Origin: an uncultured Gammaproteobacteria bacterium
Lineage (GTDB): Bacteria; Patescibacteriota; Patescibacteriia; UBA1558; GWA2-36-10
NCBI GenBank assembly: GCA_964638415.1
Contig: CAZWYP010000001.1
Location: 148,650 to 212,649 of the forward strand
Direction: 5' to 3'
Length of the DNA stretch: 64,000 nucleotides
A program made the position numbers and the translations under genes. Under the pieces are notes generated by a model, which saw nothing but the letters and a program-made list of their open reading frames with translations, made no database searches and had not been told where the DNA came from. Below are positions 1 to 64,000 of the stretch, one piece after another. How positions within the stretch are numbered: the first letter of the stretch is position 1; each line of letters begins with the position of its first letter.

Positions 1-732
1 GAAGTGCCGGTGCAGAGCCGTACCGCTAAGGGTCAGAACATTGTTAACTTCCTACAATTATCTCCAGAAGAAAGAGTATCTTCTATTCGGCAGTCAAATA
101 AGTCGGAAACCAGGAAGTATTTTGTCATGGTTACCACTAAAGGCTTAATTAAAAGAGTGGAAGTGGAGCAGTTTGCCAATGTTCGTCGCAATGGTTTAAT
201 TGCCATCAAACTAAAAGATAATGATAGCTTACTCTGGGTGCGGGCAACTTCCGGCAAGGACGATATTGTTCTGGTAACACAAAAAGGCCAGGCCATTAGA
301 TTCAAGGAAGAGAAAGTTAGAGCCATGGGTCGTTCAGCGGCCGGCGTGCATGGTATCCGCCTGAAAGGCAATGATGAAGTAATAGGAATGGATGTTATTA
401 AAGGCGGCAAAGAAGCTGGCGATGAACAATTGCTGGTAGTAATGGCTAATGGTTTTGGTAAGCGCACCAAGCTTAAAGAATATAAAATTCAGGGCAGAGG
501 AGGTTCCGGTATTAAGACGGCGCAGGTAACTGCTAAAACCGGCAATATTACTTCCTCCAGCATTGTTTCTTCAGAAGCTAAAGATCAGGATCTGATCATT
601 ATCTCCCGCAAAGGACAGGTAATCCGCTTAGCGGTGAAATCCATTAGTGTCTTGGGTCGCGCTACTCAGGGCGTGCGTCTAATGCGCTTCAAAGATCCTG
701 ATGATAAAGTTTCTTCAGTCACTTATATTTAA
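1..732 (+). CDS. gyrA: DNA gyrase (or topo IV) subunit A, C-terminal beta-pinwheel domain; 5' end lies outside the window
   Basis: Translation shows repeated GyrA-CTD blade motifs and ends ...VSSVTYI; the reading frame is open from position 1. Confidence 0.7.
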   Translation, partial: EVPVQSRTAKGQNIVNFLQLSPEERVSSIRQSNKSETRKYFVMVTTKGLIKRVEVEQFANVRRNGLIAIKLKDNDSLLWVRATSGKDDIVLVTQKGQAIRFKEEKVRAMGRSAAGVHGIRLKGNDEVIGMDVIKGGKEAGDEQLLVVMANGFGKRTKLKEYKIQGRGGSGIKTAQVTAKTGNITSSSIVSSEAKDQDLIIISRKGQVIRLAVKSISVLGRATQGVRLMRFKDPDDKVSSVTYI

Positions 733-744
733 CTAACTCCGGTT

Positions 745-1758
745 ATGGAAGAGCGAATAATTTCCGGCAGCAAGCAAAAGCAGGATAAGGCGTGGGACAC
801 AACTCTGCGTCCCCAGTCCCTGCAGGATTATGTTGGTCAAGAGCAGGTGAAGGCCAATTTAGACATTGTCTTAACGGCGGCTAAAGGTCGCAGTGAGCCT
901 TTGGATCATGTTTTGCTATTTGGTCCGCCGGGCTTAGGCAAAACTACTTTAGCTCATATCATTGCCAAGGAAATGGGCGTAGGCATTAAAGTGACATCCG
1001 GACCTACCATTACCAAGGCTGGAGATTTAGCGGCGATTATTACCAACTTGCAGGAAGGGGATATTTTGTTTATCGATGAAATCCACCGTTTAAATAAAGT
1101 AATTGAAGAGATTCTTTATCCGGCCATGGAAGACTATGCTTTGGATATTATCTTAGGCAAAGGACCGAGTGCGCAGATTCTGCGCTTGGATCTACCTAAA
1201 TTTACCATCATTGGCGCTACCACCAGATACAATTTAATTTCTTCTCCCCTAAGAGACAGGTTTGGCGCTACCTTCCGTCTGGATTTTTATTCGCCGGAAG
1301 AATTGCAAACTATTGTTAAGCGGTCGGCAGATATTTTAGGAGTGAAGATAATCAAGGAAGCCTTAGAGGAGATTTCCCGCCGTTCTCGCGGCACTCCCCG
1401 CATTGCTAACCGCATTTTAAAAAGAGTCAGGGATTATGCGCAGGTGAAATCCAATGGCGATGTGGAAATGGAAATGACTAAGGCCGCTTTGGATTTAATG
1501 GCTATTGACCACAATGGTTTGGATGAATTAGACCGGAGGTTGTTAAAGATAATTATAGAGAATTATCAGGGAGGGCCGGTAGGTTTAAGCACTTTGGCCG
1601 CCGCTTTAAATGAAGAAGCTGGCACGATTGAAGAAGTATTTGAACCTTATTTGATGCAATTAGGATTATTAGCTAGAACGGCCAAAGGCCGGATGGCAAC
1701 ACCCAAAGCTTATGATTATTTGGGAGTTAATAAGTTGGAAGATAATAGTTTGTTTTAA
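745..1758 (+). CDS. ruvB: Holliday junction branch-migration ATPase RuvB
   Basis: Walker [14 protein letters not shown], sensor motifs and a winged-helix C-terminus; 337 aa, typical RuvB length. Confidence 0.9.
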
Positions 1759-2340
1759 ATGAAGCCTAAACTTTTATTGCACGCTTGTTGTGCGCCGTGT
1801 TCAATTTATGTCTTGAAGAAATTGTCAGCCGATTGGCAGGTGACGATTTTTTTCTATGATCCCAATATTCATCCAAAAGAAGAATATGACAAGCGCCGTG
1901 ATGAATTGAAAAAGTATGCAGAGAAGATAGGTATTAATTTTGAGGAAGGCGAGTATGATGTGGATGTCTGGCTGGAAAAAACCAAAGGATTGGAATTAGA
2001 GCCGGAGCGGGGCCGTCGCTGTATAATCTGTTTTGATATCCGCCTGTCCAAAACTGCTATTAAAGCCAAGCAGGAAAATTATGATGCTTTTGCCACGGTA
2101 ATGTCCATTAGTCCGCATAAGGATTACCAGGCTTTAAGCCGGGTTGGTAATCGCTTGGCTCATAAATTCAATATTCTATTCTTAGACGGTAATTGGAAGA
2201 AGCAGGGTGGTTTTATCCAGGCTTTAGCCCTGTCTAAAGCCGAAGGTTTTTACCGCCAGGATTACTGCGGCTGCATTTATTCACAGGCGGCTAGAGAAAA
2301 GATAAAATCAGCCAAACAGCATGAACATCAAACTGTTTAA
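1759..2340 (+). CDS. queH: Epoxyqueuosine reductase QueH (DUF208)
   Basis: N-terminal LLHACCAPCS Cys motif plus downstream CxxC...C; ~190 aa; sits next to queA. Confidence 0.8.
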   Translation: MKPKLLLHACCAPCSIYVLKKLSADWQVTIFFYDPNIHPKEEYDKRRDELKKYAEKIGINFEEGEYDVDVWLEKTKGLELEPERGRRCIICFDIRLSKTAIKAKQENYDAFATVMSISPHKDYQALSRVGNRLAHKFNILFLDGNWKKQGGFIQALALSKAEGFYRQDYCGCIYSQAAREKIKSAKQHEHQTV

Positions 2341-3349
2341 TTACCATCTTCCCCAGGAGCTAATCGCTCAGGCTCAAGTTAAACCGCGGGATCACTCGCG
2401 GCTTTTGGTTTTAGATAAAAGCAGCAAGAAATTAAAGCATCTGCATTTTTATGATTTACCCAAGCTGTTAACTGGAAATGATGTTTTAGTCTTAAACCAG
2501 ACTAAGGTATTTCCGGCGCGTTTAATCGGCAAGAAGATTACTGGCGGTAAGGCAGAAATTTTCTTAATGGCTAGAATAAATAAAGATAATTGGCAGGCTC
2601 TGATTGGCGGCAGGCATTTGCAAGTTGGTGACAGTATTTTTTTGCCAAAAAAATTACAGGCTAGATTAATTAAAAAGCTGGATGATAAATCCTGGCAAGT
2701 GCAATTTAACATCGCTGGCCGCCAGTTAGATAGAATAATCGAGCAGGTTGGACAGACACCGCTCCCGCCGTATATTAAAACTGAAGACAATAAAAAAGTC
2801 AGGCAGGATTACCAGACAGTTTTTGCGGCTATTAAAGGTTCGGTAGCCGCTCCCACGGCTGGTCTGCATTTTACTCCTAAGCTATTGCAGGCATTAAAGA
2901 AGAAAGGAGTGCAGATTTTTAAAATAACTTTGCATGTTGGTTGGGGTACGTTTGCACCGGTGCAAGTCCAGCAGATTGAGCAGCATAAATTGCATCAGGA
3001 GTGGGTGGAGATAGACAGGGCTACCGTTAAAAGCCTGAATAAACTAAAACAGCAGGGCAGGAATATTATTGCAGTGGGCACCACTACTTGTCGGGCTTTA
3101 GAAGCTTTCAGTAACCAGCGGGGAAAATTATCTGCTGGTAAGAAATTTATTAATATTTATATTTATCCGGGATACAAGTTTAAATTTATTGACGAGCTTA
3201 TTACTAATTTCCACTTGCCCCAAAGCTCGCTGTTGTTTTTAGTCTCAGCTTTGGCCGGACGGAAATTAATGATGGATACTTACTTGGAAGCAGTTAAGAA
3301 AAAATATCGTTTTTACTCTTTTGGCGATGCGATGTTTATTAGGAAATAA
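2321..3349 (+). CDS. queA: S-adenosylmethionine:tRNA ribosyltransferase-isomerase QueA
   Basis: N-terminus MNIKLFNYHLPQELIAQ...RDHSRLLVL matches the QueA family; 342 aa; overlaps queH by 20 nt. Confidence 0.88.
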   Translation: MNIKLFNYHLPQELIAQAQVKPRDHSRLLVLDKSSKKLKHLHFYDLPKLLTGNDVLVLNQTKVFPARLIGKKITGGKAEIFLMARINKDNWQALIGGRHLQVGDSIFLPKKLQARLIKKLDDKSWQVQFNIAGRQLDRIIEQVGQTPLPPYIKTEDNKKVRQDYQTVFAAIKGSVAAPTAGLHFTPKLLQALKKKGVQIFKITLHVGWGTFAPVQVQQIEQHKLHQEWVEIDRATVKSLNKLKQQGRNIIAVGTTTCRALEAFSNQRGKLSAGKKFINIYIYPGYKFKFIDELITNFHLPQSSLLFLVSALAGRKLMMDTYLEAVKKKYRFYSFGDAMFIRK

Positions 3350-3362
3350 TATTTTAAACAAA

Positions 3363-3400
3363 TGAAAAAGGGATTACAGCCCTTCTTTTGCAATCCCTTT
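3363..3400 (+). terminator. Intrinsic terminator after queA (9-bp inverted repeat AAAGGGATT...AATCCCTTT with a U-tract)
   Basis: Inverted repeat and T-run read directly from the sequence. Confidence 0.5.
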
Positions 3401-3599
3401 ATGTGTGAACTTCGTGTTCGTTTTTCTATATTCAATTGTATGTTTTTCTTTAGCTTAAGTTGCCAACTATATAAAATCTAATTTGTAGTACTCCTCAGAG
3501 TACGCTTTAGTTATGCCAACTGGCTTTAGAAATGTATGTAATGTACTATCACTAAAGGTAGTATAGCATACTTTTTAGCGTTTGTCAACTTTTTAACTG

Positions 3600-4169
3600 T
3601 TATCTTAAAGAATTTCTGGTAGATACTGGCCAATTAAGTCGGTTAATTAATATAGAAGAGATATTATCTTCATCTGTTGTCTTCCAAAGCAGGTAAATTT
3701 GCTGCTCATTAAGAGTAATAGCCAAATCTCTGGTATTAGCTGGTATAGGTAAACTGGTTAGATGCTGGTTTACTATTATCTGCTCATCATTGTTTGGGAA
3801 AAAGTCAGCGGAGAATAATACCGAAGAAGTAATTAAGTCATTTTCTGTGGTAGTTAAGCTTAAATAAAGAGTGTAATTACCATAACGGCTGGTTAGAACT
3901 TGCAGGGTAAGATCTTGCTCGGGTAAATTCCTTAAGTGATCTGGCAAGTCAAAGGAAATCCAAGCTAGACGAGTCCCCTCTTCATTTAAGATGCTTAACT
4001 CTATTGACCAGGGAGTTAAAACTCCCGTTGCCAGATAGTGGTTGAAGCTTGCTAAGGCCAGCTGACGGTAAGGTCCGCCGTCATCATGTAAAGCAGTGGG
4101 CCACGCCCAGGCAGTTAAGGGAAGGGTTAATAATACAAAGAGCATAAAAATAGATACTAATCGCTTCAT
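3600..4169 (-). CDS. Hypothetical secreted protein (signal peptide MKRLVSIFMLFVLLTLPLTAWA)
   Basis: Long ORF with a cleavable N-terminal signal; no recognisable domain. Confidence 0.55.
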   Translation of the reverse strand: MKRLVSIFMLFVLLTLPLTAWAWPTALHDDGGPYRQLALASFNHYLATGVLTPWSIELSILNEEGTRLAWISFDLPDHLRNLPEQDLTLQVLTSRYGNYTLYLSLTTTENDLITSSVLFSADFFPNNDEQIIVNQHLTSLPIPANTRDLAITLNEQQIYLLWKTTDEDNISSILINRLNWPVSTRNSLR

Positions 4170-4385
4170 CTTCTTTTTAGTTAATTATTATTTAGCAAAC
4201 AAAGGGCCTGTCATCTTAGAAAGATAACAGGCCTGTTTAATGTTTGTGCTTGTATCTTAGCACTAGCGTAATAATAGTCAAGTTTAAGAAGATAATTGAC
4301 AAAAATTCTTAATTAGTTTAAATTATTAGCTTATTCTAAGGTTCTTTAGGTTATTAAACATTTGTTCAACCATAGGAGATGTCTG

Positions 4386-5036
4386 ATGGAAAAGAGAGGC
4401 CGTCCGAGATTAACGGATATGCAGATTTTGGTGCTGGTTATTCAAGAGCTGATCTGGGAAAAACAGTTGCTGACGGGATCAGTTCGCCCGGCTGTCCGCT
4501 GGAAGAAGGATCGCATTTTGTTTCATCTGGAGCGTAAGCTCATTCAGTTGAAGCGCTTGCCAGCTGGCAGTAAATTGACCGGTAGCGATCAGCGCCACTT
4601 CACTATTCTGCTGCAACAGGCTGCCAGGCAGACGCAGTCCCGCAGTCCTTTGATAGTCATCGGGCGGGGCAGTCAGAAGAATCGCTTGATTCGTCTGCCG
4701 AAAGTGCAAGCAGCAGCCAAGATGACTGCTGCTAGGGTCGTTTATGAGGATGATCAGGATATTCTGCTCTGTGTTTTGCGTCAAGCGATTAAGCTGCGGA
4801 GCGCTATGACCGGTAGCAAGAATCCGGCAGTGAAATGGAAGCGAGACAATTTGCTGGCTTTGCTGGAGATGGAGTTGATCCGGCGCAATATCATGAAGTC
4901 TGATCAGGAGCTGACTGAATATGGCAAACGCCATTTCACTTCTTTACTGGCGCGTTTGGGGCAAACTACTAAGGCGCGGGCGGCCTTGGTGGTGATGTCC
5001 GGACAAAAGCATAATCGCAGCATGCGTTTGGCTTGA
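4386..5036 (+). CDS. Hypothetical basic protein with two internal ~100-aa tandem repeats (shared motifs PAV(R/K)WK(K/R)D and (Q/K)RHFT(I/S)LL)
   Basis: ORF 4362-5036; start is probably ATG 4386, preceded by AGGAGA; GC content visibly above neighbouring genes. Confidence 0.55.
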   Translation: MEKRGRPRLTDMQILVLVIQELIWEKQLLTGSVRPAVRWKKDRILFHLERKLIQLKRLPAGSKLTGSDQRHFTILLQQAARQTQSRSPLIVIGRGSQKNRLIRLPKVQAAAKMTAARVVYEDDQDILLCVLRQAIKLRSAMTGSKNPAVKWKRDNLLALLEMELIRRNIMKSDQELTEYGKRHFTSLLARLGQTTKARAALVVMSGQKHNRSMRLA

Positions 5037-5045
5037 ACTGTGGTT

Positions 5046-5082
5046 TTGAAAAAAAGAACCCTGTCACATTGTGACAGGGTTT
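5046..5082. terminator. Palindromic bidirectional intrinsic terminator AAAAAAAGAACCCTGTCACATTGTGACAGGGTTTT (copy 1)
   Basis: Perfect 12-bp arms flanked by an A-tract and a T-tract; identical to copy 2 at 6906-6940. Confidence 0.7.
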
Positions 5083-5134
5083 TTGTATGGACTTTTTTAT
5101 TATTTTATGGTAGAATAGCGGGCACATATTATTT

Positions 5135-6895
5135 ATGGATAAAAGTTATACCAGACAGACATTAAAGATTTATTGGCAGCATGTGAAAAAATACCGCTGG
5201 TCTTTTTTTGTTTTGATTTTTTCCATTATTGCCGCTTCTGTGGCTAATCTAATCGGTCCGATTTTTTATAAGGAATTTTTTGATGCTATTACTTCTCCAG
5301 AAACTTTATCAGACAATGGTTTGCTGAACATTTTGTTAATTATCTTGACTGTCAATTTAATTGCCTGGTTTTTCTGGAGACTGTCAACTTTTATGATTGC
5401 CTATTTTGAAGCTAAGGTAATCCGTGATTTATATAATACCTGCTTTGCTTATCTGCATAAGCATTCCTTTTCTTTCTTTAATAATAATTTTGTTGGCTCT
5501 TTGGTTAAAAAGGTAAACCGCTTTCCCCGTTCTTTTGAGGGTATTACCGACTTGTTCTCTTTTGAAGTCCTAGGCTTATTGGTCAGTATGATTTTTATCA
5601 TTAGCGTGGTCTGGTCAAGAAGCTGGCTATTAGGTAGCGGAATATTAGTCTGGGTAATAATCTATTGCGCTATTAATTATTTTTTCAGTTTATATAAATT
5701 AAAATTTGATCTAGAAAGGAGCCTGGCTGATTCCGAAGTGACGGCGGTTTTAGCTGATACTATTACCAATAACCGGAACGTTAAATTATTTAACGGCTAT
5801 GAGCGGGAAAAAAAGTTTTTTGGCCAAGCGACAGATAAGCTGCAGCGCTTGCAATTATTTACTTGGAATTTAGGCAACAAGTTTGAAGCGTTGCAGACAA
5901 TATTAATGGTTGGTTTGGAATTCGGAGTTTTTTATGCTGCTATACATCTTTGGCGGCAAGGGCTGGTGACTATTGGTGATTTTGTCCTACTGCAATCCTA
6001 TATTTTAGTAATCTTTAATAGGTTGTGGAATTTTGGCAGAATTATTCGCCGTTATTATGAGAATATGTCTGATGCTAATGAGATGACGGAGATTTTATTA
6101 AAAGAGCATGAAATTAAAGATGTTTTACAGGCTAAAGATTTATTAGTTAGCAAGGGCCAGATTGATTTCCAGCAGCTGACTTTTAATTATAAGAGCACTA
6201 GAAAGATATTCTCACAATTAAATTTATCAGTGAAAGCTCAGGAGAAAATTGCTCTAGTCGGGCCATCTGGTTGTGGCAAGTCCACTTTAGTTAATCTATT
6301 ATTAAGGAATTATGATTTAGCTTCAGGGAAGATTCTAATTGACGGACAAGATATTGCCAAAGTCACTCAGGAAAGTTTATGGAAAAATGTCAGTTTAGTT
6401 CCCCAAGATCCTATTCTATTCCACCGAACCTTGAAAGAGAATATCAGTTATGGTTGTCCTCAGGCAACTGACGCAGAAATTATCCAAGCTGCTAAATTAG
6501 CTAATTGCCATGAGTTTATTAAGGAGCTATCGGCTGGTTATGATACTTATGTTGGTGAGCGCGGTATTAAATTATCCGGAGGTGAAAGGCAGCGGGTGGC
6601 TATTGCCAGAGCAATTTTAAAAAACTCCCCGATTTTAATTTTTGACGAAGCTACTTCCAGTCTGGATTCAGAATCCGAGAAACTAATCCAAGAAGCCCTT
6701 AATGTTTTAATGGTAGATAAGACGGTTATGGTTATTGCTCACCGCTTGTCCACCATAATAAAAATGGATAGGATAATTGTTTTTGATAAAGGCAGAATAA
6801 TTGAAGAAGGAACTCATCAGCAATTGCTTAAGATTAAAAATGGATTTTATAAAAACTTATGGAATAAGCAGGTAGGTGGTTTTTTGGGAGAGTAA
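5135..6895 (+). CDS. ABC transporter, fused permease/ATPase exporter (MsbA/type I exporter-like)
   Basis: Six-TM N-terminal domain; Walker A GPSGCGKST, signature LSGGERQR, Walker B ILIFDEATSSLD, H-loop. Confidence 0.88.
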   Translation: MDKSYTRQTLKIYWQHVKKYRWSFFVLIFSIIAASVANLIGPIFYKEFFDAITSPETLSDNGLLNILLIILTVNLIAWFFWRLSTFMIAYFEAKVIRDLYNTCFAYLHKHSFSFFNNNFVGSLVKKVNRFPRSFEGITDLFSFEVLGLLVSMIFIISVVWSRSWLLGSGILVWVIIYCAINYFFSLYKLKFDLERSLADSEVTAVLADTITNNRNVKLFNGYEREKKFFGQATDKLQRLQLFTWNLGNKFEALQTILMVGLEFGVFYAAIHLWRQGLVTIGDFVLLQSYILVIFNRLWNFGRIIRRYYENMSDANEMTEILLKEHEIKDVLQAKDLLVSKGQIDFQQLTFNYKSTRKIFSQLNLSVKAQEKIALVGPSGCGKSTLVNLLLRNYDLASGKILIDGQDIAKVTQESLWKNVSLVPQDPILFHRTLKENISYGCPQATDAEIIQAAKLANCHEFIKELSAGYDTYVGERGIKLSGGERQRVAIARAILKNSPILIFDEATSSLDSESEKLIQEALNVLMVDKTVMVIAHRLSTIIKMDRIIVFDKGRIIEEGTHQQLLKIKNGFYKNLWNKQVGGFLGE

Positions 6896-6905
6896 TTTTT
6901 TGTAA

Positions 6906-6940
6906 AAAAAGAACCCTGTCACATTGTGACAGGGTTTTAT
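6906..6940. terminator. Palindromic bidirectional intrinsic terminator (copy 2), serving convergent genes
   Basis: Same 35-nt sequence as 5046-5082. Confidence 0.7.
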
Positions 6941-6957
6941 TTTCCCGTTAGGGACAG

Positions 6958-7557
6958 CTACCAGCGGTAGCCAACGCCGAGAATTAATTTCTCGGTATTG
7001 CCTTCCCCGGAGCCAAAGGTGTACCACGGCTTCAGGTAGAATTGTCCCAAGTTGATCAGCGCGGTCGGTCCGATATCCACTTGGGAAGAAAATCCTGAAG
7101 TGAATTCATGGTAAACCTGTTCTCCGATGCCCACCTTAACCAGTAGATGTGCCTGGTAAGTGACGTCCATCCACTGGTAGGCCCAGTCAGGCATGCTGCC
7201 GGCACCGGTCCAGGCGGCGTATTGGTAGAGGCTGAAGAAGCCGAACTTGCCGCGTCCACCGCCGACATAGACTTCGGGACTGAAACCATCATAGTCTCCG
7301 CTCAAGATGCCGATGGCCGGAGTGACATTGAGACGCCTGTCGCCATAGGGTTTGCCGGCGAAGATGCCGAAGGTGTTGGGTGCGTCGAAGTCGTAGCGCG
7401 CTTCAAAGAAGAGGTTTTCCGTGACTTGGGTGTACCAGAAGATATTGGTCTTCTGGCCGTCGACGTTCTTGTAGAAATACGAGAGGTCGTTCAGGGCCCA
7501 GACTTGGCTGGATAAGGCGATCAGGCTGATCAGGGTGGTCAAAAAGAGCTTCAACAT
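6958..7557 (-). CDS. Small outer-membrane-like beta-barrel protein (signal peptide, alternating amphipathic strands, C-terminal ...GVGYRW)
   Basis: ORF 6958-7629; likely start is ATG at 7555-7557 after AAAGGAAG; C-terminal aromatic residue; GC clearly above the local background. Confidence 0.55.
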   Translation of the reverse strand: MLKLFLTTLISLIALSSQVWALNDLSYFYKNVDGQKTNIFWYTQVTENLFFEARYDFDAPNTFGIFAGKPYGDRRLNVTPAIGILSGDYDGFSPEVYVGGGRGKFGFFSLYQYAAWTGAGSMPDWAYQWMDVTYQAHLLVKVGIGEQVYHEFTSGFSSQVDIGPTALINLGQFYLKPWYTFGSGEGNTEKLILGVGYRW

Positions 7558-7721
7558 GGAGACTTCCTTTGGTTGGGAAATATGGTAGATAGATTGAAAG
7601 AAGAACAAAGTAATATGATATACTATCATATTATTGCTATTTTGTCAAGGTATATGTGTTTCCTTTATTTTTTTAAGATCTTCATGATATAGTTAATAAA
7701 GCTAATTTTTAGGATAAAATT

Positions 7722-9131
7722 ATGAAAAAGAATATTTTAGCAATTTTAGTTTTAATTATTATTGCTTTAGCAATGGTTTTCTTTTTGCGGCAGAATAACA
7801 CTTCTTTGCCGGAAGCAATATTAAAAGAAGAAATAAAACTCTATGCTTATTTAGCAGAAGAAGTTAATACCGGACAATTAAGCGTGTCTATTCCCTTTAA
7901 CAAACAGTTAGCAGAAGATTACCAAGTGGATTTAGCTGTAGATTGGAACAATGACGGTCAGTGGTCAGCTGATGAATGGGTATGGAAAGATTTAGCCGTG
8001 CATTTAGTGCAGGGCTTGCGGAATAATTTCTATTTCGCCGATGAGCAGAATAGGTTGGCAGTAAATCAGGAAGTGGGAATTAAAATTAATTTAAAGAAAG
8101 TTGGTAACAATGATTTGTTAGAAACTTTAGAGCAGAAAGTCAAAGTGGAGAAAATAGAATTAGAGCAGATTTTTGGTTTTAATGTTCCGGGGGCGGCTGA
8201 AGATTTGAAGCGAGGTATTGGTTTACCACAAGCTATTACCCAAATTGCTTATGCGCAGGATAATGGCGAGATTTTCCGGGAAGCAATGACACCAGATTTA
8301 GCTCAAGGGAGAATGGAATGTGCAGCAGTATCCACTGCTAATAATTTAATGTCTTTAGCTGGGCAATATGACCGCTTAGCAGATTTGCCGGAATTTACCG
8401 GTGAACTGATTGAAGAATTAAAGAAAGATATGAAATTCAATAATGGCATTTTATTACCCAATATGGTACCGGGCAAGAATGCTTTTGTTGCCCGCCACAA
8501 TTTACCAATTGCCAGCGAACTTAAAACTGCTCCGACTTTGGAGCAGATCAGACAGGCTTTGGCTTCAGGAGCAGCGGTAGAATTAAGCATGAATTTTACT
8601 CGTTCACGCAGTGGGCGAGCTGCTACCGGCCACGTGGTAACTTTAGTGGGTGTTTCTGGTAACCAGGTTTTTGTCCATGATTCCGGCACGCCGGAAGGCA
8701 TGGATGCTTTAGATATTACCAGTACAGTGAGAACTAAGGTAGGAGATTTTGTTGGAGTAAATTATCCCTTGTGGGATGGAGTAGCTTATATTGACGGTAT
8801 TGTCATCCAGAATTGGACAGAAGCGCAACGAGCTAATGAATCATACACTGATGCTGGCGAGCAAGCCAGCGAAGTGGAAATGTTGGTAATTAACGGGTCA
8901 TATTTTCCCAAAAGCCAGTTTAAAGTAGCCGGTGCTGACGCTTGCGATGCTAGCCATTACCATTCCCATCAGCCCGTCTGGGGTTTAAGAGCTAAAGACT
9001 CAACAGAAGTGATTTCTTTAATGGATCCTCTACCTAATGCTTGTGGTTTTGGCAAGATATCGGAAGTGCCGGTAGAAAAGATTACCATTAGCTTTGAACA
9101 GTCAACAGCTTTATTACAGTATTTACCTTAG
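7722..9131 (+). CDS. Hypothetical secreted/membrane-anchored protein, 469 aa
   Basis: N-terminal TM/signal MKKNILAILVLIIIALAMVFF; no recognisable motif. Confidence 0.55.
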   Translation: MKKNILAILVLIIIALAMVFFLRQNNTSLPEAILKEEIKLYAYLAEEVNTGQLSVSIPFNKQLAEDYQVDLAVDWNNDGQWSADEWVWKDLAVHLVQGLRNNFYFADEQNRLAVNQEVGIKINLKKVGNNDLLETLEQKVKVEKIELEQIFGFNVPGAAEDLKRGIGLPQAITQIAYAQDNGEIFREAMTPDLAQGRMECAAVSTANNLMSLAGQYDRLADLPEFTGELIEELKKDMKFNNGILLPNMVPGKNAFVARHNLPIASELKTAPTLEQIRQALASGAAVELSMNFTRSRSGRAATGHVVTLVGVSGNQVFVHDSGTPEGMDALDITSTVRTKVGDFVGVNYPLWDGVAYIDGIVIQNWTEAQRANESYTDAGEQASEVEMLVINGSYFPKSQFKVAGADACDASHYHSHQPVWGLRAKDSTEVISLMDPLPNACGFGKISEVPVEKITISFEQSTALLQYLP

Positions 9132-9145
9132 GAGTTAATTAAATA

Positions 9146-9176
9146 AAAAACCGGCAATTAGCCGGTTTTTTAGGGC
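9146..9176 (+). terminator. Intrinsic terminator CCGGCAATTAGCCGG followed by TTTTTT
   Basis: Stem-loop and T-run directly downstream of the stop codon at 9131. Confidence 0.75.
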
Positions 9177-9293
9177 TTAAGTGATTTATATTTCGGCTAA
9201 CGGGCGTGCGTATGCGAAGTCGTGATTGAGCAAATATGATAAAATTTATGAAATCATATTTGCGAAAGGACGATTTGCGTGAGCGGACTAAAA

Positions 9294-9815
9294 CTATTCT
9301 TTATCTTTTTTATTTAGCTTGTCTTGTTTAGCTAATGCGAAAAATATTTTTATAAATACCGGTATAGTAACTAGTGTTTTAAGAATATTTTTTCGCTTTT
9401 TTATTTTATTTCTTTTTCCATCCAAGACTTCTTTTATTCTATCATATTGTTTTTCTAATCCTTTATGAACCCATAATCCATCGGTGGCTAATCCACCACC
9501 CATACCGCCAGCAATACCTTGTCCAGGTTCCATTTCTTCAAAAAATATTCTTGCCCCGTCAGGATCTTCATAGTCTATATCTTTAAGAAGATTTTCCAAA
9601 GCTTTATAATCACATTTTATTTGCTGCACAGGTGCTGAAAGATAAATCTGGCCACCATAATCACCCTGCATAATCATATATGCATTAGAATGTTTTTTAG
9701 CTTCCTCGAAGTTTTTAAAAGCTTTGTATTTAATACCTTGGCTTTCAGACATTAATTTTCTGACACCACTTTCATGTTCTGGTATTATTATTTCTTTGAT
9801 TTCTTGTTCTTTCAT
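9294..9815 (-). CDS. Hypothetical protein with a Gly-rich loop (GIAGGMGGGL) and a C-terminal TM helix; its start and stop codons abut an 11-bp perfect inverted repeat
   Basis: ORF track; TM segment ILKTLVTIPVFIKIFFALA. Confidence 0.5.
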   Translation of the reverse strand: MKEQEIKEIIIPEHESGVRKLMSESQGIKYKAFKNFEEAKKHSNAYMIMQGDYGGQIYLSAPVQQIKCDYKALENLLKDIDYEDPDGARIFFEEMEPGQGIAGGMGGGLATDGLWVHKGLEKQYDRIKEVLDGKRNKIKKRKNILKTLVTIPVFIKIFFALAKQDKLNKKDKE

Positions 9816-9862
9816 ATTTTTAGTCCGCGAACCGCATACGCGGTGTTAGGCGCTGTTATTTT

Positions 9863-10327
9863 TTATTCCCACTCCTTTTGCATTTTTTCCATTAATTCAT
9901 TTTCTGTAAATTTGAATGGTGTAAAACAGAGCTGAAGTGTCCGACCCTCTTTGGCAATTTTTTTTATTTCAGAATAACTTTTTTCTTTTTTGAGTAATTG
10001 GTGAATAATTTTATTTCTATTATTGTTAAATTTTTTAATTGCTTCATATCCATCCTTATTAATGCAGGATAATAGAAAGGCAATTTCAATATAATCATTA
10101 AAATATTTTATAAAATTGCCTTGATTATTTTGAAGAATTTTGATTTTTTCTATAAAATCATCTGAGGATTTTTCTTGGCTAATTAATTTGTTGGCTATTA
10201 AGCTTTTTATATGTAGCTCTAGGTAATTATGTACAAGCGAAATCACCTCAATATAGCATTTTTGTTTAACAGCTCTAGAAATTACTTCGTCAAAATTCTT
10301 CTCGTCTATTTGAAAGTCATTTTCCAT
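9863..10327 (-). CDS. Hypothetical all-alpha cytoplasmic protein with an Rx4H motif (RNKIIH), HEPN-like
   Basis: ORF track; motif lies in the C-terminal third, as in HepT/HEPN RNases; bracketed by GTTAGGCGC/GCGCCTAAC. Confidence 0.45.
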   Translation of the reverse strand: MENDFQIDEKNFDEVISRAVKQKCYIEVISLVHNYLELHIKSLIANKLISQEKSSDDFIEKIKILQNNQGNFIKYFNDYIEIAFLLSCINKDGYEAIKKFNNNRNKIIHQLLKKEKSYSEIKKIAKEGRTLQLCFTPFKFTENELMEKMQKEWE

Positions 10328-10391
10328 AATTGTTATTTAAATTTGAAATAATGGCGCCTAACCACTGTGTTGACGAACCTATTGACATCAT

Positions 10392-10405
10392 AGCCAATAT
10401 TGGCT
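10392..10405. promoter_or_regulatory. Perfect 14-bp palindrome AGCCAATATTGGCT in the divergent region between the small genes and the recombinase; overlaps a TTGACA -35 box (10382-10387)
   Basis: Read directly from the sequence. Confidence 0.5.
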
Positions 10406-10440
10406 AAAAAGTAAATAATAATCATTAATCACAATTAGTT

Positions 10441-11307
10441 ATGAAGAAAAGCGATAACACAGGCGGAAAGCCTGTAGATTTGGCTAATATCAGCAATCAG
10501 CATCCCTTGCGTTCTTTAGCTCAAGAATTAGTAATTAGGGGATTTTCTCGGCGGACAATTAAGGGTTATTTGGCATATAATCAGTCTTTCCTTAATTTTA
10601 TTGGTAAGTCAGCTAAGGAAGTTAATCAGCAGGATCTTAAGGATTATTTGTTATATCTAAAGGGTAGAAAATATAGTAATACTTCCTTGAATAATGTTAT
10701 TTCAGCCTTGAAGTTTTATTACCAGCAGATTCTTAAGAGGAAGCTGTTTTTTAATATACAGCGTCCTAGGCGGGAAAAATTTTTGCCGGTAGTTTTATCT
10801 AAAGAAGAGATTTATGCTTTACTGGCTGCTATAGTTAACTCTAAGCATAAGCTAATAATTTCTTTGGCTTACAGCGCTGGTTTGCGGGTTAGTGAAGTTG
10901 TTAATTTAAAAATTAAAGATATTGATTTTCCTAGTAGCAGTATTACTGTGCGTGGAGGCAAGGGGAATAAAGATAGGGTTACTGTCTTTTCTGAAAAGTT
11001 AAAAACGGAATTGCTAAATTTAATTTCTAACAGAGATAAAAATGATTTTGTGTTTATTAGCCAGTCAGGGGAAAAATTGACCATTCGCACTCTGCAGAAG
11101 ATTTTTGCCAGTGCGCTTATTCGTTCTGGCATTGCTAAAGCTGCGACTTTTCATTCTTTGCGCCATAGCTTTGCTACGCATTTGCTGGAAAATGGTACGA
11201 ACATCAGATACATTCAGGAGTTATTGGGTCATCAGAATATTAAAACCACCCAAGTGTATACTCAGGTGGCTAGTTGGAGGTTGAAGAATATTATTAGTCC
11301 TTTATAA
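10441..11307 (+). CDS. Tyrosine site-specific recombinase (Xer/phage-integrase family)
   Basis: SAM-like N-terminal domain; catalytic ...AGLRVSE... (Arg), HSLRHSFATHLL (His-x-x-Arg), LLGHQNIKTTQVYTQV (Tyr); 288 aa with no IntI-specific insertion. Confidence 0.85.
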   Translation: MKKSDNTGGKPVDLANISNQHPLRSLAQELVIRGFSRRTIKGYLAYNQSFLNFIGKSAKEVNQQDLKDYLLYLKGRKYSNTSLNNVISALKFYYQQILKRKLFFNIQRPRREKFLPVVLSKEEIYALLAAIVNSKHKLIISLAYSAGLRVSEVVNLKIKDIDFPSSSITVRGGKGNKDRVTVFSEKLKTELLNLISNRDKNDFVFISQSGEKLTIRTLQKIFASALIRSGIAKAATFHSLRHSFATHLLENGTNIRYIQELLGHQNIKTTQVYTQVASWRLKNIISPL

Positions 11308-11310
11308 AGC

Positions 11311-12372
11311 TTAATTAAACAAGAAATAAACCGTATCACCGTCTTGCATGACATATTCTTTGCCTTCAGTACGGATTAAGCCTAGCTCTTTTCCTTTAGA
11401 CCAGGATCCAGCTTGTAATAATTTTTCCCAATTTACTATTTCTACTCTAATAAACCCTTGTTCAAAATCCGTATGAATTACTCCCGCTGCTTGTGGAGCT
11501 TTGGTGCCGGCAGTAATAGTCCAGGCTTTAGTTTCTTCCTGACCGGTAGTAAGGTAAGTAATTAGATTAAGTAATTTATAACTGGTAGTGATTAAATTAT
11601 CCAAGCCGCTTTGGGGAATACCCAAGTCAATTAATAATTGTTTGGCTTCTTCATCTGACATATCCGCTAATTCAGATTCCAGCTTAGCACAGATGGCTAG
11701 GGAATTTTCTGGCAGATTAAGATCTTTGCCTAAATCATTTTCAGAAATATTGTAAAGGTAAATTATTGGTTTAATGGTTAGTAGATTTACCATCTTCAGG
11801 ATCTTCTTTTCTTCCGGTTGCCAATTAATGCTATTTAGCAATTGGTTGCTTTCTAAGATCTGCTTGGCTTTGATAATTAAATCCCTTTCTATTTCCGTAT
11901 TTTTGTCATGCGGGCCTTTAAGCTTGCTGTTTACCTTCTCCAAGTATTTATTGACTGTATCCAGATCGGCTAAGATTAATTCCAGGTTAATGACTGCTTT
12001 GTCATTTTCCGGATCAATAGTACCATGGACATGAATAACATCAGGATTCTGGAAATAGCGCACTACTTGGATAATAGCGTCCACTTCCCTAATATGCGAC
12101 AGGAATTTATTGCCCAAACCTTCTCCTTCGGAAGCACCTTTGACTAAGCCGGCAATATCTACGAATTCAATGGTAGTAGGGATTATTTTTTTGGACTGAG
12201 ACATCGCTCCCAGCTTTACTAATCTTTCATCAGGGACGGCCACCACGCCGACATTGGGATCAATGGTGCAGAAAGGATAATTAGAAGCATCCACTTTGTT
12301 TTTAGTCAAAGCTTGGAATAGTGTTGATTTGCCGACATTAGGCAGGCCGACGATGCCGAGAGAAAATGACAT
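11311..12372 (-). CDS. ychF: Ribosome-binding ATPase YchF (Obg-family GTPase)
   Basis: G1 motif [15 protein letters not shown]-like C-terminus; 353 aa. Confidence 0.9.
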
Positions 12373-12499
12373 AATTTAGCTATTTAACAGACAGATTAAA
12401 TCATAATTAAAGCAAAATAGCAAGATAATTGACATGGTTAGTTATTTTCAGTAAGGTAGATGAAAATGAGTTCGTTTCACAATTTTCAAGAGGTGCATA

Positions 12500-13246
12500 A
12501 TGGAGCTGGGTCTTCAAGGCAGAGTAGCCATTGTTACTGGCGGCAATAAAGGGATAGGCAGGGAAATCTCCAGGGCTTTTGCCCAGGAAGGCTGCAACGT
12601 TGCGATTTTTTCCCGCCACGCCAATCAGGATTTTTCTCGGGAGATTCTTCAGTTGGGAGTTGATGTTTTGGATTTGGAGGTTGATATTTCCGATGAATTT
12701 TTAGTGAGAGAAGCAGTACAGAAAGTTGTTGGCAGATTCACGCGCATTGACGCTCTGGTCAACAACGCCGGCATGACTGATGACGGTTTATTCGTCAAAG
12801 AAACGTTGGCGGATTGGGATCGCGTGCTGACAGTTAATTTAACCGGTTCGCGCAACTGCATTCAGGCGGTTCTGCCGATAATGATGAAGCAGCGGTCTGG
12901 CGCCATTGTCAACATTGGTTCAGTAGTGGGCTTAACCGGTAATGCTGGTCAAGTCAGTTATGTGGCTAGCAAAGCTGGCTTATTAGGTCTGACTTTAGGA
13001 GTTGCTCAGGAATATGGTCCGAAAGGAATTTGTTGCAACATTATTTGTCCCGGCTTCATTGAAACTGACATGACTCAAAATTTGAAGTCGGAACAGAAAT
13101 CCGCAATGATCGCGAATACTCCTTTGGGACGCGCTGGCCGTTCGGCGGACATTGCTCCTACTGTCATTTTTTTGGCTTCCCATAAAGCCAGTTTTCAGAC
13201 CGGCACGGTGGTTACCATTGACGGCGGCCTAACCATGCACTTGTAG
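12500..13246 (+). CDS. fabG: Short-chain dehydrogenase/reductase, 3-oxoacyl-ACP reductase-like
   Basis: TGGNKGIG Rossmann motif, NNAG, catalytic S...YxxxK (YVASK). Confidence 0.75.
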   Translation: MELGLQGRVAIVTGGNKGIGREISRAFAQEGCNVAIFSRHANQDFSREILQLGVDVLDLEVDISDEFLVREAVQKVVGRFTRIDALVNNAGMTDDGLFVKETLADWDRVLTVNLTGSRNCIQAVLPIMMKQRSGAIVNIGSVVGLTGNAGQVSYVASKAGLLGLTLGVAQEYGPKGICCNIICPGFIETDMTQNLKSEQKSAMIANTPLGRAGRSADIAPTVIFLASHKASFQTGTVVTIDGGLTMHL

Positions 13247-13344
13247 ATTGTCAGGGCTGTTTTCTGTAAAAGGAAAGCGGCCCTTTTTGTTTAGTTTGAC
13301 AATTTCTACTTTAGTTATATATTTAAAGTATAAGGTATAATATT

Positions 13345-13599
13345 ATGCCGGAAAAATTAATAGGAAAAGTAGTCCATTATTTTGATAAAATCCAGGTAGC
13401 GGTTGTGAAGGTGGATCGGAATAGCCTGAAAGTAGGCGATACTGTCCATTTTGTGCATGGCGAACGGGACTTTACTCAGACAGTGGATTCGCTGCAAGTA
13501 GACCATACCCAGATTGAGAATATCACCGCTGGGCAGGAAGCGGGCTTAAAGGTTATCCAGCCAGTTAGGCCCGGAGATAAGGTTTATTTGGTCAGCTAA
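13345..13599 (+). CDS. Small hypothetical protein (84 aa, beta-rich)
   Basis: ORF with a TATAAT box immediately upstream; no recognisable motif. Confidence 0.4.
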   Translation: MPEKLIGKVVHYFDKIQVAVVKVDRNSLKVGDTVHFVHGERDFTQTVDSLQVDHTQIENITAGQEAGLKVIQPVRPGDKVYLVS

Positions 13600-13661
13600 A
13601 GATTAAATAAATAGATAAAATAAAGTTTAACAAGTCGGAAATGGCTAGTTAAACTTTTTTG

Positions 13662-13690
13662 TTGCTTTTTCTGACATCAGAGATTATAAT
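13662..13690 (+). promoter_or_regulatory. Sigma70-like promoter: TTGCTT, 17-nt spacer, TATAAT, upstream of uvrD
   Basis: Motif and spacing read from the sequence. Confidence 0.45.
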
Positions 13691-13701
13691 ACCAGCAAGT
13701 T

Positions 13702-15744
13702 TTGCTTATGCGCCAGATAGATTTTGCCAAGGAATTAAATGAAGAGCAATTAAAAGTGGTGACTGCTTCGGCAGGGCCACATTTAGTTTTAGCCGGAGCC
13801 GGCTCGGGCAAGACCAGAACCTTGGTTTACCGAGTAGCTTGGCTAATTAAGCAGTCAGTTAAGCCGGATAAAATTCTTTTGCTGACTTTTACCAATAAGG
13901 CGGCCAATGAGATGATGAGCAGAGTAAAAAGCCTATTGGGATTATCTCTTAATGACAGTTTGGCTGTCTGGGGAGGTACTTTTCATTCCATTGCCAATCG
14001 TTTGTTGCGGTATTATGGCGAAGCGATTAGCTTAAAGAATAATTTTATCATCGCGGATGAAGAGGACAGTAAGTCTTTGTTAAAAAAAGTAATTCAAGAG
14101 ATTTTTGGCAGTCTAGACAGCAAGCGCCACCCTTCAACTAATATTGTCAAAGAAGTAATCAGCTATGCGGCCAATGCTAGGATTAAATTAGCTGACAGCT
14201 TGGAAAAGAAATTTCCGGAGTGGTTACCTTTAGTTGGTTACTTTGAACAGATTGGGCAGGAATACAAGAAAAGAAAGCAAGCTAATAATATTTTGGATTT
14301 TGATGATCTGTTAATCTATTGGCTGCAACTGGTCAAGCACCCGGTAGTAGGAGAAAAGCTGAAGAATAAATGGCAGCATATTCTAGTTGACGAATACCAG
14401 GATACTAATAGTCTGCAGGCGGAAATAATCTACCATTTGGTCAATAAGGAGCAGAATCTTTTGGTGGTGGGTGATGATGCGCAGAGCATTTATTCCTTCC
14501 GGGCAGCGGATATCCAGAACATTCTAGATTTTCCTAAAAAGTTCAAGCAAGCCAGCATCCATAAATTGGAGACTAATTACCGCTCCAGTCCCGAGATTTT
14601 AGCTTTGGCTAATTTAATCATTGCCGCTAATGCCGAACAATTTCCCAAGAGCCTCAAAGCTGTAAATTCCAGTTTAGTTAAACCAGAGCTTTTGGCATTA
14701 CAGACTAATTTGCATGAAGCGAAGTGGATTGTTGATCGCATTATTGCTTTGATGAATGAAGGCGTGCCGGCCGAGGAAATTGCCGTATTGTTTCGAGCGG
14801 CTCACCATAGCCAAATGCTGGAAATGGAATTAAATAAGCGGGGGATTAATTACCAGATGCGGGGCGGTTTGCGCTTTTTTGAGCGGGCGCATATTAAGGA
14901 TGTAATTGCCTGGCTGAAGATTTTAGTTAATCATCAAGAGGAAATTTCCTGGTCTAGGATTTTAAATCTTTACCAGGGCATTGGACCAGCTACCGCCACT
15001 AAGATTATTTTATCGTTGAGGAATTTAAAAAGATTGTCGGACTTGCCAAAGTTATCTATTGAGTTAAGCGCTAAAGCCAGAAGTAGCTGGCAAAAGATTT
15101 TAAACACCATTGCCAATTTAGCCAGTCAGTCAGAGGGTAATCCGGCAGAGATTATTCGCCTGGCTAGCCGGGAATATGACGAATACTTGCTGGAGCAATA
15201 TCCAGATTACCGCCAGCGCCAGGATGATTTGGAGCAGTTAGCAGCGTTTGCTGCTAATTACTCTAAGCTGGAAGATTTTTTGGCAGAAGTAAGCTTGCAG
15301 GAGAATTTTAATTTGCAGAATAAGGATAATTCTGCCGCTATTGTGTTGAGTACCATCCATCAGGCGAAGGGCTTGGAATGGCAGGCGGTATTTTTGATGA
15401 ATTTAACCAGCCAGTCTCTGCCTCATCCGCTGTCGGTGTCAGAGAATAATATCGCGGAAGAGCGCCGCTTGTTTTACGTGGCAGTCACCCGCGCTAAGCG
15501 CCAGCTGTATTTAACTTACCCCTTAAGCAGCTTTAATTACCGCGGTTACCAGAGCCTGCAGCCTTCAGAATTTATTACCGAGCTTAATATCGGATTATTG
15601 TCGCTTAATCCTTTAGCGCAAGGAACAGTAGATAGTTTTTCTGCTGACCAGCAGTATGAGCAGGATGACAGCGCTGGAGATTTTTGGGACGAGGATAATG
15701 ATACCAAGGCTAAGAGTTTTCTGCCCGACATTGATGAGTGGTAG
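13702..15744 (+). CDS. uvrD: ATP-dependent DNA helicase UvrD/PcrA family (true start probably ATG 13708)
   Basis: Motif I AGAGSGKT, motif II VDEYQDTN, Q-motif, C-terminal 2B/2A motifs; 680 aa. Confidence 0.88.
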   Translation: MLMRQIDFAKELNEEQLKVVTASAGPHLVLAGAGSGKTRTLVYRVAWLIKQSVKPDKILLLTFTNKAANEMMSRVKSLLGLSLNDSLAVWGGTFHSIANRLLRYYGEAISLKNNFIIADEEDSKSLLKKVIQEIFGSLDSKRHPSTNIVKEVISYAANARIKLADSLEKKFPEWLPLVGYFEQIGQEYKKRKQANNILDFDDLLIYWLQLVKHPVVGEKLKNKWQHILVDEYQDTNSLQAEIIYHLVNKEQNLLVVGDDAQSIYSFRAADIQNILDFPKKFKQASIHKLETNYRSSPEILALANLIIAANAEQFPKSLKAVNSSLVKPELLALQTNLHEAKWIVDRIIALMNEGVPAEEIAVLFRAAHHSQMLEMELNKRGINYQMRGGLRFFERAHIKDVIAWLKILVNHQEEISWSRILNLYQGIGPATATKIILSLRNLKRLSDLPKLSIELSAKARSSWQKILNTIANLASQSEGNPAEIIRLASREYDEYLLEQYPDYRQRQDDLEQLAAFAANYSKLEDFLAEVSLQENFNLQNKDNSAAIVLSTIHQAKGLEWQAVFLMNLTSQSLPHPLSVSENNIAEERRLFYVAVTRAKRQLYLTYPLSSFNYRGYQSLQPSEFITELNIGLLSLNPLAQGTVDSFSADQQYEQDDSAGDFWDEDNDTKAKSFLPDIDEW

Positions 15745-15748
15745 ATTG

Positions 15749-15757
15749 TGGTATAAT
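15749..15757 (+). promoter_or_regulatory. Extended -10 promoter TGGTATAAT for the exonuclease-WYL gene
   Basis: TGnTATAAT motif 20 nt upstream of ATG 15777. Confidence 0.5.
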
Positions 15758-15776
15758 ATATAAACGAATAATTTTT

Positions 15777-16562
15777 ATGGATAAGGATACCATAGTTCTA
15801 GATTTAGAAACCCAGAAGACTTTTGATGAAGTCGGCGGGCACCACAACTCCCATTTGTTGGGAGTGTCTTTAGTCGGAGTCTATTCTTACCAGCGGGATA
15901 AATACCGCGGCTTTAAGGAAGAAGAATTTCCAGAGTTATTGGAACTGCTAAAAAACACCGGATTAGTCATTGGCTTTAATAGCAAGTCTTTTGACTTCAC
16001 CGTTCTGCAGCCATACTTCAAGGATTTTGATTTAAGAACTATTCCCCATCTGGATATTCTGGAAGAAATAGTTTTTGCCTTGGGCCATCGCTTGAAATTG
16101 GAATCAGTAGCCCAGAGCACTTTAGGCTATGGCAAGTCTGGCTCTGGTTTGGATGCTATTATGTATTACCGTAATAAAGATTGGGATAACTTAATTAGAT
16201 ATTGCTTGGATGACGTTAAAGTTACTAAGGAAGTTTATGACTATGGCTTGCAGCACGGGCATATTTGGTATACTACCGGGGGCAACAAGGAAAAAATAAT
16301 TGCTAGGTGGTATAAGGTGGACCGGCCAACGGTCGGTAAAATTATTACTGATGCTTTGGCTTCTGGTCAGCAATTGGAAATAGATTATATGGATGATCAA
16401 GGGCAGGTGTCTAAGCGGAAAATAGACATTCAGGCGGTTAAGGGTAATAAGGTTAAGGCTTTCTGCCATTTGCGTGACGCTATCCGTATCTTTGATTTAG
16501 ACAGGATAAAATCTGCTAAAGTAGTTGGTCAAATGACCAGTTTCCAGAAAAGTTTACTATAA
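15777..16562 (+). CDS. DnaQ-like 3'-5' exonuclease fused to a C-terminal WYL domain
   Basis: Exo I VLDLETQ, Exo II GFNSKSFDF, Exo III YCLDDVKVTKEVY; C-terminus LEIDYMDDQGQVSKRKIDIQAV...RIFDLDRIKSAKV matches the WYL consensus. Confidence 0.7.
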   Translation: MDKDTIVLDLETQKTFDEVGGHHNSHLLGVSLVGVYSYQRDKYRGFKEEEFPELLELLKNTGLVIGFNSKSFDFTVLQPYFKDFDLRTIPHLDILEEIVFALGHRLKLESVAQSTLGYGKSGSGLDAIMYYRNKDWDNLIRYCLDDVKVTKEVYDYGLQHGHIWYTTGGNKEKIIARWYKVDRPTVGKIITDALASGQQLEIDYMDDQGQVSKRKIDIQAVKGNKVKAFCHLRDAIRIFDLDRIKSAKVVGQMTSFQKSLL

Positions 16563-16784
16563 AAAAGAGGCCTAGTTGATTAGACTAGGCCTCGAACGAG
16601 TCCCTGCCCGTCAGCTCAAGGAGAATTGAGTCGAGCAAAGACTATCATGAGTGGCCGCACCACCCAGGCATTTTCCCTTAGACAGGGAGAAAAAGGTGGT
16701 GTGCCGTTGAGGGCAAGTCCGGCACACCGGGCGCATGATTTACTCCTGGGGAGAAAAGGTAAACATACGCCATTGTACTAAATC
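16561..16784 (-). ncRNA. Candidate sRNA, ~220 nt, GC-rich and structured; identity unknown (6S-like size)
   Basis: Minus-strand promoter (TTGACA at 16814-16819, 17-nt spacer, TATATT at 16791-16796) and minus-strand intrinsic terminator (9-bp stem 16567-16593 plus a U6 run); no ORF of 60 aa or more on either strand; GC far above flanking sequence. Confidence 0.4.
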
Positions 16785-16825
16785 TTACCAAATATAATAT
16801 ATTTTTTGCTTTATGTCAATAGTAA

Positions 16826-16858
16826 AAGCCCAAGTTGGTTAACCTGGGCTTTTTTTGA
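16826..16858. terminator. Bidirectional intrinsic terminator AGCCCAAGTTGGTTAACCTGGGCT with TTTTTTT; ends folD operon transcripts (minus) and plus-strand read-through from the exonuclease-WYL gene
   Basis: Stem-loop flanked by an A-tract and a T-tract. Confidence 0.7.
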
Positions 16859-16979
16859 GGTCTGACTTTGTATCCCCATGAGGAGGATTGAAAAAAGTGG
16901 TGGCAAAGTTTGCGATCTCGGCGATGGTCCAGCGGGAGCTGGGAGAGTAGAATATTCAGAGAGCTAATTATTAATTTGA

Positions 16980-17816
16980 TTATAATATATTTTTTGCCAA
17001 TTGCACAGTGTTATAAAGCAGCATAGCTACGGTCATGGGACCGACGCCGCCCGGCACTGGGGTAATATGGGAAGCTTTGGGAAAGATAGCTGAATAGTCA
17101 GCGTCGCCAACCAAATACTTATTGTCAATTTTATTGGTGCCGACATCAATTAGAATAACCCCTTCTTTAACCATGTCTTCTTTAATGAAGAAAGCTTGGC
17201 CTACTGCGGTAATTAAAATATCTGCAGTCAGAGTTTTTTCTTTTATATTTTTTTGAGCAGGTTTAATGATTTCAGTTTTTATTTTTTTATCTTGCAGCAG
17301 CTTAGCTAGCGGTTCGTAAAATACTTCACTTTTAGCAATAATAACTGCTTGCTTGTTAGCTAAGTTCTCGCCAGTAGCTTCCAGCAATTTAATAATGCCT
17401 AAAGGCAAGCCGGGAATAAAGCTGCTTTGATTATTGAGTAATTTTTTAATGTTAGCCGGATGAAAACCGTCAACATCCTTATTTGGATCAATGGCCGAGA
17501 TTACTTTGTCCGTATCCAAATGCTTAGGCAGGGGAAGCTGAACTAGAATAGCGTCTATTTCTGGATCGTTATTTAAAAATTCTATAGTCTCTAAAACATC
17601 TTTGTTTTGGCAATTCTCAGCAATTAAATATTCATGGAAAGCAATGCCGATTTTTTCACAGGCCTTCTTTTTTAAGCCGACATAGGTCTGGGAAGCCGGA
17701 TCAGTACCGACTAAAATAACGGCTAAATTGGGAGTTAGCTTTTGTCTATATATTTCCTGTTGTAGTTCTATTTGGATTTGTTCGGCTAAAGCTTTGCCGT
17801 CAATTATTTCCGCCAT
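16980..17816 (-). CDS. folD: Bifunctional methylenetetrahydrofolate dehydrogenase/cyclohydrolase FolD
   Basis: N-terminus MAEIIDGKALAEQIQ..., substrate motif YVGLKKKA, VGxSxxVGxP-like NAD motif; 278 aa. Confidence 0.9.
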   Translation of the reverse strand: MAEIIDGKALAEQIQIELQQEIYRQKLTPNLAVILVGTDPASQTYVGLKKKACEKIGIAFHEYLIAENCQNKDVLETIEFLNNDPEIDAILVQLPLPKHLDTDKVISAIDPNKDVDGFHPANIKKLLNNQSSFIPGLPLGIIKLLEATGENLANKQAVIIAKSEVFYEPLAKLLQDKKIKTEIIKPAQKNIKEKTLTADILITAVGQAFFIKEDMVKEGVILIDVGTNKIDNKYLVGDADYSAIFPKASHITPVPGGVGPMTVAMLLYNTVQLAKNIL

Positions 17817-17820
17817 AGTT

Positions 17821-19080
17821 TTATAATTCTGGATAAAGGGGGAATCGCTGCATTAAGTCTATAATCTTTTTCTTGCTATCTGCTGTTGCTTGCTTGTTTT
17901 TTAGGGTAGCAATAATTACTTCAGCAATAATTTCCATGTCCACTTCTTTTAGTCCGCGGGTAGTTAAAGCAGGTGTGCCTAGGCGGATGCCGGATGGATC
18001 CATTGGTTTGCGCTGGTCAAAAGGTATCATGTTTTTATTGGTATAAACATAAACTTCATCCAGTAATTTTTCCGCCTCTTTGCCGGATAATCCTAAAGGA
18101 GTGACGTCTAGCAGCAGCAGATGATTGTCAGTTCCTTGGCTAATAATCCTAATGCCTGCTGCTTTGAATTTATTTTCCAAAACTTTAGCATTAGCTAAAA
18201 CTTGTTTTTGGTAATCAACAAATTCAGGCTGTAAAGCTTCCTGGAAAGCAATAGCTTTAGCGGCGATAATATGCTCTAATGGTCCGCCTTGCATGCCGGG
18301 AAAAACCGCAGAATCTATTTTCTGGGCTAAGGTTTTTTCTCCGGGATTAATGCGATCTTCAATTTTGGAAAGGATCATCGCTCCCCGCGGTCCACGTAGA
18401 GTTTTGTGAGTGGTGGTTGTTACCACGTCAGCATAGGGAAGAGGATCCGGGTGTAATTTGGCGGCAACTAGGCCGGCAATATGCGCCATGTCTACCATTA
18501 GGTAAGCGCCGACTTCATCAGCGATTTTTTTGAAAGCGGCAAAGTCTATGGCGCGGGAATAAGCGGAAGCACCGGCTAAGATTATTTTCGGCTTATGCAT
18601 CATGGCCTGGTTGCGCACTTCATCAAGGTCAATCATCTCAGTTTTTTGGTCAACACCATAGCTGACAAAATGGTAGAATTTGCCGGAGAAATTGACTGGA
18701 TGGCCGTGAGTCAAATGCCCGCCATGAGCTAGAGAAAAACCCAAAATAGTATCTCCCAAATTACAGAGAGCAAAATATGCTTCCATATTAGCTTGAGAGC
18801 CGGCATGAGGCTGGACATTGGCGTGTTCAGCGCCGAATAATTTTTTGGCCCGTTCTATAGCTAAGCTTTCTACCTGGTCAATAAACTCATTACCGCCATA
18901 GTATCTTTTGTTAGGATAGCCTTCAGCATATTTATTGGTTAAGACTGAGCCGGCGGCGGCTAAGACTGCCGGAGAGACAAAGTTTTCCGAAGCAATCATT
19001 TCCGCGCCTTGACGCTGGCGCTCTAATTCCTGACGGATAATTGCATTAATTTGCGGATCTGTTTTTTCTAATATTTTCAT
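17821..19080 (-). CDS. glyA: Serine hydroxymethyltransferase GlyA
   Basis: [16 protein letters not shown]-binding [13 protein letters not shown] motifs; 419 aa. Confidence 0.92.
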
Positions 19081-19084
19081 TGGT

Positions 19085-20698
19085 TTATAATTCTTTATTC
19101 ATATAAGTTCCTTCCAGAGAATAGCCTAAGTTTTTGTAATATTCCCTGACGCCGATGCCGGAAATAACTGCTACCTTATTTAATCCTTTGGCTTTGGTTA
19201 TTTTTTCCGCTTCGGCCATTAGCTTGCGGCCAAAACCCATGTGCTGGGTTTGGTTAGCGCTTACTTCTTCATCACTGCTTTCGCCTTTGACTGGTATCAT
19301 TTTACCATAGACATGCAGTTCGCGCACTAAAGAAGCGCCAACTAATTCCGGCAGGATATTATTATTAGGATCGGCATTGAATCTTAATCTTAAGAAGGCA
19401 TAAATTTTTGTCCGATCTTTGCTTTCAAAGCTTAAGAAATATTCTTCTCCTCCGGAAGCCGGATAAGTTCTGGTTACTAATTCCACTTGGCTAGGATCAA
19501 CACTTTCACCTTTAACTTCCCGACAGCGGATGCATTGGCAGGCTAAATTTCTCCTCTTCATTTCTTCCTGCAGAAATTGCCTCAAGTTAGTTATCTTATT
19601 GCCGGCAATAATTGACTCTTCCGGAATATCGCGGATTAGGCGGTTGATGCGCATGTAGGGTGGTACGATTTTTTTAATTTCCAAAAGCAGTTCCATTAAT
19701 TCTTTTGGCTGATAGGGTTTGTATTGTCCGGACAAGAACCACTGATGAAGTTCAGCGTATTCATTGACGACACAAGGATAGATTTTTAATTGATCAGGCT
19801 GCAGATCCGGAGAAGTAAAGACATATTTAAACATGCTCAGGTCTTTGGCGGGAGTAGAGCCTGGCAAGTCCGGCATATAGTGATGGTCAACTTTAAAGCC
19901 GGCCTCTTTTAATTTTCTGGTAGCCCGGATGGAATCTTCAATGTGCTCGCCGCGCTTGATGTAATCCAAGATTTGGTTATCTGTATGCTGGACTCCCAAT
20001 TGGACGCGGGTGCAGCCTAATTCCCGCAAGCGTTTGATTTCAAAATCGCTGACAAAGTCCGGTCGGGTTTCTAAGGTTAAGCCGATAATCCGGTAGCGGG
20101 TAGTCTCATTAATATCCTGTTCTTCTTTTAAGCTTAATTTTTCCCGCAGTTCTTTTTCCCCGTAAGTATTGGCGGCGTAAAATAAATCACGGATAAATTC
20201 TCGTTGGTATTTGTCAGGATAAACAGACCAGGTGCCTCCCAAAACCAGTATTTCTATCTTATCTACTGCATGGCCGTTGTTTTCCAGCGCCATGATACGC
20301 ATTCTTACCTGACGTTCAGGATCGAATAAATTGCGTTTAGCACGTTGAGCTGCTGGCTCATTGGATAAATAGCTTTTAGGCATGTCCGGTTCAGTCGGAC
20401 AGTACACGCATTTGCCCGGACAGACAAAGGGCTTGGTTAAGACAGTAATAACAGAAACGCCGGATAAAGTCCGCACTGCTCTTTTAGTTAAGAGCCGCAG
20501 AAATTTTTTATCTTCCGGCAATTTACCCTCTTTAACCAATTGACTGTAGATGGAAATAAGAGTAGCCTTAGAATCAGGAGCAAGCTGGCGGCGGCTGAAA
20601 GTTTTGCGCAAAGCCGTGACAAAATCAGCATCGGTAGGATATTCCTGCGCTGCCAGTTCGCTAACTATTTCTCTTAATTGTTTTTCCTGTTTTAACAT
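19085..20698 (-). CDS. elp3: Elp3-like tRNA uridine(34) acetyltransferase (radical SAM plus GNAT)
   Basis: CPGKCVYCP radical-SAM cysteine triad; C-terminal GNAT with [14 protein letters not shown]...[11 protein letters not shown]; 537 aa. Confidence 0.8.
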
Positions 20699-21347
20699 GG
20701 ATAAAATTTCTGAAAACTTGCAGCAATCTTATGATAATATTGCTGATGAATTTTCTTTAAGCCGGGCCTATCCCTGGCCAGAATTACAAGTGTTTATACC
20801 ATATTTGACTGATGATAGCAAGATTCTGGACCTAGGCTGCGGCAATGGAAGATTGATTAAAGTTTTGGAGAACAGCAATAAGAAATTCTCTTATATCGGG
20901 GTGGATTTTTCCGCCAATTTAATTATGCAGGCCAAGCAGATTTTTCCCGAGTATGAATTCCAAGTTAAAGATATGCGGGAAGCAGAGTTTCCGGACAACA
21001 GCTTTGACTTAATAGCTATTGTGGCTGCTTTCCATCATCTACCTACCGCCCGGCACCGGGAAGAAGTTATGGCTAATGTTTATCGCTGGCTAAAACCAAG
21101 CGGACTATTATTTATGACTAACTGGAATTTATTTCAAAAAAGATATTTTCCCCATATCTATAACAAGCTGTTAAGCAAGCGGGCTTGGAATGACTTCTTT
21201 ATTCCCTGGAATCATGGCAATTTCCGCTATTACCACAGCTTTACCCAAAAAGAGCTGGAGAAGCTGTTAAAAAAAACCGGCTTTGTGCTGGAGCCCAAAG
21301 GAGTATACAAAACAGAATACAATTTAAATTGTTTAGTGAGAAAATAA
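20697..21347 (+). CDS. Class I SAM-dependent methyltransferase (start ATG 20697 overlaps the elp3 start codon on the opposite strand)
   Basis: Motif I ILDLGCGNGRL, motif II/III; the ORF 20550-21347 reading frame, trimmed to the first internal ATG. Confidence 0.7.
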   Translation: MDKISENLQQSYDNIADEFSLSRAYPWPELQVFIPYLTDDSKILDLGCGNGRLIKVLENSNKKFSYIGVDFSANLIMQAKQIFPEYEFQVKDMREAEFPDNSFDLIAIVAAFHHLPTARHREEVMANVYRWLKPSGLLFMTNWNLFQKRYFPHIYNKLLSKRAWNDFFIPWNHGNFRYYHSFTQKELEKLLKKTGFVLEPKGVYKTEYNLNCLVRK

Positions 21348-21375
21348 CCCTGAATACTTCAGGGTTATTTATTTA
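21347..21375 (+). terminator. Intrinsic terminator AACCCTGAATACTTCAGGGTT with a T-tract
   Basis: Stem-loop and T-run after stop codon 21347. Confidence 0.75.
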
Positions 21376-21450
21376 TCTTTAGCTGCTGCCACGATGCCGA
21401 TAATAATGACAGCTAAGATAATTATTCCAACAAAGATTATCATTGTCATT

Positions 21451-21831
21451 TTATTTTCCCATTATGAGTATTAAAAAAACAAAAATAAAGACGGCTATAA
21501 TAGTGCCAAAAAGCATAAGGGAGATTAATTTTATTTTGTCCGGAGTCAATGGCTGCTGTTTAGAGAACTCCACTGCCATTTTCTTTTTCTTAATGGCCAT
21601 TAAGGGTATGAAAATAGCAATCCAGACAGGGAAGAGTATGGTGGCGATATTATTACTTTGGCCGCTTTTATCATTTGTTTGGAAAAATCCCGGGTTATTT
21701 TTTATCAGCCACCAGGCGAAAATGCCAATAATTAATAAGCCCAAAGCTACTACTAGCAGAGCATTCCTTTTCTTATTCTCAGCGTCTGGATTTACTGGGC
21801 TGCCTACTGGTTTTGGTAGATTAGAAAGCAT
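21451..21831 (-). CDS. Small integral membrane protein (3 TM helices)
   Basis: Hydrophobicity pattern; ORF 21443-21847 (+) is antisense to it. Confidence 0.5.
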   Translation of the reverse strand: MLSNLPKPVGSPVNPDAENKKRNALLVVALGLLIIGIFAWWLIKNNPGFFQTNDKSGQSNNIATILFPVWIAIFIPLMAIKKKKMAVEFSKQQPLTPDKIKLISLMLFGTIIAVFIFVFLILIMGK

Positions 21832-21957
21832 TTTTTATAGATTATGATTATAGTATAATTTTACCGCTAAAGTGGTTAAAAGTAAATGTTTATTAGGCTG
21901 TATTTTTTTGCTTAAATATGGTAAAATGCAAGCGAATTAACAATTAACTCTAGATAT

Positions 21958-23088
21958 ATGAAAAAGAAAATATTCTTGGCAATTATGGCTTTGGCTGTTC
22001 TTTTGCCGCTGCCGATTTTGGCCGGGGAAATGATTGCTAAAGACGCGGTTATTTTTGCCAAAGACAAGGTGGTTAATGGCAACTATTATGCTGCGGGAAA
22101 AACCATTGAGATTTATGGCGAGGTCAACGGCGATTTATTTTTAGCCGGAGAGAAAATAATTATTGATTCTGACAAAGTCAATGGTGATGTCTTTATTGCC
22201 GGACGCAACATTACCGTTAAGCAGCAGGTTAATGGTTCAGTTAGAGTAGCAGGAGAAAATTTGGAATTAAGCGGACAAGTTCGAGATAATGTATTATTTT
22301 TTGGCAGTAACTTAATTGCTTTGCCGGAAAGTAGAGTAGGCGGTCATTTAAGCGTTTGGGGAGCGCAGGCGACAATTAGCGGAGAAGTTGGTAGTCAAGT
22401 AGAAGGAGGATTGGGATTATTGGTGATCAATGGAAAAGTAGGTGGTGATGTCAATGTTCATTTATCTGGCATGGATAAGAATAAAAGCAGCTTGCAGGTG
22501 ACGGAATCGGCAGTGATTGGTGGTAGTTTGAATTATACCGCTTTAGCTGCTGGTGAAATTTCCGAACAGGCGCAGATTGCCGGCGGTGCCCATTTTTCTG
22601 AATTAACTAAGCCGGTTAAAGAGAAGTATCATACTAATGAAGTTTGGGAATTAGTTGTTAAATTCTTCATGATGTTGGTAGTCGGCATGATCTTGGTTTA
22701 TCTCTGGCCTAAGCTGATGTCTAAAACCTATACCGATACCATGGCTAAGCCGATAAAGACAATTCTATGGGGCTTGGTTTTCTTAATCCTCACTCCTTTA
22801 GCTTGCGTCCTATTAATGATTACTTTCATTGGCTTGCCGGTAGCCTTTATGGTATTAGCCTTATGGCTTATTTATCTTTATGTTGCTCAAATCATTGCCG
22901 CTTGGCTTGCCGGTAATTGGCTGAAAGAAAAAATGTTGAAGGATAAGAATTGGTCAGCAGTCAGCATTATGGCTTTGGGTATTGCTGTTTATATTATTAT
23001 CGGACAGATTCCAGTTGTTGGCTGGCTAATAATCATGTTGCTTTACTTGGCGGCTTGGGGAAATATCCGTTACTTATTCAATAAATAA
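21958..23088 (+). CDS. Membrane protein: N-terminal signal, bactofilin/polymer-forming beta-helix repeats (GEVNGD..., VNGDVFIAG...), C-terminal multi-TM domain
   Basis: Repeated (V/I)NG(D/S)-containing ~18-aa segments; four predicted TM helices at the C-terminus. Confidence 0.55.
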   Translation: MKKKIFLAIMALAVLLPLPILAGEMIAKDAVIFAKDKVVNGNYYAAGKTIEIYGEVNGDLFLAGEKIIIDSDKVNGDVFIAGRNITVKQQVNGSVRVAGENLELSGQVRDNVLFFGSNLIALPESRVGGHLSVWGAQATISGEVGSQVEGGLGLLVINGKVGGDVNVHLSGMDKNKSSLQVTESAVIGGSLNYTALAAGEISEQAQIAGGAHFSELTKPVKEKYHTNEVWELVVKFFMMLVVGMILVYLWPKLMSKTYTDTMAKPIKTILWGLVFLILTPLACVLLMITFIGLPVAFMVLALWLIYLYVAQIIAAWLAGNWLKEKMLKDKNWSAVSIMALGIAVYIIIGQIPVVGWLIIMLLYLAAWGNIRYLFNK

Positions 23089-23090
23089 GC

Positions 23091-24467
23091 ATGAAAGACA
23101 GTATCTTCAAATCATACGATATCCGTGGTGTATATAATGAGGAGTTTAATGCTGAGGATGTTAAATTAATCGCTCGCGCTTATTTGCAGGAGTTGGTGAA
23201 ATTAACTCACCGTCGTTTGCCGGAAATGAACATACTGGTTGCTCGAGATATGCGCCAGTCTTCCGGGGAAATATCAGAAACTTTTATCCGGGAAGTTATT
23301 CGTTACGGCGTGACAGTGGCAGATATTGGCTTGGCGCCGATTGAAGTGCTGTATTATATTTTAGGCAAACACGGTTATCACGGAGGCGTGATGATCACCG
23401 CTTCCCATAATCCGCCGCAATATGGAGGCTTGAAAATGCTAGCAGAGAATGTTCAGGCTATCGCTGGCTTGCAGCTTAAAGAGACGGTTAAGAACCTAGC
23501 TAAATTAGATTTGTATGAAGGCAAGGTAGAGAAGCTGGATGTCTGGGAAGAGTACATTACCAATGTTTTGGGATATATTAATCTTGGAAATATTAAACCC
23601 TTAAAAGTGGTAATTGATGCCGGTAATGGCATGGCGGGTTTGGTAATAGAAAAGCTTTTTAAACATTTGCCACAGCTGGAATTAATCCCCTTGTTTTTTG
23701 AACCGAATGGAAATTTCCCCAATCACGCCCCTAATCCTTTAGCTAAAGGTGCGGCAGATAAGCTATTAGCTAAAGTCAAAGAAGTACAAGCTGATTTAGG
23801 AGCGATTTTTGACGCTGATGCTGACCGAGTTTTTTTGGTAGATGAGACTGGTAAGTTTGTTCAGGGTGATCAAACTTTGATGTTATTGGCGGAAAAAGTT
23901 TTAAGAGATAATCCCGGTGCTGGCGTTGTATATAATGTTATCTGCTCTCAAGCGGTGCCGGAAAAAATTGAAGCGTTGGGTGGCATAGCTTTACGCAGCC
24001 AAGTGGGCTGGAAGAATATTAAAGAGAAATTAGAGGGTAATCCCCGGGCTTTATTAGGCGGGGAAGTTTCCGGGCATTTCAGTTTTAAGAAAAATTATTG
24101 TTCCGATGAGGCTTTTGGCGCCTGGCTATTGGCTTTGGAGATTATTTCCACCAAAGACAAGAAGCTGTCCGAATTGGTCGCTGCTAATGCCAAGTATTAC
24201 CGCGGCGATGAAATAAATTTAACAGTGGAAAATATTCCAGCTATTTTGTCAGCGTTTCGTGAAGTTTATAAAAATAATCTGCGGGATGAATTGGATGGCT
24301 TGACCATAGAGTTTTGGCAGGAAGACGGTTCTTTGGATTGGTGGTTTAATATTCGTCCTTCTAATACTGAACCACTATTGCGGATTACTATTGAAACAGT
24401 TAAAGTTGAAGATTTTGCCAAGCGCCAGGAAGAGATAATTAAATTAATTAATCAAGCTAATAAGTAA
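23091..24467 (+). CDS. Phosphoglucomutase/phosphomannomutase family protein
   Basis: Active-site TASHNPPQYGG, metal-binding DADADR, sugar-binding GEVSGH. Confidence 0.85.
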   Translation: MKDSIFKSYDIRGVYNEEFNAEDVKLIARAYLQELVKLTHRRLPEMNILVARDMRQSSGEISETFIREVIRYGVTVADIGLAPIEVLYYILGKHGYHGGVMITASHNPPQYGGLKMLAENVQAIAGLQLKETVKNLAKLDLYEGKVEKLDVWEEYITNVLGYINLGNIKPLKVVIDAGNGMAGLVIEKLFKHLPQLELIPLFFEPNGNFPNHAPNPLAKGAADKLLAKVKEVQADLGAIFDADADRVFLVDETGKFVQGDQTLMLLAEKVLRDNPGAGVVYNVICSQAVPEKIEALGGIALRSQVGWKNIKEKLEGNPRALLGGEVSGHFSFKKNYCSDEAFGAWLLALEIISTKDKKLSELVAANAKYYRGDEINLTVENIPAILSAFREVYKNNLRDELDGLTIEFWQEDGSLDWWFNIRPSNTEPLLRITIETVKVEDFAKRQEEIIKLINQANK

Positions 24468-24471
24468 ATAT

Positions 24472-25215
24472 ATGGGGTACTTTATTCTCATCATTATTTT
24501 GTTCATTTTATTAATTTCCATCCGCCAGGTTAATCAGTTTGAGCGCGGCGTAAAGTTCATGCTGGGTAAATATATTAGGACGGTTAATCCCGGTTGGCGT
24601 TTAGTTATTCCGATTTTTCAATCCATGACTAAGGTGGATATCCGCGTTAAGGCGGTTGATGTGCCGGATCAGAAAGCGATTACCAAGGATAATATTGCCG
24701 TGGGAGTTAATGCGGTAATTTATTACAAAGTTGCTGATGCAGCGAAGGCCGTACTAGAAGTAGAGAATTTCTACTATGCCATGTCGCAGTTGGCGCAGAC
24801 CACTATGCGTAATATTGTGGGACAGGTAGAGCTGGATGAATTATTAAGCCAGCGGGAAAAGATTTCTGAACATATTCGGAGTATTGTTGATCAAGCGTCA
24901 GATGAATGGGGTATTAAAGTAGATAATGTGGAATTAAAAGATGTAGCGCTGCCGGAGAACATGGAGCGCACTATTGCTAAACAAGCGGAAGCGGAACGCG
25001 AGCGCCGCGCCGTAATCATTAAGGCTGAGGGAGAAGTAGTTTCAGCAGATAATATGGCCAAGGCGGCACAAATTTTAGCTGGTTCACCTGGCGCTTTGCA
25101 TTTGCGTACACTACAATCCATTAACGATATTTCTTCAGATCAAAGCAACACCGTAGTCTTTGCCGTGCCTTTGGAAATTTTGCGGGCCATTGAAGGCATG
25201 GTGGGAAAAAAATAA
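24472..25215 (+). CDS. SPFH/Band-7 (stomatin/prohibitin-like) membrane protein
   Basis: N-terminal TM followed by an SPFH domain; AEAERERRAVIIKAEGE coiled-coil region. Confidence 0.8.
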   Translation: MGYFILIIILFILLISIRQVNQFERGVKFMLGKYIRTVNPGWRLVIPIFQSMTKVDIRVKAVDVPDQKAITKDNIAVGVNAVIYYKVADAAKAVLEVENFYYAMSQLAQTTMRNIVGQVELDELLSQREKISEHIRSIVDQASDEWGIKVDNVELKDVALPENMERTIAKQAEAERERRAVIIKAEGEVVSADNMAKAAQILAGSPGALHLRTLQSINDISSDQSNTVVFAVPLEILRAIEGMVGKK

Positions 25216-25221
25216 TCAGTC

Positions 25222-26022
25222 ATGATTGGTGTTTTTGATTCTGGTTTTGGGGGTTTAACTATTTTTAAAGAAATAAGGAATAAGCTTCCGGATTATGATT
25301 ATATCTATTTGGGAGATAATGCCCGAGCGCCTTACGGCCACCATACTCAGTCGGTAATTTATGAATATACCAGACAGGCTGTAGATTATTTATTTTCCCA
25401 AGGCTGTCATCTAATAATCCTGGCATGCAATACTGCTTCCAGCGAAGCCTTGCGCACCTTGCAGCAGGAGTATCTGCCAAAAAAATATCCAGGGAGAAAT
25501 GTCTTGGGAGTAGTTAGGCCTTTAGCGGAAGCAGCGGCTGCTGTTTTACCCAACAAAGTGGCAGTAATTGGTACAGTCAGCACCATAGAATCCCAAGCAT
25601 ATTTTAGGGAACTTAAGGATTTAAACCAAGAGATTAATCTCAAGCAGCAAGCTTGCCCGCTATTAGTGCCTTTAGTAGAAGAATCGCAAGAACAGACGCC
25701 GGAAGCCAAGAGTATTCTGCATAAATACTTAGAGCCGATTAAAATCTGGCAGCCTCAAGTTTTAATCTTAGGCTGTACGCATTACGGGTTTTTTACTCAA
25801 GAGATTAGCCAATATCTGGGGCCGGATGTTATAATATTAAATAGCGGAGAAATTGTAGCGGAGAAATTAAAAGAGTATCTCAAGCGTCATCCGGAGTTTG
25901 CTATTAAGTCGGTTAAGCCGCAGACAGAATTTCTTACCACTGACGATAATGTAAAATTTGATTCCGCTGCTACTAAATATTTTGGAGAGATTATTAAATC
26001 AAAAACTATTAAGTTGTTGTAA
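25222..26022 (+). CDS. murI: Glutamate racemase MurI
   Basis: IGVFDSGFGGLT, ACNTAS and GCTHY catalytic-Cys motifs. Confidence 0.9.
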   Translation: MIGVFDSGFGGLTIFKEIRNKLPDYDYIYLGDNARAPYGHHTQSVIYEYTRQAVDYLFSQGCHLIILACNTASSEALRTLQQEYLPKKYPGRNVLGVVRPLAEAAAAVLPNKVAVIGTVSTIESQAYFRELKDLNQEINLKQQACPLLVPLVEESQEQTPEAKSILHKYLEPIKIWQPQVLILGCTHYGFFTQEISQYLGPDVIILNSGEIVAEKLKEYLKRHPEFAIKSVKPQTEFLTTDDNVKFDSAATKYFGEIIKSKTIKLL

Positions 26023-26023
26023 T

Positions 26024-27082
26024 ATGGCTAAAACAAAAATATCTAAAAAAATAGAAGTTGCTTTTTTTGAAGTAGAGCCTTGGGAACAGGAGTATATTGA
26101 GAAAAAATTAGCTGGTTTTAAATTGCACTTTTTTCATAAGATTATCAGCAAAAAAGATTTAGAGCATATCAGCGAAATAGCGGTCTTGTCTCCTTTTGTT
26201 TATGACCAGGTGACAGCAGAAACAATTAAAGCTTTACCCAAATTAAAGTTTATTGCTACTCGTTCTACTGGTTTTGACCACATTGATCTTAAGGCTGCTG
26301 CTCAAGCCGGTATTAAGGTGGCTAATGTGCCTTTTTATGGAGAAAATACGGTAGCGGAACATGCCTTTGCCTTGATCTTATCTTTATCTCGCAACATTCA
26401 TAATTCTTATGTGCGTACCAGCCGGGGAGATTTCCGTTTAGACGGACTGCAGGGTTTTGATCTCAAAGGAAAAACTATTGGCATTATTGGCGGCGGACAT
26501 ATTGGCCAGCATGTAGTAAAAATGGCTCAAGGCTTTGAAATGAATGTTTTAGTCTATGATCCTTTTCCTAATAAGCAATTAGCTAAAGATCTGCATTTTA
26601 AGTATGTCAGTCTGAATGATTTACTGAAGAAGTCCGAGGTAATTACTCTCCATGCTCCTTACAACAAAAAGACTCATCATTTATTGAATCGCCAGAATTT
26701 GAAATTGGTAAAACCGGGAGCGATTTTGGTCAATACTGCCCGCGGTGGTTTAATTGACACCACAGCTTTGGTAGAAGCTTTGCGGGCAGGCAGACTAGCC
26801 GGTTTAGGATTGGATGTCTTAGAAGTAGAGAAGTATATCTTTAAGGAAGAGCGGGAATTAGTTTCACCTAAATTTTCTGGGAAAGTTAATCAGGATAAGG
26901 AAATGCTGAAAACCATAGTAGAGCAGCATGTGCTGATTAACTCAGATAAGGTAGTGCTTACTCCGCATAATGCTTTTAACAGTAGAGAGGCGCTGATGAG
27001 GATTTTAGATACAACCATAGATAATATATTGGCTTGGAAAAATAAGAAGGAGATTAAAAATTTAGTAACTTTGAAGAAATAA
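26024..27082 (+). CDS. D-isomer-specific 2-hydroxyacid dehydrogenase (D-lactate dehydrogenase-like)
   Basis: GIIGGGHIGQ NAD motif and catalytic R/E/H arrangement; start set at ATG 26024 immediately after the murI stop. Confidence 0.8.
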   Translation: MAKTKISKKIEVAFFEVEPWEQEYIEKKLAGFKLHFFHKIISKKDLEHISEIAVLSPFVYDQVTAETIKALPKLKFIATRSTGFDHIDLKAAAQAGIKVANVPFYGENTVAEHAFALILSLSRNIHNSYVRTSRGDFRLDGLQGFDLKGKTIGIIGGGHIGQHVVKMAQGFEMNVLVYDPFPNKQLAKDLHFKYVSLNDLLKKSEVITLHAPYNKKTHHLLNRQNLKLVKPGAILVNTARGGLIDTTALVEALRAGRLAGLGLDVLEVEKYIFKEERELVSPKFSGKVNQDKEMLKTIVEQHVLINSDKVVLTPHNAFNSREALMRILDTTIDNILAWKNKKEIKNLVTLKK

Positions 27083-27116
27083 AAAATTCCCCACCTTAAG
27101 TGGGGAATTTTTAGTT
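27083..27116. terminator. Bidirectional terminator AAAAATTCCCCACTTAAGTGGGGAATTTTT between convergent genes
   Basis: Palindrome with flanking A-tract and T-tract. Confidence 0.75.
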
Positions 27117-28070
27117 TAAGCCAATAATCTTTTTAATAGTCTGGAGATTCTTATCAGCTATTTTCTGGGCCGCTTGGGCTCCTTCATTTAGAATTTTCAT
27201 TACCTTCTTAGGGTTAGCCTCGTACTCTTTTCTTTTTTCTCTACTTGGTTCTAAAAATTTGCAGATAGACTCGGTTAATTTTTTCTTTAAGTCGACGTTC
27301 ATCAATTTATTCTGCTGGAATAATTCAATCATAGCCTGGTGTTCATCCGGATCACCAAAATAAGAATAGAGCTCTAGTAGGTTTTTTACCCCCTGTTCGT
27401 CAGTAACCGCTTTTTTTATTTTACTCTCTACAGTTTTAGCATCATCTCGGACAGCGATATAGCTTGCTGCTCCCAAGCTTTTGCTCATTTTCTTGTCAGA
27501 CTGATTCAATGACATTACTCGCGGAGTAGGAGATAATACCGGCTTTACTTCCGAGAAATATTGTCTATAGCGGTTATTGAATTTGCGGGCGACAATTCTA
27601 GTTAATTCCAAATGTTGCACTTGATCTTCGCCAACCGGCACGAATTCTCCCTGGTAGAGCAGAACATCTGCTGCCTGTAGAGCGGGGTAAGTTAATAAGC
27701 CGGCATTGGTATTATTAGGACTGCGCTGGGCCATATCTTTGAATTGAGTCATTCTTTCCAGTTCCGCTACCGGCAGTAAACAGTTAAAAATCCAAGCTAA
27801 TTCAGCATGACCGACAATATCTGATTGGCGGAAGAAAATAGCTTCTTTGGGGTTAATTCCCAAGGATAATAGATCTATAGCTAAATTGGTGATTTGCCGG
27901 TTTAAGTCTTCAGGCTTAATTTCAATAGTTAAAGCATGCAAATCGGCAATAAAAAATAGGCATTTATATTGTCCGCTATTCTGTAAGTCAATCCAGTTTT
28001 TAATTGCTCCCAAGTAGTTTCCCAAATGCAATTCTCCAGTCGGCTTGATGCCGGAAATAAGTATTTTCAT
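27111..28070 (-). CDS. trpS: Tryptophanyl-tRNA synthetase
   Basis: HIGH-type motif TGELHLGNY, KMSKS motif (KKMSKSLG); 319 aa. Confidence 0.92.
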   Translation of the reverse strand: MKILISGIKPTGELHLGNYLGAIKNWIDLQNSGQYKCLFFIADLHALTIEIKPEDLNRQITNLAIDLLSLGINPKEAIFFRQSDIVGHAELAWIFNCLLPVAELERMTQFKDMAQRSPNNTNAGLLTYPALQAADVLLYQGEFVPVGEDQVQHLELTRIVARKFNNRYRQYFSEVKPVLSPTPRVMSLNQSDKKMSKSLGAASYIAVRDDAKTVESKIKKAVTDEQGVKNLLELYSYFGDPDEHQAMIELFQQNKLMNVDLKKKLTESICKFLEPSREKRKEYEANPKKVMKILNEGAQAAQKIADKNLQTIKKIIGLN

Positions 28071-28148
28071 AAAGTTAAATTATAACTATATTTTAGTTTT
28101 ATTCAGCGAAAAAATCAATCCCGTCCTTTTTAAAGACGGGATTTAATT

Positions 28149-29972
28149 TTAAACTTCAATGACTACCGGTAAGACCATTGGTCTTCGTTTAGTCTTTTGG
28201 AAAATAAACTGGCCGAGATTATTCCTTAATTTCTCCTTAATAAAAGTTTCATTGGAGCTGGTTTCTGTCTTGTTGTAATCGTTAATTATTTTCTTGACTT
28301 GCGAGCGAATGTCTTCTACTAACTTTTTGTTTTCTTTCATATAGATAAACCCGCGGGAAATAATATCCGGTGAAGCAACTAGATTGCCGGTTTTGCGGGA
28401 AGTGGTGGCAATAACTACTACCATGCCGTCTTCAGCCATCATCTGCCGATCGCGCAAAACTATATGGGAAACATCGCCGACTCCTAAGCCATCAACAAAA
28501 ACGTAATCGGTGGGAATTTTTTCATTAGTCAAAGCTCCACCTTGGGCAGTGAATTCAATCACTTGCCCATTATCCGGGACAAAGATATTCTTTTCTTTAA
28601 AGCCTTGATCTTTAGCTAGCTTGGCTGCTTCTTTCAGCATGTAGTGGTAAGCGTAGACGGGAACAAAATAATCCGGTCGGACGTTTTTCAGCATGTAAAT
28701 AATATCTTCTCTGGTGCCGTGTCCGGAGACATGAATATCCATCAGTTCGCCATGAATGACATTGTCGCATTGGCGGTATAAGCCATCCTTTAATTTTTGG
28801 ATAGTATTTTCATTGCCGGGAATAATAGAAGATGACAATATTACCGTATCGCTTTTCTTTAGTCTAATATTTTTATGCGAGCCAGTAATAATTCTGGACA
28901 ACACCGCATTGCCTTCGCCCTGGGCGCCGGTAGCGATAATAACTATTTTATTGTCCGGATATTTATGGACTTCTTCTACTTTAATGAAGGTCTCTTTTTT
29001 AGCCTTGATGTAGCCTAGTTGTTTGGAAATCTCCACATTCATTTTCATGCTGTAGCCGTCTAAGGCCACTTTTTTTCCTAAGCGTTCAGCAGTAGCAATA
29101 ATCCAGCCAACACGCTCAATCTGGGAAGAAAAGGTTCCAACGATTAATCTTCCTTTAGCAGTAGAAATTAATTTGTCTAAATTAGCTTTCATCTGGTCGC
29201 TGGTGGAACTTTTGCGCACATCGACAGCGCCCAAGCTTTCTAGCATCAAGACTGTGGGGCGGGGCAATTTAGCCAAATGGCTGTAATCGATCAGGGGCTG
29301 ACCTTTAGCATTTTTTTCCATAGTCCAATCCCCAGGATGCAGGACAGTAGCCACTGGTGTCTGTAAGATTACACCCACTGCGTCCATAATTGAGTGTTCA
29401 ATTTGGAAGAATTTAATGGTGAATTGTCCAAACTTAAATTGGTCGGTCAGCTTATGGACGGTAATGGTTTTTAGTTTAGCAGTGCTGCCTTTTTTATAGT
29501 CTTCCAGCTTGTGTTTGGTCATGGCCAAAGTTAATGGTCGTCCAACCACGGGTGGATAGTTTAATTTTTCCAGCAAGACTGGTGCCGCACCAATATGGTC
29601 TAAGTGGCCATGGGAGAGGATTACGGCACGGATATTTTTTTCTTTGCCTTTCAGGTAAGAAACATTGGGAATGATATAGTCAATGCCCGGCATGTCTTCG
29701 CCGGGAAATTGCAAACCCATGTCCAGCAGGACAATATCATTACCGTATTCAAAAAGAGTCATATTGCGGCCGACTTCTTCGCAGCCGCCTAAAGGAATGA
29801 TTCTTAACTTATTAGGTTTTGCTCCGCGATTGGCGGCAAAAAATGGCCGGCGCGGTTGATTATTAGGCATTGCCAATTTTTTAGGCAATGTTTTTATTGG
29901 TCTTGCCACTCTTCTTTTTAAGGGAGCAGTAGTGCCCAGCAACTTATCTGTTGCGTCTTTAAATTTTTTCAT
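28149..29972 (-). CDS. rnj: Ribonuclease J (metallo-beta-lactamase/beta-CASP)
   Basis: HGHLDHIGA zinc motif, beta-CASP and C-terminal domain; 607 aa with a basic N-terminal extension. Confidence 0.88.
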   Translation of the reverse strand: MKKFKDATDKLLGTTAPLKRRVARPIKTLPKKLAMPNNQPRRPFFAANRGAKPNKLRIIPLGGCEEVGRNMTLFEYGNDIVLLDMGLQFPGEDMPGIDYIIPNVSYLKGKEKNIRAVILSHGHLDHIGAAPVLLEKLNYPPVVGRPLTLAMTKHKLEDYKKGSTAKLKTITVHKLTDQFKFGQFTIKFFQIEHSIMDAVGVILQTPVATVLHPGDWTMEKNAKGQPLIDYSHLAKLPRPTVLMLESLGAVDVRKSSTSDQMKANLDKLISTAKGRLIVGTFSSQIERVGWIIATAERLGKKVALDGYSMKMNVEISKQLGYIKAKKETFIKVEEVHKYPDNKIVIIATGAQGEGNAVLSRIITGSHKNIRLKKSDTVILSSSIIPGNENTIQKLKDGLYRQCDNVIHGELMDIHVSGHGTREDIIYMLKNVRPDYFVPVYAYHYMLKEAAKLAKDQGFKEKNIFVPDNGQVIEFTAQGGALTNEKIPTDYVFVDGLGVGDVSHIVLRDRQMMAEDGMVVVIATTSRKTGNLVASPDIISRGFIYMKENKKLVEDIRSQVKKIINDYNKTETSSNETFIKEKLRNNLGQFIFQKTKRRPMVLPVVIEV

Positions 29973-30042
29973 AAATTAGTAATATTTTAATCTTCTTTAA
30001 GATTAAGTTAGCGTCTTAAACCAGTTAGTTTAAGACTATTGG

Positions 30043-31836
30043 TTAATTAGATAGTTGACGCTTGGTATTGATATACCAAGTGTTGATATTCACAAAGCGA
30101 TCGGCTGGCAAATTGATAAAATTCAACTCTCCTAAGCCCAGTATTTTTTTATCCAAAGGATAAATGTAAGTGGGATTGTAGAGGAAAATAGCAAAATGGT
30201 TAGCCAGCAGTTTGTTTTGAAAATTTTTCAAAGGTTCAATTTTTTCTTGATCAGTTTTAGCGGCTCTTATTTTCTCCAGAGCGGTATCAATATCCTTGTC
30301 GGATAAGATGCTTAAATTAAGTCCGGATCCTTGAGTTTGGCTGGAATGCCAGAACGGGTAAGGGCCGGAATTAATGTTAATTACCTGGCCGAATAATAAT
30401 ACTTGGTAAGCGCGGGGCTCGATGATGTCATTTTTAATCCGACTTTTAGCTACTATTTCCAATTCGGTTTTAATTCCAATATTCTCCCACGCCTCTTTAA
30501 TAAGGGAAACAGTTTTGACATTTTCCGGTTGATCTACCGTAGTAAGCTTAATGGTTAATTCTTGGTCAGACTGTTTGCGGTATTGGCTGCTGTGGTCTTC
30601 AGGAAAACTCCATTTTAATTTATCCAGTATTTCCGCCGCGGCTGTGGGGTCGTAATTAACGTCTTTAAGTTCAGGATCATAGCCTAGCATGTCTGGCAGA
30701 ATTGGAGTGTCGATTAACTGGCCGTCATTATCCAAAGCTTCAGTCAGGATGCGCTGTTTGTCGATCGCTAAAGCCAGCGCTTTGCGCAATTCCAGATTTT
30801 TTAGCAATTCGTTATTATTGGGATTGAAAAAGAGCGCGGTATATTGGGGGAAGCGCAGATTCTTTTGATCTATGTTTCTATTTTTAATTTCATCTTTGTA
30901 TTGGCGGGGGAGATAAACTAGGCCCTCAATATTTTTGTTTTCCAAAGCTGCAACGGCAGTTTCAAAATCCGGATAGAATTTAAATTGCAGCTCGTTAATA
31001 AATGGTCGGCCCTGGTAATATTTATCCCAGGCAGTTAGAACATAATTTTTAATGCTACCATTCTGATCCTTGGTTAAAGATTTAAATTGGTAAGGACCGG
31101 AGCCAATTGGTTTTTTATTTATTTCCGCTAAGTCAGCGCCAAAAGCCGGAATGCTGTACCACAAGTGTTCAGGAATAATGCCGACAGTTAGGATAGAAAG
31201 AAAAGGAGCAAATGGTTCTAACAGGGTAAATTGAACAGTTTTTTCATTTAGCTCTTTTACTTGCACTCCATTGAAACTAGCGCGCAAGGGGCTTTTGAAA
31301 TCCGGATCCTTAATGCGGTTAATGGTAAACACCACATCATCCGCCAGTAATTTTTCCCCATCATGCCAGTAAATTTCATCCTTAAGCTCAAAGGTATATA
31401 CCTTTTGTTCAGCATCAATGGTATAGCCAGCGGCTAAATCTGGAGCAATATTGCCCTGTTCGTCAATTTTGACTAAGCCGGAAAATACTAATTTTACTAA
31501 ATCGCGGTCAACATCGGAAGTGGCCAAGATTGGATTAATGAAATTAGGGGAGCCAACTAATCCTTCGGTATAGCTGCCGCCAAAGCTTGGTGCTACTGCA
31601 GAATTGCGCAGCCACCATTGCCAAGTAATGCCGGCCAAGGAAAATACTAAGATGATTATGGCGACTAAAGCCTGAATTTTTTCCTGTTTAGTCAAAACTT
31701 CGGAGATTTTTTTTAACTGTTGCCAGTTAGGAAACTTCTTTTTGTTTAATTGCCAGATTAATTGCTTGTTGATGTCTATCTGCTGATCGGCGGAAGGAGG
31801 ATTAGTTTTTTTAAATAAAGTTAAAATCGGCACCAA
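30043..31836 (-). CDS. ABC transporter substrate-binding protein, family 5 (Opp/Dpp-like), with an N-terminal TM anchor; no cognate permease/ATPase genes nearby
   Basis: SBP_bac_5 architecture plus a hydrophobic anchor helix. Confidence 0.75.
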   Translation of the reverse strand: MVPILTLFKKTNPPSADQQIDINKQLIWQLNKKKFPNWQQLKKISEVLTKQEKIQALVAIIILVFSLAGITWQWWLRNSAVAPSFGGSYTEGLVGSPNFINPILATSDVDRDLVKLVFSGLVKIDEQGNIAPDLAAGYTIDAEQKVYTFELKDEIYWHDGEKLLADDVVFTINRIKDPDFKSPLRASFNGVQVKELNEKTVQFTLLEPFAPFLSILTVGIIPEHLWYSIPAFGADLAEINKKPIGSGPYQFKSLTKDQNGSIKNYVLTAWDKYYQGRPFINELQFKFYPDFETAVAALENKNIEGLVYLPRQYKDEIKNRNIDQKNLRFPQYTALFFNPNNNELLKNLELRKALALAIDKQRILTEALDNDGQLIDTPILPDMLGYDPELKDVNYDPTAAAEILDKLKWSFPEDHSSQYRKQSDQELTIKLTTVDQPENVKTVSLIKEAWENIGIKTELEIVAKSRIKNDIIEPRAYQVLLFGQVININSGPYPFWHSSQTQGSGLNLSILSDKDIDTALEKIRAAKTDQEKIEPLKNFQNKLLANHFAIFLYNPTYIYPLDKKILGLGELNFINLPADRFVNINTWYINTKRQLSN

Positions 31837-31932
31837 AACAATTCGGGTGTATTTTTTTAAGTTGGTTGCTAAAAACCCAGTTATTTTAGACAGTAACTGT
31901 ATAATCTTATTCGTTAATTATTATATTGTCTT

Positions 31933-32151
31933 TTAGCTAAGGAAAATATTAGCTAAAGCGGACAGTAAGAAGAGAATAGAAAAGATAATAGTCAAACGAA
32001 AAATGGTTTTTTCCGCGCCTCGTTTAGTGCGGTAAACAGTGCTTTCGCCGCCAAAAGCCGCGCCTAAGCCGGAACCTTTCTGCTGGATAAGTACTAAGAC
32101 TATCAGAATAACTGAAATAGCTATCTGAACGATATATAAGGTATTTTGCAT
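31933..32151 (-). CDS. secG: Preprotein translocase subunit SecG
   Basis: 72 aa, two TM helices, glycine-rich GSGLGAAFGG loop. Confidence 0.85.
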   Translation of the reverse strand: MQNTLYIVQIAISVILIVLVLIQQKGSGLGAAFGGESTVYRTKRGAEKTIFRLTIIFSILFLLSALANIFLS

Positions 32152-32202
32152 ATTGTTTACGTTGAATAACTTTAAATATACTAGCAGGAATTATTAACTT
32201 TG

Positions 32203-33753
32203 TCAACCTTGTTTAAATTCTGCTCGATGTTTACGCCGATAGTTTTTAATGCCAAATTTATGAGCCTGGTTACGCATATGCTGTAGTAATAGGGAAATCG
32301 GGTCAGTTTTAGGTATCCTTAATGGCTGGGATTTCTTTGGTAAAAAGATCTCTTCTTCCCGCTTAGCTAAAGCAATTACTTTTTGTTTCCATTCTTTGCT
32401 AAGAATAGGATAAACAGTATTTAACTGCGGCTTGCCCCCATCTAAGACTATTAAGTCAGGTGTCGGCCAGTCCTGATGCTGCTGTCTTCTCTGTAATACT
32501 TGTTTCATCATTGCTACGTCATTAGGCTCGGTAAAGCCCCGGATTTTAAATAGCCGGTACTGGTCAGCGGCAATCTGCCCGTCAATAAACACCACTAAAG
32601 AGCCGTAAGCAAATTGGCCCTGGATATTGGAGATGTCATAAATTTCCACCCTAGCAGGAAAAGAATCAAGCTTTAGTAGTTTTTGCAAAGCTAGCAATTT
32701 ATCTAATTGTGGATTAAGGGTATTTTTATGCAGATTGTCTTCAGCATTTTTTTTAAGCAAAGCCAACAGCTGTTTATTCTTACCTATTTTAGGCAAGGAG
32801 ATTTTAATGGCTGGTAAATTTAATTTAATCTTAAGGGGAGTAATAATAGTCTTGGGCAAGTCTATTTGCCGGCTGTAATATTGCTCAAGGGCATTGGTTA
32901 AGATTTCTTCAGTGGCCAGCTTTAATTTATTGGTTAAGCGCAAAATAAATTTGTCTCCCAAGATTCCTTGGCGGATTTTCATCAAAATCACCACCGCCTG
33001 ATCTTGGAAAGCGGCAATATTAACTAAGTCCTGGTTTAACTTAGTCGGTCCAATAATCTTCTGTTTATTTTTTAGTTTAATCAAAGCTTCCAGTTGGTCT
33101 TTCTTGATTTGGGCTAATTCGAAATTGCGTTCATTACTAGCCTGCTTTATTTTTTTAAGCAATTCTTGCTCCAAAGACTGCGTATCTCCGCGGATTATTC
33201 TAATCGCTTGCTTAACTATTTTTTGGTATTCAGTTGGATTGTTTAATTCTTGGTTAAGGCCCAATCTCTGGTAGCTTAAATTCTGACTACCGCGTTTAAG
33301 AGGGAGAATGCGGTTAAGCAATTTGACTAAATTACGGGCGGCTAAAGTGGAGGAATAAGGGCCGAAATACTGGCCTTGGTATTTTTTCCGGCCATGGGCC
33401 ACTTTTAATTGCGGAAAGTCTTCCTTAGTCAGTACGATATATCCCCAGTTTTTGTCATCCTTTAAGACAATATTATATTTTGGCTGGTGTTTTTTTATCT
33501 GAGTTGCTTCCAGTAACAAGCTTTCCCATTCATTATCTACTATGGTGTATTGGATTTTAGCCACTTCCAAAATCATCTGTTGTTTAGCGGCTGTTAATTG
33601 ATTACTCTTGCTCCAGTAGGAAGCTACTCGTTTCTGCAGATTTTTAGCTTTGCCGATATAAATAATTTCTTCCTGCTGGTTTAGGAAAAAATAAATGCCG
33701 GGCTGACTGGGGATTTTATTAAGATTAAGCTTCATGAGATTATCATAGAGCAA
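32203..33753 (-). CDS. uvrC: Excinuclease ABC subunit C (GIY-YIG N-terminus, UvrBC-interacting region, RNase H-like endonuclease domain); appears to lack the C-terminal (HhH)2 tail
   Basis: PGIYFFLNQQEEIIYIGKAKNLQKRVASY GIY-YIG motif; 516 aa. Confidence 0.8.
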   Translation of the reverse strand: MLYDNLMKLNLNKIPSQPGIYFFLNQQEEIIYIGKAKNLQKRVASYWSKSNQLTAAKQQMILEVAKIQYTIVDNEWESLLLEATQIKKHQPKYNIVLKDDKNWGYIVLTKEDFPQLKVAHGRKKYQGQYFGPYSSTLAARNLVKLLNRILPLKRGSQNLSYQRLGLNQELNNPTEYQKIVKQAIRIIRGDTQSLEQELLKKIKQASNERNFELAQIKKDQLEALIKLKNKQKIIGPTKLNQDLVNIAAFQDQAVVILMKIRQGILGDKFILRLTNKLKLATEEILTNALEQYYSRQIDLPKTIITPLKIKLNLPAIKISLPKIGKNKQLLALLKKNAEDNLHKNTLNPQLDKLLALQKLLKLDSFPARVEIYDISNIQGQFAYGSLVVFIDGQIAADQYRLFKIRGFTEPNDVAMMKQVLQRRQQHQDWPTPDLIVLDGGKPQLNTVYPILSKEWKQKVIALAKREEEIFLPKKSQPLRIPKTDPISLLLQHMRNQAHKFGIKNYRRKHRAEFKQG

Positions 33754-33837
33754 AATTATACAATTGACAATTTGTCTCTTTCATGGTAATCTTCCTTAAT
33801 TAAATTGTTCTGTCAAATTTTTTCCAGAAGGAGAATT

Positions 33838-34194
33838 ATGGCTAATGAGAATGGTAAATCCAAAACGCCTTATGGCATAGTCCAAGGTGAGCCAACTATG
33901 GATTTTTCTTGTCCATACGAAGGCTGCGGTTGTAATAAGCCGCATAATACCAGACAAGAGCTTGACCGAATTGATGTTCGTCGTCAATGCGCAACGCCAG
34001 GCTGTCTGGAGACATTTTACGGGGACACTTGCCACCGGTGCCATGGCGCAGCTGGCGCTACCGTTAAGATTGAGATTTTCAAGACCGTGAAGACCTGCTC
34101 CGGTTGTGGTCAAGATTTTGAAATCACTCCGTGTTTCGAAATGCCTATCCCTTATCGAGGGAAGGGAGCTACTGCTAATGCTAACGCGGCTTGA
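33838..34194 (+). CDS. Small Cys-rich (probably zinc-ribbon) protein, GC-rich (CPYEGCGC, CATPGC, CHRCHG, CSGCG)
   Basis: ORF 33805-34194, trimmed to ATG 33838 preceded by AAGGAGAATT; followed by terminator CCGCCTGTCTGAA...TTAGGCAGGCGG with a T-run (34196-34250). Confidence 0.55.
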   Translation: MANENGKSKTPYGIVQGEPTMDFSCPYEGCGCNKPHNTRQELDRIDVRRQCATPGCLETFYGDTCHRCHGAAGATVKIEIFKTVKTCSGCGQDFEITPCFEMPIPYRGKGATANANAA

Positions 34195-34316
34195 CCAAGA
34201 TCCGCCTGTCTGAATTTTCGCTCAGCGAAGTTTAGGCAGGCGGTTTTTCTTTAATCATTGACAGCTCTGTTTTTTCATGGTATCCTTTCCAAGATTATAT
34301 TTATTAAAATAAAAAG

Positions 34317-37169
34317 ATGTCTAAATTCATAACGATCAAAGGCGCTCGAGTCCATAATCTCAAGAATATTGATGTTAAGATTCCGCGGGATAAACTGGTA
34401 GTAATTACTGGCTTATCTGGTTCCGGAAAATCATCTCTGGCCTTTGACACTATTTACGCTGAAGGCCAGCGTCGTTATGTAGAATCACTGTCGGCTTATG
34501 CCCGGCAGTTTTTAGGTTTAATGGATAAGCCGGATGTTGATCAAATTGACGGTTTGTCGCCAGCTATTTCCATTGACCAGCGAACTTCTTCCCGCAATCC
34601 GCGCTCTACTGTCGGTACCGTGACGGAAATCTATGATTATCTCCGATTATTATATGCTCGTATTGGCTTGCCCCATTGTCATATCTGTGGAAGTGAAGTA
34701 GTCCACCAATCTTTGCAGCAGATGGCGGAAAAAATTTGGGCCTTGCCGGCTGATACTGATTTCATGCTCTTAGCCCCAATGGTGCGTGACAAAAAAGGCG
34801 AGCATAAAAAAGCTATGGAGCGAGTGAAGATTGCCGGTTATCGTCGCGTGCGTTTGGATGGTGAATTAATGACTTTTGAGGAATTTGAAGCGCAGGAAAT
34901 AGACAAACAGAAGAAGCATACTATTGAAGTAGTGGTAGATCGGCTGCGCCAGGATGGCAGTCGGGAGACTAAAGCCAGGCTTTTGCAGTCCTTGGAAACT
35001 GCTTTGGATTTAGGTAATGGCTATATCACCATCCACACCCCTAAAGATGGTAAGGATTATAATTTCAGCGAGCACTTTACCTGTCCTAATCATGCGGAAG
35101 TAAGCTTTCCGGAAATCGAAGCGCGCAGCTTTTCTTTCAATAGTCCGCATGGCGCCTGTCCCACTTGTACCGGTTTAGGAACCAAGCTTTTGGTTGATCA
35201 GGATTTAGTTATTCCCAACAAAAAATTATCTTTAGCTGAAGGAGCAATTCGCCCCTGGTCACGGACCGCTGCTAATCAGACTTGGTATTATCGGATTTTG
35301 GAAGCAGTAGCCAAGAAGAATAAATTTTCCACTCGGCTGCCGGTAGAAAAATTAACCAAGAAGCAGCTGGATATTATTTTATTTGGCACTGGCGATGAGC
35401 GCTATAATTTAGAATTCTCGGGAGAGAAGTTTTCCGGAGATTACAAAACCACTTTTGAGGGAGTCATTCCTAATTTAGAGAGGCGTTACCGCGAGACAGA
35501 TTCCGATTATATCCGTTCGGAAATTGAGCGGTATATGCGCATTACTCCTTGCGAATCCTGCCAGGGAAAAAGGCTGAAGCCGGAAGTTTTAAGCATTACG
35601 GTAGCTAGCAAGAATATTGCCGAAGTAAGTGCCTTGACTATTGCTGACTTAAAAACTTTTTTTGCCGATATCGATAAAAAGCTTTCCGATCGGGAATTGC
35701 TAATCGTCCGTCAGGTATTAAAAGAAGTTAGAGAGCGCTTAAGCTTCCTGCATAATGTCGGCTTGAATTATCTGACTTTAGACAGATCAGCCAGCACTTT
35801 GTCTGGTGGCGAAGCGCAGCGCATTCGTTTGGCTACTCAGATCGGCTCTTCTTTAATGGGAGTCTTATATATCTTAGATGAGCCGTCAATCGGTTTGCAT
35901 CAGCGGGACAATGCCCGGTTAATTGAAACTCTGAAGAATCTCCGAGATTTAGGTAATACCGTTATTGTCGTCGAGCATGATGAGGAGACTATTTTGGAAG
36001 CGGATCATGTTATTGACATTGGTCCGGGCGCCGGCAAGCATGGCGGCGAGATTATTGCCGAAGGCACCCCGGAAGCGATTAAGAAAAATAAGAAATCTTT
36101 GACTGGCAAGTATTTATCCGGCGCTCTAGCTATTCCTATTCCTAAAAAATACCGCCAAGGCAATGGTAAGAAGCTATCTATTCTTGGCGCATCCGCTTTT
36201 AATTTGAAAGATATTGATGTGCATTTTCCCTTAGGCAAGTTTATCAGCATCACTGGAGTTTCTGGCTCCGGCAAATCTACTTTGATGACCGAGATTTTAG
36301 CCAAAGCCTTAACTCAGCATTTCTATCGGTCAAAAGATGCTCCCGCCGAGCATAAGGAAATTAAAGGCTTAGAGCATATCGACAAAGTAATTGATATTGA
36401 CCAGTCGCCGATCGGCCGCACGCCCCGCTCTAATCCCGCCACTTATACTGGTGTCTTTACCTATATCCGTGATTTATTCGCTGAATTGCCGGAAGCTAAA
36501 ATCCGCGGCTACAAAGCCGGACGCTTTAGCTTCAATGTCAAAGGCGGAAGATGCGAAGCCTGTCAGGGAGATGGCGTAGTGAAGATTGAAATGAATTTCC
36601 TGCCCAATGTTTATGTGGAATGCGAGGAGTGTAAAGGTAAGCGCTATAATAATGAAGCACTGGAGATCCATTACAAAGGCAAGGATATTGCCGAGGTATT
36701 AAAAATGACTGCGGAAGAAGCCATGAACTTCTTTAACAACATTCCCAATATTTACAGCAAGCTGAAAACTTTGGTTGATGTAGGTTTAGGCTATGTGCAA
36801 TTAGGACAGCCGGCAACGACTTTATCCGGCGGTGAAGCGCAGCGCATTAAGCTGGCTACGGAATTATCCCGCCGCTCATCCGGCAAGACTTTGTATATTC
36901 TGGATGAGCCGACTACCGGTTTGCATTTTGACGACGTCAAAAGATTATTGGAGGTTCTCCATCGCTTGGTAGATAAAGGCAATACCGTTTTGGTTATTGA
37001 GCATAACTTAGATGTTATTAAAAGCTCGGACTGGGTGATTGACTTGGGTCCGGAAGGCGGACAGCTGGGTGGTTATTTATTGGCCGCCGGCACGCCCAGA
37101 GAAGTAGCTAAAGAAAAGAAAAGCTATACCGGACAGTATCTGGCTAAGATTTTTGCCAGCAACAAGTAA
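34317..37169 (+). CDS. uvrA: Excinuclease ABC subunit A
   Basis: Two ABC ATPase modules ([21 protein letters not shown]), zinc-finger Cys clusters, signature LSGGEAQR twice; 950 aa. Confidence 0.95.
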
Positions 37170-37244
37170 AATAAATTAACTCTGTCTTAGTGACGGAGTT
37201 TTTTATTTGCCAAAAAGATTTTATCGGCTTAAGATAAAGGTAAT

Positions 37245-38204
37245 ATGCCTAATCCCTTGGAACAATCCATTATTAAAACTCTAGCTTTTTTTGATATTTT
37301 CAATTATCCGCTGACTTTAACGGAGCTTTGGAAATGGTTGTATCGTCCGGGTACTGGCCGGCAGCCAGTCAGCTTGTCTGAGTTGAAAGAAATACTTGCT
37401 ACCAGCCAGTGGCTGAAAGAAAAAGTAGTTCAAGTGGAAGGCTTCTATGCTTTAGTCGGACGGGAAGCGAGTTATTTAATCCGCAAGCGGCATAATAATC
37501 TAGCGGAGCATAAGTTTGATTTGGCAGTCCGGCTGATTAAGATTTACCGTTATCTGCCGTTTATTAAAATGATTGCCGTTTGTAATAGCTTGGCGTATAG
37601 CAATACCCGGGAAGAAAGCGATATAGATTTATTCATTATTACCGCCAGAGGAAAACTTTGGCTGGTTCGTCTGCTGACTATTGCGGTGGTTAAGATTTTG
37701 CATTTGCGTCCCCAGCCGGATCACAGCCGTGATACTTTCTGTTTGAGTTTTTTTATTGATGAAGATTATTTGAACATCAAAGACGTGATGATTACCTCTC
37801 AGACTGATGTTTATTACCCTTACTGGCTGGAGCAGGTATTGCCGATTTATGACCAAGATAATACTTATGCCAAATTTTTAGCAGCTAATGACTGGTGTCA
37901 GGATTATCTGCCCAATGGCCTGCCTAACCAATTCGTGCATGAAGTTAAAGACAATATTTTTTCCCGTTTAATTAAAAGCATCTTAGGTTTTATTTTCTCG
38001 CCGCCTTTATTAAATCATTGGCTGGATAATGTTTACCGCCGTCTGCAGACTAGGATCATTGACCGCAACTTGCATGAATTAGTCAATCTGGATACGCGGG
38101 TAGTAATTAATGAGCGGATGCTGAAATTCCACCAAAATGACCGCCGGGAAGTTTTTTCCAAAAAATGGCGGGAAAAAACCAGACAATTATTAGGGCAAGA
38201 ATGA
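37245..38204 (+). CDS. Hypothetical protein with a minimal nucleotidyltransferase-fold signature (NSLAYSNTREESDIDLFIIT)
   Basis: GS...DxD-like polymerase-beta nucleotidyltransferase motif. Confidence 0.5.
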   Translation: MPNPLEQSIIKTLAFFDIFNYPLTLTELWKWLYRPGTGRQPVSLSELKEILATSQWLKEKVVQVEGFYALVGREASYLIRKRHNNLAEHKFDLAVRLIKIYRYLPFIKMIAVCNSLAYSNTREESDIDLFIITARGKLWLVRLLTIAVVKILHLRPQPDHSRDTFCLSFFIDEDYLNIKDVMITSQTDVYYPYWLEQVLPIYDQDNTYAKFLAANDWCQDYLPNGLPNQFVHEVKDNIFSRLIKSILGFIFSPPLLNHWLDNVYRRLQTRIIDRNLHELVNLDTRVVINERMLKFHQNDRREVFSKKWREKTRQLLGQE

Positions 38205-39487
38205 GAAAATTCTGGCAGCCAGCATTTTATTTTTTCACTTATCTGACTTTATTCTTACTGCCTTGGCAGACGCGGTGGATTTTTTTTGAACAGCCGCTTA
38301 ATGGCCAAGTGTGGGAATACGGACGCTTAGGATTATACTCCTCCATGCTTACTCTACTGGCAGCAGTTATTTGTTTTTATCTGGCTAAGATAAAAACAGG
38401 GGAGAAGAAAATAATTCTGCAGTATTGGCCATTATGGCTATTATTTTCTTATTTATTTATTACCAGTTGGCTAAGCGAATTGCCAATAGTTTCTCTTTAC
38501 TATTTTAATTTAATTGTCTTAGCTTTTCTTTTTTCTTTTTTGCTTCAATACTTAGAAATAAAAAAGATTCTTGTTGTTTTATCTTTAAGCGGGCTATTAC
38601 AAGGACTACTAGCGCTTTGGCAATTAATTACTCAGCAGGTGGTTGCTAATAAATGGTTAGGGTTAGCTGAGCACTTACCTAATAACTTAGGTACCTCCGT
38701 AGTTGAGTTAGATAGCCTACGCTGGTTGCGAGCTTATGGCAGCCTGCCTCATCCCAATCTGCTTGGCGGTTTTTTAGTAATTTGCATTTTAGCTGCACTT
38801 AGCTGGTGGCTGCTCACTTACCAGCGGGCGGCGCAAGATTATTGGCAAGAAGCTAAGAAATTTGTCTGGGAGATTATTTTAATAATCTTCAGTCTGACTG
38901 TTATGACTTTCGGGTTATTAGCTTCTTTTTCCCGCAGCGCTATCCTATCTTTGTTCTTAGTTATTATTTTAGGGATTATCTGGTATGGGTATAAGAGAAT
39001 AAAATTATCTTGGATTGTTTTATTAAAGTATCTGGCGATATTATTCTTATGCCTCACTGCTTTTAATTTTATCTTGCCTGGCAGTTTGACTGCACGCTGG
39101 CAGCTACAGAATCGGCTGGAAGTAAAGTCAGTCAATGAGAGAGTATTAAGCTGGCAGCAGCTTGACTGGCAGAATGCTAAGCAATTATTTTTTGGCCAAG
39201 GCTTAGGTTTAAACAGTTATGTAAATAATTATAAGTTGCCGCCCTATGCCGTGCAGCCTATTCATAATTACTGGCTGTTAGCTTTAGCGGAGATAGGCGT
39301 AATAGGGGTAATATTATTGCTGTTGGTTTTCTGGCAAGTATTTAGAAGGTTAAAAAATGCTCAAGCTATTGCTAGTCTGCTGGTTTGGCTAGCTATTGGC
39401 CTCTTTGATCACTACTGGTGGACAAGCTGGACAGGTTGGCTAATTTTAGCCATAATATTAGCACATAACCAGCCTAAATTAACTTAA
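38201..39487 (+). CDS. O-antigen ligase/polymerase (WaaL/Wzy-like) multi-TM protein; its start ATGA overlaps the upstream stop
   Basis: About 10 TM helices, a large periplasmic loop with conserved basic/aromatic residues, Wzy_C-like region. Confidence 0.65.
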   Translation: MRKFWQPAFYFFTYLTLFLLPWQTRWIFFEQPLNGQVWEYGRLGLYSSMLTLLAAVICFYLAKIKTGEKKIILQYWPLWLLFSYLFITSWLSELPIVSLYYFNLIVLAFLFSFLLQYLEIKKILVVLSLSGLLQGLLALWQLITQQVVANKWLGLAEHLPNNLGTSVVELDSLRWLRAYGSLPHPNLLGGFLVICILAALSWWLLTYQRAAQDYWQEAKKFVWEIILIIFSLTVMTFGLLASFSRSAILSLFLVIILGIIWYGYKRIKLSWIVLLKYLAILFLCLTAFNFILPGSLTARWQLQNRLEVKSVNERVLSWQQLDWQNAKQLFFGQGLGLNSYVNNYKLPPYAVQPIHNYWLLALAEIGVIGVILLLLVFWQVFRRLKNAQAIASLLVWLAIGLFDHYWWTSWTGWLILAIILAHNQPKLT

Positions 39488-39497
39488 AAAACTTTTC

Positions 39498-39538
39498 TTG
39501 ACAAACGATTTTTAGCACTCTATAATGTAGAGTGCTAA
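39498..39538 (+). promoter_or_regulatory. groESL promoter (TTGACA, 17 nt, TATAAT) overlapped by a perfect CIRCE operator TTAGCACTC-N9-GAGTGCTAA (39512-39538)
   Basis: Exact consensus for the sigma70 promoter and for the HrcA-binding CIRCE element, read directly. Confidence 0.9.
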
Positions 39539-39556
39539 TTAATTTAATTAAAAAAT

Positions 39557-39832
39557 ATGATGCTAAAACCATTAGGAGATAGGGTGGTTGTCAAGCCTCT
39601 GCCTAAAGAGGAAATGACCAAGTCTGGAATTATTTTGCCAGACAGCGCTAACAAAGAAGCTCGCCAAGAAGGAGAAATTATTGCTTTGGGTAATGGTGAA
39701 AAGTTGCAGAAACTGGATTTGCAAGTCGGCCAGAAAGTAGTTTTTTCCGAATACGGCGGCTCAGAAGTAAAATTAGATGGACAAGAGTATAAGATTCTTA
39801 ACCACGATGATTTACTGGCAGTTATTCAGTAA
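39557..39832 (+). CDS. groES: Co-chaperonin GroES
   Basis: 91 aa; mobile-loop and roof-hairpin pattern. Confidence 0.95.
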   Translation: MMLKPLGDRVVVKPLPKEEMTKSGIILPDSANKEARQEGEIIALGNGEKLQKLDLQVGQKVVFSEYGGSEVKLDGQEYKILNHDDLLAVIQ

Positions 39833-39836
39833 TTAA

Positions 39837-41489
<1,653 letters not shown>

Positions 41490-41507
41490 ATTATATTTTT
41501 AAGATAA

Positions 41508-41543
41508 AGAATCTCACTTAAGCGGTGAGATTTTTTATTTTCC
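41508..41543 (+). terminator. Intrinsic terminator after groEL (TCTCACTTAAGCGGTGAGA with a T-tract)
   Basis: Stem-loop plus T-run. Confidence 0.7.
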
Positions 41544-41576
41544 TCTAAATATTGTATAATATACTTAAAGTTTTTT

Positions 41577-42233
41577 ATGCCAGATAATAATTTCCAATAT
41601 CAAAGCAATGATAAATACCCTTGGGAATACGATGACCAAGTGGAGATTTGGGTAGCGGATTTTCATGTGAGAAAAGCAGAAGCTAAACAGGCAGCCATTG
41701 CCGATGGTTTGGTTGCTGACACTGAAGAGATTACCGAAGTTATACCACCCACAGAGGAAGTTGCGGAAGAAATAGATGTTTTATTTGCTGAATCTATTAA
41801 GCAGCGGGAAGAGAATTTAGCGGCGCTTAAGGCTAAGCGGGAATTCAGCTGGATTCTGGCTACTTTAATTCTAGCTATTTTTGTCTTAGCTGGGGAAATC
41901 GCCTTATATGATTTAGGGGATAAATATTTCTGGCCATTAAATTATCTGACGCTGTCTTTTTGGTTATGGCGTTTCTTTATCCTTATTATCTGGTTATGGC
42001 TGTCGCAAAAAAAATGGCATTTTGATAGCACTAAAGTCTATGCTACTACCGTGGCCGGCTTCACTTTGGGAGTGCTGGTAGCGGCAATTTGGAAGATAGT
42101 AATTATTGGTTCAATCTGGACTTGGCTTAACTTATTAATTGAGCCAGTCTGGATGGTTTTAATTATTGCCTTAGTAGGCAGTTTATTCACTAAATTTATT
42201 TTGCCGGACAAATATGGCCGGTACCAAGGTTAA
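41577..42233 (+). CDS. Hypothetical membrane protein (acidic N-terminal domain, 4 TM helices)
   Basis: ORF and hydropathy only. Confidence 0.5.
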   Translation: MPDNNFQYQSNDKYPWEYDDQVEIWVADFHVRKAEAKQAAIADGLVADTEEITEVIPPTEEVAEEIDVLFAESIKQREENLAALKAKREFSWILATLILAIFVLAGEIALYDLGDKYFWPLNYLTLSFWLWRFFILIIWLWLSQKKWHFDSTKVYATTVAGFTLGVLVAAIWKIVIIGSIWTWLNLLIEPVWMVLIIALVGSLFTKFILPDKYGRYQG

Positions 42234-42249
42234 TTATTAAAGAAAAATT

Positions 42250-42564
42250 ATGGCGGAAGCAAATATTACTCCCAATCCCAAAGATATTGAAGAGAATAAA
42301 ACTATAGCGGCGATTGGCTATGTCTGGATTTTATGCCTAGTGCCTTTATTGTTAAAAAGAAAATCTCCCTTTGCCCAATTCCACGCTAAGCAGGCTTTGA
42401 TCCTGTTTATTATTGAAGTGATCGGCTGGGTAATCCCCGGCCTAGGAATTATTTTAATCATCCTAGCAATGATTTATGCCGTTATTGGTATTGCTATGGC
42501 TTTGGAGGGTAAATACTGGAAAATGCCTTTTCTCTACCAGTTCGTAGAAAAGTTAAATTTATAA
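42250..42564 (+). CDS. Small integral membrane protein (DUF4870-like, 2-3 TM helices)
   Basis: ORF and hydropathy; AKQALILFIIE motif. Confidence 0.45.
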   Translation: MAEANITPNPKDIEENKTIAAIGYVWILCLVPLLLKRKSPFAQFHAKQALILFIIEVIGWVIPGLGIILIILAMIYAVIGIAMALEGKYWKMPFLYQFVEKLNL

Positions 42565-42567
42565 CTA

Positions 42568-43362
42568 GTGCCTTATTCTTTACTTACAGCTTATCCGACA
42601 GCCTGGTTTAGCCGTCGGCGTAATTTGCCGCTGAGCCGTATTTCTCATAACGCGGCAGTGCTTTTACAATTAGATTCGCTTAGTCTAGTAAAGAAATTAA
42701 AAAATAAGATACCAACTGTCTTAATTTGGCCGGAACAGCAGATTAGAATCGGTAAGATTAAAGCTAATGGCTTGGTATTGCTTAAAGGGCAGCAGGTAGC
42801 CTTAGCTGGTAATAATCATCTGCACAATGTTAATGTTTTTAACTGGCACGAGCAAGTCATTCCGTTGACTGGAGATATTAGTGAACAGGTAAAAATTTCT
42901 GATCGCATTTTTATTAATCACGGCCAAGTGATCTTAATTGTCAGAGAGAATAAGCAGGGGATTATTAGGGCGGAAGTCAGTCGGGGAGGCAAAGTAGCTA
43001 GTAATAGTTTAATCACCTATGCCCGTCAGCAGATAGCTATGGATTTATCTTCCCAGGTAATTGACAATTTAAAGCAGCAAGAAGTTGACTACCTTGCTCT
43101 ACCTGCTGGAAAATACAAAAATATTGTGCAGGCTAAAAAGATTATTGGCAAAGACAAAGCAAAATTAGTTTTGAAAATAAGCCAGTTAAAGCAGTTGGAT
43201 TATCTGGGAGACGCTTGGCCTTTAATTGACGGTGTCTTATTTGATGCTTTGACTCTGGCTACTCAAGTGCCTACAGCCAAAATGGTGATGATTGAAAAAC
43301 AGCTTAATAAGCTAGCTCAGGAAAAGAAAAAGGTTTTAATGATTTATGGAAGATTAAAATAA
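42568..43362 (+). CDS. Hypothetical protein (GTG start)
   Basis: ORF only. Confidence 0.4.
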   Translation: MPYSLLTAYPTAWFSRRRNLPLSRISHNAAVLLQLDSLSLVKKLKNKIPTVLIWPEQQIRIGKIKANGLVLLKGQQVALAGNNHLHNVNVFNWHEQVIPLTGDISEQVKISDRIFINHGQVILIVRENKQGIIRAEVSRGGKVASNSLITYARQQIAMDLSSQVIDNLKQQEVDYLALPAGKYKNIVQAKKIIGKDKAKLVLKISQLKQLDYLGDAWPLIDGVLFDALTLATQVPTAKMVMIEKQLNKLAQEKKKVLMIYGRLK

Positions 43363-43429
43363 TATTAGCAATTATTGATATTTTTCTGGTATAATATAAG
43401 CAATAATTTAATTAAAATAAAAAAGATTT

Positions 43430-45835
43430 ATGGGCAAACCAAAGATGATACTCTGGTTCAAGGAAACCGGAATCAAAGATATTCCCAAAGTAGGCGGCAA
43501 GAACGCTTCCTTAGGGGAAATGTACAGCAAATTAACCAAGCAGGGCGTCCGAGTTCCCAACGGTTTTTCCGTCACCGCTGCTGCTTATGATTACTTCTTA
43601 GAAAGCACCGGTGTAAAAAAACAAATCAAGCAGATTCTCAAAGGTTTGGATTCAGACAATATTCCGGAATTGCAGTCCAAAGGCAAGCAAGTCAGGGAAG
43701 CGATTTTAGCGGCGGAATTTCCTGCAGACTTAAAGCAGGAGATTGTTGAGGCTTACCATAAATTATCTAAAGAATTTAAAACTGCCAATACCGATGTAGC
43801 AGTGCGTTCATCAGCAACAGCTGAAGATTTGCCGGATGCTTCTTTTGCCGGCCAGCAGGAAACTTATTTGAATATTAAGGGAGAAAAAGATTTATTAGTG
43901 GCCTGCAAGAAATGCGTATCCTCTTTATTTACTGACCGGGCTATTTCTTACCGGGGAGATAAGAAATTTGACCATTTCAGCATTAAATTATCTATTACCG
44001 TCCAGAAGATGGTTAGATCAGATAAAGGTGTTTCCGGCGTAATGTTTTCCATTGATACCGAATCCGGCTTTAGGGACGCGGTATTAATCAATGGATCTTA
44101 CGGTTTGGGTGAATATGTAGTTTTAGGCGCTGTTAATCCCGATGAATATTATATTTTCAAACCAAGTTTAGCCGCCGGCAAAAATGCCATCATTAGCCGC
44201 AACTTAGGATCCAAGGCCCGTAAATTGATTTACAACGATGCCAAAGCTGCTAAAAGCACTAAAGGCGTATTAGTTTCCAAAGAAGACCGCAACAGATTTT
44301 GTTTGACTGATTCGGAAGTAACGCAACTGGCTAAGTGGGCAGTACAGATTGAAAAGCATTACAAAAAGCCGATGGATATGGAATGGGCCAAAGACGGTAT
44401 TACCGGCAAGTTATTTATTGTCCAAGCTCGCCCAGAAACTGTCCGTTCCCAGGATGATAAAAGATTTTTATTGGAGTATGTTTTAAAAGAGAAAGGCAAG
44501 TTATTAACTACCGGTGCTTCTGTTGGCGCTAAGATCGGCTCGGGAACAGCGCATATTATTAAGGATGTTTCTCAAATCAACCAATTTAAAAACGGCGAGG
44601 TATTAATTACGGAAATGACTGATCCAGATTGGGAACCGATTATGAAAGAAGCTTCGGCGATTGTGACTGAATCTGGCGGCCGGACTTGCCATGCGGCCAT
44701 TATTTCCCGTGAATTAGGCATCCCTTGCGTAGTTGGTACCAAAGATGCAACGCAGAAGATTAAGAATGGCCAAGTTGTCACCGTTAGTTGTGCCGAAGGA
44801 GAACAAGGTCATGTTTACCAGGGAGCGTTGAAATTCGTGGTCAATAAAACGGACTTAAGGAAGATTAAAAAACCGCAGACGAAGATCATGATGAATATTG
44901 GCAATCCGGAAATGGCGATGGCGCAGAGTTTCATACCCAATGACGGAGTAGGATTAGCCAGAGAAGAATTTATTATCTCTACTTATATTAAGATCCATCC
45001 GTTGGCTTTATTGAATTTCAGCAAGGTAACCAGTCCCAAAGTCAGGCAGCAGATTACCGATATGACAGCCGCTTATTCCAGCAAGCCCCAATTCTTTATT
45101 GATAAATTAGCTGAAGGCATTGCTCGCATTGCTGCCAGCTTCTACCCGCAGGATGTTATTGTTCGTTTGTCGGATTTCAAATCTAATGAGTATGCCAATT
45201 TAATTGGCGGTCAGTATTTTGAGCCGGTGGAAAGTAATCCAATGATTGGCTGGCGCGGTGCTTCCCGCTACTATGATCCTAAATATTTGCCGGCTTTTAA
45301 GCTAGAGTGCAAGGCTTTGGTTAAAGTCAGGGAGCAAATGGGTTTGACCAATGTCAAAGTCATGGTGCCTTTTTGCCGAACAGTGACGGAAGGAAAGAAT
45401 GTTTTGAAAATCATGGCCGATAATGGTTTAAAGCGCGGTAAGAATGGCTTAGAAGTTTATGTTATGTGCGAAATTCCCTCCAATGTTATTTTAGCTGATG
45501 AATTCTCTCAGATTTTTGACGGCTTTTCCATTGGTTCTAATGATTTGACGCAATTAGCCTTAGGAGTTGATCGCGATTCAGAATTGGTTTCTCATGTCTA
45601 TGATGAGCGCAATGCGGCAGTTAAGAATTTGATTTCCCAGGTGATTAAAGCAGCTAAAAAGAATAAAAGGAAAATAGGCATTTGCGGACAAGCACCTTCA
45701 GACTTTCCTGACTTTGCCCAGTTCTTAGTAGAGCAGGGTATTGATTCTATCTCGCTTAATCCAGACACGGTTATTAAGACCATGATTGCCATCAACCAAA
45801 CAGAAAAGAAGCTGAAATCGTCCCGCCGTAAATAA
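43430..45835 (+). CDS. ppsA: Phosphoenolpyruvate synthase (pyruvate, water dikinase)
   Basis: ATP-grasp N-terminus, phosphohistidine region GGRTCHAAIISRELGIPCVVG, PEP-utilising TIM barrel; 801 aa; extended -10 TGGTATAAT about 35 nt upstream. Confidence 0.92.
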   Translation: MGKPKMILWFKETGIKDIPKVGGKNASLGEMYSKLTKQGVRVPNGFSVTAAAYDYFLESTGVKKQIKQILKGLDSDNIPELQSKGKQVREAILAAEFPADLKQEIVEAYHKLSKEFKTANTDVAVRSSATAEDLPDASFAGQQETYLNIKGEKDLLVACKKCVSSLFTDRAISYRGDKKFDHFSIKLSITVQKMVRSDKGVSGVMFSIDTESGFRDAVLINGSYGLGEYVVLGAVNPDEYYIFKPSLAAGKNAIISRNLGSKARKLIYNDAKAAKSTKGVLVSKEDRNRFCLTDSEVTQLAKWAVQIEKHYKKPMDMEWAKDGITGKLFIVQARPETVRSQDDKRFLLEYVLKEKGKLLTTGASVGAKIGSGTAHIIKDVSQINQFKNGEVLITEMTDPDWEPIMKEASAIVTESGGRTCHAAIISRELGIPCVVGTKDATQKIKNGQVVTVSCAEGEQGHVYQGALKFVVNKTDLRKIKKPQTKIMMNIGNPEMAMAQSFIPNDGVGLAREEFIISTYIKIHPLALLNFSKVTSPKVRQQITDMTAAYSSKPQFFIDKLAEGIARIAASFYPQDVIVRLSDFKSNEYANLIGGQYFEPVESNPMIGWRGASRYYDPKYLPAFKLECKALVKVREQMGLTNVKVMVPFCRTVTEGKNVLKIMADNGLKRGKNGLEVYVMCEIPSNVILADEFSQIFDGFSIGSNDLTQLALGVDRDSELVSHVYDERNAAVKNLISQVIKAAKKNKRKIGICGQAPSDFPDFAQFLVEQGIDSISLNPDTVIKTMIAINQTEKKLKSSRRK

Positions 45836-45841
45836 ATATAT

Positions 45842-45871
45842 AAACCCCTGACAATTATTGTCAGGGGTTTT
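45842..45871 (+). terminator. Intrinsic terminator AACCCCTGACAATTATTGTCAGGGGTTTT
   Basis: Palindrome plus T-run after the ppsA stop. Confidence 0.8.
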
Positions 45872-45964
45872 GACTAAGCAGGAATATTTTGTTAGTTTTA
45901 ATAATGAGATCTTTGTAAAGGGCAGATTTAATCTGCTCACCATATAGTCAACCAAGGAGTGATT

Positions 45965-46321
45965 ATGCCATTAGAAGAAGAGGAGCAGGTTTTCAAGGAA
46001 GAGCTGTTGGCACGCTTCGGTAATGATCGGGCTTTTCGGTTGCGCGCAACCAAAAAGCACGGGCAACGGACGGTGTCTTTGGTTTTTGAACGCGAACGCT
46101 TGGCTATTGCCGACGGTCGCTTGCATGAATTGCAAAGACAATTGAAATTTAATTTCACCAAGCAGCGCATCATTTTATCTGGCAAGCTAGCCGATATTGA
46201 GCATGCTGTTTACCGGCTTTTATCCAGCAGTGAAATTGTTTCTCCCACGCCCTTGCCTAAGATCAAATTGCCGATCAGGAGGCGTTCAATTAGATTCGCT
46301 GCTGTGCCTGCTGTCCACTGA
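45965..46321 (+). CDS. Hypothetical protein, GC-rich island gene 1
   Basis: ORF 45959-46321, trimmed to ATG 45965 after AAGGAG. Confidence 0.45.
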   Translation: MPLEEEEQVFKEELLARFGNDRAFRLRATKKHGQRTVSLVFERERLAIADGRLHELQRQLKFNFTKQRIILSGKLADIEHAVYRLLSSSEIVSPTPLPKIKLPIRRRSIRFAAVPAVH

Positions 46322-46477
46322 TAATATATTGGTTGCTGCCCGCTTAGAAAGGAGCGGGCTTTTTGTTTTATTATTGACTAAAGCTTTTTTTTCTGCTAAT
46401 ATTCAAAATTGTCAAATAGTACACTTTATTATTTTACCCGGCCAATTTTGGCCATAAATCAACCAGGGAGTTTGCTA

Positions 46478-46822
46478 ATGAGTCCACACAAGCAGCAGAT
46501 GATTGATGGTTTATCGCGTAAGCTGCTGGAAGTTTTTTCCAGCCACAAGATGTTCACGGTACGCGTTGTCGGCGACGGCCAATTTCGGCTGATCATCAAC
46601 CGCAAGCACTTCAACATCGACGAAGTCAAGCTGTTTGATCTCAAGCCGCTTTCATCCGATTCCGGCCAAGTTCACTTCGTCGGTACTGAAGACAAGGTTC
46701 TGGGCTTTGCCAAGGATTTTTCCGCCGCTTCCCAAAAGCGCCCACTGGAACCGAAGATCAGAAATTCCAAGAATCCCCAGCCGACCCAGCATACCAGCGA
46801 TCACGTTCAGCAGACCATTTGA
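46478..46822 (+). CDS. Hypothetical protein, GC-rich island gene 2
   Basis: ORF 46409-46822, trimmed to ATG 46478 after GGGAG; followed by terminator CCCCAC...GTGGGG with a T-run (46843-46880). Confidence 0.45.
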   Translation: MSPHKQQMIDGLSRKLLEVFSSHKMFTVRVVGDGQFRLIINRKHFNIDEVKLFDLKPLSSDSGQVHFVGTEDKVLGFAKDFSAASQKRPLEPKIRNSKNPQPTQHTSDHVQQTI

Positions 46823-46918
46823 CATTGCGCCGTTGATATTTCCCCACCCCGTTAAGCTTAGCTTAGTGGGGTTTATTTTTTAAATAAAAAAACTTCTGGT
46901 GCAGAAGTATAAATTTAA

Positions 46919-47009
46919 TGGCGGAGAGTGAGGGATTTGAACCCTCGAGGGCTTTGACACCCTACTCGCTTTCCAAGCGAGCGCACTAGACCACTATGCG
47001 AACTCTCCA
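46919..47009 (-). tRNA. tRNA-Ser (anticodon GGA), long variable arm, encoded CCA
   Basis: Reverse complement folds as a cloverleaf: acceptor GGAGAGU/ACUCUCC, anticodon stem CUCGC/GCGAG, loop UUGGAAA, T-loop GGGTTCAAATCCC; promoter TTGACT, 16-17 nt, TATACT upstream (47027-47054); terminator CTTCTGCACCAGAAG with a T-run downstream (46887-46912). Confidence 0.9.
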
Positions 47010-47146
47010 GAAATTGACGTTTCTTAGTATAATTTTTTGCTGGAAAAAAGTCAATGTAGATTATTAGCAGCTAATCTAATTGACTTTATTGGTAATAAAA
47101 GCTATTTTTATTTTATAATAAAAGTAATAATTAATGCTAAAATTTT

Positions 47147-47779
47147 ATGAATAAAACTATTATTGGAGTAATTATTGCCGTTATTTTACTAGGCGGCGGC
47201 TGGTGGTTAATGAGTAATAACCAACCGGCAGAACAGAACAGTCAGGTTAATGAAGAAAACACCGAATCAGCAACTATGAAAAGCTCATTAACTTCTCTGC
47301 TTAAATTAGGCAGAAATATGACTTGCACTTACCGCTATAGCGCTGAAGAAGGCGAACAGTCGGGCACAATATATATTGCCGGCAATAAAATGAGCGGAGA
47401 TTTTAATATGATGGCTGATGGCAAACCATTTGTCGGGCATATGATCCAGGATGGTGAATGGAGTTATACCTGGGGCGGTCCAATGTCGGAGAAGCAGGGG
47501 GTGAAAATAAAACTATCAGAGATTGAAGATAAGCAGTCAGGTGATGTTCCAGAACAGAGCAGCATTGATCCGGATGTTGAATATGATTATGATTGCGATA
47601 ACTGGTCGCCGGATAATGATAAATTTACTCCACCGGCTGATGTGGTTTTCCAAGACCTAAGTCAGTTAATTCCGTCCTTGCCTACCAAAGAGACTAATGA
47701 TAATTCCCAATGCGCGGTTTGTGATCAGGTGCCGGCTGGAGAGGCGCAAGAGCAATGCCGTCAGGCTTTAGGCTGCTAA
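47147..47779 (+). CDS. Hypothetical secreted/membrane-anchored protein, Cys-containing
   Basis: Signal/anchor IIGVIIAVILLGGGWWL; first gene of the NOX cluster. Confidence 0.5.
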   Translation: MNKTIIGVIIAVILLGGGWWLMSNNQPAEQNSQVNEENTESATMKSSLTSLLKLGRNMTCTYRYSAEEGEQSGTIYIAGNKMSGDFNMMADGKPFVGHMIQDGEWSYTWGGPMSEKQGVKIKLSEIEDKQSGDVPEQSSIDPDVEYDYDCDNWSPDNDKFTPPADVVFQDLSQLIPSLPTKETNDNSQCAVCDQVPAGEAQEQCRQALGC

Positions 47780-47792
47780 TTTTATAGCTAAA

Positions 47793-49097
47793 ATGAAAAA
47801 AATAAAGTTTTATTTTTTCTTATTACTGATTTCTTTATTAGTACTCTGGCCGGTGATTGGCTTGTATTTTAATGGGAGCTGGCAGGGAATGTTTGCTTCC
47901 TGGGTTAGCTTGTCTAATGCTGCGGGAAAAATTTTAGGCTTAATTGGTCTAGCTACTTTTTCCTTAGGCTTAATCTTATCTGCCCGCTTTGTTTGGATGG
48001 ATAAATTATTATCTGATTTTACCAAGATCTTGAAAGTCCATCGCTGGCTGGGGGTTATTTCTTTTTCTTTTATTCTTTTTCATCCTTTATTATTAGCTTT
48101 CAGCTTACTGCCGGCTTCCAGCCAATATGCCTGGGGACTGTTTTGGACTTGGTCCGATGCTTCTCTAGTCTTTGGTTATCTGGCTCTCTTATTATTCATG
48201 CTGCTAGTCTTGATGACTTTTTTCTGGCGCTTGCAATATGAACGCTTAAAAATGCTGCATAGCCTATTAGCTGTGCCTTTGATGCTGGGGGGTATTCATG
48301 CTTTGTTAATCGGCAGTGATGTTAAAGCACATGCTTGGCTGGCTTGGTATTATATAATTTTAATTTCTTTGGGAGTTTTGGCTTACCTTTGGCGCATCTA
48401 TACTGTTTCCTGGGGGATTAAAAGCAAGCAGTATATTATTGATGCTATTTCTCAACCGACGCCGCAAACCGTTAAAATTACTTTCCGCCCTAAAGCCAAA
48501 AGCTTAGCTGTCCAGGCTGGCCAGTTTATCTTTGTCAGCTTTGAGCAATTAGGAAAAGCTGAAGAGCATCCGTTCTCCGTGGCTGGCATTGATCAGGATA
48601 AGATAACTATTGTTGCCAAAGCTTTAGGAGATTTTACCCAGAGGTTAGCCACGCTTAAGGTTAATAGTCTAGCCATGATTGACGGCCCTTATGGTTCTTT
48701 CGGTCAAGTCAGTGAGCGCTACAAGCATCAGGTGTGGATTGCTGGCGGTATCGGCATTACACCGTTCTTAAGCTTAGCTCAGGAGTTTGCCAAGAATAAT
48801 AAACCTAATGATAAAGTGGATTTAATTTATGCCGTAGCCAAGTCTGCAGACTTTGTAGGTCTAGATAAATTAGAGCAACTAGCCAAAGCCTATCCGCAGT
48901 TTAGAGTTATCCCTTATGTTAGTGAAGAGCAGGGTAGATTAGATGTTAACCAGATTAAAAAAATAACCAATGATTTTACTGACTGTGTTTTTTGCTTATG
49001 CGGACCGCAGGGTATGGTAGCCAGCTTAGTGGCTCAGCTGAAGAAAGCTTCTATTCCCAAATCTCGTATTAATATTGAAGCTTTTGAATTATTGTAA
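47793..49097 (+). CDS. NADPH-oxidase/ferric-reductase-family flavocytochrome (TM bis-His heme domain, FAD domain, NAD(P)H domain)
   Basis: Two His pairs spaced 13 apart in TM helices (HRWLGVISFSFILFHP; HSLLAVPLMLGGIHA), HPFS FAD motif, GGIGITPF NAD motif, C-terminal CGP. Confidence 0.75.
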   Translation: MKKIKFYFFLLLISLLVLWPVIGLYFNGSWQGMFASWVSLSNAAGKILGLIGLATFSLGLILSARFVWMDKLLSDFTKILKVHRWLGVISFSFILFHPLLLAFSLLPASSQYAWGLFWTWSDASLVFGYLALLLFMLLVLMTFFWRLQYERLKMLHSLLAVPLMLGGIHALLIGSDVKAHAWLAWYYIILISLGVLAYLWRIYTVSWGIKSKQYIIDAISQPTPQTVKITFRPKAKSLAVQAGQFIFVSFEQLGKAEEHPFSVAGIDQDKITIVAKALGDFTQRLATLKVNSLAMIDGPYGSFGQVSERYKHQVWIAGGIGITPFLSLAQEFAKNNKPNDKVDLIYAVAKSADFVGLDKLEQLAKAYPQFRVIPYVSEEQGRLDVNQIKKITNDFTDCVFCLCGPQGMVASLVAQLKKASIPKSRINIEAFELL

Positions 49098-49101
49098 TTA
49101 T

Positions 49102-49566
49102 ATGAATAAGATTGTAATTATTGCCGTGTTTATTTTCTGGGCTATTGTCAGTTTTTTCTTTGTCCGGAGCTTATTTGATAAGCAACCTGAGGTTTTGCTT
49201 AATAGTACTAATAGCCAGTTGCCAGCAGAAGACGCTACTGGTCAGGCCTTCAGCGTTGATTTAGTAGCTCAGCACAATACTGCGGCTGACTGTTGGGTAA
49301 CTTATGGCAATACCGTTTATAACGTCACGGATTATCTCAACTCCCATCCTGGCGGTAGAGATCGCATTATTCCCTACTGTGGTTCAGACATTGCCGCTGC
49401 TTTTGCTGCTCAAGGACACTCTAATACTGCCACCAGTATTTTAAATGGTTTAGCTATTGGGACTATTGGTCAAATAATTTCTAATGATCCTAACACTATT
49501 ACTCCACCGCCGGTAAGTAACCCAAAGAAGGACGATGATGACGATGAAAAAGAAGATGATGATTAA
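49102..49566 (+). CDS. Membrane-anchored cytochrome b5-like heme-binding protein with an acidic tail
   Basis: HPGG motif (YLNSHPGG) and a second His in AQGHS; N-terminal TM; ORF 49075-49566, trimmed to ATG 49102. Confidence 0.7.
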   Translation: MNKIVIIAVFIFWAIVSFFFVRSLFDKQPEVLLNSTNSQLPAEDATGQAFSVDLVAQHNTAADCWVTYGNTVYNVTDYLNSHPGGRDRIIPYCGSDIAAAFAAQGHSNTATSILNGLAIGTIGQIISNDPNTITPPPVSNPKKDDDDDEKEDDD

Positions 49567-49570
49567 ATAA

Positions 49571-49600
49571 GATACCCTATAGTTTTATAGGGTATTTTTT
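49571..49600 (+). terminator. Intrinsic terminator GATACCCTATAGTTTTATAGGGTATTTTTT
   Basis: Palindrome plus T-run. Confidence 0.8.
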
Positions 49601-49608
49601 GTTATAAT
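49600..49608 (+). promoter_or_regulatory. Extended -10 promoter TGTTATAAT upstream of the beta-lactamase-like gene
   Basis: TGnTATAAT read from the sequence; similar elements at 15749, 43387 and 54725. Confidence 0.45.
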
Positions 49609-49623
49609 ATATACTGATATTTT

Positions 49624-50616
49624 ATGAATAATAATAACGAGCAAACAGCCTATTTGACTAATAAGTCAAAAACACACAAGTTAATTATATTTTTTTTGCT
49701 ATTAACCAATATTTTTACTGGGGGATGGTTTTTTATTTACCAAAAAGATCATCTAATAAACCCAAAAGAATACCCGTACATAGATGTTACTAGAAGTTTA
49801 ATTCCCCAGGAGCATTTTGTGGTTAATTTGGAGCCGCTTAGAGAAAGCTTAGATCAATTAGTTAAAGATTTTGGCGAAGATTCAGTGTCCATTTATATAG
49901 AATTTTTAAATACTGGAGCTAATATTTCAATTAATAAAGATAATTATATTTGGCCAGCTAGTTTAACTAAACTTCCGGTAGCTATGGCGACAATGAAAAA
50001 GATTGAGAAAGGGGAATGGGAATTTAATAATGAACTGGTTTTAACAAGAGAAGATGTAAATCAATTTTCCGGGGATGCTAAGGATCCCTTATCTGAATAT
50101 CCGGTGGGCAGCAGATTTACTATTCGCAAACTTTTGGAGGAATTATTAATAAATTCTGATAATACTGCTTATTATATTTTACTTCGCAATATTCATGAAG
50201 ATGAGCTGAAAGAAGTAATTTTAAATATCGGAATTGAAACATTATTTTCTCCTTCCGGCCAGATTTCATCCAAAGAATATTCCAGAATCTTTAGGGCTTT
50301 ATACACTTCCAGTTTTTTAAAGAGAGAAAACTCCCAGTATTTATTGGAAATATTAGATCAATCTGTCTTTGATGAATTTTTATCTGGCGCTGTGGCAAAA
50401 GAAATTCCTTTTCCCCATAAATATGGGCAAGATGACAAGAACAAGGCTTATTCTGATTCGGGTATAGTATATTTGCCATACCGACCTTATATAATTACGG
50501 TGATGGTACAGGGCGATCAGAATGAATCTTTTGAAAGTGAAAAAACCAAGGCGGCAGATTTTATGAATAAAGTTTCTCAGATTACTTACGAATATTTTTC
50601 TCTACAGACTAAATAA
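49624..50616 (+). CDS. Class-A beta-lactamase-like serine hydrolase, membrane-anchored
   Basis: SxxK (ASLTK), SDN (NSDNTAY), K(T/Y)G (HKYGQD) motifs; N-terminal TM. Confidence 0.65.
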   Translation: MNNNNEQTAYLTNKSKTHKLIIFFLLLTNIFTGGWFFIYQKDHLINPKEYPYIDVTRSLIPQEHFVVNLEPLRESLDQLVKDFGEDSVSIYIEFLNTGANISINKDNYIWPASLTKLPVAMATMKKIEKGEWEFNNELVLTREDVNQFSGDAKDPLSEYPVGSRFTIRKLLEELLINSDNTAYYILLRNIHEDELKEVILNIGIETLFSPSGQISSKEYSRIFRALYTSSFLKRENSQYLLEILDQSVFDEFLSGAVAKEIPFPHKYGQDDKNKAYSDSGIVYLPYRPYIITVMVQGDQNESFESEKTKAADFMNKVSQITYEYFSLQTK

Positions 50617-50618
50617 TT

Positions 50619-53600
50619 ATGTCGAAGAAGATAAAAAATATTATTAGGATATTTTCAATTACTTTTGTTTCTTTTATTTTTTTATTGACTAATGTTTTTA
50701 GCGGGCTAACCAGCTGGTTTTACGAGTATCTTAAAAACAGCAATATAGTAGATATATTATGGCAGGCTCAGCACAGTAAATCCGTAGTGGATAATTTCTT
50801 AAAGGATAACTTAACCGTAAGGCAGACTTCTGCAGCAGAAATAACAATTGAATCGGATACTACTGATGCTACTTTTGAGTACGGCACTTCTCCAGCGGTA
50901 GTCTTTACTACTGATCAGATTGGCTATGTTTTTTTTGTTGACGCTGGCAATGATCTGGTCTACAGAAAAACTACTAATGGGGGTACTAATTGGGCAGCAC
51001 CGACGATCATAGACAATGTAGTGACTGGCTGGGTTTCAGTTGCTGTTTGGTATGACCAATGGACTCCCGGAGATAGTAGTAATACCAAGATTCATATTGC
51101 TGCTTCCGATAATGCTTCTGACGATATTTTTTATACTTACTTGGACACTAACGGAGATAATCTAAAGGGTAGCGTGGTAACGGCAGTGTCGGGCTCAGCC
51201 ACTTTAACTGCTGGCGCTGACGGCCCACCCAGCATTACCAAAGGCGCTGGTGGAGCATTATTTGTATCAGGTAATTTCACCAGCACTGCCGGAGGCAAGG
51301 TTTCTAAGTCAACGGACGGCGCTGGAGATAGTTGGTCCGATGTCACTCCTTCCGGCTGGAGTTCAGTAGCAATTGACCAGATCCAATTATTACCTCTTTT
51401 AACTGGAGATGACATCATAGCGATTAAAGCAGAAACTGCTAATAATGCCATAAAATACCAAATTTACGATGAAACCAATGATCAATGGCCAGCCTCCTGG
51501 AGTAATATTGCTACACTAACCGAAAACACCACCTATGATCAATGGTTTTCCGCTACCATCAAGAAATCCACTGGCGATGTTTATCTGACTTTTGCTAATC
51601 AGACAGCCAATGCTGCTAATGATATTGAATTCTGGAGCTTTGATGAAAGTAATAGGGGTAGTGGCTTTGTGAAAGGCACTAACAATGTTTATGATAACAG
51701 CAATTTGATTATTTCCCCAGTGCCCTTAACAGATGAAAATACTGGAGATATTTATGTGGCGTATATCAGTGGAAGAATTCAAGGAACGATAGGTGCGGTA
51801 ACTCATGTGTTTTATAAAAAATCTACTGACGGCGGCAATACCTGGAGTAATGAATACGGTAATATCAATAACGATGTTGGTGATGACTACCGTTATTTGA
51901 GAGGCAATTTATTAAGTAGTGATCGCTTGTTTATTATTTATCACGATGATGATGACAATGATATACTTGGTACTACGATTGAGTCTCAGGATACTACCGT
52001 TGAAGCCAATGTAGATACTGCCATTATTGATGCTACGGATGAATATGGGCCATCACCATCAGGGGTGTTCACTACGGAAGATGTTGGTTATAAATTTTTT
52101 GTAAAAACCAATACTGTTTTGGATGGCACTGATGAATTTGGCCCATCACCGTCAGTGGTTTTTACAGATGCTAATACTGGCTATGCTTTTTTTGTTAGCG
52201 CTGTTAATCAGGATTTAGTTTACGCCAAGACGATTAATGGCGGAGCCAATTGGAGCGGACAAGTGATAATTGATTCAGCAGTTGGTGGCTGGACAATGGC
52301 TTCTGTCTGGTACGATCAGTGGACGCCGGGGGATACTACTGGAACCAAGATTCACATTGCTGCTTCTGATGATGTGTCTGATGACATTTACTATACTTAT
52401 CTGGATACTAATGGTGATACTTTGAAGGGTAGCGTGGTAACGGCGGTTTCAGGGTCAACTACTTTAACGGAAGCAAGCGACGGTCCACCCAGCATTACCA
52501 AAGGCGCTGGTGGGGCATTATTTGTATCAGGCAATTTCACCAGCACTGCTGGAGGCAAAGTTTCTAAGTCAACGGACGGTGCTGGAGATAGTTGGTCCGA
52601 TGTCACTCCTTCGGGCTGGAGCTCAGTAGCAATTGACCAAATACAACTACTGCCGTTGTTAACTGGAAATGATATTATGGCGATTAAAGCCCAGACGGCA
52701 GATAACACTATTAGATACCAAATTTACGACGAAACTAATGATCAATGGCCAGCCTCCTGGACTAATATTGCCACTTTAACTGAGAACCTTACCTATTACC
52801 AATGGTTTTCTGCTACCATCAAGAAATCCACTGGTGATGTTTATCTGACTTTTGCCAATCAGACAGCTAATGCTGCTAATGATATTGAATTCTGGAGCTT
52901 TGATGAAAGTAATAGGGGCAGTGGTTTTGTTCAAGGTGCTAATATATTTACTGATAATGCCACCGTTATTTCCCCAGTCCCTATCATAGAAGAAGATACG
53001 GGTAATATTTATGTAGCTTATATCAGAGGCACGTTAAATGCTACCGTGAGGGTTTATTATAAAAGCTCAACTGACGGCGGAGCTAATTGGGGCAGTGAGT
53101 CGTCCAGTGTTAGTCCGACTACTGCTGATGATCATAAGTACTTAAGAGGAAATATTCTTAACAATGATACTTTATATGTCGTTTGGTACAATGACGATAC
53201 TAATATCCTAAGGGGGAACTCTCTTTTGTCACCAATCGCTACTGATGTGCCTTTGACCGGTCAGTCCATAGCTTTTAGAAAGACTACCACCGGCGGGGCT
53301 GCTTGGGGGACTTTGCGTATTTTAGCACCAGGTTTAGGCGCCACCATGGTTTCTGTCTGGTATGATCGATGGACGCCTGGGGACACCACTGGAACCAAGA
53401 TCCATGTTGTTTATTCTGATGATGTGACTGATGATTATTATTATACTTATTTAGATACCAATGGCGATGAGATTGGCTTTAATAAACCAGTAATTTTAGG
53501 ATCAGCTATTACTGAGTTGGGTGTCGGTACGCCAGGTATTACCAAAGGCGCTGGGGGAGCTTTATTTTTATCTGGTCAATTTAATACTACTGCCGGAGGC

Positions 53601-54686
53601 AAAGTATATAAGTCGGTCAATGGTGGAGACACCTGGTCCGATGTTACTCCTTCCGGTTGGAGCTCAGTAGCAATTGACCAGATCCAATTATTACCGCTTT
53701 TAACTGGAGATGACATTATGGCTATCAAAGCCCAGACAGCAGATGATACTATTAGATACCAAATTTACGATGAAACCAATGATCAATGGCCTGATTCTTG
53801 GACTAGTATTGCTACACTAACCGAAAACACTACCTATGACCAATGGTTTTCCGCTACCATCAAGAAATCCACTGGCGATGTTTATCTGACTTTTGCTAAT
53901 CAGACGGCCAATGCTGCTAATGATATTGAATTCTGGAGCTTTGATGAAAGTAATAGGGGCAGTGGCTTTGTGAAGGGCACCAATAATGTTTATGATAATA
54001 GCAACGTTATTCTTTCCCCCATAACTTTAATTGATGAAAATAATGGTAATTTATATGTGGCTTATTTACGAGGCACTCTGGAAAATAATATGGGGGTGTA
54101 TTACAAGACTTCCACTGACGGCGGGGACACCTGGAGCGCAGAATCAGCTAATTTAGGTCCAGGCTTGGTTGATGATCATAAGTATCTACACAGCACCTTA
54201 TTGAGCGGAGATAGGCTTTATATATTTTGGTATAACGATGATTTAGAGGATATTATGGGTAATACCATTCCATTTTTGGTGGCAGCGGAAATATCAATTA
54301 CTTTATCTACCGATGGTTCCATTTCTTTTGGCGGACTCTCTTTAGAAGCAGTTGAAGACACTACTGCTGGAGGAATTAATGATGTGGAAACGATTAATGT
54401 GGATTCAGGCCCAGTTGATTTGGATATTAGAAGTACAACGTGGTCTGAAGGGGCTAATATTTGGACCCTAGGCAATGATAGTGCGGATAATCAGGTATTA
54501 TGGGAATTCTCTCCCAATGGCAGCTCTTGGTCAACTTTTCTAGTGGCTGATAATTTATATAATTTGGCAACCAATGTTTCTCAAGGTAATAGTCAGAATG
54601 TCTATTTCCGTCTTAGTATGCCCACGATTACTGACTCTTATCAGGAATACAGCGCTGATGTTACTATAGTAGCCTCTAGTCCCTAA
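50619..54686 (+). CDS. Giant cell-surface protein (1355 aa) with an N-terminal TM anchor, three tandem ~420-aa modules carrying Asp-box/BNR motifs (SxDxGxTW), and a distinct C-terminal domain
   Basis: Asp-box motifs KSTDGGNTWS, SSTDGGANWG, TSTDGGDTWS, TTNGGTNWA, TINGGANWS, SVNGGDTWS; near-identical nucleotide repeats. Confidence 0.75.
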   Translation: MSKKIKNIIRIFSITFVSFIFLLTNVFSGLTSWFYEYLKNSNIVDILWQAQHSKSVVDNFLKDNLTVRQTSAAEITIESDTTDATFEYGTSPAVVFTTDQIGYVFFVDAGNDLVYRKTTNGGTNWAAPTIIDNVVTGWVSVAVWYDQWTPGDSSNTKIHIAASDNASDDIFYTYLDTNGDNLKGSVVTAVSGSATLTAGADGPPSITKGAGGALFVSGNFTSTAGGKVSKSTDGAGDSWSDVTPSGWSSVAIDQIQLLPLLTGDDIIAIKAETANNAIKYQIYDETNDQWPASWSNIATLTENTTYDQWFSATIKKSTGDVYLTFANQTANAANDIEFWSFDESNRGSGFVKGTNNVYDNSNLIISPVPLTDENTGDIYVAYISGRIQGTIGAVTHVFYKKSTDGGNTWSNEYGNINNDVGDDYRYLRGNLLSSDRLFIIYHDDDDNDILGTTIESQDTTVEANVDTAIIDATDEYGPSPSGVFTTEDVGYKFFVKTNTVLDGTDEFGPSPSVVFTDANTGYAFFVSAVNQDLVYAKTINGGANWSGQVIIDSAVGGWTMASVWYDQWTPGDTTGTKIHIAASDDVSDDIYYTYLDTNGDTLKGSVVTAVSGSTTLTEASDGPPSITKGAGGALFVSGNFTSTAGGKVSKSTDGAGDSWSDVTPSGWSSVAIDQIQLLPLLTGNDIMAIKAQTADNTIRYQIYDETNDQWPASWTNIATLTENLTYYQWFSATIKKSTGDVYLTFANQTANAANDIEFWSFDESNRGSGFVQGANIFTDNATVISPVPIIEEDTGNIYVAYIRGTLNATVRVYYKSSTDGGANWGSESSSVSPTTADDHKYLRGNILNNDTLYVVWYNDDTNILRGNSLLSPIATDVPLTGQSIAFRKTTTGGAAWGTLRILAPGLGATMVSVWYDRWTPGDTTGTKIHVVYSDDVTDDYYYTYLDTNGDEIGFNKPVILGSAITELGVGTPGITKGAGGALFLSGQFNTTAGGKVYKSVNGGDTWSDVTPSGWSSVAIDQIQLLPLLTGDDIMAIKAQTADDTIRYQIYDETNDQWPDSWTSIATLTENTTYDQWFSATIKKSTGDVYLTFANQTANAANDIEFWSFDESNRGSGFVKGTNNVYDNSNVILSPITLIDENNGNLYVAYLRGTLENNMGVYYKTSTDGGDTWSAESANLGPGLVDDHKYLHSTLLSGDRLYIFWYNDDLEDIMGNTIPFLVAAEISITLSTDGSISFGGLSLEAVEDTTAGGINDVETINVDSGPVDLDIRSTTWSEGANIWTLGNDSADNQVLWEFSPNGSSWSTFLVADNLYNLATNVSQGNSQNVYFRLSMPTITDSYQEYSADVTIVASSP
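51167..54010 (+). repeat. Three tandem intragenic repeats; core ~530-nt segments (about 51170-51700, 52430-52960, 53470-54000) are near-identical; period ~1260 and ~1040 nt
   Basis: Landmarks ATTACCAAAGGCGCTGG (51235/52494/53540) and TTCTGGAGCTTTGATGAAAGTAATAGGGG (51631/52891/53929). Confidence 0.85.
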
Positions 54687-54763
54687 GTAATTTTATTTAT
54701 GGGTCTTGTTTATGTGGCAAGTTGTGTTATAATATAAGCATTAAAAATAAACATAATAAAAAT

Positions 54764-55270
54764 ATGAAACAAAGTATTATAAGTATTTCTTTTGTAATCT
54801 TAGTCGGGTTATTTATCACCCTAGTTTCCCAAGCTGCAGATAATGCTACGGTAACCGCTACGGTAACTGCGCAGAATATAGCAATATCAGTAGCTGATGG
54901 ATCAATAACTTATGGCACTATAGCCTTAGGTGGGGCAGCTTCAACAACAGCTGACAGCATTAATGACAGTCAGACCGTTACTAATGACGGTAATATCACC
55001 TCCGATCTTGATATCCGGGGACAGAATACCGCTGCTTGGACTTTGGCGGGAAGTTCTGGAGCTGATCAGTATATTCACCAGTTTTGTGGAGAAGCTAATT
55101 GTGATTCCGCACCAGTTTGGACAGCTTTAACCACTAGTTACCAGGCTTTGGCTACTAGTATTGCCGCTGCCGGCACCAAGGTTTTTGATTTAAAGATTAC
55201 TTTACCTGCCTCTAGTAGCAGTTATACTCAGCAGTCCGTAGATGTTACTGTCTTAGCTTCCGCTTCTTAA
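54764..55270 (+). CDS. Secreted protein paralogous to the C-terminal domain of the giant protein
   Basis: Shared pattern IS..DGSI..G...L....TTA..IND..T...D....DLDIR...WTL...S.ADQ... and C-terminal SVDVTVLASAS versus SADVTIVASSP; extended -10 TGTTATAAT at 54725-54733. Confidence 0.6.
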   Translation: MKQSIISISFVILVGLFITLVSQAADNATVTATVTAQNIAISVADGSITYGTIALGGAASTTADSINDSQTVTNDGNITSDLDIRGQNTAAWTLAGSSGADQYIHQFCGEANCDSAPVWTALTTSYQALATSIAAAGTKVFDLKITLPASSSSYTQQSVDVTVLASAS

Positions 55271-55286
55271 AATTTTTACGATATTA

Positions 55287-55889
55287 ATGAAAAAAAGATT
55301 TACTTATTTTCTTATTGCTGTTTTTCTATTGATTCCAGGTTTATCGCTGGCTAAAATGGGAGTAGGTGTTGGTACCGGCAAAATCGTTATGGATCAGGAA
55401 TTAAAAGCTGGCACCTACCATAATTTGCCGGCTTTAACGGTGATTAATACCGGAGATGAGCCAGCGGATTATGGAGTTTCAGTATCTCATCGTGAGAATC
55501 AGCCAGAACTAAAACCTAATGCTGAGTGGTTTACTTTTTCTCCTAATAGTTTTCATCTTGATCCGGGGCAAGCTCAGAGAGTAGAAATCAAGGTAAATTT
55601 ACCAATAAAAATACAGCCCGGCGATTATTTCGCATTTTTGGAAGCACATCTTAATAATAGCAATCAAGACGCTTCCAAAACCAGCATTGGCATCGCCGCT
55701 GCTAGCAAGCTTTATTTTACAGTAGCCCCTTCCAATTTTATTCAGGGCATATATTATCGGATAATTTCATTTATATTCTATTATCGCCCTTGGACATACA
55801 TAGTCCCGATTGTAATATTTTTGGCTATTTTGATTACAATTTTCAGGAAAAAGTTTGTTTTTAATATTAGCATTGGTAAAAAACAATAG
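55287..55889 (+). CDS. Hypothetical surface protein (N-terminal signal, C-terminal TM anchor)
   Basis: ORF and hydropathy. Confidence 0.5.
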   Translation: MKKRFTYFLIAVFLLIPGLSLAKMGVGVGTGKIVMDQELKAGTYHNLPALTVINTGDEPADYGVSVSHRENQPELKPNAEWFTFSPNSFHLDPGQAQRVEIKVNLPIKIQPGDYFAFLEAHLNNSNQDASKTSIGIAAASKLYFTVAPSNFIQGIYYRIISFIFYYRPWTYIVPIVIFLAILITIFRKKFVFNISIGKKQ

Positions 55890-55894
55890 TTTTA

Positions 55895-56941
55895 ATGATT
55901 GTTTCCAAAGCCAAAATTTTTCTTTTCCTATTCCCTCTATTGTTAGTGGGAATATTTTTTGTAGCTAAGTTTGTTATTGCTCAATCTTACAATATTGATG
56001 CTCAGGTTAGAATCAGTGTTTGTGGTAACGGTGACGCTGAAGGTGGTGAAGAATGTGATGGAGCTGATTTTAATGGCTTAAGCTGCTCTAACTTTGGTTT
56101 TAGCTCTGGTAATTTAACTTGTGATATCGCTTGTGATATTGATGCCAGTGATTGCCGGAACACTACTGGCGGAGGAGGCGGTGGCGGAGGAGGCGGTGGT
56201 GGCGGCGGGGGAATTCCCCCGGTGCAGACTAGTGTTACTTTTTCCGGCCGGGCTTATCCGCAAAGCGAAGTCACTATTTTAAAAGACGGCCAGATTGCCA
56301 TAACTACTATTGCCGGCCCAGACGCTAATTTTTATGTATCATTAACTGGCTTGGCGGCGGGTAATTATAATTTTGCTGTTTATAGTGAAGACAGTGATAA
56401 TCGCCGCTCAACTCTTTTTACTTTCCCTGTATATATTACTGCTGGCGCTACCACCAATATTAGCGGTATTTATATCGCCCCTACCATTGCCGTAGATAAA
56501 AGTCAGGTTAGGCGCGGGGATAACATAGCTATTTTCGGCCAAACTGTGCCTAGTGCTAATGTGACTATTTCAGTTCATTCCAACCCAGAATATTTCCGTT
56601 ACATTATTGCTGACGAAGATGGTGTTTATTTGCATAATTTTGATACTTCAATTTTGGCTCAAGGCGGCCATAATACAAAATCTAAATCCGCAATAACTGG
56701 AGAAATCAGCTCTTTTGGTCAAACAGTAGGTTTTACCGTGGGTGAAGACAATGTGCCGGCAGAGGAAACAAATGATTTGCCAGCAGATGTTAATAATGAT
56801 AATAAGGTTAATTTAATTGATTTTTCCGTGGCCGCTTACTGGTATGGCCGGGCAAATCCTCCGGCTAATGTCGATCTTAATAAGGATGGCAAAGTGAATT
56901 TAGTTGATTTTAGTATCATGGCTTATCATTGGACTGGTTAA
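55895..56941 (+). CDS. Membrane-anchored protein with a Cys-rich module, a 29-residue poly-Gly linker, Ig-like region and a C-terminal type-I dockerin (two Ca-binding repeats)
   Basis: DVNNDNKVNLIDFSVAAYW and DLNKDGKVNLVDFSIMAYHW fit the D-x-N-x-D-x-x-x-N-x-x-D dockerin consensus exactly. Confidence 0.75.
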   Translation: MIVSKAKIFLFLFPLLLVGIFFVAKFVIAQSYNIDAQVRISVCGNGDAEGGEECDGADFNGLSCSNFGFSSGNLTCDIACDIDASDCRNTTGGGGGGGGGGGGGGGIPPVQTSVTFSGRAYPQSEVTILKDGQIAITTIAGPDANFYVSLTGLAAGNYNFAVYSEDSDNRRSTLFTFPVYITAGATTNISGIYIAPTIAVDKSQVRRGDNIAIFGQTVPSANVTISVHSNPEYFRYIIADEDGVYLHNFDTSILAQGGHNTKSKSAITGEISSFGQTVGFTVGEDNVPAEETNDLPADVNNDNKVNLIDFSVAAYWYGRANPPANVDLNKDGKVNLVDFSIMAYHWTG

Positions 56942-56944
56942 GAT

Positions 56945-57823
56945 ATGCGCAGGTATATATTTTTTATTTTATTAGGATTATTATTTTTTCCCTTCCGTCA
57001 GCTGCAAGCTGCCGAATTGTCGATTATTAACAATTACCAGGCCATAAATATTGGTCAGGAGTTTGAAGTTGTTGTTTATCTTAATACTGAAAATGAAAAA
57101 ATTAATGCTTTATCTGGAAAAATTATTTTTCCTGAACAATATCTGGAGTTAGTCAGAATAAAGAATAATGATTCAGTTATTAATTTTTGGATTGAAATGC
57201 CAAGCTTAAGCCAGCCGGGAGAGGTGTCTTTCTCGGGCATTATTCCTGGAGGATTGGAAGATAATCGTAGTAAAATATTTTCTTTGATTTTCCGAGCTAA
57301 ATCTGCCGGCAGTGAACAGGTGTCTATTTCAGATTTTTCTGCTCTACTTAATGATGGTCAAGGCACAGCGGTTAATACTAAAACTGTTTCTGCTTTATTT
57401 AATATCTCCGATGAAGTCATAGTTTATCAGCCAGGCATAGAGGAGGTGGCTGATTTTGATCTGCCGGAATCATTCAATCCTTTACTTACCCAGATCCCAG
57501 AAATTGCCGATAATAAATATCTTTTAGTCTTTTTGACCCAGGACAAAGGTTCTGGTATTAGCCACTATGAGGTAAAAGAAGGCTGGGGAAGCTTTAAGGT
57601 TGCCACTAGTCCTTATGTTTTAGAGAATCAGAAGTTAAATCAGAAGATTTTTGTCAAAGCTATTGACCAAGCTGGTAATGCCAGAGTGGTTACTTTTATT
57701 CCACCCAATTACCTTCCCTGGTATAAAAATTACCAATTATTTGGTATAATAATACTAGTAATTATCTTTGCTTATTTTTCTCAGCGTTATTCCCACAAAA
57801 ACAAAAAAACAACAAAAACATAA
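56945..57823 (+). CDS. Cohesin-like domain protein 1 (signal, cohesin-like N-domain, shared SGI(S/D)HYE(V/I) domain, C-terminal TM)
   Basis: N-domain pattern (IG..FEV.VYL......INALSGK.IFP...LELV...; ...FRAK..G...VS.......NDGQGT) typical of cohesin beta-sandwiches; paralog of the next gene. Confidence 0.55.
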   Translation: MRRYIFFILLGLLFFPFRQLQAAELSIINNYQAINIGQEFEVVVYLNTENEKINALSGKIIFPEQYLELVRIKNNDSVINFWIEMPSLSQPGEVSFSGIIPGGLEDNRSKIFSLIFRAKSAGSEQVSISDFSALLNDGQGTAVNTKTVSALFNISDEVIVYQPGIEEVADFDLPESFNPLLTQIPEIADNKYLLVFLTQDKGSGISHYEVKEGWGSFKVATSPYVLENQKLNQKIFVKAIDQAGNARVVTFIPPNYLPWYKNYQLFGIIILVIIFAYFSQRYSHKNKKTTKT

Positions 57824-59560
57824 ATGAAAAGATTTTTCGGCAAAGCAATAAGTGTATTTTTATTAGTTGGTGTTTTTTTATTTAACCAAGTCTTATTGGC
57901 TCAGGCCGCTACTATTTTTCCATCTCCTAATTCCGGTAGTTATAATATTGGCAAGTCATTCTCGGTTGGTGTTTTTGTTTCCAGCGCCGATCAGGCTATT
58001 AATGCCGTATCGGGAACTTTATCTTTCCCCAAAGATAAATTAGAAGTCACTTCTGTTTCCAAATCTGGTTCAGTTGTTTCTTTGTGGGTGCAGGATCCTT
58101 CTTTCTCCAATAGCGCCGGCACAGTAAGTTTTGAAGGTATTGTGCTTAATCCCGGTTTTACTGGCGCTAGCGGTAGGATTATAACGGTAAATTTCCGCGC
58201 TAAGAATGGCGGTGCTGCGCCGATTACTTTCTCCGCCGGTTCGGTACTGGCTAATGACGGGCAGGGTACTAATATTTTATCTGGCTTAGGCAGTGCTAGA
58301 TATGATATTGAAGTGCCGGTTTCCGGGCCAGCGGCGCCGGAAGCTGAAACCCCCTCAGCGATTATTGGCACACCGCCGGCTCCTTTGGTTTCTTCCCAAA
58401 CCCATGAAGATCCTGATCGCTGGTATAATAATAATCAGCCGCAATTCAGCTGGTCTTTGCCGGAAGGCATAACCGCCGTTAAATTATTGGCAGATAATAA
58501 GCCGCAAAGCGATCCGTCTGTAGTTTATGCCCAGCCGATTAGTTCCCGCAACCTTGATCAGCTGGAAGATGGTATTTGGTATTTCCATATTCAGTTGCAG
58601 AATAGCGTAGGCTGGGGAGGCATTGCCCATTTCCGTTTCCAGATTGATACCAAGAATCCAGAATATTTCAATATTTCGGAAGTAGCCCGCCAAGACTTAA
58701 CTGAGCCATTTGCCAAGTTTATCTTTGAGGCAGCTGATGAAGTTTCCGGTATTGACCATTATGAGATTCAGATTGATAACAATGAAGCTATTGTCTGGCA
58801 GGATGATGGCACTGGTATTTACCAGACGCCAGTTTTAGCGCCAGGCAAGCACCGGATGATGGTTAAGGTCTTTGACGGCGCCGGTAATAGCATTGCCAAT
58901 TTTGCGGAGTTTGAAATTACCGCTTTAACTTTGCCGACTATTAATAATTTCACCAAGGATTTAACCAGCAGCGAGCGCTTCCGGGCTACCGGCAGCTCTT
59001 ATCCTAATGCTCAGGTAATTTTTGAGCTTAATAAATCAGGTGAAGAAACCGTGACGCTTACCGCTAATACAGATGAGCAGGGTAATTTTGATTTAATCAG
59101 TGAAGACCCATTGGTTGACGGCAAGTATAAGTTGAGAGTGAAAGTGGTGGATAGCAGGGGAGCGCAGAGTTTCTGGACAGAGGATTTTGAGGTTAGGGTT
59201 CAGAAACCGGCATTATGGCGCTTCGGCTCGGTTGCCATCAGCGTTTTGTCAGTGATCATCCCGTTGTTTGCTCTAATTACCTTACTAGCATTTATGCTTT
59301 GGTATAGCTGGCATAAGTTCCGCTCTTTCCGCCGTCGGGTAAGCCGAGAAGTCAGCGAAGCAGAAGTGGTTTTACAGAATGCCTTTGCTAATTTAAAAGT
59401 TAGCGTAGCCAACAGGGTAAAGATGTTGGAAAAAACTGGTCAGAAAAGAGATTTAACACCAGAAGAGGCCAGAATGGTTATGCAGCTTCGCAAGGACTTG
59501 GATCGGGCAGAAAGCATTGTCGCCAAGGAAATTAGGGATATTCAGAAAGAAGTAAAGTAG
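57824..59560 (+). CDS. Cohesin-like domain protein 2 (signal, cohesin-like N-domain, Pro-rich linker, Ig-like domains, TM, cytoplasmic coiled-coil tail)
   Basis: N-domain homologous to the preceding gene (INAVSGTLSFPKDKLEV...FRAKNGGAAPITF...ANDGQGT). Confidence 0.55.
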   Translation: MKRFFGKAISVFLLVGVFLFNQVLLAQAATIFPSPNSGSYNIGKSFSVGVFVSSADQAINAVSGTLSFPKDKLEVTSVSKSGSVVSLWVQDPSFSNSAGTVSFEGIVLNPGFTGASGRIITVNFRAKNGGAAPITFSAGSVLANDGQGTNILSGLGSARYDIEVPVSGPAAPEAETPSAIIGTPPAPLVSSQTHEDPDRWYNNNQPQFSWSLPEGITAVKLLADNKPQSDPSVVYAQPISSRNLDQLEDGIWYFHIQLQNSVGWGGIAHFRFQIDTKNPEYFNISEVARQDLTEPFAKFIFEAADEVSGIDHYEIQIDNNEAIVWQDDGTGIYQTPVLAPGKHRMMVKVFDGAGNSIANFAEFEITALTLPTINNFTKDLTSSERFRATGSSYPNAQVIFELNKSGEETVTLTANTDEQGNFDLISEDPLVDGKYKLRVKVVDSRGAQSFWTEDFEVRVQKPALWRFGSVAISVLSVIIPLFALITLLAFMLWYSWHKFRSFRRRVSREVSEAEVVLQNAFANLKVSVANRVKMLEKTGQKRDLTPEEARMVMQLRKDLDRAESIVAKEIRDIQKEVK

Positions 59561-59926
59561 TTAAATTGTTTTTAAGTAAGTTATAAAACCATTGTTTTTA
59601 AGCAATGGTTTTTATAGCTCTTCAAGTATATGTTTTTTTATTGAAATGTGTTATAATAACCCTAGTTAAAAAATGGTTTTTAATAAAAATTATTTATATT
59701 TAACAGTATGGAAAAGAGAGTAAGTTGGAGAAAGGTTATTTTGTATTATAGCGCCATCATCGCTTCAATGACTAGTTTAGGTGGTTTTGTGACTTCTACT
59801 TCAGGGACATATTTTTTGGTGAACGTTTTGTTTTTACCAGTGCCGATTATTCTCTGGCTGACCATTTGGGAGAATAAGAGTAAGAAAGATAATCATTTCA
59901 ACTAATTCTATTTAATTACTAAACCT

Positions 59927-60106
59927 ATGTTTGGCTTAGGAAACAGGGAAATAATCATCATTGCTATTGTGCTAGTATTGTTGTTTGGAGCGAAAAAAAT
60001 ACCAGAATTGGCTAAGAATATTGTGGAAGCCTTCAAACATTTAACCAGTGTTTTCAAGGATGATTCTTCCCAGTCTAAAGATAAATTGACGGAAAATAAA
60101 AAATAA
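59927..60106 (+). CDS. tatA: Twin-arginine translocase subunit TatA/E (59 aa; below the 60-aa ORF-track cutoff)
   Basis: MFGLGNREIIIIAIVLVLLFGAKKIPELAKNIVEAFKHL: TM helix, FG hinge, amphipathic helix as in TatA. Confidence 0.8.
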   Translation: MFGLGNREIIIIAIVLVLLFGAKKIPELAKNIVEAFKHLTSVFKDDSSQSKDKLTENKK

Positions 60107-60121
60107 AAATAAACTGCGAAC

Positions 60122-60739
60122 TTGATGCTTGTCTCGCGCTATTCTTTTAAATTTTTGTCGCGGGCGGAAGTAAGGAATATCCGCCAGTCTTTGTATCCCG
60201 CTAAAGCCGATACAGCTAATGCTTCAGCAGCAGTAAGAGATGAGAGCAAGCGTTCTTTTCTCAAGCTAGCCGGTTTAGTTGGCTTGGGAGTATTTACCTC
60301 TTCTTTAATACCCAAAAAAGCCAAGGCTTTAGTTTTTGGCTCCACGCCTGCTTCCAATGTGGTAGGCGTCAAGAATGAGAGCGATGTCAGAATTAATCCG
60401 GCTACGGAGGAAACTCTCGGCTCGTTATTAACTGGTCAGGAAGTCAATAAATTGTCTACCAGTTTGTCTTCTTCAGGCAATGTGTTAGTGCCGGCTTCTG
60501 GCAAGAAAATTAGAGTGTATAGCACTCGTTTTTCTTTAACCGCTGATCTTACTTCAGTTTCTTTCCGCTTTACTTCCGGCGGCACTGACCACGAAAAATA
60601 TGTCAGTCCTAAAACTGGGGGCCTGTATGGCGCTAATAACCACCCTAATTTCGTAGAAGGCGGCATTGATGAAGCTTTATATTGCGTTATTTCCGGCACC
60701 GGCACTGTGCAAATTAATATTGATTATTTAGAAATATAA
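60122..60739 (+). CDS. Hypothetical exported protein with a KR-type twin-arginine-like signal (SKRSFLKLAGLVGLGVF...AKA)
   Basis: Matches the S/T-R-R-x-F-L-K consensus with a K-R variant, an h-region and AxA; directly downstream of tatA. Confidence 0.5.
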   Translation: MMLVSRYSFKFLSRAEVRNIRQSLYPAKADTANASAAVRDESKRSFLKLAGLVGLGVFTSSLIPKKAKALVFGSTPASNVVGVKNESDVRINPATEETLGSLLTGQEVNKLSTSLSSSGNVLVPASGKKIRVYSTRFSLTADLTSVSFRFTSGGTDHEKYVSPKTGGLYGANNHPNFVEGGIDEALYCVISGTGTVQINIDYLEI

Positions 60740-60751
60740 TAAAAAAATACT

Positions 60752-62899
60752 ATGGCCAAAAGAGTAGTTGAACATGTTTTCACCGGTGCAACAGTTTCTT
60801 ATACCGCTTATGATTCCACTAAAACAGTTCTAGGTGAAATGATCCAGCAGCAGACTGGCGCTAATCCCAAAGATAAATATGCCGGACCAATGCCCATTGG
60901 TTTAGCTAGGCCAATGGAAGCTGGTACTGCGATCTCCAGTGCCTATCCTCACGCCATTACTTTCAGTGATGATTTGATTTGGGTATTTTTGGCGGAAATC
61001 AGTACGGCGGCAGCAACTAGAAAAATTAGTGCTTATTCTTTCACTAAATCTACTAATGTTTTTGATTGGTTAGGTTATATTACCTTGACTTTCCCTCCTA
61101 ACACAGCTCATACCGTTCGTGGATTTCGTGTGAGTCGCGAACTTTATACCACCGGTACAGCATCAGCTAGCGGCACGGCTGTAACGGGAACTGGCACCGC
61201 TTGGTCAGCGAGTTTATTAGCAGCAGGCTGTCGGATAGGATTTGGATCAGCTGATCCTACCCAAATTACCACTTGGTACGAAATTTCCTCCATTGGAGGT
61301 GACACCTCTATTACTTTAACGGCCACAGCTGGCACAGTGGTTGATGGCCCCTATGTTATTGAAGATTTGCGAGCAGTAGTTTCAACAACTAATGCCACTT
61401 TAACTAATGGTGGTTTATTTGTAGCAAAGGGTTTAAGAATTGAAAACTTTAATAGCTCTGGAACAACCATTCCGGCCGCTACCACTACTGACAATATCCG
61501 AGCGGTTTATTGGCTGGCTGACGCTGCCACAGTTACCAATACCATTGCTTGCGGTTGCGCCATTGATGATAAAGTCTCTTGGACCGAGCAATACGTTTAT
61601 ATTATTGATGGTACTACTACGACTTGCCGGGTTTACAAATATAATATTAGAGCATCGCTTACCTCTTTATCTTCAGGTAAAAGTACAGCCGCTTGGTCTT
61701 TGACTACGGGAGCGCAAACTCCAACCGGCACGGTGTCCCAAGCTAATAATGGAAGAATTGGTGCTTTGAATCATAATCCAGATGCCGGCACTAAATTTTT
61801 ATATTTTGTTTCAACCACGCGTGTTCTCAGGGCTTTAGTCAGCGGTTTGACTAGTGGTAATACTTCTTGGCAGACTGACACAATGATGGAAGTCCCGCCT
61901 GGCGGATCCTCGACTTTTACGGTCAGCGGCGCCCTGTCTTCTTGCGAAATTTCCAGCATTATCGATCGTTTGGTGATTGTCAGCACTGGTGCAGCTAGCC
62001 AGCGCGGTTATGTGACTAAATTTTATACCGATGGTTCCAATTTTGATCACATTTTCTTAGTTGATGATAAACAGCTGGATCAGAGCTCAGCTGACAGCGG
62101 CGGAGTCACGCACCCGGGAATTTCGACCTCAGCTTTTTCTATTTGGTCAGAGCAAGGCATATTGTTTCTTTGTCGAGGCACTACTTCCGCTACTTCCAAT
62201 CAGTTATACAGTATGCCACTCGGTGCTCATTGGACTTATGCCGGTAATGCCGTAAAACAGCGTTTGATTACTCCGGTCTTAGCTTTGCCAGACATCTCGT
62301 CCTTCGGTAGAATTTTTGTTAATGCCGCTGTGCAATTAGGCAGCGGCACGATGGGTTTACCACCGGAGCCTTATCGTGTTTATTATCGGACCGAAGGTAT
62401 TGATGATGATAGTGGTGATTGGACGCTAATTTCTCAGCACGCGACTGCCGGTGATACTATGGATTTAAGCTCGGTTAGCGCGACTTCGCAAATTCAATTA
62501 ATGTTTGAATTTAAAACAATTGGAGGATATTGTATTCCCGCCAGAATTTACAGTTGTGGAGTAATTTATGAAGATAACACTACAGATTCTCATTATCAAC
62601 CATCAGTTGGTCAATCATCAATAACCAATAAATATTTTGCCTGGAGATTTTCCACCGCTTTTGGTTCTACAGTGCCGACCCTAACCATTAAATTATATGA
62701 TGCTGTTACTGCAGGTTTATTATTAACCGATGATACTGCCAGCCAAGCTAATGGAACTTTTGAAAAGAGTACTGATGGTGGGCAAAGTTGGGGAGCTTAT
62801 AATACCACCGACAAAGCTAATGAAACAACCTATATCCGTTATACGCCCAGTTCTTTGGCTGACAATATTAAAGTTAGAGCTTTACTAACTAGAGTTTAA
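60752..62899 (+). CDS. Large hypothetical Thr/Gly/Ser-rich beta-rich protein (715 aa), no N-terminal signal, GC-rich
   Basis: ORF only. Confidence 0.5.
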   Translation: MAKRVVEHVFTGATVSYTAYDSTKTVLGEMIQQQTGANPKDKYAGPMPIGLARPMEAGTAISSAYPHAITFSDDLIWVFLAEISTAAATRKISAYSFTKSTNVFDWLGYITLTFPPNTAHTVRGFRVSRELYTTGTASASGTAVTGTGTAWSASLLAAGCRIGFGSADPTQITTWYEISSIGGDTSITLTATAGTVVDGPYVIEDLRAVVSTTNATLTNGGLFVAKGLRIENFNSSGTTIPAATTTDNIRAVYWLADAATVTNTIACGCAIDDKVSWTEQYVYIIDGTTTTCRVYKYNIRASLTSLSSGKSTAAWSLTTGAQTPTGTVSQANNGRIGALNHNPDAGTKFLYFVSTTRVLRALVSGLTSGNTSWQTDTMMEVPPGGSSTFTVSGALSSCEISSIIDRLVIVSTGAASQRGYVTKFYTDGSNFDHIFLVDDKQLDQSSADSGGVTHPGISTSAFSIWSEQGILFLCRGTTSATSNQLYSMPLGAHWTYAGNAVKQRLITPVLALPDISSFGRIFVNAAVQLGSGTMGLPPEPYRVYYRTEGIDDDSGDWTLISQHATAGDTMDLSSVSATSQIQLMFEFKTIGGYCIPARIYSCGVIYEDNTTDSHYQPSVGQSSITNKYFAWRFSTAFGSTVPTLTIKLYDAVTAGLLLTDDTASQANGTFEKSTDGGQSWGAYNTTDKANETTYIRYTPSSLADNIKVRALLTRV

Positions 62900-62908
62900 A
62901 TTAAATTT

Positions 62909-63466
62909 ATGGTTCACATTGATCAACATCAAGCTGTGCCCGAACGGGAAGATCTAAAGGTTTTTAGCCCGACTGGGGATTATCAGGATAACGATTTAAT
63001 TGATTGTTATAAAATAACTGATCCCAGTTTTCCAATCTGTTCATTCCAGGCCCAATTTATTAAGTACGGTTCCTTAGTTTACAAATTTAATTCAGAGGAT
63101 TTATTAGCTGAGGAAATTATGAAAATTGACCCAGAGTCAATTCACGATTCGGTAGTTTTTTATAAAGAGGATAAGCAGAGGAAAAAGATGAGAGAAGAGG
63201 GTAAATTAAAACCTGAAAAACCGGATAGCCCAGTTGTGCCGGAACCGTTACCGCCAGTCCAAGAGGAGGAAATAATTCCTACTCCTATTCCTGAACCAAC
63301 ACCAGAAATAATCCCAGAAAAACCAGTTGTAATACCTAATGAAGAAGTAGTTCCTACTCCACCTTCAATCACCCCGGAGGCTACTCCTGATGTTATAGAT
63401 TATGGGTCAGATATTCCCAGTGTTGAGGATCGGAAGAAACTTTATAAGTATTTACCAAAAGAATAA
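62909..63466 (+). CDS. Hypothetical protein with a Pro-rich C-terminal half (PEP(L/T)P.. repeats)
   Basis: ORF only. Confidence 0.5.
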   Translation: MVHIDQHQAVPEREDLKVFSPTGDYQDNDLIDCYKITDPSFPICSFQAQFIKYGSLVYKFNSEDLLAEEIMKIDPESIHDSVVFYKEDKQRKKMREEGKLKPEKPDSPVVPEPLPPVQEEEIIPTPIPEPTPEIIPEKPVVIPNEEVVPTPPSITPEATPDVIDYGSDIPSVEDRKKLYKYLPKE

Positions 63467-63634
63467 ATGGCTTTATCTGATATAAATTTTCAAGAATCCG
63501 AAGGCCAGGATTTTATCCTAGAATTACCAGCCGGCACTTTAAATTCCCCGGATGATATATTAGCGGAAGCTGACGGCGGTTTGTTATTGATGGAAGAACC
63601 GGCTAAAGGTGATATTTTTATTATGTCTGAATAA
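63467..63634 (+). CDS. Small acidic protein (55 aa); ATG overlaps the upstream stop
   Basis: Read manually; not in the ORF track because it is under 60 aa. Confidence 0.35.
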   Translation: MALSDINFQESEGQDFILELPAGTLNSPDDILAEADGGLLLMEEPAKGDIFIMSE

Positions 63635-63635
63635 T

Positions 63636-64000
63636 ATGGGGGAAGTTAATAGAAAATTAACTGACTATTACCAGTACTTTGACGATATCAGGCAGAGGAT
63701 ATACGGATTAGCAATTATCTTTACCTTGTTCTTTATTGTCGGTTTTGCTGGCTCCGCCCAGATTTTAAAAGTGATTATTAGTTTCTTTAAATTAGAAAAT
63801 GTGGCTATTGTCATTACTTCCCCTTTTCAGTTTCTGGATTTAGCTATGAGCATTGGCGTTTATACCGGTTTGATTATTTGTTTGCCCCTGTTTATTTACC
63901 ACCTCTATGCTTTTTTAAAAGACAGTTTGTATAAAAAAGAAAGGAAATTGTTTTTCTGGCTATTGCCTATTGGCTTATTATTATTTTCCGCCGGTTTTAC
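63636..64000 (+). CDS. tatC: Twin-arginine translocase subunit TatC, N-terminal part (continues past the window end)
   Basis: Manual translation MGEVNRKLTDYYQYFDDIRQRIYGLAIIF...TSPFQFLD...PLFIYHLYAFLKDSLYKKERKLFFWLLPIGLLLF matches the TatC pattern (compare PLLFYQIWAFIAPGLY..ER). Confidence 0.75.
   Translation, partial: MGEVNRKLTDYYQYFDDIRQRIYGLAIIFTLFFIVGFAGSAQILKVIISFFKLENVAIVITSPFQFLDLAMSIGVYTGLIICLPLFIYHLYAFLKDSLYKKERKLFFWLLPIGLLLFSAGF

Follow-up and report, generated by a model that had tools for sequence, protein, structure and literature searches.

We consider it somewhat probable that the gap between two converging operons of a Patescibacteria (Candidate Phyla Radiation, CPR) genome holds a stand-alone, lineage-specific small RNA (sRNA) gene on the minus strand, encoding a structured RNA of about 220 nt that would be fully antisense, in cis, to the 3′ UTR made by read-through of the uvrD/exonuclease-WYL operon. 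An independent sRNA gene of this size and orientation had been proposed in the initial annotation of this DNA, and the proposal is supported by a promoter, an orphan terminator, a GC-rich island, the folding z-score and the lack of a coding signal.

The locus lies in a 64-kb stretch of DNA that was analysed as a whole (the window). On its left, on the plus strand, is the exonuclease-WYL gene (15738-16562), the second gene after uvrD, which encodes an RNase H-like exonuclease joined to a WYL domain (Pfam PF13482 and PF13280). The database protein P0001, 100% identical to the gene product, is 261 aa long, and the true start of the gene therefore probably lies near 15777. On the right is folD (16980-17816, minus strand; PF00763 and PF02882), the last gene of the converging operon, whose product has a C-terminus of normal length relative to its relatives. 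The gap between the two is the sole large one in the window with neither a gene nor a tRNA, and it contains the most GC-rich non-coding DNA of the window. Within it, positions 16588-16737 have a GC content of 0.587, against 0.404 for the whole window, and rank third among blocks of 150 nt, both higher-ranking blocks being inside long ORFs. Klein, Misulovin and Eddy (2002) reportedly located structured RNA genes in AT-rich genomes by their GC-rich islands. The sharp peak observed here, 0.59 against 0.40 and confined to a gene-free gap, is the classic sign of such a gene; unlike the conserved RNAs that such a signature usually marks, the candidate is without detectable relatives.

On the minus strand, the block is preceded by a sigma-70-type promoter with a -35 box, TTGACA, at 16814-16819 and a -10 box, TATATT, at 16791-16796. 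Both boxes and the 17-nt spacer between them are found exactly where they had first been placed, and together they match 11 of 12 positions. Sites of this quality number six on the two strands of the window (128 kb of strand), compared with 3.0 +/- 1.6 in shuffled sequences. Two others, at 13296 and 39498, sit directly upstream of genes, and the promoter type thus appears to be used in this genome. Transcription would start at a purine 6-8 nt past the -10 box, at about 16783-16785, giving a predicted transcript of about 220 nt (16561-16785) whose 3′ end would lie in the U-tract at 16561-16566.

The predicted transcript is closed by an intrinsic terminator at 16561-16593 with a 7-nt loop and a tail of six U residues. 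The terminator is real at the site originally described, T6 included; its stem comprises 10 pairs, not the 9 first counted. The hairpin itself (16593-16567) folds at -17.8 kcal/mol, with a z-score of -6.1. Elsewhere in the window, most intrinsic terminators are found where a same-strand gene ends, whereas this one is the only terminator in the window without a protein gene upstream on its own strand and is preceded by the promoter only.

Between promoter and terminator lies a stretch of about 190 nt that is GC-rich (59%, against 40% for the genome) and folds into discrete hairpins. The minus-strand transcript has a predicted folding energy of -91.0 kcal/mol (z = -5.97), compared with -83.8 kcal/mol (z = -4.09) for the plus strand of the same block. 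The GC-rich block is present at the coordinates given at the outset. Hairpin H1 (16730-16771; about 16 pairs, -16.3 kcal/mol, z = -5.4) carries the first of two CU-rich motifs, CCUUUUCUCCCC (16748-16759), in its apical loop, with a mean unpaired probability of 0.83. Hairpin H2 (16698-16728; -18.2 kcal/mol, z = -4.1), GACUUGCCCUCAA, has a perfect 9-bp GC-rich stem and a 13-nt loop with unpaired probabilities above 0.87. Hairpin H5 (16599-16642; -20.1 kcal/mol, z = -4.1) presents UUCUCC (16620-16625) in an apical loop with an accessibility of 0.85. The minus-strand fold contains eight G-U pairs, three of which are in H5, and H5 therefore forms well on the minus strand only. H2 and H5 are separated by a linker (16646-16697) with two small hairpins, H3 and H4, which is not significantly structured when folded alone (z = -1.5). 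The linker holds the second CU-rich motif, CCUUUUUCUCCCUG (16683-16696), largely paired, with an unpaired probability of 0.27 for its CUCC core. A CACCACC/GGGUGGUG hairpin that the initial annotation had singled out in this linker is possible as an alternative pairing but is absent from both the minimum-free-energy and the centroid folds.

Given read-through of the plus-strand operon, the sequence implies that the candidate is antisense to the 3′ UTR of exonuclease-WYL. Downstream of the WYL stop codon, the plus strand forms a hairpin (16567-16593) followed by GAACGAG, without a U-tract, and the next T-tract terminator of the uvrD/exonuclease-WYL operon is therefore the hairpin at 16826-16858. 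This bidirectional, terminator-like hairpin is present as first described. Its minus-strand form is the more stable (-17.9 kcal/mol, against -13.5 kcal/mol for the plus strand), with nine pairs followed by UUUUAC, and it ends the folD-glyA-radical SAM operon. The plus-strand form contains an A-C mismatch, carries a T7 tail and is the first T-tract terminator 3′ of exonuclease-WYL. With no U-tract terminator before this point, the mRNA of the uvrD/exonuclease-WYL operon would thus cross the candidate sRNA gene in the opposite direction.

These elements suggest the following mechanism. A strong sigma-70-type promoter would fire and initiate a minus-strand transcript near 16784, which would fold into H1, H2, H5 and the two minor hairpins, displaying its C/U-rich loops, and would stop at the canonical intrinsic terminator at 16593-16561. 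The only partner provided by the sequence itself would be the 3′ UTR of the opposing operon, perfectly complementary over about 220 nt. The most likely action would be cis-antisense, the sRNA pairing with the 3′ end of the operon mRNA, and converging RNA polymerases may additionally interfere with one another. As an outcome, the sRNA could set the 3′-end processing and stability of the helicase/exonuclease mRNA. A role in trans is also possible, with the exposed C/U-rich loops pairing with other RNAs or binding protein. A simple antisense RNA could be shorter, much less structured and much lower in GC than the candidate, which speaks against a function that is antisense only.

A known arrangement of this type is that of E. 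coli GadY opposite gadX, a cis-encoded antisense sRNA that overlaps the 3′ UTR of a convergent gene. Like GadY, the candidate has its own promoter and terminator, converges on a protein operon and would be fully complementary to its untranslated 3′ end, leaving the coding sequence without overlap. The two are unrelated in sequence, and in the present case we infer the overlap from the missing U-tract terminator.

The candidate sRNA gene has to be weighed first against an unlikely, though credible, alternative: that the block has no function or is very young, a piece of GC-rich DNA left in a hypervariable intergenic hot spot when an insertion or duplication affected the 3′ end of folD. On this view the promoter would be a fortuitous hybrid, and the hairpin at 16567-16593 a relic of an old bidirectional terminator that separated the two operons. 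This reading draws on the results of homologue searches. The arrangement of uvrD-WYL facing folD-glyA-radical SAM is kept in 11 related Patescibacteria loci, which together with three Logan contigs of the closest relatives (80% amino-acid identity) formed a set of 14 syntenic loci. No homologue of the block was detected in any of these 14 loci by blastn, nhmmer or a single-sequence covariance model (R1). When both CU motifs were used as patterns against metagenomes, the 58 loci retrieved were all noise; three viral pattern scans gave noise or no match, and blastn against phages and plasmids found nothing relevant. Exact look-ups of P0001 and of the WYL and FolD proteins of the window retrieved no contig. 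A check for repeats or MITEs showed no other copy of the block within the window. In every relative the gap has a different content: in some it is 3-160 nt long and holds one bidirectional terminator, and in others it is occupied by unrelated genes. The block shows no similarity to the small genes found there. With no homologue, the candidate sRNA is without support from covariation or purifying selection, and on comparative grounds this would count against it.

Direct repeats tie the promoter to folD. An exact 17-nt direct repeat, TATAATATATTTTTTGC, occurs at 16793-16809, inside the sRNA promoter, and again at 16981-16997, where it covers the last codons and the stop codon of folD. The first copy contains the -10 box, while the -35 box falls within the 171 nt that separate the copies, and for this reason the promoter is possibly an accident of insertion. 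In one related locus, L003, the 3′ end of folD carries a 69-nt duplication. As the gap is a hot spot of variable content, the block could be recently acquired DNA, and the chance-level counts of CU-rich cores described below also accord with young DNA. Against this reading, a fold at z = -6 with three independently significant hairpins is unexpected of random or foreign DNA, and such DNA is also unlikely to be flanked so exactly by an 11/12 promoter and a U6 terminator that point the same way. Nor is the block a gene fragment, as its six-frame translation has no match among 5.8 billion proteins, and no plasmid or phage matches it.

The remainder of the gap, at 16860-16979, had been noted as a second GC-rich stretch with hairpins of its own. 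As a structured element, this stretch does not hold up: 16860-16982 does not fold significantly in either orientation (z = -1.4 for the minus strand, -0.7 for the plus strand). We describe it as folD 3′ UTR or spacer on the minus strand, without a homologue and without similarity to the small genes in the gap of relatives.

An insertion could also have created a functional gene. In this decidedly unlikely scenario, a short insertion next to the 3′ end of folD would have brought a -35 box together with a -10 box that stems from the folD stop region. A formerly structured folD 3′ UTR would in this way have become an independent sRNA gene, and the product would be a new, lineage-restricted structured RNA that acts through a partner other than a Shine-Dalgarno (SD) sequence. 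A non-SD partner is proposed for such a de novo sRNA because no use of SD sequences is visible among the 57 genes of the window.

An improbable reading places the function on the plus strand, with the block giving the uvrD/exonuclease-WYL mRNA a long, structured 3′ UTR that serves either as a stabiliser against 3′-exonucleases or as a binding site, for example for the WYL domain, and with the minus-strand signals incidental. WYL domains are ligand- and nucleic-acid-binding modules, the plus-strand fold is significant (z = -4.09) and the operon has no U-tract terminator before 16826-16858, all of which fit such a UTR. The minus strand nevertheless folds better, with H5 relying on G-U pairs, and both the promoter and the U6 terminator are oriented in the minus direction. 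No such UTR occurs in relatives with the same operon, in which the same WYL gene is followed by an ordinary terminator of A-tract, hairpin and T-tract.

We likewise view as a long shot a regulator that acts in trans, in which the exposed C/U-rich loops would pair with G-rich or ribosome-binding sequences of mRNAs. The C-rich motifs in the loops of H1, H2 and H5 (CUCC in H1 and H5, CCCUC in H2) are predicted to be unpaired with probabilities of 0.83-0.95. The best sub-threshold Rfam resemblances are to sRNAs of exactly this kind, Betaproteobacteria_toxic_sRNA (RF02278) at 16.5 bits and sX13 (RF02232) at 14.5 bits, each against a gathering score of 50. As in sX13, the Betaproteobacteria toxic sRNA and RsaE/RoxS, C/U-rich motifs (UCUCC, CUCCCC, CCCUC) in hairpin loops are followed by an intrinsic terminator. 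Unlike those sRNAs, the candidate scores far below the gathering thresholds, with most of the sX13 and toxic-sRNA scores coming from the terminator; the start regions of the window are almost devoid of SD or G-rich sequences, and the motif count is at chance. CUCC/CCUC cores occur four times, compared with 2.6 expected, a count reached by 132 of 500 shuffles. The two CU-rich motifs of the initial annotation are present, but their status as a direct repeat is marginal (p about 0.03): the self-alignment score of 20, against 14.8 +/- 2.2, was reached by 3 of 100 shuffles.

The suggestion that these motifs could pair with SD sequences was not borne out in the genes of the window. SD-like cores precede the first start codon in about 5 of the 57 genes of the window, equal to the background rate of 9%. 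Since SD use in these 57 genes does not rise above background, pairing with SD sequences is left without visible targets. Duplexes between the CU motifs and the 57 start regions average -5.1 and are weaker than those with random windows, which average -6.2. Even the strongest start-region duplex (-12.6) falls short of the first percentile of the controls (-15.9). No convincing trans target was found among the 57 start regions of the window.

That the transcript is an mRNA for a small protein, or a dual-function RNA, is very improbable. The block had been described as having no ORF, which is literally untrue; it contains a 51-aa ORF with a TTG start on the plus strand and a 41-aa ORF with an ATG start on the minus strand (16736-16611), both of which fail coding tests. 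The latter would encode a Cys-rich peptide, MRPVCRTCPQRHTTFFSLSKGKCLGGAATHDSLCSTQFSLS, and is preceded by AGGAG 6 nt upstream of the ATG. A search of this peptide against 1.84 billion representative proteins gave three weak matches, the best with E = 8e-7. We rejected all three, since each traces to a spurious ORF that covers a tRNA- or SINE-like repeat. At the DNA level none resembles the sRNA locus, and the best has only a 9-mer in common with it. The codon log-odds of the 41-aa ORF is -0.12, below the minimum of 0.009 over all 41-codon windows of real genes, and its GC3 is atypical (0.61 against 0.40). In the predicted fold, H1 encloses both the ATG and the SD-like sequence before it, and SD sequences are in any case at background in the genes of the window. 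An exact look-up of eight small ORFs of the gap, the 41-aa ORF among them, in a collection of 15 billion proteins found none to be a called protein, and the six-frame translation of the block had no match at E <= 10 among 5.8 billion proteins. By codon usage, GC3, the lack of called proteins and the lack of a six-frame match, protein coding is rejected for the block.

Scarcely credible, finally, is the idea that a housekeeping RNA (6S, SRP, RNase P or tmRNA) has diverged so far in CPR bacteria that Rfam models miss it. 6S RNA is hard to detect from sequence, and the candidate resembles it (RF00013 and related models) in size (about 190-220 nt), in having a strong promoter of its own and in a GC content above that of the genome. 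The candidate differs in folding as a chain of local hairpins, not as a rod with a central bubble, and in having no covariance-model match. A forced 6S-like rod reaches -49.6 kcal/mol, 23 kcal/mol worse than the multi-hairpin fold at -73.0 kcal/mol, and was rejected. The early remark that the size suits 6S RNA is thus undercut, with no Rfam 6S match even at E <= 10 on 701 nt or 231 nt and the rod disfavoured. No housekeeping family matched at E <= 10 on the 231 nt searched, and the R1 model found nothing in related loci.

Other known RNA classes fit no better. At gathering thresholds, the only Rfam match in the whole window is a tRNA-Ser at 46922-47008, and relaxed searches (E <= 10) of 701 nt and 231 nt gave only terminator-driven or sub-threshold matches. 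The Rfam/Infernal scan thus assigned the region to no confident plus-strand family such as RNase P, an assignment that would have spoken against a minus-strand sRNA. SRP RNA, RNase P RNA, tmRNA and tRNA were set aside for lack of a covariance-model or ARAGORN match, ARAGORN finding no tRNA or tmRNA in the gap. A riboswitch or leader was also rejected: downstream on the same strand lies the antisense of the conserved WYL gene, with no gene to regulate. A 92-aa ORF antisense to the WYL gene, downstream of the sRNA terminator, looks like junk.

Our literature search found no paper describing sRNAs of Patescibacteria, a group in which regulatory sRNAs are essentially undescribed. The organism is unusual, whereas the candidate sRNA gene would itself be of an ordinary kind; as a prediction from a single genome, it should be taken as a good lead rather than a discovery. 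Genomes in the CPR are tiny and encode few regulators, and genetic tools are lacking. If transcribed, the candidate would be one of the few concrete sRNA genes proposed in the Candidate Phyla Radiation, in a genome whose translation starts, judged on the 57 genes of the window, are without SD sequences. It would offer a well-delimited case in which to study how a conserved helicase/exonuclease-WYL operon is controlled by antisense RNA. It would also be a test case for the origin of sRNA genes at variable intergenic hot spots and, should the insertion reading be true, a traceable instance of de novo birth.

The genome is that of a member of the Patescibacteria (CPR) close to Candidatus Komeilibacteria, and its genes are tightly packed. 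On the plus strand, a uvrD-like helicase gene (13702-15744) is followed by a gene for an RNase H-like exonuclease with a WYL domain, whose longest ORF (15738-16562) opens with a GTG at 15738, overlapping uvrD. The true start probably lies near 15777, 13 codons downstream, since the one database protein with 100% identity, P0001, has 261 aa; identity falls to 80% in the next relative. Three minus-strand genes, folD (16980-17816), glyA (17821-19080) and one for a radical SAM protein (19085-20698), converge on this pair. The intervening 417 nt (16563-16979) form the window's only large gap without a gene or tRNA; gaps of similar size hold a secG-like gene, tatA-like small genes or tRNA-Ser.

Sequence statistics support well the anatomy of a predicted stand-alone sRNA gene of ~220 nt on the minus strand of this gap, as proposed in the initial annotation. 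The block is GC-rich, with a GC fraction of 0.587 (16588-16737) against 0.404 window-wide; two 150-nt blocks are richer still, both within long ORFs. The proposed promoter is present, with a TTGACA -35 box (16819-16814, minus), a 17-nt spacer and a TATATT -10 box (16796-16791), matching at 11 of 12 positions. With both strands counted, the window has six sites of this quality, where shuffles give 3.0 ± 1.6. Two of the others, at 13296 and 39498, lie directly upstream of genes, which suggests that the genome uses such promoters. The minus-strand intrinsic terminator (16593-16567), comprising 10 pairs, a 7-nt loop and U6, is likewise real (-17.8 kcal/mol, z = -6.1). In a scan of all intrinsic terminators in the window, most others sit where a same-strand gene ends; upstream of this one, the minus strand offers nothing but the folD terminator (16849-16828) and the promoter. 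Read on the plus strand, the hairpin past the WYL stop is flanked upstream by an A-tract and downstream by GAACGAG, and is therefore a terminator for the minus strand only. The first plus-strand T-tract terminator after the exonuclease-WYL gene is, as first described, that at 16826-16858, with an A-C mismatch in its stem. Elsewhere in the window, the same 25-nt terminator hairpin, AACCCTGTCACATTGTGACAGGGTT, follows two different genes (5057-5081 and 6911-6937).

The predicted minus-strand RNA of ~225 nt folds at -91.0 kcal/mol (z = -5.97) into a row of local hairpins ending in the terminator: H1 (16771-16730, z = -5.4), H2 (16728-16698, z = -4.1), a weakly structured linker (16697-16646, z = -1.5) and H5 (16642-16599, z = -4.1). 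The plus strand of the block reaches -83.8 kcal/mol (z = -4.09). The minus strand is favoured as the structured one because its fold contains eight G-U pairs, three of them in H5. A second GC-rich stretch downstream of folD (16860-16982), also described as carrying hairpins, is not significantly structured on either strand.

A coding role for the block was considered. The claim that it holds no ORF is not literally correct, as a 41-aa minus-strand ORF and a 51-aa plus-strand TTG ORF exist, but its non-coding character stands. The 41-aa ORF has AGGAG 6 nt upstream of its ATG; its start signals are hidden within the predicted H1, its GC3 is 0.61 versus 0.40, and its codon log-odds of -0.12 are lower than in any stretch of 41 codons taken from 29 real genes of the window (mean 0.35, minimum 0.009). 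A full HMMER search with this ORF against 1.84 billion representatives gave three weak matches, all spurious ORFs over tRNA- or SINE-like repeats; at the DNA level, the best of them has just a 9-mer in common with the window locus. The concatenated six-frame translation of the block matched none of 5.8 billion proteins at E ≤ 10, and a 15-billion collection lists none of eight small ORFs of the gap among its called proteins. Four lines of evidence thus concur that the block is non-coding and, with no protein match or called ORF, it is not a gene fragment either. One matched protein, P0121 (locus L024, 5001-5423, ENA contig ERZ25069191), is a spurious ORF over two tandem copies, ~210 nt apart, of a probably eukaryotic repeat that resembles the 3' half of a tRNA (GTGGGTTCGAGTCCCACCCAGGGCA, then a T-run), a case showing that short peptide queries can match translated RNA repeats.

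The block belongs to no known RNA family searched. At gathering thresholds, Rfam found only tRNA-Ser in the whole window, outside the gap, and ARAGORN found nothing in the gap. At E ≤ 10, scans of 701 nt and 231 nt returned terminator-driven matches and two far sub-threshold resemblances, both to CU-loop sRNAs: Betaproteobacteria toxic sRNA (16.5 bits) and sX13 (14.5 bits), models whose gathering scores are 50. The suggestion of 6S RNA fails on the predicted structure, as forced half-to-half pairing reaches at best -49.6 kcal/mol versus -73.0 kcal/mol for the hairpin chain. A leader or riboswitch is rejected, because the sequence downstream of the terminator is the conserved WYL gene in antisense orientation.

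Eleven related loci, labelled for example Komeilibacteria, Nomurabacteria or Parcubacteria, share this convergent arrangement, and the WYL/folD gap differs in each. In L001, L004, L006, L007, L010 and L011 it is 3-160 nt long and contains one bidirectional terminator; in L005 and L009 it holds a lipoprotein-like gene. GC-rich inverted repeats resembling small mobile repeats occupy it in L002 (4800-4900) and in L084 (1010-1130); in L083-L085 it carries unrelated genes of 161, 190 and 273 aa. The junction is a variable hot spot, and the WYL gene of relatives is followed by an ordinary bidirectional terminator. Searches of the related loci by blastn, by nhmmer and with a covariance model derived from the structure prediction found no homologue of the block, a metagenome scan with both CU motifs gave 58 loci with nothing in common beyond the pattern, and neither viral pattern scans nor a blastn comparison with phages and plasmids turned up anything for the block. 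On present data, the predicted RNA is restricted to this lineage.

The promoter may have a composite origin. A 17-nt exact direct repeat, TATAATATATTTTTTGC, occurs at 16793-16809, covering 16793-16796 of the -10 box and the adjacent spacer, and, 188 nt away, at 16981-16997, covering the last codons and stop of folD; the -35 box sits in the 171 nt separating the copies, and the FolD C-terminus is normal. In L003, 69 nt of the folD 3' end, coding for the FolD C-terminus, are repeated at 81% identity just downstream of an intact folD (4830-4898 and 4933-5001), and L009 has a similar fragment at its contig end (5533-5592). Given these copies and the 17-nt repeat, the folD 3' end seems to be a recurrent site of insertion or duplication. 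We infer that such an event may have created the sRNA promoter as a hybrid, and that the block may formerly have been the folD 3' UTR.

As to function, both proposed CU-rich motifs (16748-16759 and 16683-16696) are present, but their mutual similarity is only marginally beyond chance (3 of 100 shuffles reach the score), and CUCC/CCUC cores in the block are at chance (4 versus 2.6). Their suggested pairing with Shine-Dalgarno sequences does not hold up. Across the window's 57 gene starts, upstream sequences are typically AT-rich and an SD-like core (GGAG, GAGG or AGGA) precedes the first start codon in ~5 (9%, the background level), so that Shine-Dalgarno use, judged from these starts, is absent in the genome. 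The four exposed motifs form less stable duplexes with start regions than with random windows (mean energy ~-5.1 versus ~-6.2), and no start region of the window genes reaches the first percentile of controls. With cores at background and weak duplexes, there is no obvious anti-SD target in this organism. A strong SD-like GAGGAGGA (16880-16887, plus) stands ahead of short plus-strand ORFs of 20-29 aa in the folD 3' spacer, 16878-16967; it is probably meaningless in a genome without SD use, and neither ORF (MKKVVAKFAISAMVQRELGE, MRRIEKSGGKVCDLGDGPAGAGRVEYSES) has been called as a protein among those 15 billion.

The sole partner offered by the sequence itself is the plus-strand uvrD/exonuclease-WYL operon. 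Its transcript would read through to 16826-16858, and the resulting 3' UTR would be fully complementary to the sRNA; a cis-antisense role is favoured for this reason. The layout is comparable to that of GadY, which lies opposite gadX. Second to cis-antisense action, the RNA could act in trans or bind a protein by way of its loops.

A second promoter-to-terminator unit without a convincing ORF occurs on the minus strand at 3362-3588, between the gene at 2321-3349 and a 189-aa gene. Its promoter (TTGACA 3588-3583, 17 nt, TATACT 3565-3560) is followed by ~190 AT-rich nt ending in a hairpin and U-tract near 3395-3365; with a fold z-score of -2.9 and no Rfam match, it may be another sRNA candidate. 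The predicted sRNA of the WYL/folD gap is an orphan of a familiar kind, the bacterial sRNA, and would probably act as a cis-antisense RNA; it lies in the Patescibacteria, a group in whose literature sRNAs are hardly described.

Follow-up and report, generated by a model that had tools for sequence, protein, structure and literature searches.

We propose that a small, apparently fermentative bacterium of the CPR most likely exports electrons from NAD(P)H by means of a unit in which a NOX-like flavocytochrome is paired with a membrane-anchored cytochrome b5. The genes for both proteins lie in a 64-kb stretch of DNA, the whole of which we call the window, and across genomes the two form a genuine conserved module. 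This pairing occurs widely and others have already noticed it, and the enzyme family is already annotated; indeed, the gene cluster is less novel than an earlier note on this DNA implied, since CPR clusters of pFre and cytochrome b5 genes were published in 2021 (bioRxiv 10.1101/2021.11.17.468889). What appears not to have been made before is the connection between this b5 and the protein acceptor still lacking for bacterial NOX enzymes, and a literature search for a published functional link between NOX and b5 returned only that preprint.

Three close-set open reading frames (ORFs) occupy positions 47147-49566 of the + strand, exactly where the earlier note had placed them, and they are flanked by a promoter-like site on the 5′ side and a strong terminator hairpin on the 3′ side. 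Promoter-like sites number 20 in this region against 13.5 ± 3.3 in shuffled sequences, and are weak evidence only. The features to which we refer below are the following:

47080..47108, +, promoter-like site (TTGACT, 17 nt, TATTTT) about 40 nt 5′ of the first gene, from a consensus scan
47147..47779, +, gene for a Cys-containing protein of 210 aa, secreted or anchored; its ORF encodes six Cys and a hydrophobic stretch at the N-terminus
47793..49097, +, gene for the 434-aa NOX-like flavocytochrome (SpNOX-type, bacterial long-form FRD by sequence), from Pfam, the SpNOX match and homologs
47793..48410, +, predicted ferric-reductase transmembrane (TM) domain with six hydrophobic segments, from hydropathy and Pfam Ferric_reduct
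48039..48083, +, TM3 heme ligands H83 (inner) and H97 (outer), H-x13-H, aligned with SpNOX His69 and His83
48258..48299, +, TM5 heme ligands H156 (inner) and H169 (outer), H-x12-H, aligned with SpNOX His129 and His142
48567..48581, +, FAD motif HPFSV, aa 259-263, found with the regular expression of the Hajjar et al. filter
48747..48764, +, NAD(P)H motif GIGITP, aa 319-324, located exactly
48999..49007, +, CGP motif of the NAD-binding domain, aa 403-405, located exactly
49083..49085, +, F431, an aromatic residue at the C-terminus, the counterpart of SpNOX F397 in the alignment
49102..49566, +, gene for the 154-aa membrane-anchored cytochrome b5 (Pfam Cyt-b5), starting 4 nt past the NOX stop codon
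49108..49176, +, predicted N-terminal TM anchor of the b5, aa 3-25, from hydropathy, the charge bias of homologs and a modelled helix (pLDDT >80)
49249..49473, +, b5 heme domain, aa 50-124, with axial His82 (HPGG) and His106, Cys64 and Cys93, from motif and alignment
49531..49563, +, acidic C-terminal tail of the b5 (DDDDDEKEDDD), from homolog comparison
49569..49608, +, intrinsic-terminator-like hairpin of 13 pairs followed by a T-run, directly 3′ of the b5 stop codon

The ORF-poor stretch on the 5′ side (45836-47146) gave a tRNA-Ser as its only Rfam match, and the two small ORFs within it are conserved genes. On the other side, a class-A beta-lactamase-like gene (49624-50616) was considered as a member of the module, since Peptidase_S11 or Beta-lactamase2 genes are found near NOX in two other loci (L001 and L003), and was ruled out because the terminator lies in between and its product matched none of the NOX loci in phmmer. 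The description of the genome as fermentative in the earlier note fits the finding that no respiratory genes turned up elsewhere in the 64-kb window, a statement that holds for the window only.

The middle protein, which has more than 1,400 homologs, carries Pfam domains in the order Ferric_reduct (aa 48-165, E 1.9e-12), FAD_binding_8 (E 3.9e-10) and NAD_binding_1/6 (E 1.2e-14 for NAD_binding_1, 1.5e-06 for NAD_binding_6), all above their gathering cut-offs, and the third protein matches Cyt-b5 (PF00173, E 3.9e-19, 68.9 bits against a gathering cut-off of 23.7). These matches are strong and not due to chance; Ferric_reduct, FAD_binding_8, NAD_binding_6 and Cyt-b5 are the profile searches that had been suggested beforehand, and the Pfam domains together with the exact motifs confirm the full NOX/FRE architecture claimed for the middle protein. 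The SpNOX structures 8qt6 and 8qq7 align with it end to end in phmmer (E 4e-28), and its PDB matches to NOX2 span only aa 197-346. The TM helices were predicted from hydropathy rather than with TMHMM, which gave six hydrophobic segments (aa 6-24, 44-62, 88-106, 125-143, 155-173 and 181-206), and the His pairs H83/H97 and H156/H169 fall in the third and fifth of these. The conservation of the pairs, a point on which the earlier note had staked its reading, held in an alignment of 12 sequences reaching down to 31% identity, in which the four His, HPF, GGIGITPF, C403 and P405, and F431 are invariant and G404 of the CGP motif is present in at least 90% of the sequences. In SpNOX, the residue equivalent to F431, F397, gates the access of nicotinamide to the flavin (PMC11031084).

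Hajjar et al. (2017; PMC5676040) described sequence filters for bacterial NOX proteins, including the FAD motif H[PSA]F[TS][LIMV]. The middle protein has HPFSV at aa 259 and the NAD(P)H motif GIGITP at aa 319, and the filter for two His-x12/14-His pairs on the third and fifth of 3 to 7 TM helices is also passed, so that it is, by these filters, a bacterial long-form FRD flavocytochrome. Zhang et al. (2013; PMC3591440) identified His-119 of NOX2, located four residues past the outer TM3 heme ligand, as a signature of ROS-generating NOX enzymes. At the corresponding site (H97+4), our protein has L101, and Leu is found there in at least 90% of the clade; the alignment indicates that the equivalent of His-119 is missing in SpNOX too. 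The same signature includes a Thr-178/Gly-179 dipeptide in TM4, a helix outside the PDB matches to NOX2. Because a nearly invariant Leu replaces this His, the sequence argues against a dedicated ROS generator. Grouping with MsrQ, which by the earlier note would have refuted its reading, is rejected. The signature of MsrQ, YedZ and STEAP proteins is an Arg in place of the first canonical TM3 His (PMC3591440), and since that His (H83) is kept, and indeed invariant, and the FAD and NAD domains are fused to the heme domain, the protein is not of the MsrQ/YedZ type; no MsrQ model was found among its NCBIfam matches at E ≤ 0.01.

Regarding the third gene, the start listed by the program is a TTG at 49075 that overlaps the NOX gene, but the true start is likely the ATG at 49102, because the resulting 154-aa product is the form present in public collections. 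The description of this product as a membrane-anchored b5 with an acidic tail is borne out by its HPGG motif, its N-terminal hydrophobic helix and the sequence of the C-terminal tail (KKDDDDDEKEDDD). Such an acidic tail closes the sequence in 14 of the 15 close homologs (P0130 has a weaker one) and is present in 15 of 47 syntenic b5 partners. Both H82 and H106 are invariant in the close homologs; more widely, the HPGG His is found in 68 of 68 aligned b5 domains and the second axial His in 55 of 70, most of the other rows having a His one or two columns off. Judged by these residues, the b5 is of the classical bis-His type and not Tyr-ligated or MAPR-like. In the PDB, its heme domain is matched best by the b5 domain found in the fatty-acid hydroxylase Scs7. 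The AlphaFold2 model of the protein is poor (mean pLDDT 54 with a 15-sequence alignment) and the Cys64-Cys93 distance in it is unusable; the argument for a disulfide between these residues thus relies on the alignment with the structure 1CXY and not on the model.

The topology of the b5 was deduced from sequence rules, and several observations point to a heme domain facing the outside of the cell. The net charge of the N-terminal flank of the anchor exceeds that of the C-terminal flank in 47 of 48 b5 partners (mean +3.1 versus +0.2). The two Cys, kept at 97% and 94% across the aligned domains, both align with the two Cys of the periplasmic cytochrome b558 from Ectothiorhodospira vacuolata (1CXY), and eukaryotic cytosolic b5 proteins are without them. 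Furthermore, wall-associated features are found in homologs, namely an SH3_3 domain in one b5 partner and LPXTG sorting signals in two variant partners. It is because of this charge bias, the Cys pair in common with a periplasmic b5 and the wall-associated domains that we place the b5 outside.

To follow the pair across genomes, we sampled the 80 loci most similar to the NOX-like protein, all from species representatives, of which 78 were evaluable. A b5 ORF lies directly downstream of NOX in 39 of the 80 loci according to single-sequence phmmer, in 47 of the 78 according to an iterated domain profile, and in 52 of the 78 once divergent variants are included, whose partner domain hhalign rates as b5-like (probability 89%, E 2e-6). 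Unsupervised clustering found b5 to be the only broadly recurrent neighbour of NOX (53/80 loci, with a median offset of -3 nt). These loci cover CPR bacteria, DPANN archaea and Chloroflexota, and Pfam confirmed the pair in a Chloroflexia chromosome, a Dehalococcoidia MAG and DPANN archaea. Eight partners carry tandem double b5 domains and one a triple. About one third of the closest species-representative loci have no b5-like neighbour, and thus the enzyme can work without b5 or with other partners, such as the cupredoxin encoded in L084, the ApbE of five loci or the multicopper oxidase of L005. No conserved third gene that would point to a terminal acceptor was found near the pair in the 80 loci. 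According to their record titles, many of the host lineages of the NOX homologs come from groundwater or sediment metagenomes. For comparison, a Cyt-b5 gene within 10 kb of a PF01794 gene was reported in only 185 of 1,427 CPR genomes (bioRxiv 10.1101/2021.11.17.468889).

The three-gene module put forward in the earlier note stands in part: NOX and b5 are conserved together, but the 210-aa protein is absent from the 80 loci and has its homologs elsewhere. In L092, the closest relative (70% identical), the gene is missing between the tRNA-Ser and NOX, and the profile of the family matched in none of the 80 NOX loci. The protein itself has no Pfam or NCBIfam matches; a word-indexed search gave only two homologs, a misleading result given that an exhaustive search recovered 3,315 cluster representatives at E ≤ 1e-3. 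The family, very large and uncharacterised, has four invariant Cys, and homologs of the protein lie in unrelated gene neighbourhoods. We conclude that the gene is probably co-transcribed with NOX and b5 in this genome and that it is a bystander, outside the conserved module. Its AlphaFold2 model (pLDDT 65) has a confident beta-meander core, and for the model Foldseek found nothing in the PDB below E 0.009, with TM scores of at most 0.25. The CxxC formed by C189 and C192 was considered as a redox site and ruled out, as only C192 is kept across the family.

Among characterized proteins, SpNOX from Streptococcus pneumoniae is alike in size, in its six TM helices, in the bis-His arrangement on TM3 and TM5 (x13/x12), in the FNR-type FAD/NAD(P)H domain, in the C-terminal Phe and in the short extracellular loops. 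The difference is that our protein belongs to a clade centred on CPR and DPANN in which an external b5 is usually co-encoded; our literature search found no report of such a partner for SpNOX. The published pFre/cytochrome b5 clusters come from the same group of organisms, share the pairing of PF01794 with PF00173, and all have predicted TM helices (bioRxiv 10.1101/2021.11.17.468889). The two genes described here lie well inside the 10-kb limit used there, being adjacent with a gap of 4 nt. That preprint dealt mainly with a Tyr-ligated, MAPR-like b5 that is rare (36 genomes) and is accompanied by a two-component system and by atypical b5-like genes; the ancestral form that it proposed has this b5, two b5-like genes and the two-component system. 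Our locus has instead one classical b5, and the ORFs scanned in the window gave neither a response regulator nor a histidine kinase. The preprint did not relate pFre to NOX or SpNOX, assigned no outside topology and called the pairing CPR-specific, whereas we find it in DPANN archaea and Chloroflexota as well.

Similarities also exist with systems that use other carriers. E. coli MsrQ/MsrP (YedZ/YedY) likewise pairs a dedicated extracytoplasmic partner with an FRD heme protein whose outer loops are short and whose outer heme is exposed, but MsrQ has no fused dehydrogenase, draws on quinol or Fre and has Arg for the first TM3 His, and MsrP is a molybdoenzyme rather than a b5. The actinobacterial MsrQ-like flavinylation systems of Meheust et al. 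(2021; PMC8238504) resemble ours in joining PF01794 and an NAD-binding domain to an extracytosolic carrier, and flow from NAD(P)H to the outside, possibly for iron assimilation, was proposed for them; their carrier, however, is an FMN-binding protein flavinylated by ApbE, not a b5, and ApbE, although it sits beside NOX in five of our loci, is absent from the window. In the eukaryotic NADH-cytochrome b5 reductase (Cb5R)/b5 couple, an FNR-family flavoprotein reduces a bis-His b5, and our dehydrogenase domain matches Cb5R structures; yet in that couple both proteins act on the same membrane side and the b5 is held by a C-terminal tail anchor, while here two TM hemes lie in between and the b5 is predicted to be N-terminally anchored on the opposite side. 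Finally, the periplasmic b558 of E. vacuolata matches over the whole b5 domain (E 5e-11), with the axial His and both Cys positions in common, but it is soluble and without a known NOX-like partner, in contrast to the anchored, acidic-tailed b5 described here.

Taking these data together, we think it rather probable that the two proteins form a two-component transmembrane electron-export chain. The flavocytochrome would span the membrane with six TM helices, its N-terminus and dehydrogenase domain on the cytoplasmic side, and electrons would pass from NAD(P)H to FAD, to the inner heme (H83/H156), to the outer heme (H97/H169) and so to the outward side of the membrane. There, the heme domain of the b5, tethered at the surface through an anchor at its N-terminus and some 25 linker residues, would take them over, making the pair in effect a membrane-spanning NAD(P)H:cytochrome b5 reductase. 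We infer this transfer from gene order alone. Established redox potentials suggest that the flow would run downhill from the low-potential NOX hemes to the b5, which may dock directly on the exposed outer heme, and structural studies of SpNOX found its outer heme to be highly exposed. As for terminal use, our best guess is that the electrons would be passed to extracellular oxidants as a sink that conserves no energy. Ferric iron is the leading candidate acceptor, which would help a fermentative cell to acquire iron and to regenerate NAD(P)+, and oxygen comes second. The benefit to the cell is hard to see, as such electron export dissipates rather than builds the membrane potential. CPR bacteria are generally considered to lack heme synthesis, and the three heme sites would thus need scavenged heme.

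Several other explanations have to be weighed against electron export to the b5. Yeast Fre1 and plant FRO2 reduce extracellular Fe(III) chelates for uptake, and the locus could encode a similar assimilatory ferric reductase that supplies Fe(II), with the b5 as external mediator or alone. This would be the same transmembrane chain, differing only in having iron as its dedicated terminal acceptor. The superfamily and architecture in common with eukaryotic FRE enzymes, the absence of the NOX-specific His, the conserved acidic b5 tail that could bind cations, the multicopper oxidase gene directly 5′ of the NOX-like gene in L005, which recalls yeast Fre1/Fet3, and the association of related actinobacterial PF01794 systems with the VIT1 iron transporter (PMC8238504) all speak for it; but none of the genes recurring within 6 kb across the 80 loci is an iron transporter or other iron gene, no iron-regulation signal was found, and SpNOX lacks direct ferric reductase activity in vitro (PMC5676040), so that a dedicated role of this kind seems unlikely, if worth keeping in mind. 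We find it improbable that the protein is a stand-alone superoxide-producing NAD(P)H oxidase, reducing O2 at the outer heme to provide ROS for signalling, competition or interaction with a host, with the b5 accessory or unrelated. Such a role would fit the passing of all the Hajjar et al. filters and the fact that in sequence the protein lies closest to SpNOX, which makes superoxide in vitro (PMC5676040). It is difficult to reconcile with a tightly linked b5 gene kept across phyla, with the Leu at the eukaryotic O2-site His, with SpNOX structures that have no validated O2 pocket and whose authors doubt O2 as the physiological acceptor, and with the groundwater and sediment origin of many host lineages.

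The pair might instead supply electrons to an extracytoplasmic repair or biosynthetic enzyme encoded elsewhere, as MsrQ feeds MsrP; candidate recipients would be a methionine-sulfoxide reductase or a b5-dependent hydroxylase or desaturase. According to the literature, MsrQ, which feeds a protein partner, stands alone among prokaryotic FRD proteins in having a proven function; b5 domains classically give electrons to oxygenases (as the Scs7 match recalls), and partners differ among loci (b5, cupredoxin or ApbE-linked). Nevertheless, the missing conserved third gene and the lack of an MsrP-like or desaturase gene in the window make this option decidedly improbable. Least credible of all is a cytoplasmic b5 reduced directly by the dehydrogenase domain for an intracellular reaction, as in eukaryotes: the best non-NOX PDB matches of that domain do include NADH-cytochrome b5 reductases (2eix, 1.1e-10; 7rom, 3.3e-08), but the charge bias predicts an N-in/C-out orientation, the Cys pair and the SH3_3 and LPXTG features suggest an external location, and the anchor is N-terminal rather than a C-terminal tail.

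If electron export through the b5 is correct, it could have consequences beyond this genome. The SpNOX structural papers describe the physiological role and the true acceptor of bacterial NOX homologs as unknown and a protein acceptor as probable, and a b5 that is conserved, translationally coupled and predicted to face outward is a concrete candidate, which could correspond to the acceptor that this work postulated. Only tentatively, we extend this to the idea that the co-encoded, surface-anchored b5 is the physiological protein acceptor long looked for in SpNOX-type bacterial NADPH oxidases, the pair being the simplest known extracellular electron-transfer chain, in which one flavocytochrome and one, two or three b5 domains would act as a short wire. 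CPR and DPANN organisms are generally viewed as having no respiratory chains, and the module would be among the few routes in them from cytoplasmic NAD(P)H to the outside, with a bearing on their redox balance, iron acquisition and interaction with hosts, and with an implied need for scavenged heme. If the wider idea is true, CPR bacteria and DPANN archaea, ultra-small and without respiration, and some Chloroflexota would discard reducing equivalents or reduce iron at the surface of the cell or host, and bacterial NOX homologs would come to be seen as protein reductases rather than ROS generators.

The cluster described in the earlier note comprises three genes on the plus strand, preceded by a tRNA gene and a possible promoter:

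46919-47008, minus strand: tRNA-Ser(GGA), immediately upstream of the cluster
47080-47108: promoter-like site
47147-47779, plus strand: first gene, ORF of 210 aa
47793-49097, plus strand: middle gene, ORF of the NOX-like protein, 434 aa
49075 or 49102 to 49566, plus strand: third gene, ORF of the cytochrome b5 (b5), 163 or 154 aa

Given the short intergenic gaps (13 nt between the 210-aa gene and NOX, 4 nt between NOX and b5), the promoter-like site, and a 13-pair hairpin with a T-run that begins 3 nt past the b5 stop codon, the three genes probably form a unit in this genome. ORF analysis, Pfam, regular expressions and hydropathy bear out the earlier description of all three; its interpretation is supported in part, namely for a NOX-b5 module, and not for the 210-aa gene as a component of it.

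The NOX architecture proposed for the middle gene could be located in full. Ferric_reduct (aa 48-165), FAD_binding_8 and NAD_binding_1/NAD_binding_6 all score above the Pfam gathering scores, and the protein has six hydrophobic segments, with H83-x13-H97 in segment 3, H156-x12-H169 in segment 5, HPFSV at aa 259, GIGITP at 319 and CGP at 403. In a search of solved structures, the top match was SpNOX, the Streptococcus pneumoniae NADPH oxidase (8qt6/8qq7; aa 36-432 against 23-397, E 4e-28), while NADH-cytochrome b5 reductases, NOX2, DUOX1 and NOX5 scored lower. In the alignment, the four His correspond to SpNOX His69/His129 and His83/His142, the ligands of the inner and outer heme, respectively, in the naming of Dubach et al., and F431 corresponds to SpNOX F397. 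The protein also satisfies the sequence filters that Hajjar et al. (PMC5676040) set for bacterial NOX. The earlier note had proposed judging the assignment by the His pairs and by a possible grouping with MsrQ, and both points came out in favor of NOX: the four His are invariant in a 12-sequence alignment reaching down to 31% identity, as are HPF, GGIGITPF, C403/P405, E429 and F431, and an MsrQ/YedZ/STEAP type was ruled out by the first TM3 His, which is kept here and is Arg in that type, and by the fused dehydrogenase domain. Judging by these features, the protein is a bacterial "long-form" FRD (ferric-reductase domain) flavocytochrome of the SpNOX type, that is, a member of an enzyme family already known and annotated. 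Zhang et al. (PMC3591440) proposed an extra His (NOX2 His-119) as a hallmark of O2-reducing NOX enzymes, and the alignment shows no equivalent of it in the 434-aa protein, which has L101 there, a Leu conserved across the clade. SpNOX likewise lacks this His, and for both proteins O2 is a candidate acceptor.

For the organization of the cluster across genomes, we surveyed the neighborhoods of the 80 species-representative loci that best match the window NOX protein. A b5 ORF lies directly downstream on the same strand in 39 of the 80 by single-sequence phmmer, in 47 of 78 evaluable loci with an iterated b5-domain profile, and in 52 loci when divergent variants are included. Unsupervised all-against-all clustering of the ORFs placed a b5 family in 53 of the 80 loci, at a median offset of -3 nt from the NOX stop; the runner-up, a generic ABC ATPase, occurred in 16 loci and every other family in at most 9. 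The divergent variants are of two kinds: saccharibacterial partners in which the Pro of HPGG is replaced (one above the Pfam cut-off, one weak, one undetected), and an "RCLYI…PH·G·PCG·DVTS…H" domain, which hhalign matches to b5 at a probability of 89% (E 2e-6), pairing the two His and the two Cys. The idea of NOX and b5 as a module thus finds support in the sole broadly recurring neighbor, and across genomes nothing in the cluster beyond this pair is conserved. These shares apply to the best matches of the window protein; in a wider published census, only 185 of 1,427 CPR genomes had a PF01794 gene with Cyt-b5 no more than 10 kb away (bioRxiv 10.1101/2021.11.17.468889). Besides the b5-like partner next to NOX, Saccharibacteria loci encode another large protein (~800 aa) that carries a b5-like domain at its C-terminus, its gene lying 1.3-1.8 kb past the NOX-like gene (loci L052, 9010-11523; L086, 8503-10983; L088, 2979-5444).

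More than 1,400 NOX homologs were scored at E<=1e-5, and at least 559 stretches of species-representative genomes encode a relative. Named homologs come from Patescibacteria (Parcubacteria/Paceibacteria, Saccharibacteria, Shapiro-, Woese-, Wolfe-, Nomurabacteria and others) and some DPANN archaea, and these names mark the window organism as a CPR bacterium. Several MAGs labeled 'uncultured Gammaproteobacteria' (loci L012, L014, L016, L054 and others) carry low-GC NOX-b5 loci ~50% identical to the one in the CPR window; the taxonomic labels of such third-party assemblies look unreliable. The window's own NOX protein sits under a 56-aa fragment representative in the 90% clustering and was missed by the homolog search. 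By Pfam, the pair is also present in DPANN archaea and, among Chloroflexota, in a Dehalococcoidia MAG and a complete Chloroflexia chromosome of 62.5% GC; the pairing is therefore not limited to CPR.

Other redox genes also adjoin NOX-like genes in individual loci:

L018, 5052-5933: ApbE flavin-transferase gene (Pfam E 9.4e-48), immediately upstream
L084 (Shapirobacteria), 5109-5546: cupredoxin (Cupredoxin_1/Copper-bind), directly downstream
L005 (Nomurabacteria), 4406-5860: multicopper oxidase, directly upstream

ApbE lies directly upstream in 5 species-representative loci, which links this NOX clade to the flavinylation-associated 'MsrQ-like' systems of Actinobacteria. Both ApbE and b5 genes accompany the NOX-like gene in L018, and in L005 an SH3_3-b5 gene follows it. 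These varying neighbors are consistent with a swappable outer partner.

The secreted 210-aa protein, which the earlier note counted as a member of the cluster, has no Pfam or NCBIfam match, and its structure prediction gives a beta-meander core with no significant PDB neighbor. A word-indexed search returned 2 homologs, both in unrelated gene contexts, and an exhaustive search returned 3,315 cluster representatives (50% identity) at E<=1e-3, 2,076 of them at E<=1e-10. Four Cys are invariant in this family, and Trp, Phe and Tyr positions are invariant or nearly so; one homolog (L009) adjoins a thioredoxin gene. The family profile found no match in the 80 NOX loci. In L092, the closest relative (NOX 70% identical), homologs of two small upstream ORFs are followed by tRNA-Ser(GGA) and then by NOX, and the 210-aa gene is absent. 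The tRNA there is 95% identical to that of the window, immediately before NOX, and opposite in orientation relative to it, which suggests that the 210-aa gene arrived through a local inversion or insertion. We conclude from these comparisons that this gene, whose product is exported, is a lineage-specific neighbor inserted beside a tRNA gene, outside the redox module.

The two small ORFs, of 120 aa (45959-46321, plus strand) and 137 aa (46409-46822, plus strand), lie in a seemingly ORF-poor gap and have no Pfam or NCBIfam match. They are probably real genes, since tblastn finds them conserved in L092 (52% and 39% identity). The surrounding features include the following:

46338-46359 and 46846-46872: terminator-like hairpins after the 120-aa and 137-aa ORFs
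49624-50616, plus strand: membrane-anchored class-A beta-lactamase-like protein (Beta-lactamase2, E 1.4e-35), after the terminator
50619-54686, plus strand: 1,355-aa protein with three internal repeats of ~430 aa each and Asp-box-like 'S/T-x-D/N-G-G-x-x-W' motifs

The beta-lactamase-like protein falls far under each NCBIfam beta-lactamase cut-off, and Peptidase_S11/Beta-lactamase2 genes near NOX in loci L001 and L003 have no detectable orthology to it. The 1,355-aa protein, whose sole match is a sub-threshold one to BNR_2, is probably a large beta-propeller protein of the cell surface; genes downstream of it contain Ig-like and dockerin domains (55895-56941, 57824-59560). A 264-aa ORF (42568-43362, plus strand) with a partial, sub-cut-off match to the pyruvate-kinase barrel (E 1.3e-5) could be a pyruvate kinase that is truncated or has diverged, and a full-length PEP synthase (43430-45835) lies directly downstream. 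Other window genes are of housekeeping and fermentative type (PEP synthase, D-2-hydroxyacid dehydrogenase, phosphoglucomutase, SHMT, FolD, UvrABC, GroEL), and genes for respiratory complexes, quinones or heme were not found among the ORFs, which fits the earlier remark on a fermentative genome for the 64 kb that the window covers.

The third protein matches Cyt-b5 (Pfam E 3.9e-19) and is the membrane-anchored, acidic-tailed b5 that had been described, with an N-terminal hydrophobic helix, HPGG at aa 82, the second axial His at 106 and the C-terminal tail KKDDDDDEKEDDD. Translation most likely begins with the ATG at 49102, 4 nt past the NOX stop codon, because the resulting 154-aa product is the form found in public collections. 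In 47 of 48 syntenic b5 partners, the short stretch ahead of the helix has a higher net positive charge than the 15 residues that follow (mean +3.1 vs +0.2), a pattern typical of N-in/C-out proteins. C64 ("DCW", conserved 97%) and C93 ("YCG", 94%) align exactly with the two Cys of a periplasmic b5, cytochrome b558 of E. vacuolata (1CXY), whereas eukaryotic cytosolic b5 has no Cys at these positions. In b558 the two Cys probably form a disulfide. Partners elsewhere carry an SH3_3 domain, Pro/Thr-rich linkers or LPXTG sorting signals, and eight have two tandem b5 domains and one has three. The 'RCLYI…PH·G·PCG' partners of L027 (1446-2156) and L045 (7299-8000) end in LPRTG and LPVTG plus a hydrophobic tail, which implies covalent attachment to the cell wall. 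Taken together, the charge bias, the Cys pair common to 1CXY, the surface-type domains and signals, and the tandem domains predict that the b5 heme domain lies outside the cell. The nearest homologs (P0121, 77% identical, and others) have two nearly identical tandem b5 domains; recombination between repeats, causing either a recent deletion here or a duplication in the relatives, could account for the single domain of the window protein.

The dehydrogenase domain would be cytoplasmic, given the N-terminus MKKIK and six segments, as in SpNOX, and electrons would pass from NAD(P)H to FAD, the inner heme and the outer heme. The tethered b5, encoded 4 nt downstream, could then take them from the outer heme just outside the membrane. 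On established redox potentials, transfer from low-potential NOX-type hemes to b5 would be downhill. The outer heme of SpNOX is highly exposed, with short loops (Dubach et al.; PMC11031084), and the SpNOX structural papers report direct reduction of cytochrome c under anaerobic conditions; their authors regard the existence of a protein acceptor as probable and allow that O2 might not be the physiological acceptor. A b5 tethered in this position fits such a role. Analogous arrangements are MsrQ with MsrP, and the actinobacterial PF01794-NAD-binding proteins with flavinylated extracytosolic carriers (PMC8238504). The clustering of 80 loci gave no recurring third gene that would name the terminal acceptor; we favor a non-energy-conserving electron sink, with Fe(III) as the first candidate acceptor and O2 as the second.

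The preprint behind the CPR census, a 2021 study of prokaryotic b5 proteins, described "pFre" genes colocalized with b5-domain genes, speculated on a membrane complex of unassigned function, held it to be CPR-specific, and made no tie to NOX/SpNOX, an outward b5 or the acceptor question (bioRxiv 10.1101/2021.11.17.468889). No other paper linking the Ferric_reduct and Cyt-b5 families was found in the literature searched. Our additions are three and modest: a classical bis-His b5 predicted to face outward, the pair as the only conserved unit, and its reach to DPANN and Chloroflexota. In its strong form the proposal makes b5 the physiological acceptor of SpNOX-type enzymes in general; this is plausible, though we consider it less likely than not, and if true it would matter both for the NOX field and for the CPR/DPANN field.

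Follow-up and report, generated by a model that had tools for sequence, protein, structure and literature searches.

A surface protein with three predicted beta-propellers and a conserved Patescibacteria operon that may display diverse cargo on the cell

The WxL clusters of Firmicutes, among them the csc clusters of Lactiplantibacillus plantarum, follow a three-part logic: a small protein that consists of the domain only, a large protein that carries it at the C terminus behind variable, adhesin-like parts, and an Ig-like transmembrane protein (PMC9772566, PMC10599100). Strand insertion has been predicted between the domain and its Ig-like partner (PMC10599100, PMC9772566), with AF2 inserting a hairpin of the partner into the WxL domain (PMC10599100). 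Chaperone–usher pili (FimA/FimH/FimC and PapA/PapG/PapD) combine a polymer-type subunit that has an N-terminal extension with a two-part adhesin containing a domain without one. The donor-strand fibres of TasA and AbpA (Peptidase_M73) are built from secreted, beta-rich subunits encoded beside an anchoring protein; they need no usher to polymerize and rely on an N-terminal donor strand, and TasA homologues have been reported in Patescibacteria (PMC9245690). Asp-box (BNR) propellers occur in GH33, GH145, PL25 and PL42 enzymes, and uncharacterized propeller proteins are encoded by phages (Gp424, Gp425 and Gp427 of Bacillus phage G, and, on phage contigs, leaderless ‘MAD[VI]’ proteins). Here we describe a locus that resembles each of these systems in part.

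The locus lies in a stretch of 64,000 nucleotides (the window, to which all positions refer) and includes a real gene of a Patescibacteria (CPR) bacterium, the product of which is a cell-surface protein of 1355 amino acids with three propeller modules, U1, U2 and U3 (Table 1). An open reading frame with three direct repeats had been proposed in the initial annotation, and both the list of reading frames and a comparison of the repeats bear this out, with start-to-start spacings of 1260 nt and then 1041–1050 nt. The truncation of U3 amounts to ~39 alignment columns, so the three units are unequal, and the linker between U1 and U2 is a 32-aa duplicated partial blade that also occurs in the relative P0002. 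We read the leader, which resembles those of the orthologues P0002 and P0231, as a signal anchor or a signal peptide.

Table 1. Positions in the window of the 1355-aa protein gene, its parts and the genes downstream
Feature	Positions	Strand	Basis or remark
Gene encoding the 1355-aa surface protein (leader, modules U1 to U3, putative C-terminal attachment domain)	50619..54686	+	ORF list; domain parsing with module and small-subunit HMMs
N-terminal leader, aa 1-70, one hydrophobic helix at ~aa 9-28 (IRIFSITFVSFIFLLTNVFSG)	50619..50828	+	Read from the translation
Propeller module U1, aa 71-465, complete	50829..52013	+	HMM match columns 3-362, E=6e-103; module alignment
Antisense ORF inside U1	51137..51451	-	Twin at 52397-52708 inside U2
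Homogenized core of U1	51231..51680	+	Counterparts 52491-52940 (U2) and 53535-53981 (U3)
Linker, aa 466-497, duplicating the first strands of a module (IDATDEYGPSPSGVFTTEDVGYKFFV)	52014..52109	+	Motif positions 87, 475, 506
Propeller module U2, aa 498-879, complete; the module modelled	52110..53255	+	AF2 and Foldseek
Propeller module U3, aa 880-1223, without the first ~31-33 module-profile positions	53256..54287	+	HMM match from column 33
C-terminal ~130-aa beta-sandwich domain (putative attachment domain), aa 1224-1355	54288..54683	+	Paralogous to the small subunit, without its N-terminal extension
Small subunit of 168 aa with a signal peptide, then the conserved N-terminal extension and the same domain	54764..55270	+	
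Conserved N-terminal extension of the mature small subunit, aa 24-38 (AADNATVTATVTAQN); candidate donor strand	54833..54877	+	Absent from cargo proteins
200-aa protein with a signal peptide, an invariant segment (GVGV..GKI) at the N terminus, a single Ig-like domain and a membrane helix at the C terminus	55287..55889	+	
348-aa protein: Cys-rich N-terminal region, Gly run, Ig domain, C-terminal dockerin	55895..56941	+	Dockerin_1 30.4 bits (cut-off 22.9); Big_6
Pair of cohesin-like proteins (292 and 578 aa), both with a membrane helix at the C terminus	56945..59560	+	

Each unit is confidently predicted to be an Asp-box beta-propeller. The AF2 model of U2 (pLDDT 90.3, pTM 0.91) has 27 strands, and Foldseek retrieves beta-propellers only, of the sialidase/BNR kind that had been suggested from the motifs; propellers lead its 597 PDB matches at E<=1e-3. 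As the top matches are seven-bladed enzymes of GH145, PL25 and PL42, with GH33 sialidases next, and the strands number 27, the modules are probably seven-bladed. The Asp-box of sialidase blades sits between strands 3 and 4; the Asp-box-like motifs of the U2 model each come directly after a predicted strand (E38-43, E152-156 and E314-322), a position that matches the turns after the third blade strand in BNR propellers. Repeated S-x-D-x-G-x-T-W motifs had been noted before. The strict form is present once per module, three times in all (aa 402, 817 and 1165), and the others are degenerate variants, two in each module: one T-x-N-x-G-x-x-W variant and one insertion motif with an extra residue, S-T-D-G-A-G-D-S-W, in both U1 and U2, and S-V-N-G-G-D-T-W and a T-T-G-G-A-A-W variant instead in U3.

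Despite this likeness of fold, U2 shares only 10-14% identity with the matched PDB enzymes (TM 0.5-0.62), Pfam BNR_2 scores 23.3 bits on the 1355-aa protein, below its gathering cut-off of 31.4, and precomputed PF13088 (BNR_2) or PF02012 (BNR) matches are found in a minority of module homologues. The phage propeller proteins are the best structural matches (TM 0.66-0.73), with BFVD matches at TM 0.71-0.73 to Gp425 and Gp427 of phage G. Most sequence homologues are likewise single-module proteins without a leader (82 of 108, ~400-670 aa in length, except for one 277-aa fragment), and at least one has its gene flanked by phage portal/terminase genes on one side and by further genes of the virion region on the other. 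The 1355-aa protein differs from these in its putative signal anchor, its three modules and its cellular surface-operon context, and no phage genes adjoin its gene.

The repeats had been described as near-identical, with almost identical cores, and attributed either to very recent duplication or to concerted evolution. Near-identity is not what we found: codon-aligned DNA identity is just 71-72% overall (832/1149, 735/1035 and 729/1032), and 20-codon bins across the ~450-nt core range from 77 to 98%. Values of 93-100% are reached only in a sub-block of ~126 nt (51546-51671 / 52806-52931 / 53847-53972), blastn alignments between units give 84% over 730 nt, 86% over 532 nt and 79% over 752 nt, and the longest exact runs in common are 50-65 nt, depending on the pair. 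Tandem Repeats Finder reported nothing at the repeats because its maximum period was 500. The antisense reading frames in U1 and U2, which lie in the same phase exactly 1260 nt apart, are best read as non-coding by-products of the repeat, as first proposed; comparable stop-free stretches exist in the orthologues L009 and L007 and are absent from the other two, L008 and L010.

Comparison with relatives shows that the triplication is old, having taken place before at least four further species-level genomes split off. The three-module relatives (the independent MAGs L007, L008, L009 and L010, and the database representative P0231; 56-62% identity) all have a full module, a gap of ~45 aa that includes the duplicated partial blade, another full module and a truncated third, for which the HMM match starts at columns 32-34. 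At 54% identity, P0002 has the same U1–linker–U2 junction. Within the gene, pairwise dS between modules is 0.52-0.84 in the core versus 1.5-2.9 in the flanks, and core protein identity is 87-90% between paralogues in the window versus a mean of ~63% between same-position orthologues. Flank sequences group by module position (U3 clade, 90% bootstrap) and core sequences by genome (U1+U2+U3 of the window, 97%; L007 U1+U3, 99%; L008 U1+U3, 100%; L010 U1+U2, 100%), which indicates recurrent gene conversion within the gene. On this comparison, the central ~450 nt, corresponding roughly to blades 3-5, has been copied between modules several times while the outer blades diverged; the conversion tracts make up a mosaic that is specific to each pair. 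Of the two origins first put forward, it is concerted evolution that these identities, trees and dS values uphold.

By contrast, it is very improbable that the tandem duplication is very recent or that the assembly has the wrong number of repeats. Such a view would fit the behaviour of two independent k=31 assemblies, both of which break inside U3 at 53936, where a run of 100% identity between U1 and U3 ends, and the fact that the exact 1355-aa product has no record in the protein collection searched. The copy number in the source genome therefore rests only on the given assembly and the orthologues. However, flank dS is saturated and core dS is still 0.5-0.8, no exact run in common exceeds 65 nt, and the truncated third module and duplicated partial blade recur in four independently assembled MAGs and in P0231, as does the first junction in P0002; because the same layout is found in these relatives, an artefact is unlikely. 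The concern over copy number is thus mostly answered, with the gene itself open to an independent check only from 53936 onward.

Judged by sequence, the C-terminal domain is a constant module in which at least 141 proteins of different architecture end. The domain matches 290 representatives at E<=1e-3 and lies at the extreme C terminus in 141 of 146 representatives, the lengths of which range from 66 to 1802 aa; its identity to the C termini of unrelated cargo proteins in three other operons (L003, L066 and L067) is 45-68%. Only 4 of 149 proteins with this domain carry a propeller. Three of the three-module orthologues (L007, L008 and L010) have other C-terminal tails and no small-subunit gene within 10 kb, so the propeller array is not tied to the small-subunit attachment system.

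The next gene encodes, as had been recognized, a stand-alone copy of this domain (31% identity over 139 aa, E=3e-15), and its context fits the anchoring role proposed for it. This small subunit has 278 homologues in several Patescibacteria lineages, with 49-75% identity among the 120 listed, plus the identical P0109. Directly after its AxA cleavage site stands a nearly invariant extension (consensus ‘AAtTAtVTATVTvQN’) that is conserved, as a sequence pattern, in 103 small subunits and missing from 57 cargo proteins, in which conservation begins only at ‘VSISLtTDG’. DSSP assigns no strand before residue 41 of the AF2 monomer model (pLDDT 92), leaving the extension unpaired. The predicted fold retrieves pilins of chaperone–usher pili first: 23 of the top 30 Foldseek matches come from such structures (PapA, FimA, FimF/G, PapE, the pilin domains of PapG/FimH, and Csu), and the archaeal bundling pilin 7ueg follows at rank 36 (E=0.09). 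Foldseek probabilities are 0.9-0.99, but all E values exceed 1e-3 (3e-3 to 0.1) and TM scores are 0.3-0.5, and hhalign against FimA/I/F/G of Escherichia coli returned a probability of 1.8%. Sequence searches of Pfam, NCBIfam, PHROGs and the PDB gave nothing above threshold for either the small subunit or the 200-aa protein encoded next to it.

That 200-aa protein, which has 545 homologues, is 47-54% identical in every operon examined. PapD_N matches four of five members below threshold (best E=0.0047), as do the ASH/Cep192/HYDIN Ig-like domains, and two homologues have been named PapD by JGI; hhalign against FimC gave 0.3% probability. The dockerin protein is conserved in four other operons (L003, L066, L067 and L068). 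The cohesin-like proteins, conserved in other operons examined, score 18.0 and 22.9 bits with the Cohesin model, below its cut-off of 24.1, and 50.8 bits with Big_13. The order of cargo, small subunit, Ig-like membrane protein, dockerin protein and one or more cohesin proteins is the same in Roizmanbacteria, Komeilibacteria-type and Minisyncoccales operons and in L067; for WWE3 (L034), the comparison covered the cargo and small-subunit genes. The N-terminal domains of the cargo differ among the operons compared. The tail domain and the downstream genes form a conserved, undescribed operon, which may serve to display many different proteins on the cell surface.

From these observations we infer how the 1355-aa protein is attached. 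Through the constant C-terminal domain, the cargo would be bound non-covalently to a scaffold in the envelope, built of the ~170-aa small subunit, and the Ig-like, membrane-anchored 200-aa protein would hold this scaffold at the membrane. Attachment most likely proceeds by beta-strand complementation among these three partners, because the extension of the small subunit is conserved, missing from cargo and unpaired in the monomer model, and because of the pilin-type Foldseek matches of the small subunit, the sub-threshold PapD_N and ASH Ig matches of the 200-aa protein and the hairpin insertion predicted for the analogous WxL clusters. As the variable cargo, the propellers would, to judge from their fold and relatives, most likely be multivalent binders, or possibly cleavers, of glycans on the surface of a partner cell. 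We hypothesize binding because most module homologues are leaderless and at least one lies in a phage virion gene region. The explanation as a whole, a glycan-binding adhesin on a strand-complemented surface scaffold whose propellers arose by an old triplication with gene conversion, stands in our judgement at somewhat better than even.

The propellers might instead be enzymes, the protein being a glycoside hydrolase or polysaccharide lyase, bound at the surface, whose three catalytic modules would degrade partner or environmental glycans and not adhere to them. We consider this doubtful, though a serious possibility. The best PDB fold matches are indeed enzymes (GH145, PL25 ulvan lyase, PL42 and GH33), some non-CPR relatives of the modules are fused to a Peptidase_C25 domain, and a nearly invariant set of His, Asp and Lys residues in the family alignment (H84, D71, D77, D101, D105 and K133, U2 numbering), located in the WYDxWTPGDxxGTKIH and YLDTxxD loops and retained in all three modules, could equally be a catalytic or metal-binding site. 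The low identity and TM scores to these enzymes and the sub-threshold BNR_2 score argue the other way, as does the sialidase machinery itself: of the GH33 Arg triad, Tyr/Glu pair and Asp acid/base, none of the positions that are invariant or nearly so in the 108-sequence alignment is an Arg or Glu. The label ‘sialidase/glycosidase-like’ in the initial annotation thus holds for the fold and not for the catalytic residues. Tandem multiplication is, we would argue, more typical of binding modules.

The scaffold, for its part, could take the specific form of a donor-strand fibre that needs no usher, in which small subunits polymerize head-to-tail, each N-terminal extension entering the incomplete Ig-like fold of the next subunit; the 1355-aa protein, which has the domain without the extension, would cap the fibre as a tip adhesin like FimH or PapG, and the 200-aa PapD-like protein would act as chaperone and anchor the base. 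This form is possible without being the expected one. It would account for the pilus-type fold matches (7ueg included), for a nearly invariant, unpaired extension that cargo lacks and for the PapD_N matches, and the high identity of the small subunit across distant lineages is what a self-packing polymer would be expected to have; fibres without an usher are known in TasA, AbpA and CanA (PMC9245690). Yet the fold scores are below the usual significance (E>=3e-3, TM<=0.5), profile comparison with Fim proteins is negative, the extension reaches only ~9-12 residues beyond the cargo alignment, and the partner has a single Ig-like domain and a membrane anchor, compared with the two domains of PapD. 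The cargo gene also comes first in the operon, Pfam found no usher family or Fimbrial match among the operon proteins, PF12389 (TasA/AbpA, Peptidase_M73) had no match listed at E<=0.1 for the operon proteins or at E<=1 for 118 small-subunit members, and the scan of the operon genes identified none for a SipW-type peptidase. The fuller proposal of an undescribed Patescibacteria fibre assembled by usher-less donor-strand exchange, with a ~170-aa pilin, a 200-aa chaperone/anchor and more than 100 interchangeable tips that give partner-cell specificity, we regard as rather unlikely. Unlikely, too, is a display on the wall of the WxL type, with the domain binding peptidoglycan non-covalently, small and large proteins seated on the wall, the Ig-like membrane protein stabilizing them and no fibre. 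The gene logic is the same and W92-x-L94 is invariant in all 118 aligned small subunits, with IWTL in the 1355-aa protein, but the defining second W-x-L motif is absent from that alignment, and WxL, DUF916 and DUF3324 are not among the Pfam matches listed for any member (E<=1). The WxL partner, WxLIP, is built as DUF916-DUF3324-TM whereas a single Ig-like domain makes up the partner's fold here, and instead of an LPxTG protein there are dockerin and cohesin proteins. WxL clusters are moreover reported almost only in Bacilli (PMC9772566), whereas this operon belongs to Patescibacteria. A scaffold complemented by strands, whether or not it extends into a fibre, is the reading that we prefer.

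Neither the small subunit nor the 200-aa membrane protein has a model in Pfam or NCBIfam. Patescibacteria are ultra-small, mostly symbiotic bacteria that are thought to live attached to other microbes, and, to our knowledge, the proteins beyond type IV pili that make and specify this contact are largely unknown. The locus points to a widespread modular display system with a constant C-terminal domain, a very conserved small subunit, an Ig-like membrane protein and at least 141 different N-terminal ‘heads’. In the triple propeller, nature provides a clean case of ancient internal triplication, with one segment repeatedly homogenized while its flanks diverge, and the core/flank pattern can be used to ask which blades must stay alike and which may change. 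Should the system prove to be a scaffold or fibre complemented by strands, the pilus and adhesin logic of chaperone–usher and WxL systems would reach into the large Patescibacteria radiation, and a ready list of candidate partner-recognition proteins would be at hand.

The 1355-aa protein is encoded by an intact open reading frame that carries three direct repeats, starting 1,260 nt and then 1,041–1,050 nt apart; Tandem Repeats Finder, run with a longest period of 500, reported nothing in this gene because the spacing of these repeats exceeds that limit. The initial annotation described three near-identical tandem units. The three are present, but they are unequal and their identity was overstated: it is 71–72% at the DNA level over whole units (codon alignment), and blastn alignments between units give 84% over 730 nt (U1/U2), 86% over 532 nt (U1/U3) and 79% over 752 nt (U2/U3). 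A core of ~450 nt reaches 77–98% DNA identity per 20-codon bin, and the longest exact run common to units spans 50–65 nt. The 32-aa segment separating U1 from U2 duplicates the first strands of a module. Each unit has one strict S-x-D-x-G-x-T-W motif (three in total) and two degenerate versions. The antisense open reading frames within U1 and U2 behave as by-products of the sense sequence, as had been proposed: they share position and phase in both units, and comparable stop-free antisense stretches occur in the orthologous loci L009 and L007 and are absent from L008 and L010.

The gene upstream, which stops 2 nt short of the 1355-aa gene, encodes a Beta-lactamase2-family serine hydrolase that has an N-terminal membrane helix; a terminator-like hairpin precedes it. 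Promoter and terminator scans gave background levels only. L007, L008 and L013 have a 57–61% identical hydrolase gene immediately 5′ of their multi-propeller gene; L009–L012 and L014 do not. Further upstream, the gene for a NOX-like ferric reductase of 434 aa (Ferric_reduct, FAD_binding_8, NAD_binding_1) overlaps the beginning of one whose product is cytochrome b5-like, secreted or membrane-bound, and ends in a poly-acidic tail, KKDDDDDEKEDDD; as a redox pair the two are unusual in a Patescibacteria genome.

Features of the window and of related loci (window positions unless a locus or amino acids are named)
Feature	Coordinates	Strand	Remark
NOX-like ferric reductase	47793-49566 (with the cytochrome b5-like gene)		
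Hairpin	49569-49598		terminator-like
Beta-lactamase2-family gene	49624-50616		
1355-aa protein gene	50619-54686	+	intact
U1	aa 71-465		complete module
U2	aa 498-879		complete module
U3	aa 880-1223		lacks first ~39 alignment columns
C-terminal domain	aa 1224-1355		
Antisense ORF in U1	51137-51451		
Antisense ORF in U2	52397-52708		
126-nt sub-block	51546-51671; 52806-52931; 53847-53972		one copy per unit
Intergenic gap	54687-54763		77 nt
TGTTATAAT	about 54726-54734		extended -10-like
Small subunit	54764-55270	+	168 aa
200-aa protein	55287-55889	+	
Dockerin protein	55895-56941		348 aa
15-nt tandem repeat	56167-56199		perfect; run of about 15 glycines
Cohesin-like proteins	56945-59560		
TatA-like gene	59927-60106		59 aa
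715-aa leaderless protein	60752-62899		KSTDGGQSWG
Leaderless single-module homologs	L149 10001-11206; L150 10001-12019		
Peptidase_C25 propeller proteins	L031 9746-13843; L023 2815-13290		non-CPR
Proteins with other tails	L008 9998-14653; L010 9878-14629; L013 9977-13807		
Cargo with W(I/L)FSGWP leader	L067 5943-7904; L068 4876-7353		

A scan with one genome per species returned 59 related loci, which were parsed with a module HMM. The three-module layout recurs in L007 (Patescibacteria RA.bin35, 1387 aa), L008 (1552 aa), L009 (1324 aa) and L010 (Dojkabacteria, 1584 aa), whose proteins are 56–62% identical to that of the window and share a full module, ~45 aa that include a duplicated partial blade, a second full module and a module that begins at HMM column 32–33. 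The homologous protein P0231 (1354 aa) and the fragment P0002 have the same junctions as the window protein. The triplication is therefore older than these species, and an assembly artefact is very unlikely. Two-module proteins (L011–L015, L019–L021) and four-module proteins (L018, L026) also occur, and the majority of relatives have a single module.

Outside the core, modules resemble their positional counterparts: same-position modules across genomes are 60–64% identical in the N-terminal flank and 50–61% in the C-terminal flank, against 37–60% for paralogs within a genome, except for the N-terminal flank of U1 and U2 (60–74%). In the core (HMM columns 125–270), the window paralogs are 87–90% identical, against a mean of ~63% for same-position orthologs. 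Neighbour-joining trees built separately for flanks and core (100 bootstraps) group flanks by module position (U3 clade, 90%) and cores by genome (window U1+U2+U3, 97%; L007 U1+U3, 99%; L008 U1+U3, 100%; L010 U1+U2, 100%). Flank dS is saturated (1.5–2.9); core dS is 0.52–0.84 with dN/dS of 0.07–0.12, and a 126-nt sub-block has a dS of 0.08–0.33 and zero amino-acid changes. Homogenised tracts are pair-specific among the three units. In our reading, the triplication is old and was followed, lineage by lineage, by repeated gene conversion of about blades 3–5, as opposed to one event in the recent past. The initial annotation, sound in its main observation, had offered very recent duplication or concerted evolution; saturated flanks and the shared layout in L007–L010 contradict the former, and the opposed groupings of core and flanks bear out the latter.

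The independent k=31 assemblies of SRR10064596 and SRR36307055 match the window at 100% identity from position 53936 on, and both end there, where a stretch identical between U1 and U3 ends; assemblies with short k are thus indeed broken by the repeat. The protein collection has no record of the exact 1355-aa product, and a metagenome scan yielded no relative closer than 62%. Support for the copy number in this genome comes from the given assembly, from the fact that exact repeats are short and from the architecture that orthologs conserve.

For the module, Pfam returned only BNR_2, below threshold (23.3 bits against a cut-off of 31.4), NCBIfam gave nothing useful, and a PDB sequence search produced chance-level matches only, with no sequence-related solved structure. 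With U2 as the query we recovered 108 homologs, nearly all single-module, and an AlphaFold2 model of U2 based on their alignment (pLDDT 90.3, pTM 0.91) is all-beta with 27 strands. Foldseek matched this model exclusively to beta-propellers in the PDB, supporting the fold suggested earlier for the modules: the first were GH145 (5mul), PL25 ulvan lyase (5uas) and PL42 (7esn), all seven-bladed, followed by GH33 sialidases (TM 0.5–0.62, identity 10–14% for PDB matches). Predicted viral structures fit better (Bacillus phage G Gp424, Gp425 and Gp427; TM 0.66–0.73). From the strand count and the top matches, the module probably has seven blades. In sialidase blades the Asp-box lies between strands 3 and 4; in the model, Asp-box-like motifs directly follow predicted strands E38–43, E152–156 and E314–322, a placement that fits such blades. 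Near-invariant residues of the family include W69, D71, D77, H84, D101, D105 and K133 (U2 numbering, 108-homolog alignment), and no Arg or Glu is among the near-invariant columns, so the sialidase catalytic set is absent. The WYDxWTPGDxx(G/N)TKIH(I/V) and YTYLDTNGD loops are kept in all three units. The 1355-aa protein is a further Asp-box propeller protein with a clear record of partial concerted evolution.

Five single-module relatives were also searched with Pfam; the additional domains were limited to Peptidase_C25, DUF11 and PATR, all in non-CPR proteins. The gingipain-like Peptidase_C25 domain is C-terminal to the propeller module in very large proteins of Pyrinomonadaceae (L031) and Kiritimatiellae (L023). 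The window encodes another Asp-box protein, of 715 aa, which is not among the module homologs; upstream of it are a TatA-like gene and then the gene for a 205-aa protein that carries a Tat-like KR signal, and in L001 TatC lies further downstream of the TatA-like region.

Most module homologs (82 of 108) are leaderless, start with 'MAD[VI]' and are mostly about 400–670 aa in length. One of them, P0011, occurs on contigs of 33–40 kb between terminase/portal genes and other virion-region genes, and a second, P0060, on a phage-like contig. The module is therefore common to phage virion-region proteins and cellular surface proteins, which is, in our view, indirect evidence for recognition or cleavage of cell-surface glycans. 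P0011 has the portal gene just upstream, and sugar-modifying enzymes are encoded on the same phage contig. PHROGs matched none of the sequences searched: module, tail domain, small subunit, 200-aa protein and two phage-type homologs. We rejected a prophage origin for the 1355-aa gene, given its signal anchor, its surface-protein neighbours and the lack of any phage-like gene among the flanking genes examined.

The small subunit is paralogous to the final ~130 aa of the large protein (31% identity over 139 aa, E=3e-15), in agreement with the initial annotation, which saw in it a stand-alone copy of the C-terminal domain. We detected 278 family members, each about 170 aa long. Among the 120 listed, P0109 is identical to the small subunit of the window and the others are 49–75% identical to it; they belong to Roizmanbacteria, Komeilibacteria, WWE3, Minisyncoccales and unclassified Patescibacteria. 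An exhaustive search with the C-terminal domain found 290 cluster representatives at E<=1e-3. Among the best 149 of these (66–1802 aa, median 466), the domain ends within five residues of the C-terminus in 141 of the 146 with a domain match, and just four have the propeller module. This extreme position on many proteins identifies the domain as a constant C-terminal module for many heads. Conservation in these cargo proteins starts at 'VSISLtTDGsVxFG', and small subunits have an additional near-invariant mature N-terminus, 'AAtTAtVTATVTvQN', right after an AxA cleavage site.

Many cargo proteins share an N-terminal leader in which a membrane helix precedes 'W(I/L)FSGWPxIWxxPxxPPxIxxAxA' (P0236, P0237, P0239, P0246, P0249–P0253, P0259 and others); a second leader group, '...NIVDxxW..xHSxxVVDNF', comprises the window protein, P0231 and P0267. 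These shared leaders may be dedicated sorting signals. The gap before the small-subunit gene contains TGTTATAAT, which by consensus match could be a separate, stronger promoter for this gene.

In L007, L008 and L010 the propeller trio is the same, the C-terminal tail is a different one and no small-subunit gene lies nearby, indicating that head and attachment domain are independently shuffled modules. L008, L010 and L013 lack the recognised C-terminal domain and have beta-rich tails of another kind; early in its final segment each tail has a version of the motif '(I/V)x(F/Y)G(S/T)L', and the tails may be remote variations on one means of attachment. A 'YRxFxNxxSTDVGSAL...FRLRxLLH' domain is common to L008 and L013 and also occurs in P0001, P0014 and L068. 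The records of several MAGs with close orthologs (L008, L009, L014, L018 and others) bear the titles 'uncultured Gammaproteobacteria', 'Syntrophus sp.' or 'Pseudomonadales'; the nearest relatives of these MAGs are Patescibacteria MAGs, so these record titles may be wrong.

The gene order of the window is found in four other lineages: cargo, small subunit, ~200-aa protein, dockerin-type protein and one or two cohesin-like proteins, the last with C-terminal membrane helices. Cargo proteins in these lineages (323, 468, 653 and 825 aa) have unrelated N-terminal domains and the shared domain at the C-terminus; small subunits are 52–61% and ~200-aa proteins 47–54% identical to those of the window. 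For WWE3 (L034), the comparison covered two genes, those of the small subunit and of a 730-aa cargo protein. The 200-aa protein (545 homologs) combines four parts: signal peptide, invariant GVGV..GKI segment, a single Ig-like domain and C-terminal helix. The glycine run of the dockerin protein lies between its Cys-rich N-terminal region and its Ig/dockerin part. We found no published description of this operon in Patescibacteria, which, with incomplete coverage of the literature, argues only weakly for novelty.

On the arrangement that we propose, the leader would direct the 1355-aa protein to the envelope, where the propeller array would form a variable head that binds, or possibly cleaves, glycans on the surface of a partner. 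This head would be fixed non-covalently, by the C-terminal domain, to a scaffold that the small subunit helps to build and the 200-aa membrane protein holds, with attachment most likely through beta-strand complementation.

Two known systems offer more specific versions. The operon could encode an usher-less donor-strand fibre with the 1355-aa protein as its tip adhesin, which we regard as rather doubtful. Like chaperone–usher pili, it pairs an adhesin without an extension with a pilin-like subunit that has one: the AlphaFold2 model of the small subunit (pLDDT 92) is a beta-sandwich of about eight strands with an unpaired N-terminal extension. Foldseek gave no PDB match at E<=1e-3, and of the 30 top sub-significant matches 23 are chaperone–usher pilus structures (TM 0.3–0.5), among them PapA 5flu (E=3e-3, probability 0.99), FimA, FimF/G, PapE, the PapG and FimH pilin domains and Csu; the archaeal bundling pilin 7ueg is also listed. 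PapD_N is sub-threshold in four of five members of the 200-aa family (best E=0.0047), alongside ASH, Cep192 and HYDIN Ig-like domains, and two homologs are labelled 'P pilus assembly chaperone PapD' by JGI. Unlike in these pili, there is no usher and no sequence relation: hhalign was negative for the small-subunit profile against E. coli FimA/I/F/G (1.8% probability) and for the 200-aa profile against FimC (0.3%), the small subunit has no Pfam, NCBIfam, PHROGs or PDB sequence match, and PDB searches gave chance-level matches only with its profile and nothing significant with two 200-aa profiles. TasA/AbpA fibres do not require an usher (PMC9245690), but their PF12389 does not match here.

A wall-bound platform like that of the WxL system is, in our estimate, improbable. 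WxL clusters have the closest described gene logic. In Firmicutes these comprise a small WxL protein, a large one with the domain always C-terminal and an Ig-like membrane protein, WxLIP, a partner hairpin being predicted to insert into the WxL domain (PMC9772566, PMC10599100). The small subunits here have one invariant W-x-L motif, but a second is absent, as are Pfam matches and a two-domain partner.

The proposed display system thus resembles WxL clusters or pilus tip adhesins in how it would work, with negative results in the membership searches for both. The main interest of the locus lies in the tail and its neighbours, which point to a widespread, unannotated display system of Patescibacteria.
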